Assembly: GCA_905178155.1 (NCBI GenBank)
Contig: CAJINV010000001.1
Location: 8,879,642-8,943,641, forward strand
Source: Amoebophrya sp. A120
Lineage: Eukaryota > Protista > Dinoflagellata
Direction of reading: 5' to 3'
DNA length: 64,000 nt
The notes under the pieces were generated by a model. The model saw only the letters and a program-made list of their open reading frames with translations. It made no database searches and had not been told where the DNA came from. Position numbers and translations under genes: made by a program. Positions within the stretch are counted from its first letter, which is position 1, and each line of letters begins with the position of its first letter. Shown here in pieces: positions 1-64,000 of this stretch.

Positions 1-698
1 TTTTCTCGAGCGACCGCACGCAAGACGACGAGACAAACACTAACACATGCGAGACTAATAAATGTGGAATCGTTCATCGATAGTTCGTCGTGTGACCGGA
101 CGACAAACAGCAAGACGATGTTCTTGAGCTCGATGAGATTTGTGTATTATCGAACGTGTCTATTCTGACCGTGCGTCGGGTGTCAGTTCATGGCGTATTT
201 ATGATGCCTTCCAAGTTCTTCGTGGCGGAAAGGAACAGCGAATCTCGTTCCTGAATGCAACAATATTTTTCTCATTGCCTCACATGGTAGAGAATAGAAA
301 CAGTAGAATAACTTATAGGATATCTTTCTAAATCGCAAAAATAGATATTCCAGCAGACGTCCGGCAAGGACGACATAGAACTTTCGTGCACTTCCACTGT
401 GGTCGATTGCTCCCAAACGCAAAAATTATTGCGCCCCTCTTTAAGAGCGCATATCCCAAGCCCGCGTCACGCGTTGCCTCGCGTTTGTGAGAGACGAGCC
501 GCTTCGAGCCGTGAAACTCTTCGCAGGTACATCACAATAAGTGCTATAGCATAACTGTGAATCAGCAGACCGCAGTACTAGACCTCGTATTCATTTCTTC
601 TGGTTTTCTTCTAACTCTGACGATATGCATCACACCAAAACGCACAGCACGAAGATTGGCAGGACTTGTAGTCCGGCGGTGTTGCGCTAACCTCGACA

Positions 699-1501
699 AT
701 GAGCACGCCACAGCAGCAGGACGAGCGGGACGACGTTTTTCGGCGTCTTGGCCTGGCCACGGATTCGGAATTCGAAAATCAGCAGAAGCAGAGTCGGTCG
801 CTTTTACTCCGAAACCAAGCCTCCGTAAGCCGGACCAGTGTGCCACAGCCACCATGTAAAATAAGTATAAGAAATTCGAGTTGTGACTGATGGTTCTCTT
901 CCAAAAAAAACGACGAGCATAATTCAAGCAACAACGATTCATTACCGGAGTTCTTTCTACATGTCACTGCCTCGGTGCACATGATCTACTTTGCAAAAAA
1001 CAAACAGCACTGCGACCTGGCGGCGCACCATCGTCATCCATGTATCCGCCACAAATGGGAGCGCCAGGAGGTGGCGACTCTGCTGCTTCATCTTCTGGCT
1101 ACGCTTCCCAATATCAACCTTCGCAGCAGCCCTTCAGCGTTGGAATTAGTGCTCCTTCAAGTTACCAGCAGCAGGCCAGCAGCGCAGCGTCAAACTACTC
1201 TGCCTACCAGCAGCAACGGGAACAACTAGCACAGGCCCAGGCGCAGCAGAACCAGATGCTAGCGGCAAGGAGTAAACTGTACCAGCAACAGCAGCAACAA
1301 CCAGGTGTGCACCTGCCACGCCAGCACATGAGCTCAAGCACCTCCGCGGCTTCAGGTTCCGACGGCGAAGATGCGGACGTTTTGAAGCGCTTAGGTTTGT
1401 GCAGCAACGAGGAGTATGAGCGGCAATCGCGTGCGGAGCTAACGGACGCCGTGCGGTCGCTGCGCAACATGCAGGACCGGCTCGGCGGTGGTCTCATGTG
1501 A
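699..1501 (+). CDS. Hypothetical Gln/Ser-rich protein, 2 exons (699-855, 1008-1501)
   Basis: A GT-AG intron at 856-1007 joins ORF 699 to ORF 1040 in frame (..QPPS|LRPGG..MYPPQ). A similar motif occurs at both ends (DVFRRLGLATDSEFENQ / DVLKRLGLCSNEEYERQ). Confidence 0.6.
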
Positions 1502-3073
1502 GGAGGTGATGTGTTGAGAACTTATCACAGTTATCAGCTTCTTGTTCATCTACTAGGTAAAGAACGACGCCTGAAGCATTTACTTTTTAAACGTGTTGAC
1601 CCTTCCGCCTTGCCGCTGTAGGTAGTACGACGCGACCCCGGGTCCTGGGCCGTGACAAACAATGTACACTTCTTGCGTATATTATCTATCACTATCAGGG
1701 ATATCATCATACGCACAAAAGAACAGATCAACATGAGGCGACTTGACTAGACCCAGAGCGAACGCACGGCACCGTATGTACTAGCAACTTTGGTCTCGTA
1801 CTCGTACTCGCTCATTGTCCAACTCTTCGCCGGCCTACAACAAACTCGAAATGTTCATTTAGAATAAGAGCAAGACCATACTTTTTTTCGATCAAGAACC
1901 TCCGTCGTCCTCGGAAACGACGAGAGGTGAAACCTTAGCACTGAAAATGATCTGGGTCGATATCTGTCAAACAAAGTAGGTCGATCAATCAGTTGTAAAC
2001 TCAAACGGGATCATCTGGAATAATTGCACTTTCACCTGCGGTTGCGATCTTTTTTCGTTGTCGCCTGCTGTTGTAGTGGTAGATCGGAACCAGCATGACT
2101 GTGAGATGATAAAAAGCAAAAATCGCTGTATTTTTGCGGATCGACTTTTACTTTTCTTGTTGTTACCGATCCATCATCATCGATCTCGTTCGCTCCGATG
2201 GATTCAAATGCAGAATGCTTTTCTGTCTCGTCTGGCCGGTATGGTGCTGATCACGTGCGCACAAAAATGAAACGAAATTCCGAGAAGCAACGGATGGCCG
2301 CCAGATCTTGCGGAATAGAAGCCGTGTCATCTCCCTCCCTCAAGTTCCAAATAAAAAGCAACTAATTACGCAACTTTTAGCCTTTATTGGAGTCGACAGA
2401 ACAGACACCTCAGAACAGACGCCTCAGCCAGCGTTCAGAATTCACATTCACCAAAAACAACAGCGACAGTTGGATAGTTGTAAAGTTTTAGTCGATCGAT
2501 TTGAAGAATTTGTCTGTTACCAGCAGAAGCGGAAGTCTCCAAGTGCTGCATTTATTTGAATCTCGACTGTAAAATAAGTCATCCTCTTTTCTACCTTTAC
2601 TTCGGCTTTTGTGTGTGTACCTAGTACTATACTTTTCTACTTGTTCCTTTTTACTTGCACCTCCAGTTGTGTTTCATTGACTTCGAGTTTGTAAGGTGTC
2701 ATTGACTTCACTTAAATTCTATTGTTTCGTTCCCGACGGATTCCAGCGTGGAGAAAGCAATGCAATTGAGCACGAAATTGGACAAGAAAGACTATCACCG
2801 TGAAGGACCCGAAATAAATACTCCGCATTTATTTTCTACTTCCACATCCACATCTGATTCGGAAGTCCAGCATTCGTCATCCACTACTCCGAGAACAGCT
2901 GTCCCGCTGACACTAGCGTCAGACAACTACAGCAGCAGCGAAGAAAGAAAGGGTTTGAGTAATCCAGTGGTCATTTGTACACGAAGCGACCAAGGACGAC
3001 GAGGCTCAGCGAAGGGTGGACGTCGACCACCGAACAAAAATCTTCTCACATCTAAATACAAGTGAGCTGCACG

Positions 3074-5986
3074 ATGAGCGGTGCTCCGCAAATGCCGCCG
3101 GCCAGCGTCAAGCCGCCCACGATCCGGGTGAGCTCGTTGCACGAGGGTCAGGAGGTGCACGCCTTCCACCGCTATTGCCAAGACCCCAATGGAAACTATT
3201 TCATGGTGGACCACAAAACCATGGGCAGCATGCACCCCAGCATGGGCCGCACCGACGGCTGGACCCGGGCAATTATCGTCCAAAACTGGGACGCCACCGG
3301 CTACGATATCAACGTGCAGGAATCCTGGCCCCTCGTCAGGTGGCAACACCCGCTGTGGTATGACAGGAGGGGAAGAAGGTATTGCTGATTATGAAATTCG
3401 TATGATTCCACTAGATCGAGTTACTAGTTTACTATACCAACACCACAGGAGTAGATCTAGATATTTTGCTTTTGCATGATCTTTACCTGCACCTTTTTCC
3501 GCGACTTTCATCTTGTACGTTAGTTTGATGTGGCAGATGAAGCCGCGGCGCTAAGCAAAAGACTTCACCACTTCTCGATGACACCAGATTGGACACGTCC
3601 CAACCGGGGCATGTGACGCAGCGCGTTCCGGCAGAGCAGATCCGAACCTTCCAGAACCCGGAGGAGGCGACGCAGAGGCCAAATCTGTCGATCCTGTCCG
3701 TCCGATGGGGCGGCGCGCAGGTGGTCGACCCGGTCACGGAAGGCGTCGGGGGATGGGGCGTTATTGGCAGCACATGCTCGGATAACTACATCAACTCCTT
3801 TGAAACCCAAGTTTTCAACACGTGTGGACCCACCTACGAGATTTTCTCCTGCTTCATCCAGAACTCCAGCGAGTTGCACAAACTGAAGTCGCCACTCATT
3901 CGCCACCAACTCAGGGGAAAATTCGTGGGCGCACAGTATAATTGACAACTTTGTTGACCATTATTCCCATTAAATGTAATACCGATTTTGGTGACCTACG
4001 AATGACTTCTTGTTTCATATGTTCGAAGCAAGCAGGCCATGATTTTTCGAACCACACGCCCGAAGGACGAATGTGGTACTGCACGACCTGGTCGCTAATT
4101 TTTATTCACGAAAACCGATGCGTCGATTGAAAAACAGGTATTATCTCTGGCCGATTGGTTTCGATGATGGGCACGAGTACCCGGGTTACGTGGAGCGAGA
4201 GGAATTGTTTGCCTTAATCATGTATCACGAGTGCGCTGGCGTGCCGACCCGGTTCCCGCACAATTCGCACCTGTACCGAATGTTCGCTTCAAAGGAGTGG
4301 ACCGCCGCGCAATGTATAACTTTTTCATCTTTATCTACTTCAGCATGGATTTTATCATCATATTAAAATAAAAAGGCGTTTGAAAACTGTAAACTGCTCG
4401 AGGTTCCTGTTTCACATCGATATAGTCGCATGCAAAGCCTTCTTCTAAATTTGATATTGATTTCTTACCAGGCCTGAACCCGCAGCTGCGAACGCCGCTG
4501 ACGACCAAGGTGCCCCGCGCCCTGATCGCCCAGAACCCGGAGCGGGCCGCCGCACAGGCTTATGACGCTTTGAACGCCATGTCCCAGGCTCGAACGAGCA
4601 TTTTCCAGTTTCCGGAGTACACGACCCCGAAGATGATCACCCAGGGCGTTGCAAAGCTTGGATGGAGTTGGGAAGCACTCGACGTCCGGAAGTGGACCAA
4701 CCAGGAATCCCTGCAGAACGCGTTGGTGGACCTGGGAGAACAGCAGGGCAGTCACATGGAATACGTTTTTGTTCAGGTAGAGCTTGTCGCTTCATTTTGT
4801 ATGTACGACGTGCCCAGGCAAAGCGAAGGAAAAGCAATAGAACAAGCAGAAGCATATTGATATTCTTTTATACTTGATGATCCTACTGTGATTTGTCTTC
4901 ATCCTTGAGATGATTGCAAAATCCTGAAACACAGGAATGGGTGGAGTTTGACGTGGAGATCCGAAATTACGTGGTGCTCCCCGACCTCCGAAACCCCCCG
5001 TCGTGCTTGCCGAAGGGAGCCGTGTGCACCATGTTCCAGGAGGAGACCCAGAACGGCGGATTCACCAACTTCACCCGCTTCGGACGGGAAGAGTGCGCGG
5101 CCCGAATTTTCAAGGGGGACAATGCCGCTTTCGACAGCTGCACCGCACAGATTAACGCCTTGATATACAAATGGCTCTGTATAATTCTTTTTTTTTTATG
5201 TTTATCATTATTCCTTTTGCTTCTGTACGGCGACGGCTCGCTGTGAAAAGGCGAAGTGCCCGCTAAAAAGTGAACTTCAGCGTCTCGCGTTCTCCGATTG
5301 AACTATCCATCCAAGTGCAAGTTGTATTTCTATGACGATACCATATCAGTTGCTATCCGAGCGGAGTGTGCGGAACCGCCAGTGTTTGTCCGATTCGATA
5401 TGTTGTGCAAGTACCGTGGAAACGGCGTCTGCGAGGTGATGACGGGAGAGCTGACCGAACTCGGCGGGTGCTTCCTCGGATGGCAAGAGGGCCCGCAAAT
5501 CGTTTTCAATGCGATCATCGACTCCTACTTTGGGCGTCTGTCCGCGAGCTGCCTCCCCCAGTTGAACGGAAAGAATGGTGGTGCGAACCCGGTGGCCACC
5601 GGACCGGGAATCTCGATGAATGGGTTGGTTTCGACGCAAGGCCCGACGAACAAGGTACGTAATAGTTACTGTGATTTTGTTTGATCATTGTTGACGTTGA
5701 AGCTGAAGCATATTGAACGATCGCAAGCTTCCTTTAGTATTACTATTAGTACCAGAAGCGCAATTGTGAATGTGATTATAGTACTGAGGCGAAGGTTATT
5801 AAACTTCATGGAGCACACATCATAAATCTAAAAACCTCTCAGGTTGCGCCCCCGCCCGGAGAACAGAACAATCAGAAGCCGCCACCGCCGCAACAGCAGC
5901 AGAACGAAACTAATGGGACAGTGCCACAGAATAACGTACCCTCACCGCAGGCGAATGGAAACCACGCGTCGCAGCCGCACCAGTAA
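3074..5986 (+). CDS. Hypothetical protein with ATP-grasp-like C-terminal region, 7 exons
   Basis: GT-AG introns at 3379-3587, 3936-4137, 4314-4471, 4777-4934, 5179-5349 and 5655-5842 join ORFs 3062/3589/4073/4510/4914/5298 in frame. Motifs GVAKLGWSW, YVFVQEWV..EIRNYVV and VRFD..ELTE resemble ATP-grasp ligases (inference). Confidence 0.7.
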
Positions 5987-6930
5987 AAAAAAAGCGATTA
6001 TATCGATAGAAGGGAGAATTCGATCAGATTGTGCTGCTCCTCGACAATTATTCATTTACCGCGACTTTCACCGAAGATGAGGTTTATTCATCCTATGTTG
6101 AGTTTTGCAATCACGACGACAAAAATGACGCGCCATGTGTTCTAGATCTAGTGACAGTAATACATCCATCTTCTCGCTCGCCGCAAGTTCCTGTCATTTT
6201 CCTTTTCCACGACTTTTTCCCACCACATGTTGGCACCCTTCACTCAACTTCTTGCTCTTTTACATCTACCAAGTACAGGAAACGATGCCAAGACGGAGAA
6301 GCAGAAGCGCCAGATTTTCTTCTTCTTGGCGTCGGCACAATATGAGCAAGCGATTATGTACGAGATCGTGCAGGTTTTTGTGTACGCATCGTTTGTAAAT
6401 CGACAGCCACGGCGAACAAGATGAAAGCGAAGTATGTTTTGTGAGAAGAAAAACAATCGACATTAGCTCAAGTTAGGGAATCGAACTCGAGAATACAGCA
6501 GGGATCTAGCACCGATCCGGAGCACGCACTGAAGAGCATGATCTATGCCAACGAATGAACCGACGTCACCAAAAATTGAAGAAGATATTGAATATCGCGA
6601 TAAAAAAGTAAAGAGATTGTCCTTGCCGGTGGAGCACTGAACATACGCAGGTGCTGCCGACGAGGCGTGTCCTGTCTCGTACTTTTGCGACAGCGACTAC
6701 GTCCTCACTGGTTTCTGACACGACATGAAAGTCTACCGCTGTCGATGTTCGCCCAAATGCAGTAACGCCAAAAAAATTCTCAACTTTACTAGGAGGCCGA
6801 GACACGACTACGCCGCTGAGCCAAACTTGCAAAAGAACGGTTACATTCCGAATCAAGTTATCAACTCGGAATCACGTTAGTGGAATCAAGTTTACAATAG
6901 AATCAAGTTAATGGAATCAAGTTAGCAGAG

Positions 6931-6967
6931 TCTGGGTTTGGGGTTTGGGGTCTAGGGTTTGGGGTTT
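6931..6967 (+). repeat. Short interstitial telomere-like repeat (TTTGGGG/TCTAGGG)n
   Basis: tctgggtttggggtttggggtctagggtttggggttt, a degenerate form of TTTAGGG. Confidence 0.55.
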
Positions 6968-6977
6968 CTGCTCGTCG

Positions 6978-7025
6978 GCCAGGGCAGCCGCCGCCGGCCG
7001 GCCGGCCGGCGGCGGCTGCCCTGGC
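6978..7025. repeat. Perfect 48-bp GC-rich palindrome
   Basis: gccagggcagccgccgccggccggccggccggcggcggctgccctggc equals its own reverse complement. Confidence 0.9.
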
Positions 7026-7249
7026 AAGTGGCTCTCTCTTCTCGCTGTTGCGCCAAACAATGCGCCCCCGCGCCTTGCCCGCCTTTGTTGTTGGCGCGCT
7101 ATTGCCCCGCCGTGGTTCCCGTTGCTTCCGTGCGCCAGCTCCTTCGTCGGCTGGCGGGCTTTTGGGGCCGCCCGGCGTTCCTTTGGGTTGTAAGTTGCCT
7201 AAAGTTGTTTCGCTTCCAGCTCCTGAATCAACTTGATTCGGCAAACGCA

Positions 7250-7700
7250 CTTCCCGATTTGAACTTGAGCAGGCACATGCACATCTTTGGGCTGCTACAA
7301 TCGAAGCAGCACAATACCGGAGCGATGTAGCGGCTTGGTCGTGACTGGGCGCGCAGCCGAGTCCTGATCTCGGGAAGCTACGCGAACAGCACTTATAATT
7401 GACTGCGCATCTTATGGTCGTCCGTGAAATTAAACCACTACAGATCGGTTAGCGAAAATGGCGCCGGGAGCTGCCCGCGGATGCCGCTTCGCGATTGTCG
7501 CAACCTGCGCCATCACCGTGGTTTCCGGTTTTTCCGCGATCAAAACACGTAGCACTGCCGTAGGCGCATCTGCCAAGACGTCTCGCAGAGCTGCCAGGAG
7601 AACAACTGCGACAGCTCAAGTAGCAAGAAGTAGTGCACGCGCCACTCAAAGTTCTAAAAAAGAGCTGTCCAAGAACACAGCAGTGGGAACAAAGCCTTAG
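7250..7700 (+). pseudogene. Truncated duplicate of the 5' end of the gene at 25563
   Basis: 7250-7696 matches 25355-25801 (447 bp, identical by eye: 208 bp upstream plus the first ~80 codons). It is followed by an in-frame TAG and the repeat. Confidence 0.85.
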
Positions 7701-10065
7701 CCGAAAAAATTCTCAACTTTACTAGTAAAAAAAATAAAATTCTCAACTTTACTAGGAGGCCGAGACACGACTACGCCGCTGAGCCAAACTCCTAGGCCGA
7801 GACACGACTAGGCCGAGACACGACTACTGCCCCGCTAAACCGAAGAAAAAAACGGCGCCGCGGCAAAATTGCTGAGGCCCGCGGGGGCTTTGTGTTTTTG
7901 GCGTTTGCAATTTTTACCCGCGCGGCCGGCGCCGCGGGCGGGGCGGGCAGCCGTTTGACCCTCCGGGGCGCCGCTGGGCTAGGTTTTGCAAGTGGCCATC
8001 TGCTTTTTTTTGTGTGTTTTGCGATTTTTTTCGCGTTTTGCCGCTTTTTTTGCTGTGTTTTGGATATTTTTTTCGTGCTTTGCCGGTTTTCAATCGAGCT
8101 GGCCCCCCCCTCAGCCAATGGCAGGCGAACTTGTTCTCCAACAATTGGCGGGAGAAAACTCGACCGGGAACCGGGAGAACACAAAAAAAAGCAGCAAAAC
8201 GCGAAAAAAAGCTGCAAAACGCGAAAAAAGGCAAATGCCCAGCGCCGGGCTTTCTCTCAGCAGTTGCGACGGGGCCGATTTTGTTTTTCTTCCGCGAACG
8301 GGCCCTGGAGTCTTTCCAACTTTCCCAAACAAGAGGAAAAGTCGCAAAAGTTTCAGCTTCCGTTCGTGGGGGAAGAATGCAGCTGGCTGCGACCGTAGTG
8401 CCACTGTGTATACGGCGTCGGGCGACGGCAGTAGGTGGGCAATCGCATCGCGCGGCGTCTCTTTTCGTTCTTTGCCCCGCTATGTCGCGTATCAAAATCC
8501 ATCGGTCTACGTATGGCAATCCAAAATAATCAGAACAGAGTCCAGATATCAAGCGGCTTTTGAAGCGAAACACGAGGGGAGTACACTTAGGAATCACTTA
8601 GGTCAAATAGTCCTTTATTGAGAAAGTCCACTAGTAAAAAATTCTCAACTTTACTAGGAGGCCGAGACACGACTACGCCGCTGAGCCAAACTTGCAAAAG
8701 AACAGAACGCTTTTTGTGCTCGGATCGCGTCAATAGATACGACCACAGGTGAAGTGAGGTTTTTACAAGCGTTGTTCATTCTCCTCACGACCCTTTACTA
8801 TAGTCTTTTTCTTCCTTTCGCTCGGTAAAATTGCCGCACATCTTCATCAGCGTCCTGGTTCAAATGCAAACGAATGGCTGCTCTTATCGATGAGGCCACT
8901 GGTGTCGCTTGAGAGTTGTCGTCGGTCGTAAATCGTTCATCGCATCGCTCGAAACTGACCAGCTCGGGACGGAAAAGTGGAACGACGACGACGGTAAAAG
9001 CCACTGGTGGGAGCCGACATGAAAACTCCATTTTGATAACCTCACTCGAAACTAGCTCCGCCTGTTTTTTGTGTTTTCAAAAGAAAAAGTTGTGTTGAGC
9101 TGATGTATGAATTGATTCTCACCGCCGTTTTTGTACATCTTTCTTACCAACTAGAAGCCTAGCGTCGACCTCTTGTACCAATTGGTACTGTTCTGGCAAC
9201 GCAGTAATTTTGACTTCGCCACCCCCCTTTTTTTTACGTTGTGTTTGTCTACTTTGCGCAATGGATGCGTGCTAAACCTAAATCAGTGCTTGCCTCTGCA
9301 GGCCGCGCACTTATCTTTGACTCCTTGATGGGACTTCCAGTTGCCGTTGCGTGCACTTACCTACGCGACCATTTTGAATTGTAATTTGTGTAGCCCCGGG
9401 ATGAAATTTCATTTTGCGTAGAAGAACGCAGAAGAATTGTATTCTATCTGACGGTGTTGACTTGGTTGGTGTGGCTGTTCCTCCTTTTCAGTTTTTTCTT
9501 TCAACATAAACGAAAACCAATACTACAAACAGAAGCATTGCCTTGCTTTTGCTGGTCTTGGTCCTGCTTGCAGTACGACTTAATATAGTAAAATTTGAAA
9601 TTTTGAAGAAATTCAAGTCGCCGACGAGCTGATAGATTCTATCATAGCCCTAAAAAAGCGTCTGGCCCTCCAGTAAGTACATGCATCAAGAAGTCTATAA
9701 TCCGTAGCTAAAAATTGAACTCCCGCTCGCTTCATCTTCTCTCGGATTCAACTTCATTATTGATCGGGTATAGATATATCCATTGAAGATCCCTGAGAAG
9801 CCCAAGCCGAGACAACACAATCAAAAGTATAAAAACAAAATCCTGGGATTGTTGTAAAAGGGAGCAATAGATCTCGGAAAATTCGATGCAAGATATTGCT
9901 CGGACGAGGTTGGCTTTTGAAGATCCAGTCCCCCTGGTGTTGTATCCTCGTGGTCCGGGAAATTGTAGGGAACAAGCGAAAGAAGGAGCCAGCAGGAAGG
10001 CGTGAAGAAACAGAAACCTCCTCGGAAGATAGAACGTCGAGTTTCTTCGCCCGTCCGTCCTCGTC

Positions 10066-11930
10066 ATGGTGATTAACAACCGGAGTCATCATCATGTGTT
10101 GCCGGCGGCCGTCGCCGAAGACAACGCTCCCAACGAGAACGATGACATCGTGCATTTCCTCCCGGCATCCCGCAAGCAGCTACAGCACCCGCACGAGCAC
10201 GTGCCTTCGCGCCCCGGCTCCGTTCCCATCGGACCGCCAAGGGAATATCGTGACCCGCCCGGGCTGCCACTTCGGGTATGTAAATCAATGTTGATCTTCG
10301 GTTTGTTCGTGTTGGAATGCATAGCATAGCATGCAAAAATTAAGGATGCAGCTTTGCTTAGTTTTTTGCTCGTTGCTGCTGGTGTTATCGTTCTGGTTCT
10401 TCGTCTTCGACTGGTAATATCACAGCCAGGAAAGAACCAACTGAGCAAGCAATCGAATTCCGATTCGGGAAACGAAAACGAGCATATGCAACATGAAAAA
10501 AAAATCACAGTCCGAGAGCGCGAACGCGGGGCTGACGATGTGGCGCGACCTTTTGGTGGACCAGCGCCCGCCGTCGACGCCGGACCCGTTCTTGCCCCCC
10601 GCGTTGCAGAGCAGCTCGACACCGAAAATTTTTGGCGCGCGGCCCGTTTCCACCCCCCTACCCGACGTGACGCGCAGCAGCAGCGCGAACATCGAACCGC
10701 TGTGGACCTCGGCGTCCTCCTCCCGGGGCAATTCCCCGATCAAATCGCCCAGAACCGCGACCACCTTCCTGCACAAGATGCAACACCACTCCGGGACGTC
10801 GAGCTCCTCCTCGGCGCGGGCGCCGATACCCAGCTTCCACCAGCAGCACCAGGTGTACGTCGTGCAGCAACCGCAGCCGCGCCGCCCCGGGGCCGGCAAC
10901 CTTCACTTCCAGCCGCAGTCGGGCACCAGTGCGGGCGGGAGCTCCACGTCGCACAGCGCCGACGTGGAACACGAACTGCGAATACACGAGCAGGCGCGTG
11001 CCGCCAGCGCACAAGCAGGCATGCTCAAAGCGAGGCCACCGCCCCGCGGGGCGGAACACCTGCACGACGACATACTGCTCGATCCGGAGCACGATGTACC
11101 AAGAATTTTTACCCTTTTGATGTTGCAGGCGAGCTTCGAAGTCGATTTCCGCAAAACAAGACAGAACTTGATAATCTTCTGCAAACGAGTTGGAGTTCGA
11201 GTCATTTAATACTGATGAAGTAGATTCATTTGTGTGAACTGCGCCTGATCAACAACTACAGTTGCCTGCCGATGTAGTGGATCGCAGTGGAAGCATTCCG
11301 ATACACACGCCAAGCCCCATCGGCATCGGCTACCATAATCCGCTTGTGTGGGAAGGCCTGTATCGCCAGTTCCTCGCCGCGGAATCCGCCTACGCACAGG
11401 CAGCACACCACCAGGCAGCGTCTGAACACCACCTCGCTGCGGCTGCTAGGATAGTCAAAGTACGCTGCTTATCTTTATTCCTCTTTCTGTGAAACAGGAT
11501 AGATTTCGTGACGATGCAAACAGTTTCTTGTTGGCTCTGGGGGCATCAACCTGGTACTGGCTGCAACATCGACATAAGTGATTGCATTCGTACGTAAAGG
11601 CAAACGCATTTTTCGTGCAATCCTAATCTGCAGGAGCAGGACGAGTGGCGAAGCCCATGGAGTGGAGTTCCAGAAGATCCCTGGTGGCCAGAGCAAGGTC
11701 GGCCCCCGCACCTACCCCCGCCCTCGGAGAGCTGGTATACATTCGCGTTTCCTTCGTTTGATCTTTTATGGAGATTACATACCATGGGGATGAGCTTGTT
11801 CCATTTTCTATACTTCATCCTCCTCCTCCTCACTACAAATGGTATCACATCACTTGGAAGAAGACATGGTTCGGAACCTCCCAATAGAATAGTTCACCGG
11901 AAAATTTTGGTTGATTTCACTGGGGAATGA
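10066..11930 (+). CDS. Low-complexity Pro/Ser/His-rich coding exons; separate gene or 5' part of the PUF gene
   Basis: In-frame GT-AG joins at 10276-10510, 11096-11261 and 11460-~11633 link ORFs 10066, 10493 and 11262. The 3' end is uncertain. Confidence 0.5.
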
Positions 11931-14900
11931 TTTTCGTTTCCGGGCACCTGAGCGCGTCCGACACCTCCACATCGCCGGGCAACCGCTACGCCGCAGCACT
12001 GCGGTACTGGGAAAGAAGTGATATTTCAGTGAAATCTCACTTTTTCCAGAGTCTCACTTTTGGGCGCCCAAAAGTGAGATTTCTCAAAAAGTGAGATTTC
12101 AGTGAAGTCTCACTTTTTCCAGAGTCTCACTTTTGGGCGCCACAAAGTGAAATTTCTCAAAAAGTGAGATTTCAGTGAAATCTCACCCATTTCCGAGTGC
12201 GGTACTGGGAAAGGGGTGAGATTTCAGTGAAATCTCACTTTTTCCAGAATCTCACTTTTGGGCGCCCAAAAGTGAGATCTCTCGAAAAGTGAGATTTCAG
12301 TGAAATCTCACCCATTTCCCAGTGCGGTACTGGGAAACGGGTGAGATTTCAGTGAAATCTCACTTTTTCCAGAGTCTCACTTTTGGGCGCCCAAAAGTGA
12401 GATTTCTCAAAAAGTGAGATTTCAGTGAAATCTCACTTTTTCCAGAGTCTCACTTTTGGGCGCCACAAAGTGAAATTTCTCAAAAAGTGAGATTTCAGTG
12501 AAATCTCACCCATTTCCCAGTGCGGTACTGGGAAAGGGGTGAGATTTCAGTGAAATCTCACTTTTTCCAGAATCTCACTTTTGGGCGCCCAAAAGTGAGA
12601 TCTCTCGAAAAGTGAGATTTCAGTGAAATCTCACCCATTTCCCAGTGCGGTACTGGGAAACGGGTGAGATTTCAGTGAAATCTCACTTTTTCCAGAGTCT
12701 CACTTTTGGGCGCCCAAAAGTGAGATTTCTCAAAAAGTGAGATTTCAGTGAAATCTCACCCATTTCCCAGTGCGGTACTGGGCTCCAGTGCGGCACTGGA
12801 GCCCAGTATCACTTTTTCCAGAATCTCACTTTTGGGCTCGAAAGTGAGATTTCTCAAAAAGTGAGATTTCAGTGAAATCTCACCCATTACCCAGTGCGGC
12901 ACTGGGAAACGGGTGTGATTTCAGTGAAATCTCACTTTTTCCAGAGTCTCACTTTTGGGCGCCCAAAAGTGAGATTTCCCAAAAGGTGAGATTTCACTGA
13001 AATCTCACTTTTTCCAGAATCTCACTTTTGGGCCCGAAAGTGAGATTTCTCAAAAAGTGAGATTTCAGTGAAATCTCACTTTTTCCAGAGTCTCACTTTT
13101 GGGCGCCCAAAAGTGAGATTTCCCAAAAAGTGAGATTTCACTGAAATCTCACCCATTTCCCAGCGCGGCACTGGGAAACGGGTGAGATTTCACCGAAATC
13201 TCACTTTTTCCAGAATCTCACTTTTGGCGCCCGAAAGTGAGATTTCTCAAAAAGTGAGGGCATTTTTAAGAGTGTGCATGTAGTGCGTAGGCACAGGAAT
13301 TGCCCGCTTTGTATTATTGTTATTGTATATGAGTCGTAGTGGTATTGGCAGGAGATCATGGCCCGCGTAGCCTTTCACCTCTGTCGACCGCGCAGCATTT
13401 CATTTGTATGGGGCATTTATGAAGCAGAGAGCGCCAAATTGTGTAGGTGCTAGTGTGAAGCTTTGCCGTTTTTGCCTCCCAGTGTTTTGCAGAAAAATTT
13501 TCCGGTGAAGAGGGGGGGGCTTTTCCGATCCATGGAAGAAGAATTAAATGCAGGACCATTCATATTGCCCATTTTGATTTTCGTACTTCCTCAGGCGCGA
13601 CCCACCGGTGTCCCTGACGGATCCCTATCACGAAAGCTTGCGGCTTTACCACGAGGAACAGCAGAGGGCAGTCAAGGTGGCAGCAGGCGCGCCCCCACCC
13701 GCCACGGCAAGTGTGAATGGGTACCACGCCTATCCACCGCCGGCGATACCGGCACCAGGTGTACCAACAGCAGCGAGCTACGACCCCCGGCACCACGGAC
13801 CGCCACCTCCCTTGCCGCCCGCTGCACTGCTCCGAACGAAAATGAGCACGCCCCCGCCACCGTCTTTCGCGCCGCCTGCTCCGGAGCCACATCCACCTCC
13901 CTACCGCAGCGAGCGCCAAATGATCAAGGAGCATCTAGATGCCGAACTTCCGCCTCCCGGCATCAATCTGGTCAACGGGACGAGCACTACTATACCTCCA
14001 GCCGCAGTTGCGCCATCTTCAAATAGCCACTACTACGACCGAGGTGCACCACCTCCGCCTGGTCAACATCCACACGCGACCGCTGGAGGCCCACCACCTG
14101 TTCTTGACAGGCATCTGCACGGCAGCCGGGTTGCGACGCCGAACGGAGCTCCTCCGCCCCACACGACCACTAGTAGTTCATCCTCCATGGCAGTTCCACA
14201 CATCAACTACGATTCATCCCACAACTCAACCCCTTCTGGTTGGGACCAAATGCACCAGCATCGGCCGCTGGGTGCATCTTCCTCCAGCGCGGCCAGTACG
14301 GCAACCGGAAGTCGCGGACCTCCTCCGCCCTCATTGCACCATGCAGGAGCTGCACCAGTCGCGGGCGGACCACCGCCACCAATACCTCCTGCGGTCGTGC
14401 ACCACTACAACAATCCGCATGCAATGCACTTCGAATCGCCGCACCTTCAGCAGAGTCCACCAGCGAACTCCGATCAGCTGAATTACGAATCCACCACGGA
14501 AAAATCCGTACATTACAACACCCGCAGTCACAACACAACCGGCAGCGGCGGCGGTGGCCCGCGAGGAGGTGGGGGACGCGACCGGACAGGAGGCGGACAC
14601 AACAAAAGTGGCACGAAAGAGAACAACGGTAACCTGTCCCGAAACGGCAGCAAACACTACAACCGCGATCCGCCGTACAACAGCATGTACAACAGCGGAA
14701 CTTCTACAGGTGGAGGGAATCGAATGCAAAGTGGAACAAATGACGGGGGTGGTAGAGACAATAAGCCTCGTTCGGCGATGGAGCGGCGGCGCGGAGCAGC
14801 ACATCCGGCAGCGTTTCCGCAAGCGAAATTCCAGCTGATGGATATGGAATACCCAACGGACTACGAAATCGCACAAGAGCACCCTGAACTAGCGAACCAC

Positions 14901-16433
14901 CTGCAGGGAAAAGTTTTCCAAGTCATCTCCTCGCAGCAAGGCAGCAAGCACGTCCAGCGCCTGCTGTGCGAAAGCGAAATCGCAACCAAGGTGATTGTGT
15001 GCGAGGTAAGTGATATTGACAGAAGTTGTACCGATTAGCTTTGTTTCTTTTGCGATAATTTTTATTTTGATCCTCGTGTTAGTAGTGTTGGTATATGTGC
15101 GCTTTGACTTTTCATGTACGTGTTCTGAACTCACAGCTCCAGCCGCACCTAGTACAGCTAATGCGAGACCAGTATGCCAACTACGCTGTGAGTATGGTGT
15201 TCAGTGCGCTGCCCGACTTAAAGCGGCAGGAGCTGCTTGCCAGCGGGTTCCAAATCAACGAGCTGGTGGAGATCGCGCAGGACAAACGGGGCACCCACAG
15301 TTTGCAGGCCCTGCTCCACCGGTGCAAGGACGATCCTGTGGGAACCGTGCAGACCTTTTTGACACAGTTGCTCTCTCGGTTTCTGGCATTCGCGCTCGAC
15401 CCCAACGGCACACATGTGGTGCAGAAGTGTCTGCAAACGTTCTCACAGGAGGGGCTGCAAGATATGTTTGGCACCATCTGCGATTTCTTTCCCGATATGA
15501 TGCACCATCCGCACGGGCTCTGCGTACTGAAAGTGGCAATCACGCGGGCAGAAAAGCCGTGGGCAGAAAAACTGCGGCAAAAAGTGGTGGACCATACGCT
15601 GGTACTTAATCCTGAATTTCGAGAACTTTTACGTCACCTTTTCAGGATGGACGCAACGCTGCAGAGAAAAGTTTCTGTTGCAGCTTTTTTCCAGAGAATG
15701 AGAGCAGCGTGAACATAAAACTTGTGGTGTCTATTGTTTCACAAGACGATGCGCGACGTGAGCTTCGCGACCGCAGATCAACAGCAACTACAAGAAGAAC
15801 GCACACCATAAAACACACTTGCAGGCTCTAATCGAGAATCCTTTTGGCAACTACGCGGTCCAGCACGCTCTGAAATCTTGGGGCTGGGAATACTGCGGTC
15901 CCGTGATTGAACAGCTGCGGTACAGATTTGCAGACGCGAGCACACAAAAATTTTCGAGCAACGTCGTTGAGTGCATACTCGGTGTGGCGCCCACCGAGGT
16001 CGGTGACACGACTCACACAAATACGGCCGAACAAGAAGATCAAGCTGCGCAACACGTGGAACTTGCGAGCGAGCCGTGGCAACAGAGAAAGAAGCAAAGC
16101 AAGACGAAGCTCATGACGCGCATCGAGATTATCCGAGAAATAATTGCACCGACGAACCTCGGCGAACTGCTGAACAGCATGTATGGCCAGTACGTGGTAA
16201 AGCGTGCCCTCGCAGTCAGTGAACGGCAAGAAATAGAGGAGATCACTGATGCCTTTGAGACGTACTTGAAAGGCGGCACTTCAGGTCCGGGCGCGACGAA
16301 CCGAAAGCAGGCCCGGCACCGCTGGGAGCGGATTCTGCACGATAACGCACATCATCGGGCGGCCAACGACAGAGGTCTTCAGAACAACCAACACGGACAC
16401 CAAACTGCACTGGGGAGCTACAACAACTACTGA
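11927..16433 (+). CDS. Pumilio/PUF-family RNA-binding protein
   Basis: Eight PUF repeats (QQGSKHVQ, DQYANYAVS, DKRGTHSLQ, DPNGTHVVQ, HPHGLCVLK, NPFGNYAVQ, QKFSSNVVE, SMYGQYVVK) follow a Pro/His-rich N-terminus. GT-AG introns lie at 15006-15136 and 15602-~15824. Exons from 13595 are firm; the upstream exon 11927-12003, joined via intron 12004-13594, is tentative. Confidence 0.85.
11998..13258. repeat. Nested-palindrome (foldback) satellite, 125/198-bp units
   Basis: Repeated gtgagatttca-g-tgaaatctcac, tctcacttttgggcgcccaaaagtgaga and cccagt-gcggt-actggg hairpins. Unit spacing is 198,125,198,125,125 bp, giving a 323-bp higher-order repeat. Confidence 0.95.
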
Positions 16434-18535
16434 GGACACGAAATAAAATACGGCCGATTTTGTTGACAATGTTGAAAGGCGGTCCTGATCTACATAGCGA
16501 AATAAAAAGCAGCCGAAGCGAAATAAAAAGCAGCCGAATTTCTCTACTTGGGCGACACGAAGGGAGAAAGAGAATAAAAGCCAGTTCTTCGGTTTGGCTT
16601 GCGAGACCGCATTTCTTCGCGAATGGACCAAGTCGAATCGAATTTCTTTTCATCGTGTGTTTTTTTTTTTACACAGAAAATGAAACACCTTGCTTTGTCA
16701 CGCTCACGACCAAATTTTTTAACAACACCACCCTAAGCAGGGACCACAAGCCACTTACAATCAGAATGAGAAATACTTGCTTGCAAACATAACACTTTTT
16801 CAAAAATTCTGCTGATGCCACCTTATCTTCCAAGACGTTGGGCTCCGATCTCGCATTAAGAATATACCCCAGAAAGTAGTAGCAACCAAAAGAAAAGAAC
16901 CAGAGCGGTCTTCCCTTCGCGCCAATCCTCCGTCGAATTTCACCGCTCGGCGATCTTTTCGGGGTCTTCTGCTGCAGCGGTGCATCGACCGCCTTAATAT
17001 CTCGTGTACCTAAAGTCAAAAAAGATTCCTCCGAAAGTAAGTATCTCACTGCAGCAACGAAGACCCCGAGAAGGGAACTGGAGATGCATCTGCATTTGCA
17101 TTTCACTGTTCTGATGGGGCTAGTTGCTATAGAGTACCTCCTCCGCAGTATTTTTGTATCTCTATCTTCCTTTACGATCACAGATGGGAGCCAGAAATGG
17201 CTGTGGTGCAAGTGTAACTTCTACGACTAAGTGCAAAAATATCGAAGCAAAATGGTCAATAAAATTCTTCAAGATTTACCATGAACATCATCAAGACAAC
17301 AAGCCTCCTCGGGTGTGTGGTCCTCCCTTCCGACTTTCTTTATATGAGAACCACCGCCACGCAGGAGTTCAGCTGTGTTTTTTTCATAACTTTATTTTTA
17401 TGAAAGTACTACAATAACAATAAACCCAATTTTTACGATTATGACGAGTAGTTCTGGAACAGGAATTTTCGATAACAAACAGAGCAGATAGGAAAACTAC
17501 CCAAGAAGATCAAAATGAAGACTAGAGCCTTGTTTCTCCACCTCCTTATGAAGACCATTCCATCCACTCTTGGCCACTATCTGCGAGGGTTCGTTGGCGT
17601 CGGCGTTTCAGTAGCTAGTAGAGTAGCAGATCCCGCTGCGGATTTCCTGCTTTAATACAGCTACCGTCGTGTGAACAACGTCAACGTCAGAGCCGTAAAG
17701 TAACCCAAAGAACTGAAAACTCAACTTTTCTCAAATTTGTTTCGCACTTTATTTTGGAATTTGTATAGGATACTATTTGATGCAATAGAAACATCCTTCT
17801 CCTTCAAAAGTAGATACAGCTGATGATGTTGATATGATAAGTAGCTGCTTGCTACAACAACCAAGTATATGGCAACAATTATCGATATTTGGATATTGTG
17901 TAACTTTGTTCATTATGGAAACAAGAACGCATAAGATTATTCATAGAGTAAGCCACTTGGTTCTAAAAAGTTTTTTTCAAATAGAGAGGTTAAGCAGGGT
18001 TCACGTCAAGGTTTTGAAAATCCTAGTACAACTTCGACTTCCACTTCGTATCCGACTTGTATGAAATTGCAAACAACAAAAACATTTGAAAGATTTGTCA
18101 CGAACTGGTCCATGGGAAATCACGAGAATTGCGCGTGAGTGACGCTCTTCGACTTGTTTCGGAGTCGGAAAGATCAAAAATTCTATACTTATCCGAAAAG
18201 TCCGCGTTTGTTGTTGTTCAGCAGCGTGGTAATGTGGAAGAGTGCTGATGAGAGTTGAGATGATATTTCAGAAGCACAAACACAAATATTGTCTACGTGA
18301 GCGATTTTTTTTCGACTGGCTCGTCGAGTGTCCTCGTATTAAGAGCATCTTGAGGTACGCAAAGATTGCTCATGGTCCGATGTGCAGCATTCACATTATA
18401 CAACTTACTTACCTTTTGCCATCGCGCTCGACAAAAAAATGAAAAATTTCACCCAGCCTCATACACAGAACAAATAGTATAGATCGATATGAAAAATTTG
18501 AATTATCTTTTCCCCTAGTAGCACCCAACCACAAC

Positions 18536-20918
18536 ATGGTCTTTTTTCTCTCAGCCCGCGCGAAACAAAAATGTTGCGTCTTAACAACTGTTCTGAGTCT
18601 CCATGCGTTGCTAGTGCATGCCAGCATGCCGATACACGACGGTTGGTTTTGGTTGTTGTTGGGCCTGGCTGTGTTCAACTACCTGGCCACGGCTTTGTCC
18701 GATCCAGGCTACGTAGGAGGGATACCCTCAAACCGGGACACGGACACGACACCACCCGGTCTTGCCGACGACGTCTTCAATCCGTCACCTACGTATCCTG
18801 CGGAAAAACATCCCCGCCCCAGAGGCAAGATGATACTTTTCAAGACCACGCGTTTCTGCTGTAGTCGCGGGCGATAAGCTTGGCTCGCAGTTTAATGGTG
18901 CGGTTTAGCTATTGCAGCCGCGTCAAAATTGATTCTAGCATTCGTTACTGATTCTAGCATTTTGACTTTGAGAAGCAAGCTCCCAGAGTGATAGTATTAG
19001 AAAACGCTTCCCACGGGGCTGCGCATGAGAAACATTTTAGGACTGCAGCTTTCTATGAGGATTAACAAGAGTAATATGGCGTGGGGCCGGTTTCATACAG
19101 GATACGCCAGCGATGTTTTCCACGGCAAGGCAGCAGCTGCTGGTACGCAATGGAGGCGAAGAAGGAGATACTAGAGGAGTGATACAGCAGGACGCGAAAA
19201 CATTTAACGGCCAGCATGTTGATAGTAGAAGTACAGCAGCAGAAGTCTCCTTAGGAGGCGGAACACGACTGTCACAAAACGAGGGCAACTATACAGTGAG
19301 GACCGGCGATGGCTCGTCATCGACATCGTCGGCAGGAGGAGCTTCCGCTACGCTCTATGATGCTACCACGACATCGCAAAAATGGTGCAGCATCTGCAAT
19401 TGCGAGCAAGCTCTGCGCACAAAACACTGCCGGGACTGTCAGCGCTGCGTTAGGACCCACGACCACCACTGTCCGTGGGTAGACAGCTGCGTCGGTGAAG
19501 GAAATCGTGCCTTTTTCTTTGCCTTCATCCTGTTCCAGTTTTTGGAAACAGCGCTCTGCATGTCCCATGTCGTGCGCCGCGTAGTATTGAGCACCGGCGG
19601 AGGTAGGGACACTGACATGTATAGCGACGCTGACGAAGAGGGCTCGAATAGCTTGCTGCTAGGGGAAATAAATGTGGTGGATGGAAAGAAAGTGGAGATG
19701 AACCGGATCGATCTCGATGCACAGTACAGCACACAGCAGGAAAAAATGCTAGACGAAGCAAAGCGAACCAAGATGCTGATGACAGAGGGGCACCACCCAG
19801 ATATAAGCAGCAGCGCTGTCCGTGGCGCACTGCTTGGAAAGCATTCTCAGAGTTACCAAGATGAACTCTATGCGGGGACCACGAGGCCGTCAACGTCGGG
19901 AATGGTTGTGGCCCAGGAACTACAACAGGTCCGCCAGCACTACGACGCCCTTTCCTCGGCGAATCACGGCACGTCCAGAGCGCAGGTATCGCCCACCGCT
20001 ACCGTCAACGACATTGCGCTACTGCTCGTGCTCGCGATTATTGCGTTTGCACTTTTCCTCCTTTTCTGCACTCACGTGTATCTGATATCCGCCAACCTGA
20101 CGACGTATGAAATGACGCGGCGTCATCGGGTGCCGTACCTGCAGAATCTCCGTAAGGGCTCGCCGTTCAGCGAAGGCTGTTTCCAGAATTGGGCCGCATA
20201 TTTACTGCTCGGCCGCACCCCCTGCTGGCGGGCATCGCCCTGGTACCGCAGGAAAGCCGTGGCGATAGTGAAGAACATCAACGGCTGCTGCACTTCATCT
20301 TCCCGGTTTCTCCGCTGGTTGATCTTCCCGAGAACAGGAAACAACAGAGCAAACAGACTAATCCACCAGCGAGCGCTTGTTCTTCCAAATAACCGCGCAA
20401 CAGCACTGCAGGAAGGCCGTCGCGGAGGAAGCCCATCTTGGTCCATAGTCGAATCCGGCTCGACTTCCACCACAACATCTTTGCATCTTCAGGGCATACG
20501 CAGCACAGGGATCACCCCTGGGTCGACGGAAGCGTGCAATAATTATGGGGAAAAGGACGCGCTAAATCGGTACGATTCTCGTTTTCCTGGTGACGAGGCT
20601 GTGGAGGCTCCTGCTTCGATATTTATTCAGGGGGAGGATGCCGGCGGGAGCGGGACGCCAATAATGTCCGGAGAGGATGCCAATATTCTTGTATCGGAAC
20701 AAGCCGGACACAATGCGGAGACTGTTGACTTTGAAACGAATGCAGAGGCGGCCGAAGAAGGCCGCATGGAAATGCATTTATTTGTCGAAACCGAGAACTA
20801 CACGATGAACATGGCTTGTGCCCCGGACCCGGTCACAGGACACATAACCTGGACTCCGGGCACGGCCCACGTGCCGTTTTGTCTCACAATATGCAACCCC
20901 TGCGTCTACGACCAATGA
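18536..20918 (+). CDS. DHHC-type palmitoyl acyltransferase
   Basis: Contains CSICNCEQALRTKHCRDCQRCVRTHDHHCPWVDSCVG and the TTxE motif (NLTTYE). Exon 1 carries TM helices and ALSDPG. One intron at ~18793-19105. Confidence 0.9.
18794..19104. mobile_element. Decayed TAT..ATA introner-like intron in the DHHC gene
   Basis: Left arm tatcctgcggaaaaacatccccgcccca versus reverse complement of the right arm tatcctgtatgaaaccggccccacgcca (19/28). It resembles the TIR at 38739-39017. A GT..AC cut (18793-19105) restores ..PTPAM.. in frame. No intact 5-bp TSD. Confidence 0.55.
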
Positions 20919-21630
20919 CAAGAGAAACAAGACGAAAAAAACCCCCGCAATATTCTTGCAACAGCAACTTGCTTTTGATTTCAAACTGAAGAGTACACAA
21001 ACGCAGAGACAGAGAGCGAAAAGAAGAGGCTCAGTTTCCTGCGCGTTAGCTCGTTCACTTATTAAGTAATTTGTGCTACATGAAGGTGGGAAGAAACTTC
21101 CTCTCTCGGTATCATGATCGGTCAGCCACTGAGCAGAAAAACAAGCCGAATTTTTCGCAGATGATGATCAGTACAGTTTTACGTTTACTCGTCGGTGATA
21201 GATGGTGAACACGAGGAAAACAGAATCGGTGGACGAAAGACGAGGCACCGCTTTATGATATATTCCGGCGGAATATTTTCTTGCCGTAGTAGAAGCATCT
21301 GTCTAAGAATGATCTCTTCAACATGCACATAGAAGTCTCATGTGGAAGATATGGTAATATTAGTGAACAGCGAGAGTCCCCATCGTGCGCTAAAAGGAAC
21401 TGGTCCTAAACGCTTCTCAGACGACACTTTCTTATTTCTGTTTCTGGGTCAACCAGATTTGTCAAGCCTCTCGAGTAAATTTAACTTTTATGTTTTGAAA
21501 GTTTCTCAACCGAAAAAAGAGTAATCAGTGTATATCAAGATCACGTTCTTCGAGTGCATAACATACAGACCACTAATTTTTATTCCCAGCAAGACCATCT
21601 TGTGGTAAGTAACACACAACAAGCCAAAAG

Positions 21631-24352
21631 ATGTCAGCGCAGTACCGAATGGAACCGGAGGAGCGGTTTGCGAGTGAGAATAACGGGGAAAGGGAGGGAT
21701 TGATAAAATCGTTATCGTCTGCCCCAAGTGGCCTCCGTTCGTCTGCAAATAGCAGATCGAAAAATCGTCGCGGTGCTAGCGAGGATGAAAACGTATTTTT
21801 GTACGACGACGAGACAGGAGCTATCAAAGGCAATTTGTCTGTTTTACACCTTGGGTTATCCCATTTCTTTTTCTTGACATCTTCGCTTTGTATGTCCGCC
21901 TGTCTTTGCAGCGGGTAGGGGTACGGGTTTGCGGTGCTGGTCCACAAGGAGCACGACCTTTCGATTATCTACCCTTTTGCAGCACCTATCCTCGTGTGAT
22001 ACATATAACTGCTGAGGACCTTCTACAATATATGAGGTGTGTCGAGATAGGGCCCATAGCTTGAAAAAACTGCACTTTTTCCTTTGATAGAAACTGATCC
22101 TGACGCTGAGTTGGAGCGCAAGGCCAAGTGGGTGCGTTGCCTTGTGGGCGGCTGCTGTGGCTGTCTACACATCTTTCTGTTGATGGTCTGGACTTTGTTG
22201 ATGCTCGGTTTAACTATCGGCATCCCCAAGTTGGAGGACAGCGAAGTAATTTCTGATTTCCTCGGCATTACGGACGACTTCGAAAATCAACTGCCTGCTG
22301 CGTGGAAAAAGGCAATCGGGCACCCACCTGCTACGGCCTCGTTTGCGCAACTAGCGGAACAGGAAGATGTGGATGTGGTCGCGAGCGATCTCCTCGGGCA
22401 GGCTGCTGCATCATGGCCTGCTACGCAACATGATCTTCAACGCAAAAGGTTTTTGGAAGCCACTGGAGAGGCGCAAGAAGCTGAAGATGCACAACAACCG
22501 TATCAGGTGGCGGCGATGACAACAAGCGCCCTGTTGCAATTGGGCGAAAAAGCAGGGGGTGGCGCTGGAGCGCCCCCGGGCACTCCTGTTTCGAAAAATG
22601 TCAAGGACATCATAGATGCTGCGTATGCTTGGCACGGAAATTTACCATATTGCAGTCCTACTTGAAGTTCGTGCTAAGTACTCCGCGAATCTGCTGGGGA
22701 AGGCTACAAGCATTCTCTTCGTGCATGATCAGAATTTATTTCAGTTCCTTGTTTGTCGTCTTTCCTGCTTGTGGTATTTCGTTTTGAGGCAAAGGCTTCT
22801 TTTTTCTGTACGAAAAGTGGCAGTTGTGATCACTTTGACTTTGCATATATCGATGATGGCGGGCACAGAGCAAAGTGTGTGAAAGTTTCCAAGCATACGC
22901 GCGCGCCATTCAAGAACGCGGCTGGGTACGTATTCTGGGTCTATGGTTTCTACGTGGTTTCCCCGAGCGAGTCGAACCTTCTCATCTACGTCTTCGGCTA
23001 CCTTTACGAGTCCTTCAACAAGTATTTCGGTCCGGGCAGCTGGTTTGACAAATCCATTGACGTGTACAAGAGGGGCACCGATAACCCGCCCAGCGCCAAG
23101 CCTGCGTCTTTTTTGGAGCAAGAAGAAGAACTGGGCGCCAGCTCATCTCCCATAAGTCACAAGGAGCTTCTTGTTGATGAGCAGGGGAACGAGGGCCACG
23201 AAAACCAGATGCTGCAAATCGAGCAGCTTGACCACGCGCCGCAGCGGCAATCAAAGTCGTACTATGTAGACCAGGTCAAAGATGGCAACATTAACTTGAA
23301 ATTCGGCAAGAAAATGCAGACAGCTGCGGGTATCAACATTGCTTCCATCGTGCTTCTCTTCATCGCAGTCGTCTGCCTGATGCGCCTTGGATGTTGCAGC
23401 TGCGGAGGTCCGAAGAAATATGGCAAGGGATGGTGTGTCACCATTGTCTTCTGGCTTGCGGTATGAATATTTTTTTGGTTTATTTTTTTATTCTTGACGT
23501 TGACGGCATTCACATTGAAGACGTTTTTCCGGTAAATTGACATATTGAATAAGATGAGCATGAGTCTGCTTAACTAAAATCAAGATGGTGTCGCATACTG
23601 TATGTAACTCTCGAAAAGCAGGCAAAATGATCTTCATCTTTGCCTTCCCGTCCCGTCTCATCTTGCTGGCGTCGCTCAGGTGGTCATAAGAGGTGGCACA
23701 ACATCACATTCCAATTTGATCTCCACAACCACAACAGATTGCATGCGACCTGACACTGTTGATTCTGCGGGGATGTATTCCCGGCTCGGTAAACGATGTG
23801 CTAAAGCCCGTGCAGTACTCCGTGGAGAAGTCCTTGGGAGCCGTGCTCGAAAAAGTGCAGGATCTAGATCTTTCGGGGACGCAGTGCGTCTCCGGATTCC
23901 AGTGGGGGCTGTACCGATTGATCGAAAGCGCGTCCCAAGGCGACCCCGACGCGGAGGCTGACCTGAAGCTCTTTGCAGGCGACCAGCCTGGGGCCGTGGC
24001 ACAGTTGAAGGCCTCCCGGTTGGCGAGCATCGCGGCGGCAGGCCCGGGCGCAACGGAGGAACAGGTGTATGCTTTGTGGACGGACCCGACCGCGGCGGCC
24101 GGTCGGACTCAGCTGCCGAATTTTCCGATTGACGATACCACGTGCAAGGAGGTCAATCAGGCTCTCAAGATTGACCTACCCGCACTGTACAGCGACGTTG
24201 TGACGCCGATGATCCTCAGCCCCGGGCCAGGGGCCACTATCGCCGAAATTCTCGGCTACGTGACCTTTTCCCTGACGATCGTGCTGCTGCTCGTCGGCAT
24301 GTTCTGCTACGGGCAGCTGAACCCGATGGCCGCCGCCGGGAAGAGGCGGTAA
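21631..24352 (+). CDS. Multi-pass membrane protein of unknown function, 4 exons
   Basis: In-frame joins via GC-AG introns 21830-22090 and 22621-22788 and a GT-AG intron 23461-23737. About 4 hydrophobic helices with Cys-rich juxtamembrane segments. Confidence 0.7.
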
Positions 24353-25562
24353 TCGTAATTCTATGTATATAGGTGAAGCTACGAAAAAATGATGAATCTC
24401 GGGATTATATTTTTTGCGTGGGTCTCCAGGGCTGTAAGAACTACATTGAAGGGATACATCCTTCCTAGAAGACACACAACTGCGCCCGGTTCTTTTTCTT
24501 TACCTCTCACAGTTGGCAATCCATCATTATCATCAACACGTTTTGCGTCGCCCATGGCTGTGTCTGACATCACATATTGACACTCACATGATATCTAAGA
24601 GTCAGATGTTGAACATAAGTAGTAGCTGTAGTAGTACACGTCGACCACACTTCTGCCTCGACTACAACTTCAAAATTAACTTTTACGTGGACACGATGCA
24701 GTGACACCAAATTTTGTACATTCTTGTAGCGTTGCGTGTTGGGGTGAGTTGTAAATAGTAATAGTTATAGTGTTGCTTTCTATTTGTGCGCATGAATGAA
24801 GATGACACGCAGAGCCGCTGAGTAAGTACTTAATGTCAATTCATCACCGCGACAAGTAATTTTTGCAGCTCGCCCTGATAAACATCACGCAACATAAGAC
24901 TCAAACACAAACTCAATAAAGACCGCCAATAAATTTTGTGAACATTCACATTGAATGATTGATGAGCTTCAGCAGAAAAACATGATAAAGAATGCGAACA
25001 GAATGAAAAGCACAAGCTAGTACTTGTATGCGAATCGCTGTGCCATGTTGTTCGCGTTCGCCTCACTCTACTCCCCAGTGGTCCAGCAGCACGTGTCGTG
25101 TGAGAATCAGGGCATAGAAGCAGTTCAAGAGGAATCTTAAACCCAATGTCTTCAACGCCATTGGTCATGTGCTTCCACTTCTCCACAAAAACGATTACTT
25201 CTAGTACGATTGAAAAACGTTAAACGTTTCTGAGACGGGAGAGATGAAGCGTGAGGGAGAGAATTAAAAAATAGGGCTTTCAACTACTAGCTTGGCCGTC
25301 TTGCAAAAATAAGTATTGGCTCACCTATAGAGCCATGCTGTCACTCCTATTCTTCTTCCCGATTTGAACTTGAGCAGGCACATGCACATCTTTGGGCTGC
25401 TACAATCGAAGCAGCACAATACCGGAGCGATGTAGCGGCTTGGTCGTGACTGGGCGCGCAGCCGAGTCCTGATCTCGGGAAGCTACGCGAACAGCACTTA
25501 TAATTGACTGCGCATCTTATGGTCGTCCGTGAAATTAAACCACTACAGATCGGTTAGCGAAA

Positions 25563-27043
25563 ATGGCGCCGGGAGCTGCCCGCGGATGCCGCTTCGCGAT
25601 TGTCGCAACCTGCGCCATCACCGTGGTTTCCGGTTTTTCCGCGATCAAAACACGTAGCACTGCCGTAGGCGCATCTGCCAAGACGTCTCGCAGAGCTGCC
25701 AGGAGAACAACTGCGACAGCTCAAGTAGCAAGAAGTAGTGCACGCGCCACTCAAAGTTCTAAAAAAGAGCTGTCCAAGAACACAGCAGTGGGAACAAAGC
25801 CCGCTCCCAGCGTTGCGGAGCAGTGCGCGGAAGATGCAGACTGCTTGCCACCCCCAGCAGCCACGCCCATTGCGGAACTCGAAAAACTGAAACCGAGCGA
25901 GCTCGAGACGCTGCGGGGAAGTGTCGAGGACAAATTGGCGAAGGCAAAGTCCGATTTTGAGCAGTTGCAGGCGAAGCTGGCGAAAGCGCAGACCGAGCAC
26001 GCGCAGAGTCTGCAAGCTTTGAAGCAGGAGATTGGCGCGAAAAAGGACCAGGCCCAGGAGACGCGGCTGGCAACCCGCGAGACCGTGGCTGCGGACGCTG
26101 CCGCCGGCGCGAAGGAAGAGGAAAACCTGCAGAACTTGGACGGCGAGAACGCAAACCTCCGCAAGGACCTGCAGGCAAAGCGGGCTGCGGTCAAGCAACT
26201 CGTAGCAAAGCAGCCCTGCGGGAAGTGCACGGCGCACCAAAGCACCGCCTTTCTCACGCTCTGGTCCTCGGTGCGGGACGCGCCCGTATCAAAAGGAAAA
26301 ATCCCCCCTCCGCATATTGACAAGGCACGTTTTCGAGAATTTCTATTGCTGATTTGTGACCACAAACCGCCTCTGTGTTGCATGAAGGCAACTCCACAGG
26401 CTCCGCCGCATTCTAGCGGCGGTTTGTCGTGCTGTTGTACCCACAGCGTAGACGTCTGGCATGCAAAGCGCCAAGGCCAAAGCCTGTCTTCTGAGGCTTA
26501 ATATGGGTCTGTTGTCCTCGCCAGCAAGACAAAGCCGATTTGTGTACGCAAATCCAGCATCACCTGGCAAAGCCGATGAGTTCGGGCTGCTGACTGTTCC
26601 ACTCCCTCTTAGCGGTACCAGTTTCGCCCACGCCCACGCAAATCCAGCATCACAAGCTTCGTTTTGATATTGGGAGGGGGGATTTTTCATTCTGATAGCC
26701 CGCGAAGGATCTCATGGCCGAAATTCAGGCTGGTCAGCGGGAAATCCGGAACCTGGAGGACGATACCAAGGCGCTGGAGAAAAAACTTGTGCGCGAGGGG
26801 AAGCGGTTCGATGAGCGCACCCAGTTCCTGCGCACCAAGGTCGACGAGGCGGAAGCGAAGGCGGAGGTGGCACCGCCGGGGTTGGCGGCTGAAAAGTCGG
26901 CCGGCGTACGCTTGAATGACGCCCGGCAGGTGCGGCTGAAAGCTCGAAAAGCGGAGAACGACGACCTGCGAGGCCGCTTGGATGACCTGGCGAAAAAGGA
27001 GACTCGAATCCAAGAGCTCAACGCGGAGTGCGGCTGCAGCTAG
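25563..27043 (+). CDS. Secreted coiled-coil protein, 2 exons
   Basis: N-terminal signal-like segment and heptad-rich K/E/A/L sequence. Removing the element at 26287-26697 plus one TSD gives ..VRDAP|AKDLMAEIQ.. Confidence 0.75.
26287..26697. mobile_element. Introner (TIR element acting as an intron), 411 bp
   Basis: TIR tatcaaaaggaaaaatcccccctcc / ggaggggggatttttcattctgata (23/25). TSD gcccg at 26282-26286 and 26698-26702. Internal direct repeat acgcaaatccagcatcac. Confidence 0.9.
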
Positions 27044-27763
27044 CAAGTGCCGCTGACATTCCGTCCCGCCGAGAAGTATACATCGTGCTGCAGGTGCAAA
27101 AAAATGAAAATGTCAAAAAAAAATGACGCACTGATCGTTCAGTTTCTGTTTTCCAGCGCTCGTCTACATAGTACTTAGCCGAAACTTGGATATTCGCTGC
27201 ACTACCTAGAGGGAATATCCTGTACCTATTTCATGTTTCGTGTAACTCATTCTTGAACTGCTGCTGCTGGGGTCGCAAAGCAGTGGCGAGAACGGTGCAA
27301 TCCCAGTGCCCTTCATCAAACAGATGTTCCTGTTCGACTTTCGTGCCGTGGAATACTAACCGTTGCGTCTGCGTGGCGCGACTAGAAAAGCACATTTCGT
27401 CCTCGACGTTCGTTCTCTTTCTTTGTCTAATTTACTGTCAGAGGGGATGGAGTAGGGTCGTTTGGAATGCGCACATCATGCAGAAATATATGAATCGAGA
27501 GTGTGAGGAACGACGAGTGAGGAAGTCGCTTGAAGACAAGGACGATTGTCGGTGAATGAAGTTGCCGTGTGAGAAATTATTTCGTTCATCATGAGGCTAT
27601 GATGCAGATGCAGACGACGCGCACAGATCCAGATGACCTCGGACGACTTACTTCAAAACCAGCGAAGTGGATGTCTATGAATAAAAGATGGACTTCCTCG
27701 ATGCTCCGTCTGTACTAACGCCGTAGAAGTGGTCGTGGAGCTTGAGCAGACCGATCTTTCATC

Positions 27764-30700
27764 ATGAGCGTTGCGGTTGACCGTGCTGCATCCGCGTTCG
27801 CGGCCACAGGGAGCAGCCCAACGTTGGAGCAGGTTCCCGGGCAGCAGCCGGCGTTTATCGTGCCGCAAATGATGGGTTCGCTCCAAATGGGTGGCAGCTC
27901 GTCTTCCACCGCACCGAGCCACGTAGTGGGCGCTACTTCGTCTACCAGTGCAACCGCGACAGCAAGCAACAGCGAAATAACGGGTGGAGCAGGCGCGACG
28001 CCTTCCAGCGGGGCGCAATACTTGCAGCACCACAGCCATCTGATGCCGTCAACATCAACAGGTGGAGCGGGACAGCTGGTGTCAGTCGGAGGAGCTAATA
28101 GTACAGCCGTTTGCACAGCGGGCCCGCCACCAGCACCGTTAGTGCTAGCAGGAACCAGCTCCGCGGCCACCGCTGGCGGTGCGAACGCTGCGTCTTCAGG
28201 AGACGCGAGCAACAATATTCTGGTTGCCGTTCGTTGCCGGCCGTCGCTACGGGGTCTGGACGAGGCTGCCCCGATCGTGAAAGTGCTGGACGACAGCATG
28301 GTGATTCTGCAGGACCCGGGACAGGAGCTGCAGGGAGACTACCTGCGGTTGCACAAGAGCCGGGAGCGCCGCTACAAGTTCGACTACGCGTTCGGGGGCG
28401 AGGCAAGCACAGAGCATGTGTACCGCAAAACGGCACGCAGCCTGATTCCCTCCATATGGCTTTCTCAAACGTTACATTCTCAACTGTTACACGAATCTGT
28501 GATGCAAGAACAGCAAAAGGGAAAGCGGGAAGATTGCGCGTTTTGCATTACAAATTTGGAACGGAATATAATGCTGCTTAGCCCTTCGACAGTTTGTCAT
28601 GCGAAGTACCTTGATCGCGTGGAGGCTGATGGCGATTTTGCATGACAAATTCTTGGGACAGTTGAGAGCGTAGCGTTTGAGAGCTCCATACTCCATTTTG
28701 AACGGGTACAACGCCACCGTGTTCGCGTACGGAGCCATATCAAATGCAAAAATGTCTGGGTCTGGAAACTTGTAATGCTAAAGGTGAATGATAGACGTAC
28801 TTCAGTGCGCAGCTATGCATAACAAATTTTCTGGCTGCCATGTCTTACGTATTCCGCATGGCAAACTGCGTTTTTGCATGACAGGCGCGAGGGCCTTTTC
28901 GTGCCTATGCAACGCAGATTCTCGAGTCATGCCAGACGAGCATGACAAACTTGCATTCTTCCAGACCCAGACATTTTTGCATTTGATAAGCCACCGGCGC
29001 GGGCAAAACGCACACCATGATCGGGGGGGACGAAGACGCGCACCACCAGCACCACACGGGAACAAAAGACCCCGGGATCATGTTTCTGATCCTACGCGAT
29101 CTCTTCTACCTCGTGCAAGAGCAAAAGCAAAAAAGCGCCAGCGGGGGTGGTGGGGGAATAAATGGTGGTGTACTAGCGGGGGTGGACGAGACGAGTGTAG
29201 GAGATGATGATCCAGGTGGAGGAGGAGGCGCAGCAGCTGCTCCAGGTGGAAAAACGTCAGATAAGAACAAAGACAAGTCGATTGCTGTAAAATGCAGTTT
29301 CTTGGAGGTCTACAACGAGAACATCAGAGACTTGCTGCTGCCGTCAGCAAAGGCCGATGGCTTGGAATTGCGCGAGGATCCTGTCAAGGGTTGCTACGTC
29401 GCCGGTCTGCAGGAGCTGCCTGCCCAGTCCGTCGATGAAATCATGGCGCTGCTGCACCTGGGAAACAAAAATAGGTACGGCGGCAGAGATATTAAGCAGT
29501 ATGTTTTCTCGATCATCAGTAGGTCGAGTAGATTCAGATCCTACATACTCGTTTGCAACTGTATCTGTTGTTTTGTTCGCTGTACGTACATAATCATAAA
29601 TCTCAATAACGTCCATCCAATCATGGTAGGACGACGGAGGGCACCGCCGTGAATGAGACCTCTTCCCGATCACACGCGGTTTTGCAGTTGCATGTGGAGG
29701 AGAACCTTGGGACCGGGCAGACTTCCATCGGGAAGCTCTCGCTAATCGACCTTGCTGGGTCGGAGCGCGCTTCCAAAGCGCTTTCAAAGGGAGACCGCTT
29801 GATTGAGGCATCCAACATCAACCGCTCCCTGTTGGCACTCGGAAACTGCATCAATGCACTTGTGGAGAAGAAACGTCAGAGCTTTGTCCCGTAAGAAGCG
29901 TTTTTGATGTGTTTACCGAGGCATGATGAAGAGCTTCGAGTAAGTTGCATAGTCAATGGTAACATGATGCTTTACAACAACTTCGTCATCGAAAGTATTA
30001 TTTTGTTCCGAAGCGAAAAGCAGCTCCTGACCATGTCTCTCTGTTTCGCAGAAGCAGAACATCTTTCACCAGTGTTCTGCGAGTGTGTGGTCTTCTATCA
30101 AAACAACTACCAAATATTTTCCGTTTCATCACTTTGCAGGTACCGCGACTCGAAGCTGACTCGACTGCTGAAGGACAGTTTGGGCGGCAATTGCCGGACC
30201 TGCATGATTGCTTGCATTTCTCCCACCGCAAGCCACTACGAGGAAACAAGCAACACTTTGAAATACGCAAACCGCACGAAGAACATCAAGACGTCCCAGC
30301 ACTACCGGCGGAATTTGGTCACCACGTCTGCCGAGGAAACCGATGCTCAGGTCGCGGAATACGCTCAAATCATTGCCGAGCTGCAGAAGGAAATCTCCGA
30401 ATTGAAGGGCAAAGTGCACGTGCAGCCAGGACCGACAACAACGTCGTCGTATGCAAACATCAAAGACAGGCACGGCGGTGCAGGTGTGTTGACGTCGTCC
30501 TCGTCCGCAAGTGCAGCTGCCGTCCCGAAGGAAGCGGAGGTTTCCGAAACCGCGATTCTGGCATCGGAGAAGGCTTCGGAACGGTGGAAGACCGAGATGA
30601 TGTCAACGTTGGAAGAACGGGTCAAGCTTCAGCGACAGCTCATGGAGACAGAGACGCTGCAATCCCAGCTGTTGCTCGACCTGGAAGTGTCCAAACGTTC

Positions 30701-33006
30701 AAAGGAAAGCTGTCAGCAAGGTACTTACTCGTTCTGCTCAAGAACATACTGTGGATTTGGATACGGCAACGGCATTACATATTTTTATTTGCATCCTTCG
30801 TCACTGTTGTCACGACTCGACTGAGGCGGTTGAAGACCAGCACAGGGAAGGAATTCATAATCATTATACAAATTTCTGTACCCTCAAGACATGTTGATGA
30901 ATGACAGCACTTTGCACTTTTCACCCTGCTTATCGAACATCGATCTTCGATTTTAATTGTGCACGACAGGCACCGATGCCGACAAGGACTCGACGAGCGC
31001 CGGCCCCTCGCCCAAGAGCAGTGTCACCACCACCAAACTTCTCGCCGAGCACGAGGACCGACGTACCAATTTGCGCGCTGCGCTGGAGGAAAACCGAAAG
31101 AAAAGCCAGAAACTGCAATTGCAGCTGAAGGAGATCGCGGACAAGGACCTCCGGGCGTTTCTGGAGCTGCTGTACCGGGCACAGGTGCTCGAAGTCGAGC
31201 GCATGGAGCTGGACCACGTAAACGCAATGAAGCGTCAGGTCTTGGACCAGAAGGACCAGGATCTCCGTACTGGTTGCTTGTTTCTTTTCCGCTTCGTTCG
31301 TTTGTAAAGACAATTGTCAATTCATTGCATTGCTACTGGCATTGTTTTTGCGAGGGGCAGTCTGAATTCTGAAGGCGACAGCGACAGCCTTGATGACGAA
31401 CGAGAAGCAAAACCACCGATTTGTTGAAAATATCATGAACAGAAAATCTCCGTCACCAGCTGGACCTCCGAAACGAGTACTTGGGCAAGTTGTCGGGAAA
31501 TCTTTCCGTAGAGGACAAGCAGATGTTGCCGGGGCACGTGAGCCTGCTGGAGTCCACCATCACCTCGCCAACGCAGTGGAAACGACAACTCTCCAAAGAA
31601 CAGCTTGACGTACAGGAAAACGGCACATCGCTCGCGACCGACGAACTACAGCTCGTCGGCGCGCCGGTAGGACAAGCTCTTATTCTATGATAGATCATGA
31701 TCTGCATTTTCTGTTGTAGTTCCGATCACCTTGATGCTTCCTTGATAATTGCAGAATATTTTACTTTCGCTGTCACAACATGGAAACTTCTTCAAAACAT
31801 ACTCTTACTCAGCCCCGGTTTGCGTCCATTCCCGGGGTGGATGGGCTGCACGAACCAACGGACCCGTCAAGTCCCTCCGATGTGAAGGGCGGTATTGATT
31901 GGAGCGCCATCGAGGTGCCGCGAGCGAGCCGCATCAAGGGTGTTTCCCAGGAACTCGCGGGGCTGAACATCTTTGATCCCACGCCGCGCGACTTTTCCCT
32001 CGTAGACCACCATGACGCCGCTCGTGGCGGCCAGTTGATGTCCGGCTCGCTGGGAGCACATCATTCGCACTCGTCCTCCGCGTTGGTAGTTGGGGGGGCG
32101 AACAAAGAGAACGTGCGAACTGTTGTGAAATTCGACAACGCCGCATCTTCCGCTCAGCTGAAAAATGTAGGCGCGGCGGCGAGCGGCGGCTCCCTGGCCA
32201 GCTACCGCGGTGCGGGGTACCGCTCCCAGAGCGATCACGGGGCCGCTCTGGTACAACAGCTGCACAGCAAGACCGAGCACCACAGTAGCGCCACGACGCG
32301 GCCGCCTCGGAGTTCCCCCAAACGGCCGGACACCGGTCCGGTGCACTACTTCTCCCATCTCCCCAGCTCCTCAGGCGGAACGCGGTCGTCTCACGGTCCG
32401 CAGAAGAGCCGACCGAAAACCGACTACCAGCCGCAGCTGCGCTACGCACAGCGACACCAGCAGAACCACTGGAAGCACCTGCAACGCATGAAGGACACCG
32501 CCTTCCACAACGAGCGGCTGAATCCACCTCTGCAGCGCGCCGGAATCAGTTTCAAGCAGCACGTGGTGAACAGCGTGAATAACCAATACGGTAACAAACC
32601 CAATGCTGGTGGGCCCTCTGCAGGTGGACCCCACGCGCAGCCGCAGCACAGCAGCACGAACATACTGTCCTCGCACAGTACAACTACTTCTACACATCAC
32701 GCCCCGGTAACGTCCACCATCAGTACAACAGGGAACAGCGGACTCGGGAGTAGCGCAAACAACACCGGCGTTGGTGCTAGTGCGGTTGGCGCTAGTGCCA
32801 CGGGTGGTGTCGTTTCGGGTAGTGCCACGGCGAATGGCACACGAATCCAACCGCAGCATCACCCGATCGTGAGCAATTACGCCCAGCCCTACCACCAAAT
32901 CGCGTCCAAACGAAAGCCGCGGTCCTCGGTAGGGAACGCCACACGGCTTGCAGGAAAACTTATCGTAAATTCCAACGCCGGAGCAGGTCGAGATTTCCGC
33001 TTCTGA
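27764..33006 (+). CDS. Kinesin motor protein, kinesin-8 (KIF18/KIF19)-like
   Basis: Spliced motifs: [112 protein letters not shown]. Two introners plus GT-AG introns at 29475-29629, 29891-30139, 30721-30969, ~31267-31442 and 31667-31812. Confidence 0.93.
28455..28690. mobile_element. Introner in kinesin, 236 bp
   Basis: Imperfect ~33-bp TIR tatggctttctcaaacgttacattctcaactgt / acagttgagagcgtagcgtttgagagctccata. TSD ctcca at 28450-28454 and 28691-28695. Removal restores LIPSILNGYN. Confidence 0.88.
28738..28988. mobile_element. Introner family A copy 1, 251 bp, in the kinesin P-loop
   Basis: Perfect 30-bp TIR tatcaaatgcaaaaatgtctgggtctggaa. TSD agcca at 28733-28737 and 28989-28993. Removal restores AYGATGAGKT. 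Confidence 0.95.
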
Positions 33007-34643
33007 TAAAGAACCTGAAGAGCAGGGCTTTTCCGCTGGCCGGATTAAGGCCCCGGGTCATAATTACCCAGTCTGGAATCACCCTGCTTGGAGCGTAGCA
33101 TGTTCGTATTGTGATTTCGTTGCTGAGAGAGCACGGGCCTCGACGCATCAAATACAAATCTGAATTTTTATCCAGTGTAGGTGTAAGTGAGGATGTCGTA
33201 CTGTTACTACAACGTTGTCCTTGTCCTAGTATTCCCAATATTTTCTAAATCCGAAACGTGTTTGAATCCAATAAAAACTTGTAACTGTATTACATCCTGG
33301 GCTCTTGTCTAGTTTCACATTTTTGTTTGGCCAATACTATACCATTTCTCTTTTCGAGCTGAAGATGTAGTTTGTGCTTGTTGCGCCGTGTTTGAAAAAT
33401 CACTATCACATGAACTCTCAGATTGCTTTGCTTGACTTCCGCCGTTTTTTGAAGCATTCACTTTCCAGTCACTCTGTATTTCTAGGGGCAAAGTCTTGAC
33501 AAAAAGTAGTTGGAGTAAACCAAATAGATTGTTAACTCTTGGGCTTTGCGCCTTCGTCTTCGTGCTGGGCGTCACGAGCACGCCTGGCGTCTGACCATTC
33601 AAATTGATGAGATCGTGTAGTAGTCGTGAGTATGTGAAGTGTTAGCGACTGGTGTTAAAGGTTTCCAACTTTTTTGCTGATGCTGAATAGAAACCGGTAC
33701 CAAACAAAAATTTGTAGCCTCGTAGCTGAGCTGCACAAGATAGCAATACAGAAGTGGAGGCATATTCATTTGAGTGGTCGAGCACTAAGCAGGTTTCTGT
33801 TTTGCCAAAACCTACTGAACGGTGTCCGTGTCCGTGCCGGTGGTGTTAAACTTGTTCGTGATGCATTCGTATTTGCTTGTGCTTCTGTCGGCTTTCTTAT
33901 CTGTCGTTCATCTGTCATCATCGTGTTTCTCGGTGGCGAAAAAGCAGACGCAACTGTTATGATGATTTTCACCTGCAGAAGCAGAAGTCGCATAGCGTAC
34001 AAAACCGTCAATATCTAAGACAAAAAATAATTGAAAATCGTTGTCGTTCAACTTCAATTTTTTGGTCTCCTCTGCGTGCCATCGGTATCGTCCAGCTTCT
34101 GTGTCGCTGTGGTTCTGGTTGTGGTCCAGTCGTGCATTGCGTTTTCTCGTCCAATGATCGCACTCGCTTCGTTGTCCGTCCATTGTTTGTCCGCAAGCTT
34201 TTTATGTAGTGTGTGAGGTGTGCCTCGGTGAAGTAGTACGTAGCTGTTATTTCAATAATGACTAGCACGACCCACTTACACTTTCATTTTCAACCTCCGC
34301 CTCTGTCCTGCTCCACTCAATCCAACTGATTTTGATACGAACAAACTTCAGGACCAAGCATACAACTCAACCCACACATTCATAGTCGAAGTCGTACGCA
34401 AACGCATGCAGATCGATGCTTTCGACATGAACTTGAAATATTTACGTAAAAATTCTGCCCCGGAACCGTCCGGGGAGCAGAATGAAGTATCTCATTATCA
34501 CAAGCCAGCTTTTCATCTGACTGGAACCCGTACTAGCATACCTCGAAGATGAATTGGTGTCGTGCAGCACGACGTGTGCAAAAATATATCTCTGCTTGAT
34601 GTACATGGTCGTAGTGTAGATCTAGACCTCTATCTAAAGCACC

Positions 34644-36038
34644 ATGTTCAAGAATAAGTTGTTGAAACACAAGTTTGCTCTGACCGGGCTCTTCAAGAAA
34701 AAGCCGGCAGCAGACGCGGTTGCGGAGGAAGGTAAGACCGAAGAAGCAAAGCCGGAAGAGCAGCCTGCAGCTACTGATGAGGCAGAAACAAAAGATCCTG
34801 CCACGGCAACAGAAGCAGATGAGAAGAAGCCCGAGGAGGACCCCGCTGCTCCGGCCAATGCAGAAGCAGGCCCTTCTGACGCCGCGGCAGACAAGCCACC
34901 AGATGTAACGATACCACCTACAGCTAGTACGGGTGATGTAGTTGCAGAGGACAAGGATAAGAATGCTGCTGAGGCAAAGGCGAAACCGACCGCAAAAGCT
35001 AAACCGAAGGCAAAGCCCAAGGCGAAACCAAAGGCCGCGAGGAAGCCGGCCGATAAAAAGGAATTCGTCCAGGCCACGCCGGACGAGAACGCGGGAGGCG
35101 ATAAGCCTCCGGGGGAAACTCCCGCTGCTGGGGAGACCGGCGTAGAGGTCGCTCCTGCCCACGATGATGAGCACAACGCCAGCTGCTTCTACTGCTTCCG
35201 TTGCGTTCCCGGCGTGCGTAACTGCGAGACAAATATCGTGTTCGGATTCCACCCCGAGAACTTTCACTGCCGGCGCGCGTCCGCCGCCGATGCGGATGCC
35301 GACAGCCCCGAGCTGCGGCGGTCCGACGCCATGCAAGTCGAGGACAAGACGCAATACGAACAGGCACCGGAGCTGCGCCGCTCAAACGCGACCGTTGAGG
35401 GCCAGGTGCCCGTGGATGACAACACGTTGGCATCCAACTGCTACAAGTGCCTCTCGCCAATCTGCAGCTGCCTTGCCGTCACGCTGTCGGCCCCGTGCGT
35501 GCTGGCCGCGCAGGCATGTGGGGCGTGTGGCCGGCAGATCGGGAAGCTGTGCAGCGTGAAGTGTGTGCGGGGCGAGAGTTGCGCGTGCGACTGCATTCTC
35601 ACCTGTCATCCAATGGACTCGCCCTTTTGCCAGTGCGTGTGCGGCGGTCTCCGCGCGGTGTCCCGCTTCTGCGCACGCAAGGGCCCCACCTACCGGTTAC
35701 GCGATTCCAACGGCACGCCCATTGTGGACCTGCCCGCGTTCAACTGCCTCACCACGGACCAGATGCGCGTCCAGCTGCTCCGCTTCTACCGCGAGCGGTG
35801 CCGTGCGAACATCTTGCGCGCGGAGCTGGAGAGTCTGCTCTTCGGGCAGTACCGGCCGAGCGTGGAAACGGAGTTGAAGAATTGGTTTCCCGATCCGGAG
35901 GACACCGCCTTCCTGAAGAACCGCGATGTGATCGCCGATTTCCCCGCGCTCAAAGAGGAAAAAGTAACCCTGGAGACGAAGAAGAAAGTGCAAACTACTC
36001 ACCAGAAGGAAATTGTAGCAGATACTTCGCGAATTTAA
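34644..36038 (+). CDS. Hypothetical protein with acidic/KAKP-repeat N-terminus and Cys-rich middle
   Basis: 464-aa intronless ORF with GC-rich third codon positions, (KAKP)n, duplicated PELRRS(D/N)A and many CxxC pairs. Confidence 0.7.
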   Translation: MFKNKLLKHKFALTGLFKKKPAADAVAEEGKTEEAKPEEQPAATDEAETKDPATATEADEKKPEEDPAAPANAEAGPSDAAADKPPDVTIPPTASTGDVVAEDKDKNAAEAKAKPTAKAKPKAKPKAKPKAARKPADKKEFVQATPDENAGGDKPPGETPAAGETGVEVAPAHDDEHNASCFYCFRCVPGVRNCETNIVFGFHPENFHCRRASAADADADSPELRRSDAMQVEDKTQYEQAPELRRSNATVEGQVPVDDNTLASNCYKCLSPICSCLAVTLSAPCVLAAQACGACGRQIGKLCSVKCVRGESCACDCILTCHPMDSPFCQCVCGGLRAVSRFCARKGPTYRLRDSNGTPIVDLPAFNCLTTDQMRVQLLRFYRERCRANILRAELESLLFGQYRPSVETELKNWFPDPEDTAFLKNRDVIADFPALKEEKVTLETKKKVQTTHQKEIVADTSRI

Positions 36039-36799
36039 GCAGATCCAAAAGTTGCCGCTTTATATTTTAGTGGCATTGCGAGGACGAAGGTCAAGCCTTG
36101 GCCGTCAAGGTAGCAGGTCCAGGTGGCACTCATGACGGCCATCTGGCTGCATGCTGGAGAAGCTTACCGCTGAATCCGCTTGCGCGGGGGTTACGCACTC
36201 GCTTGTGCCGATAGGGATAGAGAGGGCGAATGAGAAGGGCGGTCGGCCCCTGCAGCCAACAAAATTTCTGTGCGCCCGGTATTGCTGCCCCAGTTGCCCT
36301 CTTTCCTGCTTCTAGTATTTTTCTTGGAGCAGGCGCATTTTTTAGCCTCAGCATGATCGTGCTCCATCTTCATTTTTGCGCTGAGCAGCCTCACCTCGTG
36401 CGCCTGCGTTGCCTTGCCCTTGTTTTACGATGTGGCGTCGCATTTTCAGTCTTTACGGCACATTCGTAGAGGCACACGCGGCCGCTCGGAAGCAAAGCAG
36501 CCCGCCGCGACGTTGTTATTCGCGCGCGCTAAAGGTTTCGGCGCAGGGGTGTTGCGCGTCTCATAGGGTGTCCGGGAATAAAAAAACAGCTGGCCGCCGT
36601 GCGAAGCCACTGCACGAGCCGCGGCGCCACTTCGCGAAAACATTAAAAGCGAACAAAAACAAATGTTCCGCGCGCAGGTCGCGCAAAAAATAATTCTCAA
36701 AGCCAAGAAGTTGGGCCCTCCGTGTGGAGCGTTGCTTGAGAATGTCGTGTTTCGTTGGACAGGAAATTTCGGCTTCTTCTTGCGTCGCTAGCGGCCCAC

Positions 36800-37140
36800 A
36801 AAGAAACCGGCCCCTCCGCCCGGAGGGGGCGGCTTCTTTAGGACCCGGAAGTCATTTTTTTTTACCAAAAGCGCCGACTTTCGTTGTTTTCTGGGTACAA
36901 GGTAGCGGTCCGGCTATCAAACAAACCGCCCCCTCCGCGCGGAGGGGCCTGTTTCTTTCTGGGCCGCCAGCGGCGGAAGAAGAAACCGAAAATAAGAAAT
37001 CGACCCCTCCGCGCGGAGGGGTCGATTTCTTATTTTCGGAACGGCGCGCGCAGCGCGCCGAAGAATTTTTTTTGTTGTTGCATCCAGCACTGGCCTCGGA
37101 AACAAGTCGTGGGCCACGCCGCCGCGCGGAGGCGAGGATT
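36800..37140. repeat. Cluster of related GC hairpins including a 54-bp perfect palindrome
   Basis: Core cccctccgc(g/c)cggagggg at ~36811, ~36930 and ~37004, with a variant at ~37118. Perfect palindrome at 36986-37039. Confidence 0.8.
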
Positions 37141-37773
37141 TCTTGTTTTCCCAGTGCGGAGCAAGAGCAACGACAACGACGGGCCATTCCTGAGGAGGTG
37201 GGCGCCGCGGTTGCCTGGTTCCTTCCTTATGGGGCATAGCGCGCGCGCACTGGCGCCGTGGGGCTGCGCTCCTTAAGGCGCATGTAGTGTGGTGCGTGCG
37301 TTGCTACGGGCCTTTTGTCCGAGGGTAGCGCCTGTCGTGCAGGCGCCGCTGCATGGGATTCCGCTCCTGAGCTCGGTGGCGACTCGCGAGGGGCTAAGGG
37401 TATGAGCATGCATGGGACACCGGCGCCACGACAAAGTAAGCCAACCAACGGGTTGCGTCTTTGTTTGAGGCGCGCCACGTTTCGCCTTACCTTTTTTCGT
37501 TGTGTTGTTTCTGGAAAATCAAAACTCATGGTCATGCGGCAACTTTTTGCGCCCGGCAGTGTAGGGGTCGACCTTCGTTGGAGTTAACTCTGCATTAGTG
37601 GCGCCCGGCTTTCTTACAAGCTGCCGGCCGCCTTGTGCGATGGATTGGCGACGCACTCTCCCCTGCCCTCGCCAAGGCAGCCGCAGTTTCTCTGGCGCCG
37701 GGCAATCTGCTTAAATTATTGAAGTATCTGCTTCTACCACCTGATACACAGTACGCTCGAGGAGCAGTTTATC

Positions 37774-40700
37774 GTGTCCGAAACCATGAAGGAACTTCTG
37801 ATGACCCGTGCGGAGGTGAAACTCTTGCAGATGGAAGACGCATTGAACGACGCGTGGCGGGTGAAACTCTACCTGGGCCCGAACAAGCTTCCCGAGGGCC
37901 GGCTGAACTGGGGCGAAATGCGCTACTCTACCTCGGGGTGGATGGGCCTCGTACCCTTCGTGTGGACCAGCCGCCTGGTCGCGGACGTGGGGGTGCGGTG
38001 GCTGGCGCCGCAGAAACAAACGCTGAACCACTGGCTGCAGATTTTCTACCTCGCCGAGGAAATCGCGCAGAAGAAGGCGGAGATCCGCATGCTAAGCACC
38101 TCGGACGAACAGGACGAGCGCATGGAAAAGAAGTTTTTCGGGAGGTACGAGTTCGACGTGAATCTGCTCTATGTCGACCCCCGCGAGCGACAGATGCGGC
38201 TCAACGAGAAAATAAAGAACCTGCAGATCGAGCAGCGGCGTCCGACTGTGCTGGAGCAGCAGCAATTCGCGGAAGAAACCCTGCTGTTGAAGCAGTCCTG
38301 GCCCCAGCAACTCGCGCAGTTGTCGGAGATCGTTTTGCGGGAGCACTGTTTGACCAAGTTCCGGTTGGAAAACGCGCCCCTGCAAAATCCGTCGGGCGAG
38401 CGGTTCCTGGCGACGCTGCTGAACCGGTGCATCGGGTCGCAGACGGCGATGTCCGGGTCCCTCGAACGGCTCACGTTCACGAACTGCGAGCTGGGGTTGC
38501 ACAACCTCAACGCACTCTCCGGGGCGTTGTTCCGCAGCCACGGCGCGGCCCTGCGCGAACTCAGCATCCACTGCACGGGGCGCGCGGACCGACTGGCGTT
38601 GCCGCAGACGCTGCTGAAGTTTCTGCCGAATCTGGTCCTGAAGAAGCTGCAGCTCCGCAACAACGGCATGACGCCCCTGATGCTGGAACTCCTCCTCCGC
38701 GGTGTGCCTCGCCACGACCAGCAGATCCCTGAGAGCGATATCATTTGTAAAAACGTCCCCGCACCAGAGTTGTGATGCAGATTTGCAATGACAGAAACAT
38801 TTGTAATGCGTATCTCCATGAGAAGTGTTTCTAGTCGTGTTTTGGCATTTGTAATGCTGTAACCAGGATAAGCAGATGGATTCGTGATGCGTGTGTCCTT
38901 GCTAACCTGCACTACACTACGGAATGCTATTTGTGATGCGTGAGTCCCAAAACTTCTAGGTTTGTGTTGCAAAATCCCCACCTTGACTATGGGGTGGGGG
39001 CGTTTTTACACAGGATAAGCGAGCGCGACATCCTCTCCGCCGAGGCGGTGAAGCGCATCCGGTACGTGCAGAAGGTGGCCGAGGAGGAAAACAAGGCCTT
39101 TTACGAGGACGACGCCGAGACGCGCGCGATGCTGATGTTGGACGCCAGCCCGCCTGTAGATACCCTGAACGGCGGGAGCCTCCACGACTTGCCCGCCGAC
39201 CCGGACGCGGACGAGTTGCACCTCCAACTGGCTAGTTTCCAGCCGCCCGAGGACCACGATCCCGGGCGGAGACTGACCGAGGAAGAGCTCCTGCACTACG
39301 CCACCTTCGAGCAGGAGCTGCAACTGTTCCTCGGAGACATCCCGGAAAAAGTGTTCCACCACGGCGATATCAACGAAACGGTGCAAGTGTTGCAGTTGCG
39401 CGAACAGCAGGAGGAGGAGGAGCGGCTGTTGTACGAAAGGAAAATGGCAGGGTACAGCAACCGCAGATCTTCTACTCCGTATGGAGGAGGTGGTGCTGGT
39501 GGCAACGAGGACTACAACTACTACCCGGAAGGAGGCGTGGACGGCGTCGCCGGTCAAGATGTTGAGCAGGAACTGCTGCAATATGGCGGCGCGGGAATGG
39601 CGGGCCGGAAAAGTCGTCCTCTAGGCCAATTGGAGGCCGACAGCACAGGAGCTGCTGTGCCAGGAGGTGCTGGCTACAACAACTATGCAGTCCAGGAGCA
39701 ACAGGGGCAGTACAATGAGTACGAAGATGAGGACAACATGACAAACGATCCCTACAGACCGCGCCCCCGGGTCGTGGCCGGGCAGGACGCGAAGCGAATG
39801 CGGTTCCAGTCCCACATGGACAACCAGCACTACCTGGAGCAAACCACGTATGGCACACGGCACCACGACGCGCAGTCGCGGCGCCTGCACGCCGCGACGC
39901 TCGCGGCCAAGCAGGCGAACAAGCCCGTTATCGACGGACTCGACGAGGAGATCGCCGCCACCCGAGAGCAGGGCGCCCTCGCGCAGCCGCTCCAGGTGTT
40001 CCCCATGACCACCACTGTCACCGGCCAGAAACGGCACCGGATCCGGCTCGGACCCTCGCAGGCGCCGCGCGGGATCCTGACCGCGCCCTTCAGTGCCCTG
40101 GAATCTTTGTGCCTCACCCAGAACTACCTCGGGGACGAGGGTGTCACGGTGCTCTCGCGACACTGGCACAAGAGCACGTGCCTCAAGGAGCTACGGCTGG
40201 ACTACAACCAAATCACCTACAAAGGGGGCGAGCACCTCGCGGCGAACCTGATCCACGCCCCGAAGACGCTGGAATTTCTTTCCCTGAAGCACAACAACCT
40301 CCAGGACGACGGGATCGAGAACTTCGCGCAACGCAAAACGCTGTTCGGCGTGTCCGGGGTGAAGTATCTGGACGTGCGGGACAATAACGCGAACGTGGTG
40401 AACCAGGAGGCGCAGTTCAACGGGGCGGTCAAGAAGCGGTTCATGATCGCGCAAAAGAACTTCGACCAGGCGAAGCTGGAGGCGCAGCTCCTGGCCCAGC
40501 AACAGGCGGAAGAGGAGGAGCAGCGCATCGTGCTGCTGGCCCAGGGCAAAACGCCGCTCCCGCCGAAAGCGCCACCGAGAAGTAAAGAGGATGACAAGCC
40601 GGTAGTCCTGGTCAACGGAATGCCCTTCCGGGACGACCACATGGAACAAAGGGTTTACATCACCAACAAGGAATTCCCCGTCATCTACACGCCCCCCGCG

Positions 40701-40778
40701 GTGGCAGCCATGTTTGCGGAACAAGCGCTTCCCGACGGAGTGCCGGTGGTGCAGGGAACCATTGTGTCCGGCGAGTGA
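37774..40778 (+). CDS. Leucine-rich repeat (RI-like) protein
   Basis: LESLCLTQNYLGDEG, LKELRLDYNQITYKGG, LEFLSLKHNNLQDDG and LKKLQLRNNGM. Exons join after removing the element at 38739-39017. A small upstream exon from ATG ~37528 is possible. Confidence 0.85.
38739..39017. mobile_element. Introner in the LRR gene, 279 bp
   Basis: TIR tatcatttgtaaaaacgtccccgcacca / tggggtgggggcgtttttacacaggata (23/28). TSD agcga at 38734-38738 and 39018-39022. Removal gives IPESE|RDILS. Internal atttgtaatgc-like subrepeats. Confidence 0.9.
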
Positions 40779-41379
40779 AGTGGTTGAGGGCATAATGTGG
40801 TGCCATGAACATTGTATTCGCACGAGACTTTCATAGATAGACCCCAATACAACTTTGTTTCTCTCGCAGTCGGGAAAGATAGAAAGAGCATCTCCTGCGC
40901 AAAAGGAATGTTTGCAACTGCATAGATTTGAAGAGGAGTTCTTCGCGAAGATAATTGCACGACTCTGTAATATCCAAAAAAGACGAGCTCTTGCGTGCGG
41001 GCGAGGGCTTTCCGCGGGAGATGCACCGCTCTACGGTGCGAAGTACTTAGATCTTCAAAGAACAGTCATAGAGATACATTTTCAGTGTTCGACCATTCCG
41101 ATCGCTGCTCGCCGCAAGCGCTTCACAACTGGTTCTTAGCCCTAGTTCCCATGATCTGGATGCACGTCACAGTAAGTACAACGTAGAGCAACTAATGGGA
41201 ATAGCATTTTTCGATCAAAAGCAAAACCGCTTTATTGTGCGGCGCTTCTACCACCTTCGCGGTCTTCCAAACCTGTGTTGCTTCTGACTGAGAAATGATC
41301 GGGTCACTCTCGTTAGAACGTTCGGCAGTCATGATAAACAACGTGATGGACTTCTGTTGACATTCATTGTGATTCCAAG

Positions 41380-44300
41380 ATGAAAACGCTTGCTGTGGTA
41401 TGGAGCCCTTTTGTGTTGGGCCCTTCATTTTTTCTCTCCTTCCTTCGCTTTATAACGCAATCCGTTCCTCCCGTACTTGCTGATGATTTCGTGGATCTCT
41501 TGGCGCGCAACGCGGTTCCGAGCCACAACCCGGAGCACAGTTGCGAAAGGCGCATCACAGATTGGCCGAACCTGAAGTCGATGCTCTCGGACTACGCCCA
41601 CGGTCGCCTGCTCTTCTTGCAGGACGAGCAGCAGAGCAGCATCGCGCAGTGGCGGTTGCAGAAAGAGATCTTCCTTCACAATCCCGACCTGGACTTTTGC
41701 CCCATTGGCCTGCTGTCCTTCTTCCTCGCCGATGCGCACATCCGCACCCAGCACGGCGGAGAGGGCGACTCGTTGTGGCTTCAAGGAGATGAAACAGGTG
41801 CAGCTCAGGATCACCAGCAGCTGTCAACGCCAACCGCACTTGAAGACGGTGGGGCAGCGAATCAAATTGCGTCACGCGACCTTGAGGGCGACCAAGCAAA
41901 TTCCGGAGACGGACAGAGTGGACGCTCAAACAGCACACCGACTCTGCTGCCTGCCGCGTTTTGGAAGTTGCTGGAGACCTTGTCCTACTACGAGGATCTA
42001 TTTTGGCACCGACTAGACCTTTCCATGGTATTGTGGAGCGGATGGCCCAGTTTCACGCTGCTCCGACGCATTCGCGTGGACGTAGGACAGGCTTTGCTCG
42101 ACAAGCTGACAGCAGTCCAGCTTGTACCTTGGCCACAGCCAGGAGACGGAAGTACGCCTTCTTCTACGGTGAATCTGCTCGCTGCGACTCTTGACAAAGT
42201 AGCCGCGGCGTTCTGCGAGCAGCAGTTCGAGGTGGAAACGGAAATGAACGTGGTCCTACACCATCTACAAACCCTGTTCAGCGGCCCCGTGCAAGCCGAC
42301 GTAAAAAGAACTTCATCTACACAAAAGTATTTCAAAATCGTTTGCGTTTTTGCTTCAACGCTAGCAGCGCGTCGTGCGTAACCGTAAAGAGAAAGACCTC
42401 CCTGTGTCACTTGCATAAACTCATTTTCTCAGTCTGGAGATCAATCGGATCAATTTCGTATGCCAACCTTCGAAACGTAGCATTAGCAACCATCCAGCAA
42501 TGCGCCAGCGTCCGGTCTCTGCTGGTCTTCATGTCTGTGGTGTTTATCTATTATGGCACATGTCGTGTGTCTGTGCAACCTTTTTTCATCATGCGACAGC
42601 GAAAATAAGGAGACTCCAATGACTGCATCTTCACATACCTTGCAGGTTTTTGCCGCTCTGGACCAGGCGTCGAGCTGGCTGCTCGACTTCTTCCAGCGCA
42701 TCACGGAAGCGGAGAACGTTTGTTTCTACCAGCTAGCCTTTCTGGAGATGGTCCGCGCCTACCTGGCCCTCAAACAGCCCGCGGCGGAAGAGCGCCAAAT
42801 TGCCGAACTCGTCTGGTGGCACAGCATGAAAGCCACCGAATATCGCCGGCGCGCCCTGCAGGTCGACGCGGCGGCACTAGGATTCGATCAGTCGGAAAGA
42901 GAAGACACTAGCACCAATATGATCCGTTTTCTGTTCACGAATCCTGAGACGGGTATTCCATTGAAGTGGAATCTGTACCCGATGTTGCTCCCCGGCTCGC
43001 TGCCCCTGATCGAATTGCTGGACAATCTGGCCAGGGAGTTCCATCGGATGCCGTGGCTTCTGTCCTCAACCGATTCTCCTGAGCAGGACTGTGCAACCGG
43101 TGAACGGCGGCTGCAAGAAATACCAGATGAAGAAACTGCGTCAACCGGTGGTCGTGCAACTAATCCATCATCTGCATCTGGTAAAACAAGTGACGCGACT
43201 ACGGAAGGTGACCAAGGGAATGAGGAAACAAGCCACTCCGGTACACCAGCAACTACAGCAATTACGCCGACCACGACCTCAAGCATCTGTCCCCCGTGCG
43301 GGGTCGTTGATTACCAAGTCGAATGGTTTCACGAACAGGTCTTTCTCTCTCGGTTCGTGGAGGACGCTACCGCCGCTCTGGAGGCACTGCAGCGGGAACG
43401 AGAGCGCACGGCGGAAAGAACTACAGATCACGTGGCAGATCGGAACGGTACAACTGGAGCTGGTGGAAATGATGTATCTTCAGTAGAGCAACATCCAATA
43501 GAAACCGACCGCGCAGAAGACCATGAGGACAACCACACCGATCCGCCTCCGCCTCCGCCGTCCACCGCGACAAAAACGACGCTTTCACCGTTTCACCAAA
43601 AGACGCACGCCTTCCACCACGACCCGCATGTGCGGTCCTGGATACCCTACGGCCTCGACCGCACCGACGAGGCCTGGGCCGTCGTTTTGACGGGACTGCC
43701 GGAGGTGGATGAACTGGGTAGAACCGACGACCAGGAGGAGAGAATTACAAGTAGTGGCTCTGGTAACTACGACGATGAAAAAGAGGAAAAACCCGGACAA
43801 ACATCTTCATCAGAGAAGCAGCAGCAAAACCAAGATAGCGAGCAGGACGATGAGCAAGACGAGACTGCATTCCACACCGCGCTGCGGAATTTGCACGTCT
43901 ATGTGACGGCCATCCGCGTGCTCGCGCACTCCGTCCTAAAGCGCGCCCGCATACGACGTCCGTTTCTCGTGCTGCACAACTACAAAGGACCAGACGATGC
44001 AGTAGACAACACGAGCGACAAAAACGCCGCAGCTAGTTCATCATCTACGTCAGAAAGTGGAGGCAAACGCAAAAATACTAAAGCATCCAAGCGGACGGAC
44101 TACATTATGCAGTACTTTCTGAACCTTCTGCGCAGCGACGGCCTGGAGCCGGTGTACGTGGAGCCGCCGGCGGTCGAGGACCTGCCGCGGTCCCTCCGGC
44201 AGCGCGGCGACGATGAGCACGCGGACAAGGAGCAGAAGTGGCGGCGGCTGCTGGGCGATTCGTGGTGGGCGAAGACGCGGCTGTGGCAGATGACGGAGTA

Positions 44301-45273
44301 CAAACGGATTGTCTACCTGGACGCCGACATGCTGGTCTTGCAAAACCTGGAGAATTTGTTCACCATGGAGAACGTGGACTTCGCCCTTCCGGTGTACGAG
44401 GACAGCGTAATCGGGTTGATGGTGATCAGACCGAACCTCTCGCTGTACAACACCATGATAGACACGCTGCAGCACGTGGCCCCGTTCATCGACGCAAACT
44501 TGCGGTCCCTCGATCAAAGCTTTCAGCATTTCTTCTGGTACTATGCGGGGCTGCAGGCCGCGGGCTACGCGGTTTTTTCTCCAGACACAGGCGCATTCCT
44601 GCACTGCGATCAGGAGCAAGTTGAGGACCACGAGAGTATAGCAGAAGTAAAAAACGTTGACGTTCCTACTCCTAGAACGCAAAATAAACCCTATCTCCAG
44701 CCCCCAAAGGTGGTAGAGTCCTTATCAGAGCGGAAAAACCTCCGCGACTACAACAGCAGCACGTCCGTGCAGCTCCAGTTTGCATCGAAAGCAGAAAGAG
44801 GACACCAAGATGAAACAAGCCACAGCGCAACCGTAGAGGTACAACCACCTGTTGAACAAGATGAGACAGAAGCAGGTAGGTCGAAAACAGCGTCGAAGCC
44901 GCACCAGGCACTCGCTTCTGACGAGCAAATACTTCGCGAGCAGACGGCGCTGTTGGAACAAACGCAGTACAAAGTCTGTGTGCTCTCCCTGGAGTATCAC
45001 CTGGCCGTCACCTATCCAGCAGTGCACAAGTTGGTCCGCTACCCGGACCGATTCGCGGACTCCGCCGAGCTAGTCTACAAGGTGCTTGCGCAAGTTGAAC
45101 AACACGCAAAACTGCTACACTGGCCGGGGGAGCGCCGAAAGCCCTGGATGCACTGGAGCCAGGTTGCGCGCACGCCCTATGACGCGCTTTGGTGGATCGA
45201 GTACCAAAATGTCGAGCACATGGACCGCCGCACAGCAAACCCGGCTGTCCGCTTCCGCTGTGGAAGTGACTAA
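41380..45273 (+). CDS. Glycosyltransferase family 8 (glycogenin-like fold) protein with long N-terminal extension
   Basis: AKTRLWQMTEYKRIVYLDADMLVLQNLENLF (DxD), DQ motif and LLHWPGERRKPW. N-terminal hydrophobic segment. GT-AG intron at 42301-42645. Confidence 0.85.
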
Positions 45274-46410
45274 ATTTCAGTCACTTCCAGAAGACTGTCG
45301 ATCTTTTAGAGAGATCGACAACATTCTACGAGAATACCATGCACATGCTGCCGGTAACTTCAGATATTCACTTACGTTTGTACTCCTTTTAGACTTGCAC
45401 TTCGCTCTCATTTGATTCTGTATCTCGCCGACCTCTTCTAATCTATGTCAACAGTTTGCTACAGTGCAATCATCCCAGGAGGAGGAGGTAGCCAACAGCT
45501 GACGAAGGTTTTACCGCAGAAGATGTTCGTAGATATGTAAGAGCGAGGTACTTCAAGAGCAAAACCGTCCAAGATTGGAAATCACTCGGTGAATCCTTTT
45601 TTCTTATGTATTAGGAAGGATGCAAAACCGAAAAGTTAAAGTAGTCAAACACATAGAGCATTTTTCCCGGCAGATCGTTGCAATGCGGAAGGATTGCAGA
45701 TCGTCAATCGGAGATAAGCATATCCATGCAAAGATATTAAAGCAGATGAAGTTGCACTCCCTTATTTCTCCAGTTCAACTACGTCGTATCTCCGACCTAC
45801 CCTGTCGTCTACCTCCCCGTCCCCTGCGCTACCCGTAGTATAATACCTATCACCGATTATAGCCGCAAGACTAGAAAGTACTTTTCGAATTTTTCCAGTA
45901 GCTTGCGAAGCACGCAGAAAAAAGTCGCTCACCCAGTACAGTTGAAGACGCGAAGAAATTTTCGTACTTGATATTTCCCACTACGTCTTCTGCCTCATCA
46001 AAGTGAGTATCGTGAGTCCTCTCAAGGCCACATACATTTTTCATATTGTAGAATACCCTGTTTCTGGGGTACCCGGGAGCCGCATCCTCCCTCGCTGGGT
46101 ATAAGCGAATTCGCCCGTAAGGGTCCCGTCTCGGCGGAATGAAAAATAGAATAAGCGATGATCATGTAGTTTTTTGCCAAAGATAAAGATCAACTTCTAC
46201 TTCTAGTATGGATGGGCTACAAGCGACCTGTATGATGTTGTGACCGCTGTTGGGCCAGATGTGCTGCGTCCTTTGTACCTGTGACAAGTAGCGCAGTCTT
46301 GGCGTTCCTCTGTACACCTAGCACCGGGCCGGCGACCAACTTTTTGCTCCAAACAACAGAAGTGGCTGCTTCCCTTTATTGTCTGACCGCTGCCGCTGCG
46401 ACCGAAGAGA

Positions 46411-48830
46411 ATGGCGTCCTCGCAAATCCAGTGTACAGTCTGCTTGGAGGACTTCGTGCGGGACCTGAACCCGCCGATGTCCTGCGTGCCCTGCGGGCAC
46501 GTGATTTGCGAACCCTGCTTGGCTAGCTGGCGTCGCTCCCTGCCCTACTTCAGCGACTTAACGTGCCCCATCTGCCGCGGTCGCGTGCGCGAGACCATGA
46601 TGAACCGCTCCCTAATGGACGTCCTGGAGGACCAAGCTTCCGGTCGTGGTTTACCCCGTGGACTGCCAGTCACGATGCCAGACGTGCATCTGCGGCCCGC
46701 GTCGCAGGGTGCATCTGCAGGTACTACATTACAATTGTCTGTACTGCTGACTCGCAAATATCTTCTCAGGCGCTTCGAAACGGTTTTTTTTTACGCTGGA
46801 TTGAAATAAGATGAAACAAGGAAAAGGCAACTTCAATTGTGCCATAAACATGATCTTTCCACGACAATGCCATTAATACGCAAAAAAATACACACACCAA
46901 AATTAAGAGAATGCGTGCCACCGCCGCGCTGCGCATGTGCTTTTCTGCCCCACAAACCACGCACGAACCGCAATCACACGCCACGTTGTATTTCCCACTG
47001 AGTCTTCTGCTCCTGCCTTTGCCTTCGCGCGACTCCGCCCGCACAATCAGAAACATTGTTTGCCTGCCGCGCAAAGCTTGCGAGAACAGAAATTAGCGGC
47101 CGCACGACTACGACGAGCTTGTGCGATTTTGAACAAAACATTTTGTCATCGTCGAGCAGACCGGCCACGCATACTTGATAAATGAACGAGCTACGCATAG
47201 AAAGAACATCTTTCCTCTCGTCACAGCCGACGGGAGCCCAGCAAGTGCAACTTTTGCGCCGCCGGGGCGAACCTCTTCTTCCACCGCCGCCACGGAAAGC
47301 GACACAGCGAATCCCGGCGGCAGTACGGCGAATGGCCGTCCCTCCACTTCGTCGACAGCGTCGACGCCGTCGGGAACTCGCAACACGCTGGTACAGCTGC
47401 CGGACGGGTCCTCCATTACGCTGAGCAACACGCTGCAGGGCCGAAAGCAAACGATGGCGCACGAGCTGCTGCCGGAGAAAAGCTGCGTTTGCTTTTACGT
47501 CATCGACAACTCAGGGAGCATGGGCCGCGACGACGGCAAGAAGTTCGAGACCGTTCTGGAAAAGAACGCCTGGAAACTGGTCAAGCGGGGCCACGGGTCC
47601 GTCACGAGGTGGGAGGAGGCCGCCGCCAAGTGCATGCAGATTGCGGTCTACAACTTGCGCCGCAAGATGCGCGCAAGCTACTACCTACTTAACCCGTCGA
47701 CGGCGCGCACGCAATGGATCGATGAGCTGGACCAGGTGTTGCTCGACGCCACGGATTGCAACCTCACCCGGCTGGAGGCGGAGCTCGCCGCACACTTCGC
47801 CGCGGGAGCAGCCGGAAGAACGACCACCACGTCCTCCGAACCGGCAGTCAGCAGACCGGGTGTGCAGCTGCTGCCGAACCTGTTGTGGCTCGTGACCTCG
47901 CCAGCTGGTGTGCGCACTTTGTGCGAGTGCCTCACCCGGAGCGGCAACGAGGAGTTCGGGCGGCGGCTGAACGTGCTGTACTTCAACCTGCTGTCGTCGG
48001 GGAGCATCCGCGGTTCCACCCCCCTGCACAGCATCACGCAGTACCTCAGCCGCGAACTGGAAACGATGACCCGCGAAATGAACCTGCGGCACGCGCTTCC
48101 CATCAACATGAACCTGATCACCGACGGGGAGCCGGATAACCGGATTCAGTTCGAGAACCAGTTGAAAAAATTGTGCAACGAGTTCCGCAGCTCGCTCGCG
48201 ATCATGCTCACGATCAACCTGTGTACCGACGACGACGACGTGGTCGACTACTACAACGAACTGGATAAGAAGCTGGGGAACGAAATCAACTCCCTCGACG
48301 TGCTGGATGACCTCGAGAGCGAGCAGAAGGAGGTTCTCAAGGCGGGGAACACGTTTGTGACGTACTGTGAGGAGCTTCACGTCTGCCGCATGGCCGGGTG
48401 CAACGCCGTGATTGCCGATTCCATCGACGAAGAAGAGTTGCAGGTGTTCCACGCCACGAAGTTAGCCCGGGAGCTTCTCGGCTTTTCCAGCTCCACGCTC
48501 GCGAAAGTTGGGTCGACAGTGGCGGCGGATCAAAGTTCATCTTCAGGTGGGGCTGTTAATGCCAATTCCTCTACAACTTCTCCGAGGACAACGACGGCCG
48601 CGGATCCCTCCGTCGCCTATCAATGTGGCGAAGATATTCCCTCGTGGTTCGACGACACAGAAGACTTTCTGCGGAAGCTAGAGCAGAACAACAGGAATGT
48701 CTACGACTTCTACTACAAGGCAAACAAACCGCTGGTGAATGTCGGTAAGGTGCGGAACAAAATCTGGTGGCACAAGCAGAAGGAAGGCGTATCCAAATTT
48801 TTCGGCGGGTTCTTTGGTTCCCGAAGATAG
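46411..48830 (+). CDS. RING-HC (C3HC4) plus vWA-domain protein, putative E3 ligase
   Basis: CTVC..PCGHVICEPC..CPIC RING. vWA MIDAS motifs VIDNSGSM, GSTPL and LITDGEP. GT-AG intron 46721-47226 is in frame. Confidence 0.85.
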
Positions 48831-49678
48831 CATGGGGTCAGAGCGGAGAAGCGGCTTGTTCCCAATCGACCCACGCTACAGAAACTTAGCTCACGCACTG
48901 CAATAAAACACTGAGGTTTAGTTTCAGAACTACACACGTTGTAAAGAGCAATTGCTACTACCATTCCAGTTCTTGTTTCGTGACGAGCCAGCAGAGTGTC
49001 TGGACTGCAAACCTGCGACATGCAGGTTTTCAGAGGACGAATATCACAAGCAACATGAAACTCTCGCGGCGACCAGCAATACCGACGCCTTCCTAGGATT
49101 GCCGACGACTCCTCGGAGTTCTGAAAGATGTTGTTCAGTGTCGTGTTCGTCTTGCACAGCATGGGCCGTTGCTAGAAATTGAAATTGTCTAGTATGACAC
49201 AGGGAGGACCAGGATGGGAAGTATAGAGATTTCCAAAAGAACAAAGGTCAAAGAGATGGAGAGATGACATGATCATTCCTTGATGAGGATACGGGGGCCC
49301 ATTGTTGGATAAAAATGAAGATCGAATAAATACAGTGAGTGTGCGAGTGAGTACTATGATAACGAGCGTGATGGTGATAATATTATTTAATAACCTCAGG
49401 CGCCGGTAGTTGAGCAAGCTATCGGAGCGAAGATGGCACCTTCTGGAGCCACGCCCTGCTGCTCAAGATACCTTCCGCACTCTCATCTGGTTTTGAGACC
49501 GGCGCTGCAGGTGTGTATCCCTCCTGTGTCACGAGGTAGGCAGCTGCACCGTCCGGAAGCTCTGGTGCACCTGCGCCATCGTTTGCGACGAGACCGCGCA
49601 TTCGGAAAAGAACAGCGTCCTGGCGACTGTTCGTCCACAAGAACGCCGTAAGTGTCGCATCACGACAGTCAGTAGTAG

Positions 49679-52600
49679 ATGGTATACATCTACATGACGT
49701 CTGTCTGGAGGGCAGCCTTTCTCCTCGTACGGGTGGCAGCTGAGGCTGTTCCGGGGCCGGGAGTACCAGGTCATGCTGCGCCAGTCATCGAAGATGGAGA
49801 TGCTCGCGGCCCCACGACCTCCGCAGGAAGCGGACCCCTATTGCTGGGGCAAGAAGATTCGCCGACCACAGGAGCGGAGATTCAGCCCGAAGACGCCGAC
49901 CACATAGGAGCATTGATGCCAACATCAGTCACAATGAGCCGTGGTACCACCACGGCGTCGACGTCGCAACTGCTGCAAACCGCCTCCACCGAAGTGACAT
50001 TTGACGGCCAAGCTGTTGGTGAGTTGCGTGTCGATCCGCCTGTGGCAGACGAGAACAAGATGAATCTACCCGACGTTTATTCTGATCAACCCACGACAAC
50101 ATCGTCGTCGTCGTACCTACTCTTAGTGCCCCCGAACGTCACACGCCTGGAATTACAAGATGCGAGCACGGACTTTGACGGAGAGGACCTCGAAGACGGT
50201 GAAGATCTCGACCCTTTCATCTCGTTTTTGCAGTCCGATGAAAAGACGAAGACTACAAGCGAGCGGCGGTGGTTCTCCGAGGCGCTAGGGCAGCTGAAGG
50301 AGGAGGAAACCGACGATGACGACGACAACGATCCGCTATTCAACTTCGACAACGACGTGGAACTGGTAAATCATGCCAACCTGAACGAAGAGCACGAAAA
50401 GTTCAATGACCGCACAGACGAAACGGAAACGGAAAATGATCACGAAAGCTTGCTAGAAGTTGTCAAACGCCGAAAAAGAAAAATGCAGCATCGCGGCGGC
50501 GGGTCGTGGGTTGTTGATGACGAGTCAGCTCCGTTTGAACGGATATCAAAAAAAGGACAGACGGTAGAATTGCGGGACGTGCTGCAGAGGGCCACGAAAG
50601 GTCGCCAGGGAGCGTTCTGGAACAAGCTTCTTGACAGGGTGGAAGTCAAGGCGCAACTACCCAACGGGGCACCGCCAGCTCTCGGCGAAACAAAGGTCTC
50701 TGTCTCTCGACCGACGGGAACCGTGGACTATTGCCGGCCAAGACTTCTGCACGAGAAATTGGTATTCCGGGGAAAAGATGAAATTGCACCCGATCAGCGC
50801 GCGCCCTTTGGACTGGCGGCAACCGCAAGAGCACTGTCCAAAGGCTTCTCCAAGTTGAACCCCCTAGCGAACGGCCTGGTCTGTGACTCGAAACTTGCTG
50901 GGGTGTCGTGCGCAAACGCCGACCTGAAAATCACAAAAGAAGTCGACTTGCAGACGAAGAAATACATATCTAGTTGGAAGTACCACCACACCGACGCGAC
51001 GCTGGCGGAAGACCTCACCCGGCGGGATCTGCTGGGCAATCCGCAAGTCCAAAAAGTGAGCGCCTGCGACAACCCCCCGCTGATCACAAAGAATGAGAAC
51101 AACGGCGGTGCAGGTGCTGGGAACGAACGCTGTTGCACACAGGTAACCACTTACCGGGTGGGCCTCCTGACGCGGAATAGTAAGGCCGTCGACTGGACCT
51201 GGGTTCAGCACGTCGCCCCGGCGCTCTTTGACAACCAGCAGGTGGGCACGAACCGGGTCAGCATTGCGCACTTTTTCCAGCGCCTAGAAAAGCTGAACGA
51301 CATGACCTCCCCTGGAGGGAAGCAGAAGCACGCACTCGCGGTGGATCGACTCGTTGCCAACTTCGGAAGTCAATTTCATCGCTTCGGGAAGGCGTTTGTG
51401 AAGTGGATGAAAAATGTCGCAAAAGGAAGCGAGTTGAACGATCTCCGGTCTCTGTTTGTGGAACTCACCGACAATGAAGATGATCCGGACGAAACCGAGG
51501 ACTCTGCCTTCGTTTTTAGCGGCCAAGGGAGACGCGCTTCGTCCAACAGCGCCGACGATAAACTTTGGAACGAGTTCATAAGTGCGAAGAAAATGGACAA
51601 ACGTCATCAAGATGAACAAGGTGCTGACGACTTGCACTTCTCGGTACCAGCTGGACGCCCGCCGCTGCCTAGCGGTAGCGCTGCGGCTGGGGAGCCGCGC
51701 GAGGAGGAGGACAATGAACCGAAAAAACCCGGAACGCCAACAAAACCTTCTGTTAGCAGGGGTAAAAGGGACAAACCGCGAAGCAGCAGGGAAATCAGGC
51801 GGACCCGGAAGAAAAAACGCGAGAAAGAGCTTTCAGTCAGAAAGCCTTTCTCGCGCAAAAACCAACGAGAAAGAGCTTTCATTCAGAAAGTCTTCAGTCC
51901 ACTGTCGCTCCTTCAGAACATGCAAATCATGCGCCGCCAGGTGCACACATCTCCGCGTAGTACGCCGGGGCTCGAGAAGCTTACAAACGGACTTGGCGGC
52001 ATCCTGCATGAACAGTTCCAATATCATGCTGACCAAAATCACGCTTCCGACAATGAAGTTGCGGGGCGTTGCCGTCTTGCACACGAGTTTGTGAGCCCAT
52101 GCCCACACCAATTCGCAGAACGTATCGCCAAACGTGTTGGCTTGAAACCGACAACGGTCATCGCTTCCTGCCGTGCGCCGAAGTGCTGGTGGCAGAGCAG
52201 AGCGTCTCCAAACCACCACCTGGAGGCCGAGGTTTCGCTGGAGGACTGCAGCCGGCACAAGAATCACCTCGACTGTGAACAGACGGACTGCTGTGCCTGG
52301 AGTAAAACAGAGGCGAGTATGGCAACCGCGGAAAGCTTTGGCAACGTGCGTGACCGGACCGGACTCCTTTCCGCCGGACTCGCATCTCCTACCTCTTTGG
52401 TGCCTCGCGTGTGGCGCGACGTATGGAAGGTTCTAAACCAGAGCCCGCCGGCGCGAGAAAAAGGGGAAGGGGTCCTGCGGCAGTACTGGCGTGAGGAGCT
52501 GCGGGGCAGGCGCGAGGTGCGAAACTGCCTGGTGCGACGTGCGCACGAATCGACACAGCTTGTGACGCCGCTGACGTTCTTCAAGACGGAAAATGATGAC

Positions 52601-55600
52601 CCGGGGGCAGCAGCACCAAGAACCCAGTGGGAATTCTGGCACTCGGTGTATTTCCGTTTGGTGGCCTACAAGGGGCGAAAGTGCTTCGTCGTGGGGCGCG
52701 GAGGAGGCACGAACACGCTGCAGTTGAAGTGTCCCTCTGATTACACACTACAGGGCGAAACCCGTACCATCGGTGGCAAGCGCAAGCCAAAAACGCTGCA
52801 TGCGGAATGGGATGCGCAGATCTTTTTCGAGGCTTTGCCTACCGAGCTGGCTCCGTGGCGCCTCGCCTACACCCTGCGCAGCTGCGGCGAGGCTGCACAG
52901 GCCTGGTTAGACTTGGCCTGGCTGATACAGGAACTCCTGGTGCCGTCGCCGCAGAAGGCGGCCAGCTCCAACGTACGCAAGGAGACCTGGCTGGCCGCGG
53001 TAGCATTGGTCAATGCATTGGAAATATCCCAAGAAAAAAAGTGCTACAGTTACACATTTCATGCGGTCTAAATTCAGCTTTAGCAACACAAACTTTCTCT
53101 AAACGACGACAGAAAAAACTTGCAACGCACCTGCAGAAATCATTTATGGTGGAATAAAGCACGTACGAATGGACTACGAAATTAGGCTCCTGAGAAGCAT
53201 GTCCAGCGGCATGACGTCTTGCTTGTCCCGTAACCCAATTTGTCGCTGTAGTAGTGTTTTATTTTCATAGCGAACGGATGCCAGCGCCATGGTCTTTTAT
53301 ATGGATCAGTTGCGTGAAGCAGCGTCGCTGTTCCAGGGGTCGTTGATGTATTACGTTGCCGCCACCTTCTCCCACGTCGATCTTCCGCTTTATGGCCTCA
53401 ACACCGGTGCTGCGGGCCAGCAGAGCAGTTCCATGTTGGAAACGCAAGAACGGAATCGACACGGCCGCGCGTCTGGCGAAGACGCAGGGTCGTCGGCTAT
53501 ACAGAGCTCCGTGAATACAGGCAGCCACACGACGGCTGGAGGCGAGACGCCTTTCTTTGGCGTGGTTGATGGCGAAGGAAACCCCAGTGCCCTGGTGCTT
53601 TTCCTGGACTACCTTGCTCAACATTCGGACCCTGACGTCAGAGGAGAGAGGTCCTGGATCGAGATTCTTGATCAAATCAAAAAGCTCACCGACGACCGCG
53701 AAAGTTTTGAGCGAGTACGAAAATACCTGCGCGACAAACAAGGAAACACGCACGTGCGCAGCCCCGCAACGATCGCGGACGGGTTCTCGCCGTTCTTGTT
53801 GCGGTCCGGCCGGATGTATGCACTGTGTGGAGACCATATCCCACAAAAAAACGCAGTCACCGATGAAAATGCGACAGGCTCGCTTCTATCGTAAAGTGAG
53901 CAATTATATCCATCGCGTATTCTGCAGTCATGATATCCATCTGCAGTCGTCCCGCGAAAGCAACAATCAAACAAGAGAGATCCGTTTCATTTCTGTTTGT
54001 CTGAATAAAGGTAAAGCAGCGCGCTCGAATATATAGGGTGGAGAAGAGCTCGCAGTGTCCGTAGGTATGTTGAGAAAGCAAGAGCACTGTCTTCATTTTC
54101 TTTTTTGATACAGCGCGCCCGCGCTCAGTTCCAAACGCACCGGGAGCAGGACGATCAGAAGAGTCACAAGAAGCGAAGCGATGATGCAGCAGATGAAGAA
54201 GAGTCAACATCGACAAATCTACTAGCGAAAGCGGACACTTGGGCAAATACGGTTTTGGGCTACAAGCAAATACAACAGAGCCTGAAAAAGGTACTGTGGG
54301 GGGTGTGGACCCTTGTGGGTAAGGTTGTCTGGTCGGATTCTCGCGTGACACTAAGTCTGCTGATAAAAGCGCTCTTTTGTTCTTTCCGAGGCATGCTCGG
54401 GTGGGTTTCGCCCTTTCCGCTCTTCGGGTTGGTTCGTCAGGAGAGAAAGTACAGCAAAGGGTGGGGTATAGACGACTCCTGCGACATGATTCTGCAAGAG
54501 TGGTTATCAACTGCAAAAATGTCTGGGTCTGGAAGAGTCGGGTCTTGTCATGCGCATTTTGCATGACCCGTGAGATCTGTGATGCTGGTGCTAGCATCAC
54601 AGATTTTTTGAGAGCTCCTTGATGCTAAACACGCACGAGAAATGCCCTCTCCGGGTGCCAAGAACTGACTCCTCTTGCTGCTCATGCAAGACAGATATTT
54701 TTAGAATCCGCAGACAGCGATTACAAGTGTCATTCTTCCAGACCCAGACATATTTGCAATCCATAGTGGTGGGCCCGGCTCCACATGCTGTTCACCTCCG
54801 TCAACGCCGCTATCTTAGTTTATCAAATGCAAAAATGTCTGGGTCTGGAAGGTTGGAAGACTTGTCATGCAGGTCTTCCATGACACGTGAGGTCTGTCAT
54901 AGTACATGACCCAGCATGACAGATTCTGTCTCACCTCTATCAGGCCTCGTCTGCATGAGAAACTTCCTTTCAACTTGGTCAAAAGTGGACAGCTTTTGGC
55001 ATTCATGCAACACAGATTTTTGCACGATTCAGAATTAGCATTACAGGTCGCAACCTTCCAGACCCAGACACTTTTGCAATGCATATAGTTCCGGTACTTG
55101 CGATCTTGCCCATGCAAGCTTTGTTCAAAGGGATGCTAGTGGAGTTGCCTCATATGCTCAACAAGGCGTCCGGCGACACTCTGGGCCTCCTCGACCTGAA
55201 CCAAATTGGGGAAAAGGTCGGCACTGCCTTCGGCGACCCGGGGGTAGTAATTGTGGATTTCTGCAACATGGTCTTCCACGCGGCGACTCTTCCCGTTGGC
55301 GGCTTTTCGATAGCGGCCCCCGACATCGTGTGCAAATTCCTTCACAAAGTGTTTTCCCAGTTCCTCCTTATGGTCGCAATCCACTACGGCATGGTGCTCG
55401 CGGGCAGCACCGACAATGTGTTGCACGAGATCGAGGACGTGCTTGCCGTTTGCGCGCGCTACAAGGCAAAGGCTGATCAGCAAATGGCCCGGTCGCGGAC
55501 GCAACTTGAGTACAACCACGGAGCTTTCGCGGCGGCCTTTTTCGTCATGGAAGCGGCTGCGCACGTCTTTGGCTTCATCATGAATCACTTTTTGGTAGGC

Positions 55601-55993
55601 GCGATTCCCGACACGATCTTCGGCGCGATCTACCTGGGGCTAATGATCCCGAATCTCGCCTGCGTTCTGAACCCCTTTATCTTCTGGCGCGTGCAACAGA
55701 AAGTGAACGCTAAATTTTACGAGGACGAAGAAGGCGACTACCTGCAGAGCGTCACGCTCGGTTCTCGTAGTAGCAGGCTTGCCGAGGAGCTCCTCCAGGA
55801 CGCAAGTCTGGCGATGCACGCCCCCGGGCGGCTCAGGGGGTTGGAAACGCTCTTTTTCGCGAACCCCGACAAGGGCGAGACCTGTTTTCCCCGCACGCCA
55901 AGAAAAGGCCCGGGGGAAGACCTGGTCTGCTTTCAGCGCCGCAAGCTCCGCAACGTCGTTCATTCCGGACAAAACTCCCTCGTATGGACTTGA
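49679..55993 (+). CDS. Very large secreted/membrane protein of unknown function (multi-exon)
   Basis: 1130-aa first ORF with a signal-like N-terminus. GT-AG intron 53000-53270. The junction at ~53816-54113 is unresolved. Removing two introners gives DMILQEW|WARLHMLFTSVNAAILV|PVLAILPMQ. Hydrophobic helices in 55091-55700. Confidence 0.7.
54505..54765. mobile_element. Introner family A copy 2, 261 bp
   Basis: TIR tatcaactgcaaaaatgtctgggtctggaa / ttccagacccagacatatttgcaatccata. TSD gtggt at 54500-54504 and 54766-54770. Confidence 0.92.
54821..55085. mobile_element. Introner family A copy 3, 265 bp
   Basis: TIR tatcaaatgcaaaaatgtctgggtctggaa / ttccagacccagacacttttgcaatgcata. TSD tagtt at 54816-54820 and 55086-55090. 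Confidence 0.92.
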
Positions 55994-56209
55994 AAAAATC
56001 ATTGTTGTTGATGTCGATTTGTGTTGCATCGAAAAAACTTGATATTCCCAAATCTGATGTCGATGAAGAAAAAAATCTGTGAAGCTGGAATAGATACACT
56101 TTGATGTCAACTTTGCCTCGGCTCTGGCTCAACCTCAACAGCTTTAATTTCGTTATTGCTTAGCCGCGACACAAAGTACGACTGACCGACAGCCGATTTA
56201 TTTCTAGTC

Positions 56210-59074
56210 GGGAAACGCGAAGAAGAAAGAAATGCTCGAGCACTCGCGACGTTCGTGGAAAACCAACTGAGGCCCTATTACGAAAAGCACCGAGCTGGGA
56301 CGGGCACATCTTCCAGCACCAAGAGCAACGACAAGAAGTACAAGACCTCCCTGTGGTCGCTTTTCCTGCAAAAGCAAAGTGAAAAAACCTCATCTTCCCG
56401 GGGGGATCAGCTCACGAAGACCGAAGAGCTACTGCATGAAGGGTCGGGGAACGAATTCAATGTGTACCGCGCCGCCTTGCGCACCCTGCCTGCCGACGTG
56501 TTCGAGGATGCTCAGAAAGCCACACTGCACGGATTCGAAAGGATTGTTATCAACGCGGTCGCAGAGGCAGCGGAAAACCATGTCCGTCCGCGCGCAGAGT
56601 CCATGATAAGCAGCTGCATCCATATGACGAGAGATCTTGTGCACAACTGCTCCCAACCCTCCGCCTCATTTGTAATTTTTGTGTTGATGCACATTCTTCG
56701 ACAGAAGAAGAAGTACCAAATTCACTGAATTGCTATTGCATTTTTTTGCAGTTGTTGCTTGGTGTGTTGCAGCTGTGGATGACCTTCACTTTCGAATGAG
56801 GCCGATTTTTATAGGGGAACAGTTTTGCCCTCTCGTAGTCAAGGAGCTTACAGCGCAAGGGTGCCTGGTATCCGGAGCGTCTGACCTTGGGGTGACCGGA
56901 TTTTCCGGAGATTGCGAAGAGGTGGATAAACACAGCAAGAAAATTGTCGCGAAGATGCTGAGACAAGGTAGAAGGCAAGAACAACATGGAACAACTACGC
57001 CCGAAGATGTTGCCCTTGTTCCCGAGCACTTGGAAGCCCTTGTCCGCGAATTGCGCCAGAACTTGCTCCCGCTAGAGGGCCTGAAGGTCACGAAGACAGG
57101 TATAGTCGGCGGCTCTTCTGAACGGATCACTCACGTGACGGAGGACCTGCTCGTTGAGGCGGGGACTCTGCCTGTGCAGATTGGTTTTGCTTTGTATTGG
57201 GGACGCGAAAAGCTGTTCCACGACCCGGAGCGCTATCCTGGTGGCTACTCCGCGGGTGACCTCGTCGAGTTTTCGCCGAGCGAGGGAGTTACCAGGTACT
57301 GCGTGTTTGTTGGGCTAGCCGACATCCCCTTCCAGGCTACCTCCTCCAGGGGCGGTAGGAATAGTAAAGAGGACAGTACGAAAAGCAGCCCGCACATTCT
57401 CCCAATTAACTTGGAGTGTCCTCTGGCCGGACGTACCAACCTCGAGTCCGACGACCCCCGCTTACTTCATTGGAACCATGTCGGATACTACCCTAACGTC
57501 CAGAAAATCGTAAACAACCGGCAGAAAAATAAACCCGCAGAAGATCTTCACGCCGCGCCACCCAAGAAACAAGGCCATACAACTGCTCCTGCTCAAAAAG
57601 AACAGGAAGAGGAAGCTCACGGCCACGGTCATGGATACCCGGACTATGGAAATTGGTTGTCCTTTCAGAACTTCATATCCTACATGCTCATGGACGATGG
57701 CGTGGAGACGATCACCACCGACATTGGCGATATTCGCCCCTTCGGCTTCCGTATCCCAAACAAAAGTCAGCTACTCGTAGACAAAAATATTGAATAGCCA
57801 CGAGAGCAGCGGCCAATAAGCCTGATCGTAGTCGTAGAGTTGTAAATGATTCATGCTAGGCCAACGCCCACTTGCGCCCTTGCGTTGCGAGGCCGAATGT
57901 GTTGTAGCTCGAATCTTCAGCAAGCAGCACGTCGTGTCCACTTGACCGAGACTTTTGCGCAACGGGATACTCTACGCCATGAAGGCGTTGCACAGACAAG
58001 AACCCGATATCTACTACGGCCAGGGAACCTTCCAGGTCGGCCACCATACTGTCCGTGTCCCCCGATCAAAAAGATTTTCTGACTGCGTCTTCAACTTTGA
58101 GTTGTTTGAACAGCTTTTGCAGTTTTCGGCACGAGTGGCACAGAAGCACTTCACGACCCGCGAATACCGACTGCGAATAGAGGGAAAAGAAGCTACCGGG
58201 CACGCCCAACGTGCGCAGCACCATGCCTCTTTGTGCATTGCAAACATGTCACCCTACACGGCAATAAATGGTAATGGCTAGTGCGCGTGAGATGTATGTA
58301 AATATCATCTGCCATTTGTACTTGGGCCTGCATTGCGATGTTGCTTGAAAGAATTGCGATGGTGGACAAGCCGGCAAAAACGCGCGGTGGATTATTCTTT
58401 AGGCACCGCGGAAGCTCCTGCGGTGTTCTGTTTATTGCTGAGTGTGCATGCTCGTAGCTGCCGCACGCATATCAGCATGAAGCGGCTGCGCATAAACCAT
58501 CCGAAAAATAGATTCATATGCATATGCCTTGATATCCCGATCTTTCGGCCACATTGCGCGCGTTCCATCTCCAATTTGGACGGACATGTTTGCGTTTTTC
58601 TATCGGCATACGAACCAGCCACACGAACCGGGTCGATGGACGTTGCGCGCATGAAGTTAGAAAAAGAATACCAGAGGGAGCTGCTCGAAGATATCGTAGA
58701 AAAAAACGCTAGCGCCTGCACACAATTTTTGTAAAGCCGTACTTTCCGAGATACATAGATGTCGCAACTGATCAGAGCTGGGAGTGGGATGTTGACAGAT
58801 GCATGACTGGTCACAAAATGCCGTGTCGTCCATTAAATTTGCATAATTCGCAACGAAGATACGTTGACGTGCGCAGGTTTTTTTCTACGTGATGCAAAAG
58901 CTGCGAGCAATAAAAGAAACGTCCCTCCTTGAAGCGAGCACGGAGTGCCAGAGAGACCGGCACAGAAACTGGATTTCTGGCTTGAATCCTTTTGGAAGCG
59001 ACGAGCTTGGGTCGCTCTGGTACGCTCTGGAAGATTTCTCATACGCCAATCGTGAGCACGATGTAGAGCATTGA
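56210..59074 (+). CDS. Further coding exons, probably the 3' continuation of the 49679 gene
   Basis: ORFs 56255, 56730, 57955, ~58619-58695 and 58877-59074 have coding-like composition. GT-AG intron 58696-58876 is in frame; other junctions are non-canonical or uncertain. Confidence 0.5.
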
Positions 59075-59277
59075 AAATAATCCATCTTAGCCTTTTATTT
59101 TTCTTCGAGCAAAAAAGTACGCAAAAAATGCGATAGCGATAGCGTGTCTTACTTTCCTCTTTACAACATAACACGAAACTCACTCACATTTTTCTCAGCA
59201 TGCGCAATGCGAATATTTCGAAACTGGGGCGTAAGCGATTGTGATGTGTGTTTTTTTTTTAATTGGATTTTCAGTGC

Positions 59278-61356
59278 GGATTAATGAGGATTATTATGCC
59301 ACCCCAACTCGACATAGTGTTGAGAAAATCAAACTACAAGCATATCATAGGCAAGACACAGTGTGCAGTCATGGTGGTGCGTCTGCTTATTCACACGCAG
59401 CATGATAATTAGCTCGGTTTTTTTGAAGAAGCCGCGGCATGTGTGCTTGGTTGTTGTTTTCCATGAAGTAGTTATCTCATCACAAGACCTCGAAGCTTCT
59501 GCAAAGCCAACAAATTTTTAATGGTGAAGGAGTCGCATGTTGTTGCTGTTGGACAAAAGCAAACGCCAGCAGCTGATGTTTCCTGAGTCCCTATAGTAGC
59601 TAGGACAGGACACCAGCTTCTCTTTCCATATGCTCCACCATGATGATTACTTACATGGCAGGGGCTGGAAATGCGTCATCATGAACATGGGGTCGGTATC
59701 GCCATTCGATTTTTTTTTTTTTGGTTTTTTTTCTCGTGGCGGAAAGTTTCTGGCTCGCCTCGGCAGCTTATACAGTGCCGAAGAAGGTTTCTCTAAGTTG
59801 GTTTTTTTTTGGTAAATCAGAACTAAGCGATGAATATAGAACAACGACAACGACAACGAGCGACAAGCTAGCAGTCAACAGAGAACGCGGCAAAGGAAAA
59901 TGTTCAAGATGAGTCTGGAAGCCGCAAGCCCCGCGGCTGCAAATACTTGCAGCAGCACTGCCACTGGCAGCGCCGAGATGTCTGGAGGGCGCGCGCCGGC
60001 GGAGCACCCCCGCAGACGAGAGTTCAGGATGGTTTGCACGCTGGGCTCCGGGGGATTCGGCACCGTGAAGCTAGTGCACGCAAGGGACAACGAAGCACAG
60101 TGCTTTGCCATGAAGGTCATCGAGAAGAGCCATTTGCTTGAGGCGAAGCTACTGGATCCCAAGATCAAGCAGCGACAGCAAACGGAGCGGGATGTTCTCG
60201 TGGCCTGTGCAGATCAGCGACACCCAAGCATCGTGCAGCTCCTCGAAGCATTTCAGACCAACAGAAAGCTGTACTACGTTTATGAATATTGCGACGGCGG
60301 CGAGTTGTGGGACCTGNGGATTAATGAGGATTATTATGCCACCCCAACTCGACATAGTGTTGAGAAAATCAAACTACAAGCATATCATAGGCAAGACACA
60401 GTGTGCAGTCATGGTGGTGCGTCTGCTTATTCACACGCAGCATGATAATTAGCTCGGTTTTTTTGAAGAAGCCGCGGCATGTGCGCTTGGTTGTTGTTTT
60501 CCATGAAGTAGTTATCTCATCACAAGACCTCGAAGCTTCTGCAAAGCCAACAAATTTTTAATGGCGAAGGAGTCGCATGTTGTTGCTGTTGGACAAAAGC
60601 AAACGCCAGCAGCTGATGTTTCCTGAGTCCCTATAGTAGCTAGGACAGGACACCAGCTTCTCTTTCCATATGCTCCACCATGATGATTACTTACATGGCA
60701 GGGGCTGGAAATGCGTCATCATGAACATGGGGTCGGTATCGCCATTCGATTTTTTTTTTTTTGGTTTTTTTTCTCGTGGCGGAAAGTTTCTGGCTCGCCT
60801 CGGCAGCTTATACAGTGCCGAAGAAGGTTTCTCTAAGTTGGTTTTTTTTTGGTAAATCAGAACTAAGCGATGAATATAGAACAACGACAACGACAACGAG
60901 CGACAAGCTAGCAGTCAACAGAGAACGCGGCAAAGGAAAATGTTCAAGATGAGTCTGGAAGCCGCAAGCCCCGCGGCTGCAAATACTTGCAGCAGCACTG
61001 CCACTGGCAGCGCCGAGATGTCTGGAGGGCGCGCGCCGGCGGAGCACCCCCGCAGACGAGAGTTCAGGATGGTTTGCACGCTGGGCTCCGGGGGATTCGG
61101 CACCGTGAAGCTAGTGCACGCAAGGGACAACGAAGCACAGTGCTTTGCCATGAAGGTCATCGAGAAGAGCCATTTGCTTGAGGCGAAGCTACTGGATCCC
61201 AAGATCAAGCAGCGACAGCAAACGGAGCGGGATGTTCTCGTGGCCTGTGCAGATCAGCGACACCCAAGCATCGTGCAGCTCCTCGAAGCATTTCAGACCA
61301 ACAGAAAGCTGTACTACGTTTATGAATATTGCGACGGCGGCGAGTTGTGGGACCTG
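59278..61356 (+). repeat. 1.04-kb tandem duplication split by a single N (probable assembly overlap)
   Basis: 59278-60316 is repeated at 60318-61356, with N at 60317 and only ~2 substitutions seen. It creates the truncated kinase ORF 59900. Confidence 0.85.
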
Positions 61357-62412
61357 GTCAAAGTGCTTGGCAAGTTACCCGTGGAATCCTTTTTCCGTTT
61401 CTACGCGACCGAAATCGTGGAGGCGCTTGCGTTCCTGCACAGCCACGGCATCTTGCACCGCGATCTGAAGCTGGAGAACGTGTTACTTGACACCGCAGGG
61501 CACGCCAAAATTTGTGATTTTGGCTGCGCAAAGTTCTTTTTTCGCGACACGACTGCTAGTTTCAAGACTGTCGCGGCGGACCACTCGACCATGCAAGGAG
61601 ACCAAGACGATCTGCCGGTGGGCCGCACGCGCTCGGAAATGGTTGTGTCGCGGAAAAGTTTGATGCCCCCGGAGTACTTTGAAACAGGCGAGTATGGTGC
61701 GGAGCTGGACTCCTGGCAACTGGGACTCATGTTTTACACCATGCTGGAAGGTCGTGGCTTGGACCTTTACGCACCGGAGCTGCAGCGCCCGCTCTCCGTC
61801 GCGACCGAGGCGCGGTCCCTAGTGAACGACCTTCTGGCTCCGGAACACAAGGCCCGGCTTGGCTTTCCGACTGGCGCATCGCTGGTGCAGGCGCACGCGT
61901 TTTTTCAGACTGCACATCAAGGAGGTACAACTACGATTGAACCGGCCCAGTTTTGGAAAGACGTACGGGACCGCACTTGGCGCGAGCCCCCCGACTTGGA
62001 CACGGCAGCGATGGAACGGATCGCCAGTTGGCACTGCGACTGGGGCCGTGACAGCACCTTGGTGGACCCAAATGACGTGGACTTGCTCCCCGTGTCCCGC
62101 TTCTCCACCCGCCTGGGCTCGCTGCGCATGCGCTCGATTTCCACCAGGCGCGACAGTTGCACGGCCGGCGCCAGGGATCCCTTGGGAGCGCTCGTGGCTC
62201 TCGGTTGCGAGTCATCGGACGAGGACCCCGATGAGGAACAATTGTTCGAAAACAAGAAGTTGCTGAAGAAGGAAAATACCACGGAGACAACAGCGCCAGC
62301 TTGCGCCACCTTCGATGCGCCAACGCTGCTGGAAAAGACTCCGGGCCAGCGTGAAACGGCCTGCTCGGTGGCGACGCACGTCTCGCCCGAGGGGAATAAC
62401 AAAACGAATTGA
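60940..62412 (+). CDS. Ser/Thr protein kinase, AGC-like
   Basis: LGSGGFGTV, FAMKVIEK, ERDVL, HRDLKLENVLL, DFG, PPE and DSWQLG. Intronless, 490 aa. Confidence 0.9.
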   Translation: MFKMSLEAASPAAANTCSSTATGSAEMSGGRAPAEHPRRREFRMVCTLGSGGFGTVKLVHARDNEAQCFAMKVIEKSHLLEAKLLDPKIKQRQQTERDVLVACADQRHPSIVQLLEAFQTNRKLYYVYEYCDGGELWDLVKVLGKLPVESFFRFYATEIVEALAFLHSHGILHRDLKLENVLLDTAGHAKICDFGCAKFFFRDTTASFKTVAADHSTMQGDQDDLPVGRTRSEMVVSRKSLMPPEYFETGEYGAELDSWQLGLMFYTMLEGRGLDLYAPELQRPLSVATEARSLVNDLLAPEHKARLGFPTGASLVQAHAFFQTAHQGGTTTIEPAQFWKDVRDRTWREPPDLDTAAMERIASWHCDWGRDSTLVDPNDVDLLPVSRFSTRLGSLRMRSISTRRDSCTAGARDPLGALVALGCESSDEDPDEEQLFENKKLLKKENTTETTAPACATFDAPTLLEKTPGQRETACSVATHVSPEGNNKTN

Positions 62413-63669
62413 TGGGAAGAAAGAGTGTAGTTGATGACTCGAGGTGTCAAAGATGTTTTTGTGCGAACCTAACAAAATATATCGCAAAACGATCAACAAT
62501 AAAAAAGTGAATGAATGACACCAATAAAAAAGTGATTGAAAACATGTGATTCTCCAATTATTTATAGGAAACAAATAAGAACAAAAATTTCCCATGGGGC
62601 CGAGGTTTTTTGCAGGTCGGTGGGTCGCAAACCATACCCGGTAACATCGGGGGCGAAAATTATGGAAATACCTACTTCTATACGATAATCTCTGAATGGA
62701 TCCAACAGATAACTCATCAGACACCACAACAAAAAAACAGAATCCATCATCATTCTCAAATTATCTTCTTCTTCAATATTCCTTGGAAAAAAAAAATAAA
62801 GATCTTGAATCTTTGAAGAATCGAGGGAAAATATCATGGAATTTTGATTGATTCTTATTCATCTCGATCAATTTTGTTTTCTTTTTCTTATCTTTTTCTT
62901 TCATGTCGAGGTCCCAAAATATCTTTTATGCAGATCAATCACCAATTTGCAAATTATCAAGAAAAAGATCCGAAATATAAAGTCATTATTAATTCTTCGA
63001 ATTATTGGATTGATTGGATGGATAAAAAAAAATATGTCATTTTTCATTTCAAAAAACAAAGATAGAAATTTCTTTCGAGATATTCAGAAATATCTTCAAT
63101 GAATTTTTGAATCTCTCTTGTTAATTTGTAAGATTCGAATCTTTATTAATTTGACATCATATTCGAGAACAGAAAGAAAGAAAATCATGATGGAATTCAT
63201 TCTCACAAAAAAATTGATAGGAATGATTCTGATATCTTTATCTTTCGAGAGAATTCGATGATGATGAGAATGAACATGAAGACAGATAATCTCGGAGAAA
63301 TCAGAATAAATCAGGGAGACAAACCCGGGCGACCTAATAGTCCTAATCGACGGACAAAAATTGGCTGAAAACTTTCCGAGCGCAGGAGCAAGACCAAAAA
63401 AGAACGCGCGAACAGACGAGACAAGGAAGGTGGACTCCAAGGCGAGGCCGTTTGGTGGGATGTGGGCCAAAAGAAAAGGAAGACCGCTCCTGTGGTCAAC
63501 AGAATTTCCAAGAACAAAATGGAAAACCCAAAGAGCCAGACGGCGGATCCCAAACACGGCCATCCGAGGCCCCGACATTCTAATTGGACCCCTAAGTTGT
63601 CGGCTAACTTGAAATCCTTGACCCCCCCGGGGTCTTCTAAACTGCGACTGGAATCCAAAAGCCCCCCCT

Positions 63670-63962
63670 TTCTAACCCGTCTTCTAACCGTGTTCTAATT
63701 TTTCCACATGCGTTCTAATTTGTCGTCTAACCGTGTTCTAACTTGCATCCCAATTCACAAAACAGAGGCAAGAATTCCAATGGGATTTCCCTAATGCGAA
63801 TAACATTAGGGAAATCCCATTGGAATTCCTTACCCATGCGGAATTAGGTGCCAGTTAGAACAGGTTAGGATGCAAATTAGACGCGGTTAGATGCATGGTT
63901 AGACGACCCACATTCAACGGTTCGAAAAAATTAGATCACGGTTAGAAATCCAGATTAGAAAA
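63670..63962. mobile_element. MITE/foldback-like element
   Basis: Central hairpin with 25-bp perfect arms (63772-63796 / 63804-63828, 7-nt loop). Outer IR ttctaaccgtgttctaattttt / aaaaattagatcacggttagaa (21/22). Multiple tctaac/gttaga subrepeats in mirror orientation. Confidence 0.7.
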
Positions 63963-64000
63963 AACGGCGTGCCGTTTATCCTCATGTCTATCGCACAGTT

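What the first reader, a model, noticed from the sequence alone, without database searches (positions are those of the whole stretch)
28696..29020. Introner inside the kinesin Walker A motif is a built-in test of splice precision
Seen: the element with a perfect 30-bp TIR interrupts FAYGA|TGAGKT. Precise removal of 256 nt (element plus one TSD; all sliding boundaries non-canonical, e.g. TA..CA or AT..CC) gives the canonical kinesin motif. Cutting one base outside each TIR (AT..AA) keeps the frame but inserts an Ala (AYGAATGAGKT). All other motor motifs are intact, which argues the gene is functional. Inference: excision here is exact and independent of GT-AG.
Basis: partly seen in the sequence, partly recalled or inferred. 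Interest (0 to 1): 0.8.

Follow-up and report, generated by a model that had tools for sequence, protein, structure and literature searches.

The report
Transposon intron cut exactly from kinesin
A 251-base hairpin transposon inside the ATP-binding loop of a kinesin-8 gene of a marine parasite (likely Amoebophrya A120) is missing to the base from assembled transcripts although it has no normal splice signals; this kind of intron is already published, and neighbouring copies show the cut likely falls one base before and four bases after the element, likely made by a loosened spliceosome.

Summary
Observation confirmed. Element 28738-28988 (251 bp) has a perfect 30-bp TIR and a 5-bp TSD inside the kinesin-8 P-loop. 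A second element lies just upstream (28455-28690), leaving a 42-nt micro-exon.

They show the joint 28732>28989 (256 nt skipped); no +3, retained or exon-skipped joint is listed. Contigs hide rare forms, and three raw-read runs did not cover the gene.

All 6 of 6 TAT...ATA elements in 18400-29400 are removed as length+5. Three have decayed TSDs, and only one register fits all three: one base before TAT, four after ATA (chance 0.09). Here that is 28737-28992, AT..CC. One junction has no repeat at all, which argues against a reverse-transcriptase artefact.

The class is published (Farhat 2021, PMC7789003), which left the border unknown. I found no paper giving this register. This scan reported the same register earlier on other DNA of this genome (unchecked notes). 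The enzyme is untested: a relaxed U2-type spliceosome is my best guess (0.55), a hairpin-guided non-spliceosomal route the main rival (0.25).

The parts
28738..28988 (.). Introner element E2, 251 bp, TAT...ATA, non-autonomous TIR element
   Evidence: family copies at 54505 and 54821
28738..28767 (+). Left TIR, 30 bp, perfect
28959..28988 (-). Right TIR, 30 bp, perfect
28733..28737 (+). Left copy of the 5-bp target-site duplication AGCCA
28989..28993 (+). Right copy of the 5-bp target-site duplication AGCCA
28737..28992 (+). Most likely true intron (256 nt, AT..CC, phase 0 between the Ala and Thr codons of the P-loop); length shown by RNA, register inferred from neighbours
   Evidence: joint 28732>28989; register
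28455..28690 (.). Introner element E1, 236 bp, 53-bp arms 79% complementary, TSD CTCCA; removed as 241 nt (inferred intron 28454-28694)
28695..28736 (+). 42-nt micro-exon between E1 and E2, 14 codons ending in FAYGA (limits at the inferred register; equivalently 28691-28732)
27764..33006 (+). Kinesin-8 gene, 1256-aa spliced frame: 8 exons, 2 introners and 5 GT-AG introns (29475-29629, 29891-30139, 30721-30969, 31267-31442, 31667-31812)
28727..28732 (+). Donor-like hexamer GTACGG, identical to the donor used at 29475; no joint uses it
18794..19104 (.). Decayed-TSD element in an upstream gene; removed as 316 nt (311+5), registers -2 or -1
   Evidence: (X2 and X4)
21822..22089 (.). Decayed-TSD element; removed as 273 nt (268+5), registers -1, 0 or +1
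   Evidence: (X2 only, side 28)
22624..22897 (.). Decayed-TSD element; removed as 279 nt (274+5), register -1 only, no repeat at the junction (GT..CG)
   Evidence: (X2 only, side 30)
26287..26697 (.). Intact-TSD element, 411 bp; removed as 416 nt
   Evidence: (X2 and X4)

Best explanation
A small TIR transposon with a 5-bp target duplication sits in the kinesin-8 P-loop and is missing to the base from assembled transcripts; it is likely cut out of the pre-mRNA one base before its opening TAT and four bases after its closing ATA, likely by a loosened U2-type spliceosome that would read the element's own ends instead of GT-AG. Shown: the anatomy, the 256-nt removal in the dominant transcript form, length+5 removal at 6 of 6 elements tested, and retention of the element ends in DNA-like contigs. 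Inferred from three decayed-TSD neighbours: the fixed -1/+4 register. It removes five target-site bases in total, so any insertion with a 5-bp TSD is silent in the mRNA whatever the target sequence. Inferred and untested: the element's first TA takes intron positions +2/+3, as in this organism's GTA donors; the first A of the closing ATA (position -7) would act as an anchored branch point with the 3' cut set by distance; the TIR hairpin would bring the ends together before being opened.
For: Exact joints: 28732>28989 skips 256 and 28449>28691 skips 241, in X2 at depth 16.3 and X4 at 12.2; X1 record 1 and X4 record 3, 42 letters between the pieces. Element ends were defined. All 6 distinct elements that one search listed in 18400-29400 were removed as length+5. 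Allowed registers {-2,-1}, {-1,0,+1} and {-1} meet only at -1. If each cut were random among six registers, 20 of 216 combinations share any register and 4 of 216 share -1. That register puts TA at +2/+3, and 6 of 6 RNA-supported GT-AG introns here start GTA. Need for precision: retention stops the frame after residue 256 of 1256, and 49 of 49 homologues with a readable P-loop (of 120; 71 lacked the motif, many being short fragments) have a 4-residue spacer. Published context: most spliceosome proteins and U2, U4, U5, U6 found in A120, and 15% of its canonical introns carry the same repeat layout (PMC7789003, sections 10-11). Anchored branch-to-3' distances are known in other protists and yeasts (PMC2483917 section 9; bioRxiv 10.1101/2022.06.08.495308 passages).
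Against: The register rests on three elements; two of them are single contigs of one run with only 28 and 30 letters on the short side, and the chance of any common register is 0.09. At this register 0 of 10 elements end in AG, and the first base is G in 3, A in 4, T in 2 and C in 1. The predicted hairpin (z = -10) buries both the +2/+3 UA and the -7 A. U1 snRNA was not detected in A120 or A25 (PMC7789003). A donor hexamer identical to a used one lies 10 nt upstream and is ignored. A at -7 occurs in only 3 of 6 canonical introns, and in the elements it follows from how I selected them. No lariat, snRNA or inhibitor evidence was obtained.
Confidence: 0.55

Rival explanations
1. Same exact -1/+4 removal from RNA, but by a second, non-spliceosomal route: a nuclease-ligase that measures from the TIR hairpin, as suspected for euglenid nonconventional introns.
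For: No conserved first base and no AG at 10 of 10 ends. Very stable end-joining hairpin. A nearby good donor is ignored. U1 not found in A120 or A25 (PMC7789003). Euglenid introns with a TIR stem at fixed offsets are released as circles without lariats (review PMC11282704, section 6).
Against: The register lines the element's TA up with the GTA of all 6 canonical donors seen. Old elements with weak arms (9-10 points) are still removed at the same length. Canonical introns with the same repeat layout exist in A120 (PMC7789003, section 11).
Confidence: 0.25
2. Removal is exact but has no fixed register: the cut may fall anywhere within the duplicated target, guided by the repeat, and the three-way agreement at -1 is chance.
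For: 20 of 216 random combinations would also share a register. [quoted passage not shown] 3 legend; legend of Fig. S23).
Against: The junction at 22622>22902 has no repeat to guide it and is still length+5. The published variability is what an aligner would give at intact TSDs, where up to six or seven registers are equivalent; this last step is my inference.
Confidence: 0.1
3. The joined form is a reverse-transcriptase template-switch artefact, and the real mRNA keeps the element.
For: The site has the described signature: no canonical ends, flanking direct repeats and a strong hairpin (PMC10275267 passages). All RNA evidence here is presumably cDNA-based.
Against: Neighbours with 0, 1 and 2 shared letters at the junction are removed just as exactly. 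The joined form is the only one listed at the kinesin sites, in three runs from two samples. Retention would end the protein at residue 256, yet the motor is 79% identical to its closest homologues with motifs intact.
Confidence: 0.05
4. The element is excised from DNA in the transcribing life stage, as with ciliate internal eliminated sequences, and RNA splicing plays no part.
For: The DNA-like run (X5, sample S3) and the RNA-like runs (S1, S2) are different samples, so stage-matched DNA was not tested.
Against: X5 contigs run without a break from both flanking exons into the element ends (27400-28482 and 28965-33400). In the deeply covered gene, X2 contigs stop exactly at junctions (22094-22622), as expected if unspliced precursors coexist. 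From general knowledge, no germline/soma nuclear split is known in this group, so excised sites would be inherited.
Confidence: 0.03

Closest known systems
Introner elements among the non-canonical introns of Amoebophrya sp. A120 (Farhat et al. 2021, PMC7789003)
   Same: IR beginning TAT, then seven variable bases, then a run of A; 3-5 nt direct repeat at the boundaries; length near 240 nt; RNA-supported removal without GT-AG; closest named homologue is from Amoebophrya sp. A25.
   Different: The TIR here is 30 bp (8-20 nt described). The paper leaves the border position unknown or variable; here three decayed-TSD neighbours point to one register, -1/+4.
Euglenid nonconventional introns (review PMC11282704)
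   Same: TIR stem joins the ends at fixed offsets, TSD-like repeats, no GT-AG, mechanism unsolved.
   Different: Different offsets (stem at +4..+6 and -8..-6) and a pyrimidine|purine junction consensus; circles shown there, nothing tested here.
Non-canonical TIR/TSD introns of the tunicate Fritillaria borealis (as summarised in PMC11282704)
   Same: MITE-derived introns with non-canonical ends removed by an adapted spliceosome.
   Different: They keep preferred ends (AG-AC, AG-AT); here the first base and the last four bases come from the target site and vary freely.
TIR/TSD introners of Aureococcus, Micromonas and Symbiodiniaceae (PMC9860276 passages)
   Same: DNA-transposon origin; splice boundaries placed partly within the TSD.
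   Different: Those recruit GY/AG sites from the element or the TSD; this one needs neither.
Kinesin-8 family (KIF18A, KIF19, Kip3, PDB 7z2b)
   Same: The 14 best solved-structure matches are kinesin-8 entries or carry generic kinesin labels at similar scores; many homologues are labelled kinesin family 18/19.
   Different: Ordinary host gene; nothing unusual in the spliced protein.

Membership tests
Amoebophrya A120 introner element | Inverted repeat at both ends, starting TAT + 7 variable bases + at least three A | tested here: met
   30-bp perfect TIR with TAT, seven bases, five A; motif from PMC7789003 section 11
Amoebophrya A120 introner element | 3-5 nt direct repeat at the exon/intron boundary | tested here: met
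   5-bp AGCCA
Amoebophrya A120 introner element | Removed from RNA, with non GT-AG ends | tested here: met
   (runs are RNA by behaviour, not by record)
Amoebophrya A120 introner element | Repeated in the genome | tested here: met
   two more copies of the TIR family in the window; 147 and 104 DNA-like contigs leave the right and left ends into other flanks
Amoebophrya A120 introner element | Host genome is strain A120 | tested here: inconclusive
   no genome held; closest homologues 87-89% identical, one labelled Amoebophrya sp. A25; the motif matches A120, not A25; earlier unchecked notes name A120
U2-type spliceosomal intron | GT/GC..AG ends | tested here: not met
U2-type spliceosomal intron | U at intron position +2 | tested here: inconclusive
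   met only if the inferred -1 register is right
U2-type spliceosomal intron | Lariat intermediate and dependence on U2/U5/U6 | not testable with these tools
   no raw reads on the gene
U12-type intron | Extended donor consensus (recalled as RTATCCTT) and U11/U12 snRNAs | tested here: not met
   donor at the inferred register reads ATATCAAA; minor-spliceosome snRNAs reported absent (PMC7789003 section 10), not re-tested
Euglenid-type nonconventional intron | Stem at +4..+6 / -8..-6 and release as a circle | tested here: inconclusive
   stem offsets differ (+2 / -5); circles not testable
Kinesin-8 | Motor domain closest to KIF18/KIF19/Kip3 | tested here: met
   (one 86-aa exon as query; no tree built)

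The most novel reading that the evidence does not exclude
Amoebophrya A120 has a splice code written wholly in the transposon's ends: any TAT...ATA hairpin is cut 1 base before and 4 bases after, with no GT, no AG and no U1. The machine is either a re-wired spliceosome that measures from an anchored branch A or a new hairpin-measuring nuclease-ligase. The offsets add up to the 5-bp target duplication, so the transposons can land anywhere, even in an ATP-binding loop, at no cost to the protein.
Probability: 0.6. Interest if true: 0.75.

Novelty: new member of a known kind. Interest (0 to 1): 0.45.

Why it matters
The element itself is one of about 30,000 published for this organism, so the site is ordinary. 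It does give a clean case: exact removal where one extra codon has no precedent among 49 homologues and retention kills the motor. The fixed -1/+4 register turns a published open point ('border position remains unknown', PMC7789003 Fig. 3 legend) into exact predictions for the 5' cut, the 3' cut and the branch base. These can be tested with existing RNA-seq and with lariat or direct-RNA sequencing. It would also explain how a transposon family can spread through essential coding sequence, and how a spliceosome might work without U1 or GT-AG.

Tried and rejected
No whole genome is held, so the paralogue question and a genome-wide register count stay open. No RNA holder was listed on record; X1-X4 are RNA by guess and by behaviour. 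Raw-read RNA runs gave no test: X9 had 90 reads, all on the repeat end and none on exons; X10 had 2 reads on the element and X11 none. The +3 (AT..AA) product, retention, and skipping of the in-frame 42-nt micro-exon were looked for in the joint table, which was shown in full, and are not listed; rare forms would be invisible. In one search, 91 joints were not shown. GT/GC..AG rescue was rejected. A 2-bp TSD class for elements 18794 and 22624 (both show a 2-base repeat) was rejected: RNA shows length+5, not length+2. A weak candidate at 21489-22032 got no joint. A gene model to resolve the decayed element at 53837 was sought; the only hit, P0122, is an unspliced call that runs into the element and is uninformative. 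Frame checks on four elements outside the laid regions did not discriminate between offsets. An anchored A at -7 in canonical introns was inconclusive (3 of 6). A bulge-helix-bulge tRNA-type cut was considered from recalled geometry and dropped: it needs exon-intron pairing that a direct repeat does not give in general. dN/dS was not computed, because no orthologous DNA was at hand. Summed depth on the TIR in X5 was not used as a copy number.

Full report
Observation. The element is 28738-28988 (251 bp). Its inverted repeat is perfect over exactly 30 bp, and the 5-bp direct repeat AGCCA flanks it. Removing 256 nt restores FAYGATGAGKT in six equivalent registers, none GT-AG or GC-AG. Nearby GT/GC..AG pairs shift the frame or delete the P-loop. 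The region 28720-29010 folds at -132.5 kcal/mol, z = -10 against 200 shuffles. The window holds 6 TAT..ATA pairs with strong arms and a 5-bp TSD, against none in 10 shuffles. A second element, 28455-28690 with TSD CTCCA, lies just upstream and leaves a 42-nt micro-exon. The finding does not mention it.

The gene. Joining the RNA-supported exons gives a 1256-aa frame with P-loop, switch I, switch II and the other motor motifs; 8 of 9 patterns tried were found. An 86-aa exon finds three homologues at 87-89% identity, one labelled Amoebophrya sp. A25, then many proteins labelled kinesin family 18/19. Its best solved-structure matches are kinesin-8 motors. The motor region is 79%, 79% and 72% identical to those three. 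Of 120 homologues, 49 had a readable P-loop, and all 49 have four residues between YG and GK[TS]; 71 lacked the motif, many being short fragments. Retention of E2 stops the frame after residue 256, retention of E1 after residue 293.

Eleven runs were listed, none on record as an RNA holder; seven were laid. X1, X2 (sample S1) and X4 (sample S2) behave as spliced RNA: X1 and X4 lack five GT-AG introns of this gene, have no depth at 27400-27600, and match exons with 0 other letters. In one search, one X1 contig and one X4 contig have pieces ending at 28449 and starting at 28989 with 42 letters between, the length of the exact double-removal product. One search shows the joints directly in X2 and X4: 28449>28691 (241 skipped) and 28732>28989 (256 skipped), at depths 16.3 and 12.2. 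Its joint table was shown in full and lists no +3, retained or exon-skipped form. X5 behaves as DNA: depth is 25-38 outside the elements, and its contigs run from the exons into both element ends (27400-28482, 28965-33400), so no empty copy is evident. Limits: contigs drop rare variants, and the three raw-read runs had no reads on exons, so the error rate is unmeasured. No genome is held, so a paralogue was not excluded by search.

Where the cut falls. An intact TSD hides the register, so I laid reads over neighbours whose ends I had defined beforehand. All 6 distinct elements in 18400-29400 are removed as length+5. Three have decayed TSDs. Their allowed 5' offsets from the opening TAT are {-2,-1} (18794, runs X2 and X4), {-1,0,+1} (21822, X2 only) and {-1} (22624, X2 only, no shared letter). 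They meet only at -1, with the 3' cut four bases after ATA. Under random registers, 20 of 216 combinations share any register and 4 of 216 share -1. This is suggestive rather than strong, and two of the joints have only 28-30 letters on the short side. For the kinesin element the register gives 28737-28992, AT..CC, between the Ala and Thr codons. It places the element's TA at +2/+3, and all 6 RNA-supported canonical introns start GTA. At this register 0 of 10 elements end in AG and the first base varies (four of the ten were not RNA-tested).

Mechanism. Shown: exact removal in the dominant form, without GT-AG. Inferred: a fixed -1/+4 ruler whose offsets add up to the TSD, so the target sequence does not matter. 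Untested: the enzyme. I favour a relaxed U2-type spliceosome (0.55), because of the match to the GTA donors and because anchored branch-to-3' distances are known in Trichomonas, Giardia and Yarrowia (PMC2483917, abstract and section 9 read) and Entamoeba invadens (bioRxiv 10.1101/2022.06.08.495308, passages read). Against the spliceosome: the hairpin buries these bases, U1 was not found, and a good donor 10 nt upstream is ignored. A hairpin-measuring non-spliceosomal route is the main rival (0.25). Template switching by reverse transcriptase has the same signature (PMC10275267, passages read), but it does not explain exact removal at a junction with no repeat, nor the conserved motor.

Known or new. 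Farhat et al. 2021 (PMC7789003; abstract, passages, sections 10, 11, 12 and 16, and supplement legend passages read; figures and supplementary tables not seen, and Fig. S19-S25 or Table S4 may bear on the register) report 66,565 RNA-supported introns in A120, over 60% non-canonical, 29,850 repeated. Their A120 IR motif (TAT, seven variable bases, at least three A), 3-5 nt direct repeats and 240-nt mean length fit this element. They call the splice position relative to the hairpin variable and the border unknown. Passages of PMC12130899, PMC9860276 and PMC12005148, and passages plus section 6 of PMC11282704, add transposon diversity, the restriction of these introns to some strains, and the euglenid and tunicate parallels; none of what I read gives a register. 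Four searches found no paper stating it, but the library lacks most subscription journals. After I had recorded the register, a look-up showed that this scan had reported the same rule on other DNA of this genome: 7 of the 8 notes shown state or suggest a fixed cut position. These are unchecked notes and I do not count them as support.

Verdict. Observation confirmed; interpretation supported for the dominant transcript. It is a new member of a published class. The added value is the direct RNA check in an invariant motif and the register from neighbours. Interest 0.45.

Noticed in passing
window 11997-13258: About 1.26 kb array of palindromic units (periods 73, 125, 198, 249, 323) that gives hundreds of inverted-repeat pairs; looks like a satellite built of hairpins.
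   Followed up: partly
window 28957-28988: Raw-read run X9 has 87 reads on the right TIR that share one flank (agreement 0.98) and none on the kinesin exons: one abundant transcript elsewhere keeps a copy of this TIR.
   Followed up: no
window 54505-54765 and 54821-55085: Two more members of the same TIR family as E2, each with an intact 5-bp TSD, about 55 nt apart, leaving another micro-exon; not RNA-tested.
   Followed up: partly
window 53837-54110: Decayed-TSD element that would be a fourth test of the register; a 96% identical protein call (P0122) runs into the same element start, so a close relative likely shares the insertion.
   Followed up: partly
window 38739-39017: TAT..ATA element with TSD AGCGA in a long gene; its arms resemble those of the element at 18794-19104. 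Not RNA-tested.
   Followed up: partly
window 36800-37150: Non-coding stretch with several GC-rich palindromes and inverted repeats of a different kind, with 4-bp flanking repeats.
   Followed up: no
window 18400-27250: Neighbouring genes swap in depth between runs X2 and X4 (21336-25005 high in X2, near zero in X4; 25373-27207 the reverse), which may reflect life stage; contig depth is a poor measure.
   Followed up: no
window 19380-19490: The gene holding element 18794 has a Cys/His-rich stretch ending in DHHC, read by eye, typical of palmitoyltransferases (label recalled, no family search run).
   Followed up: no
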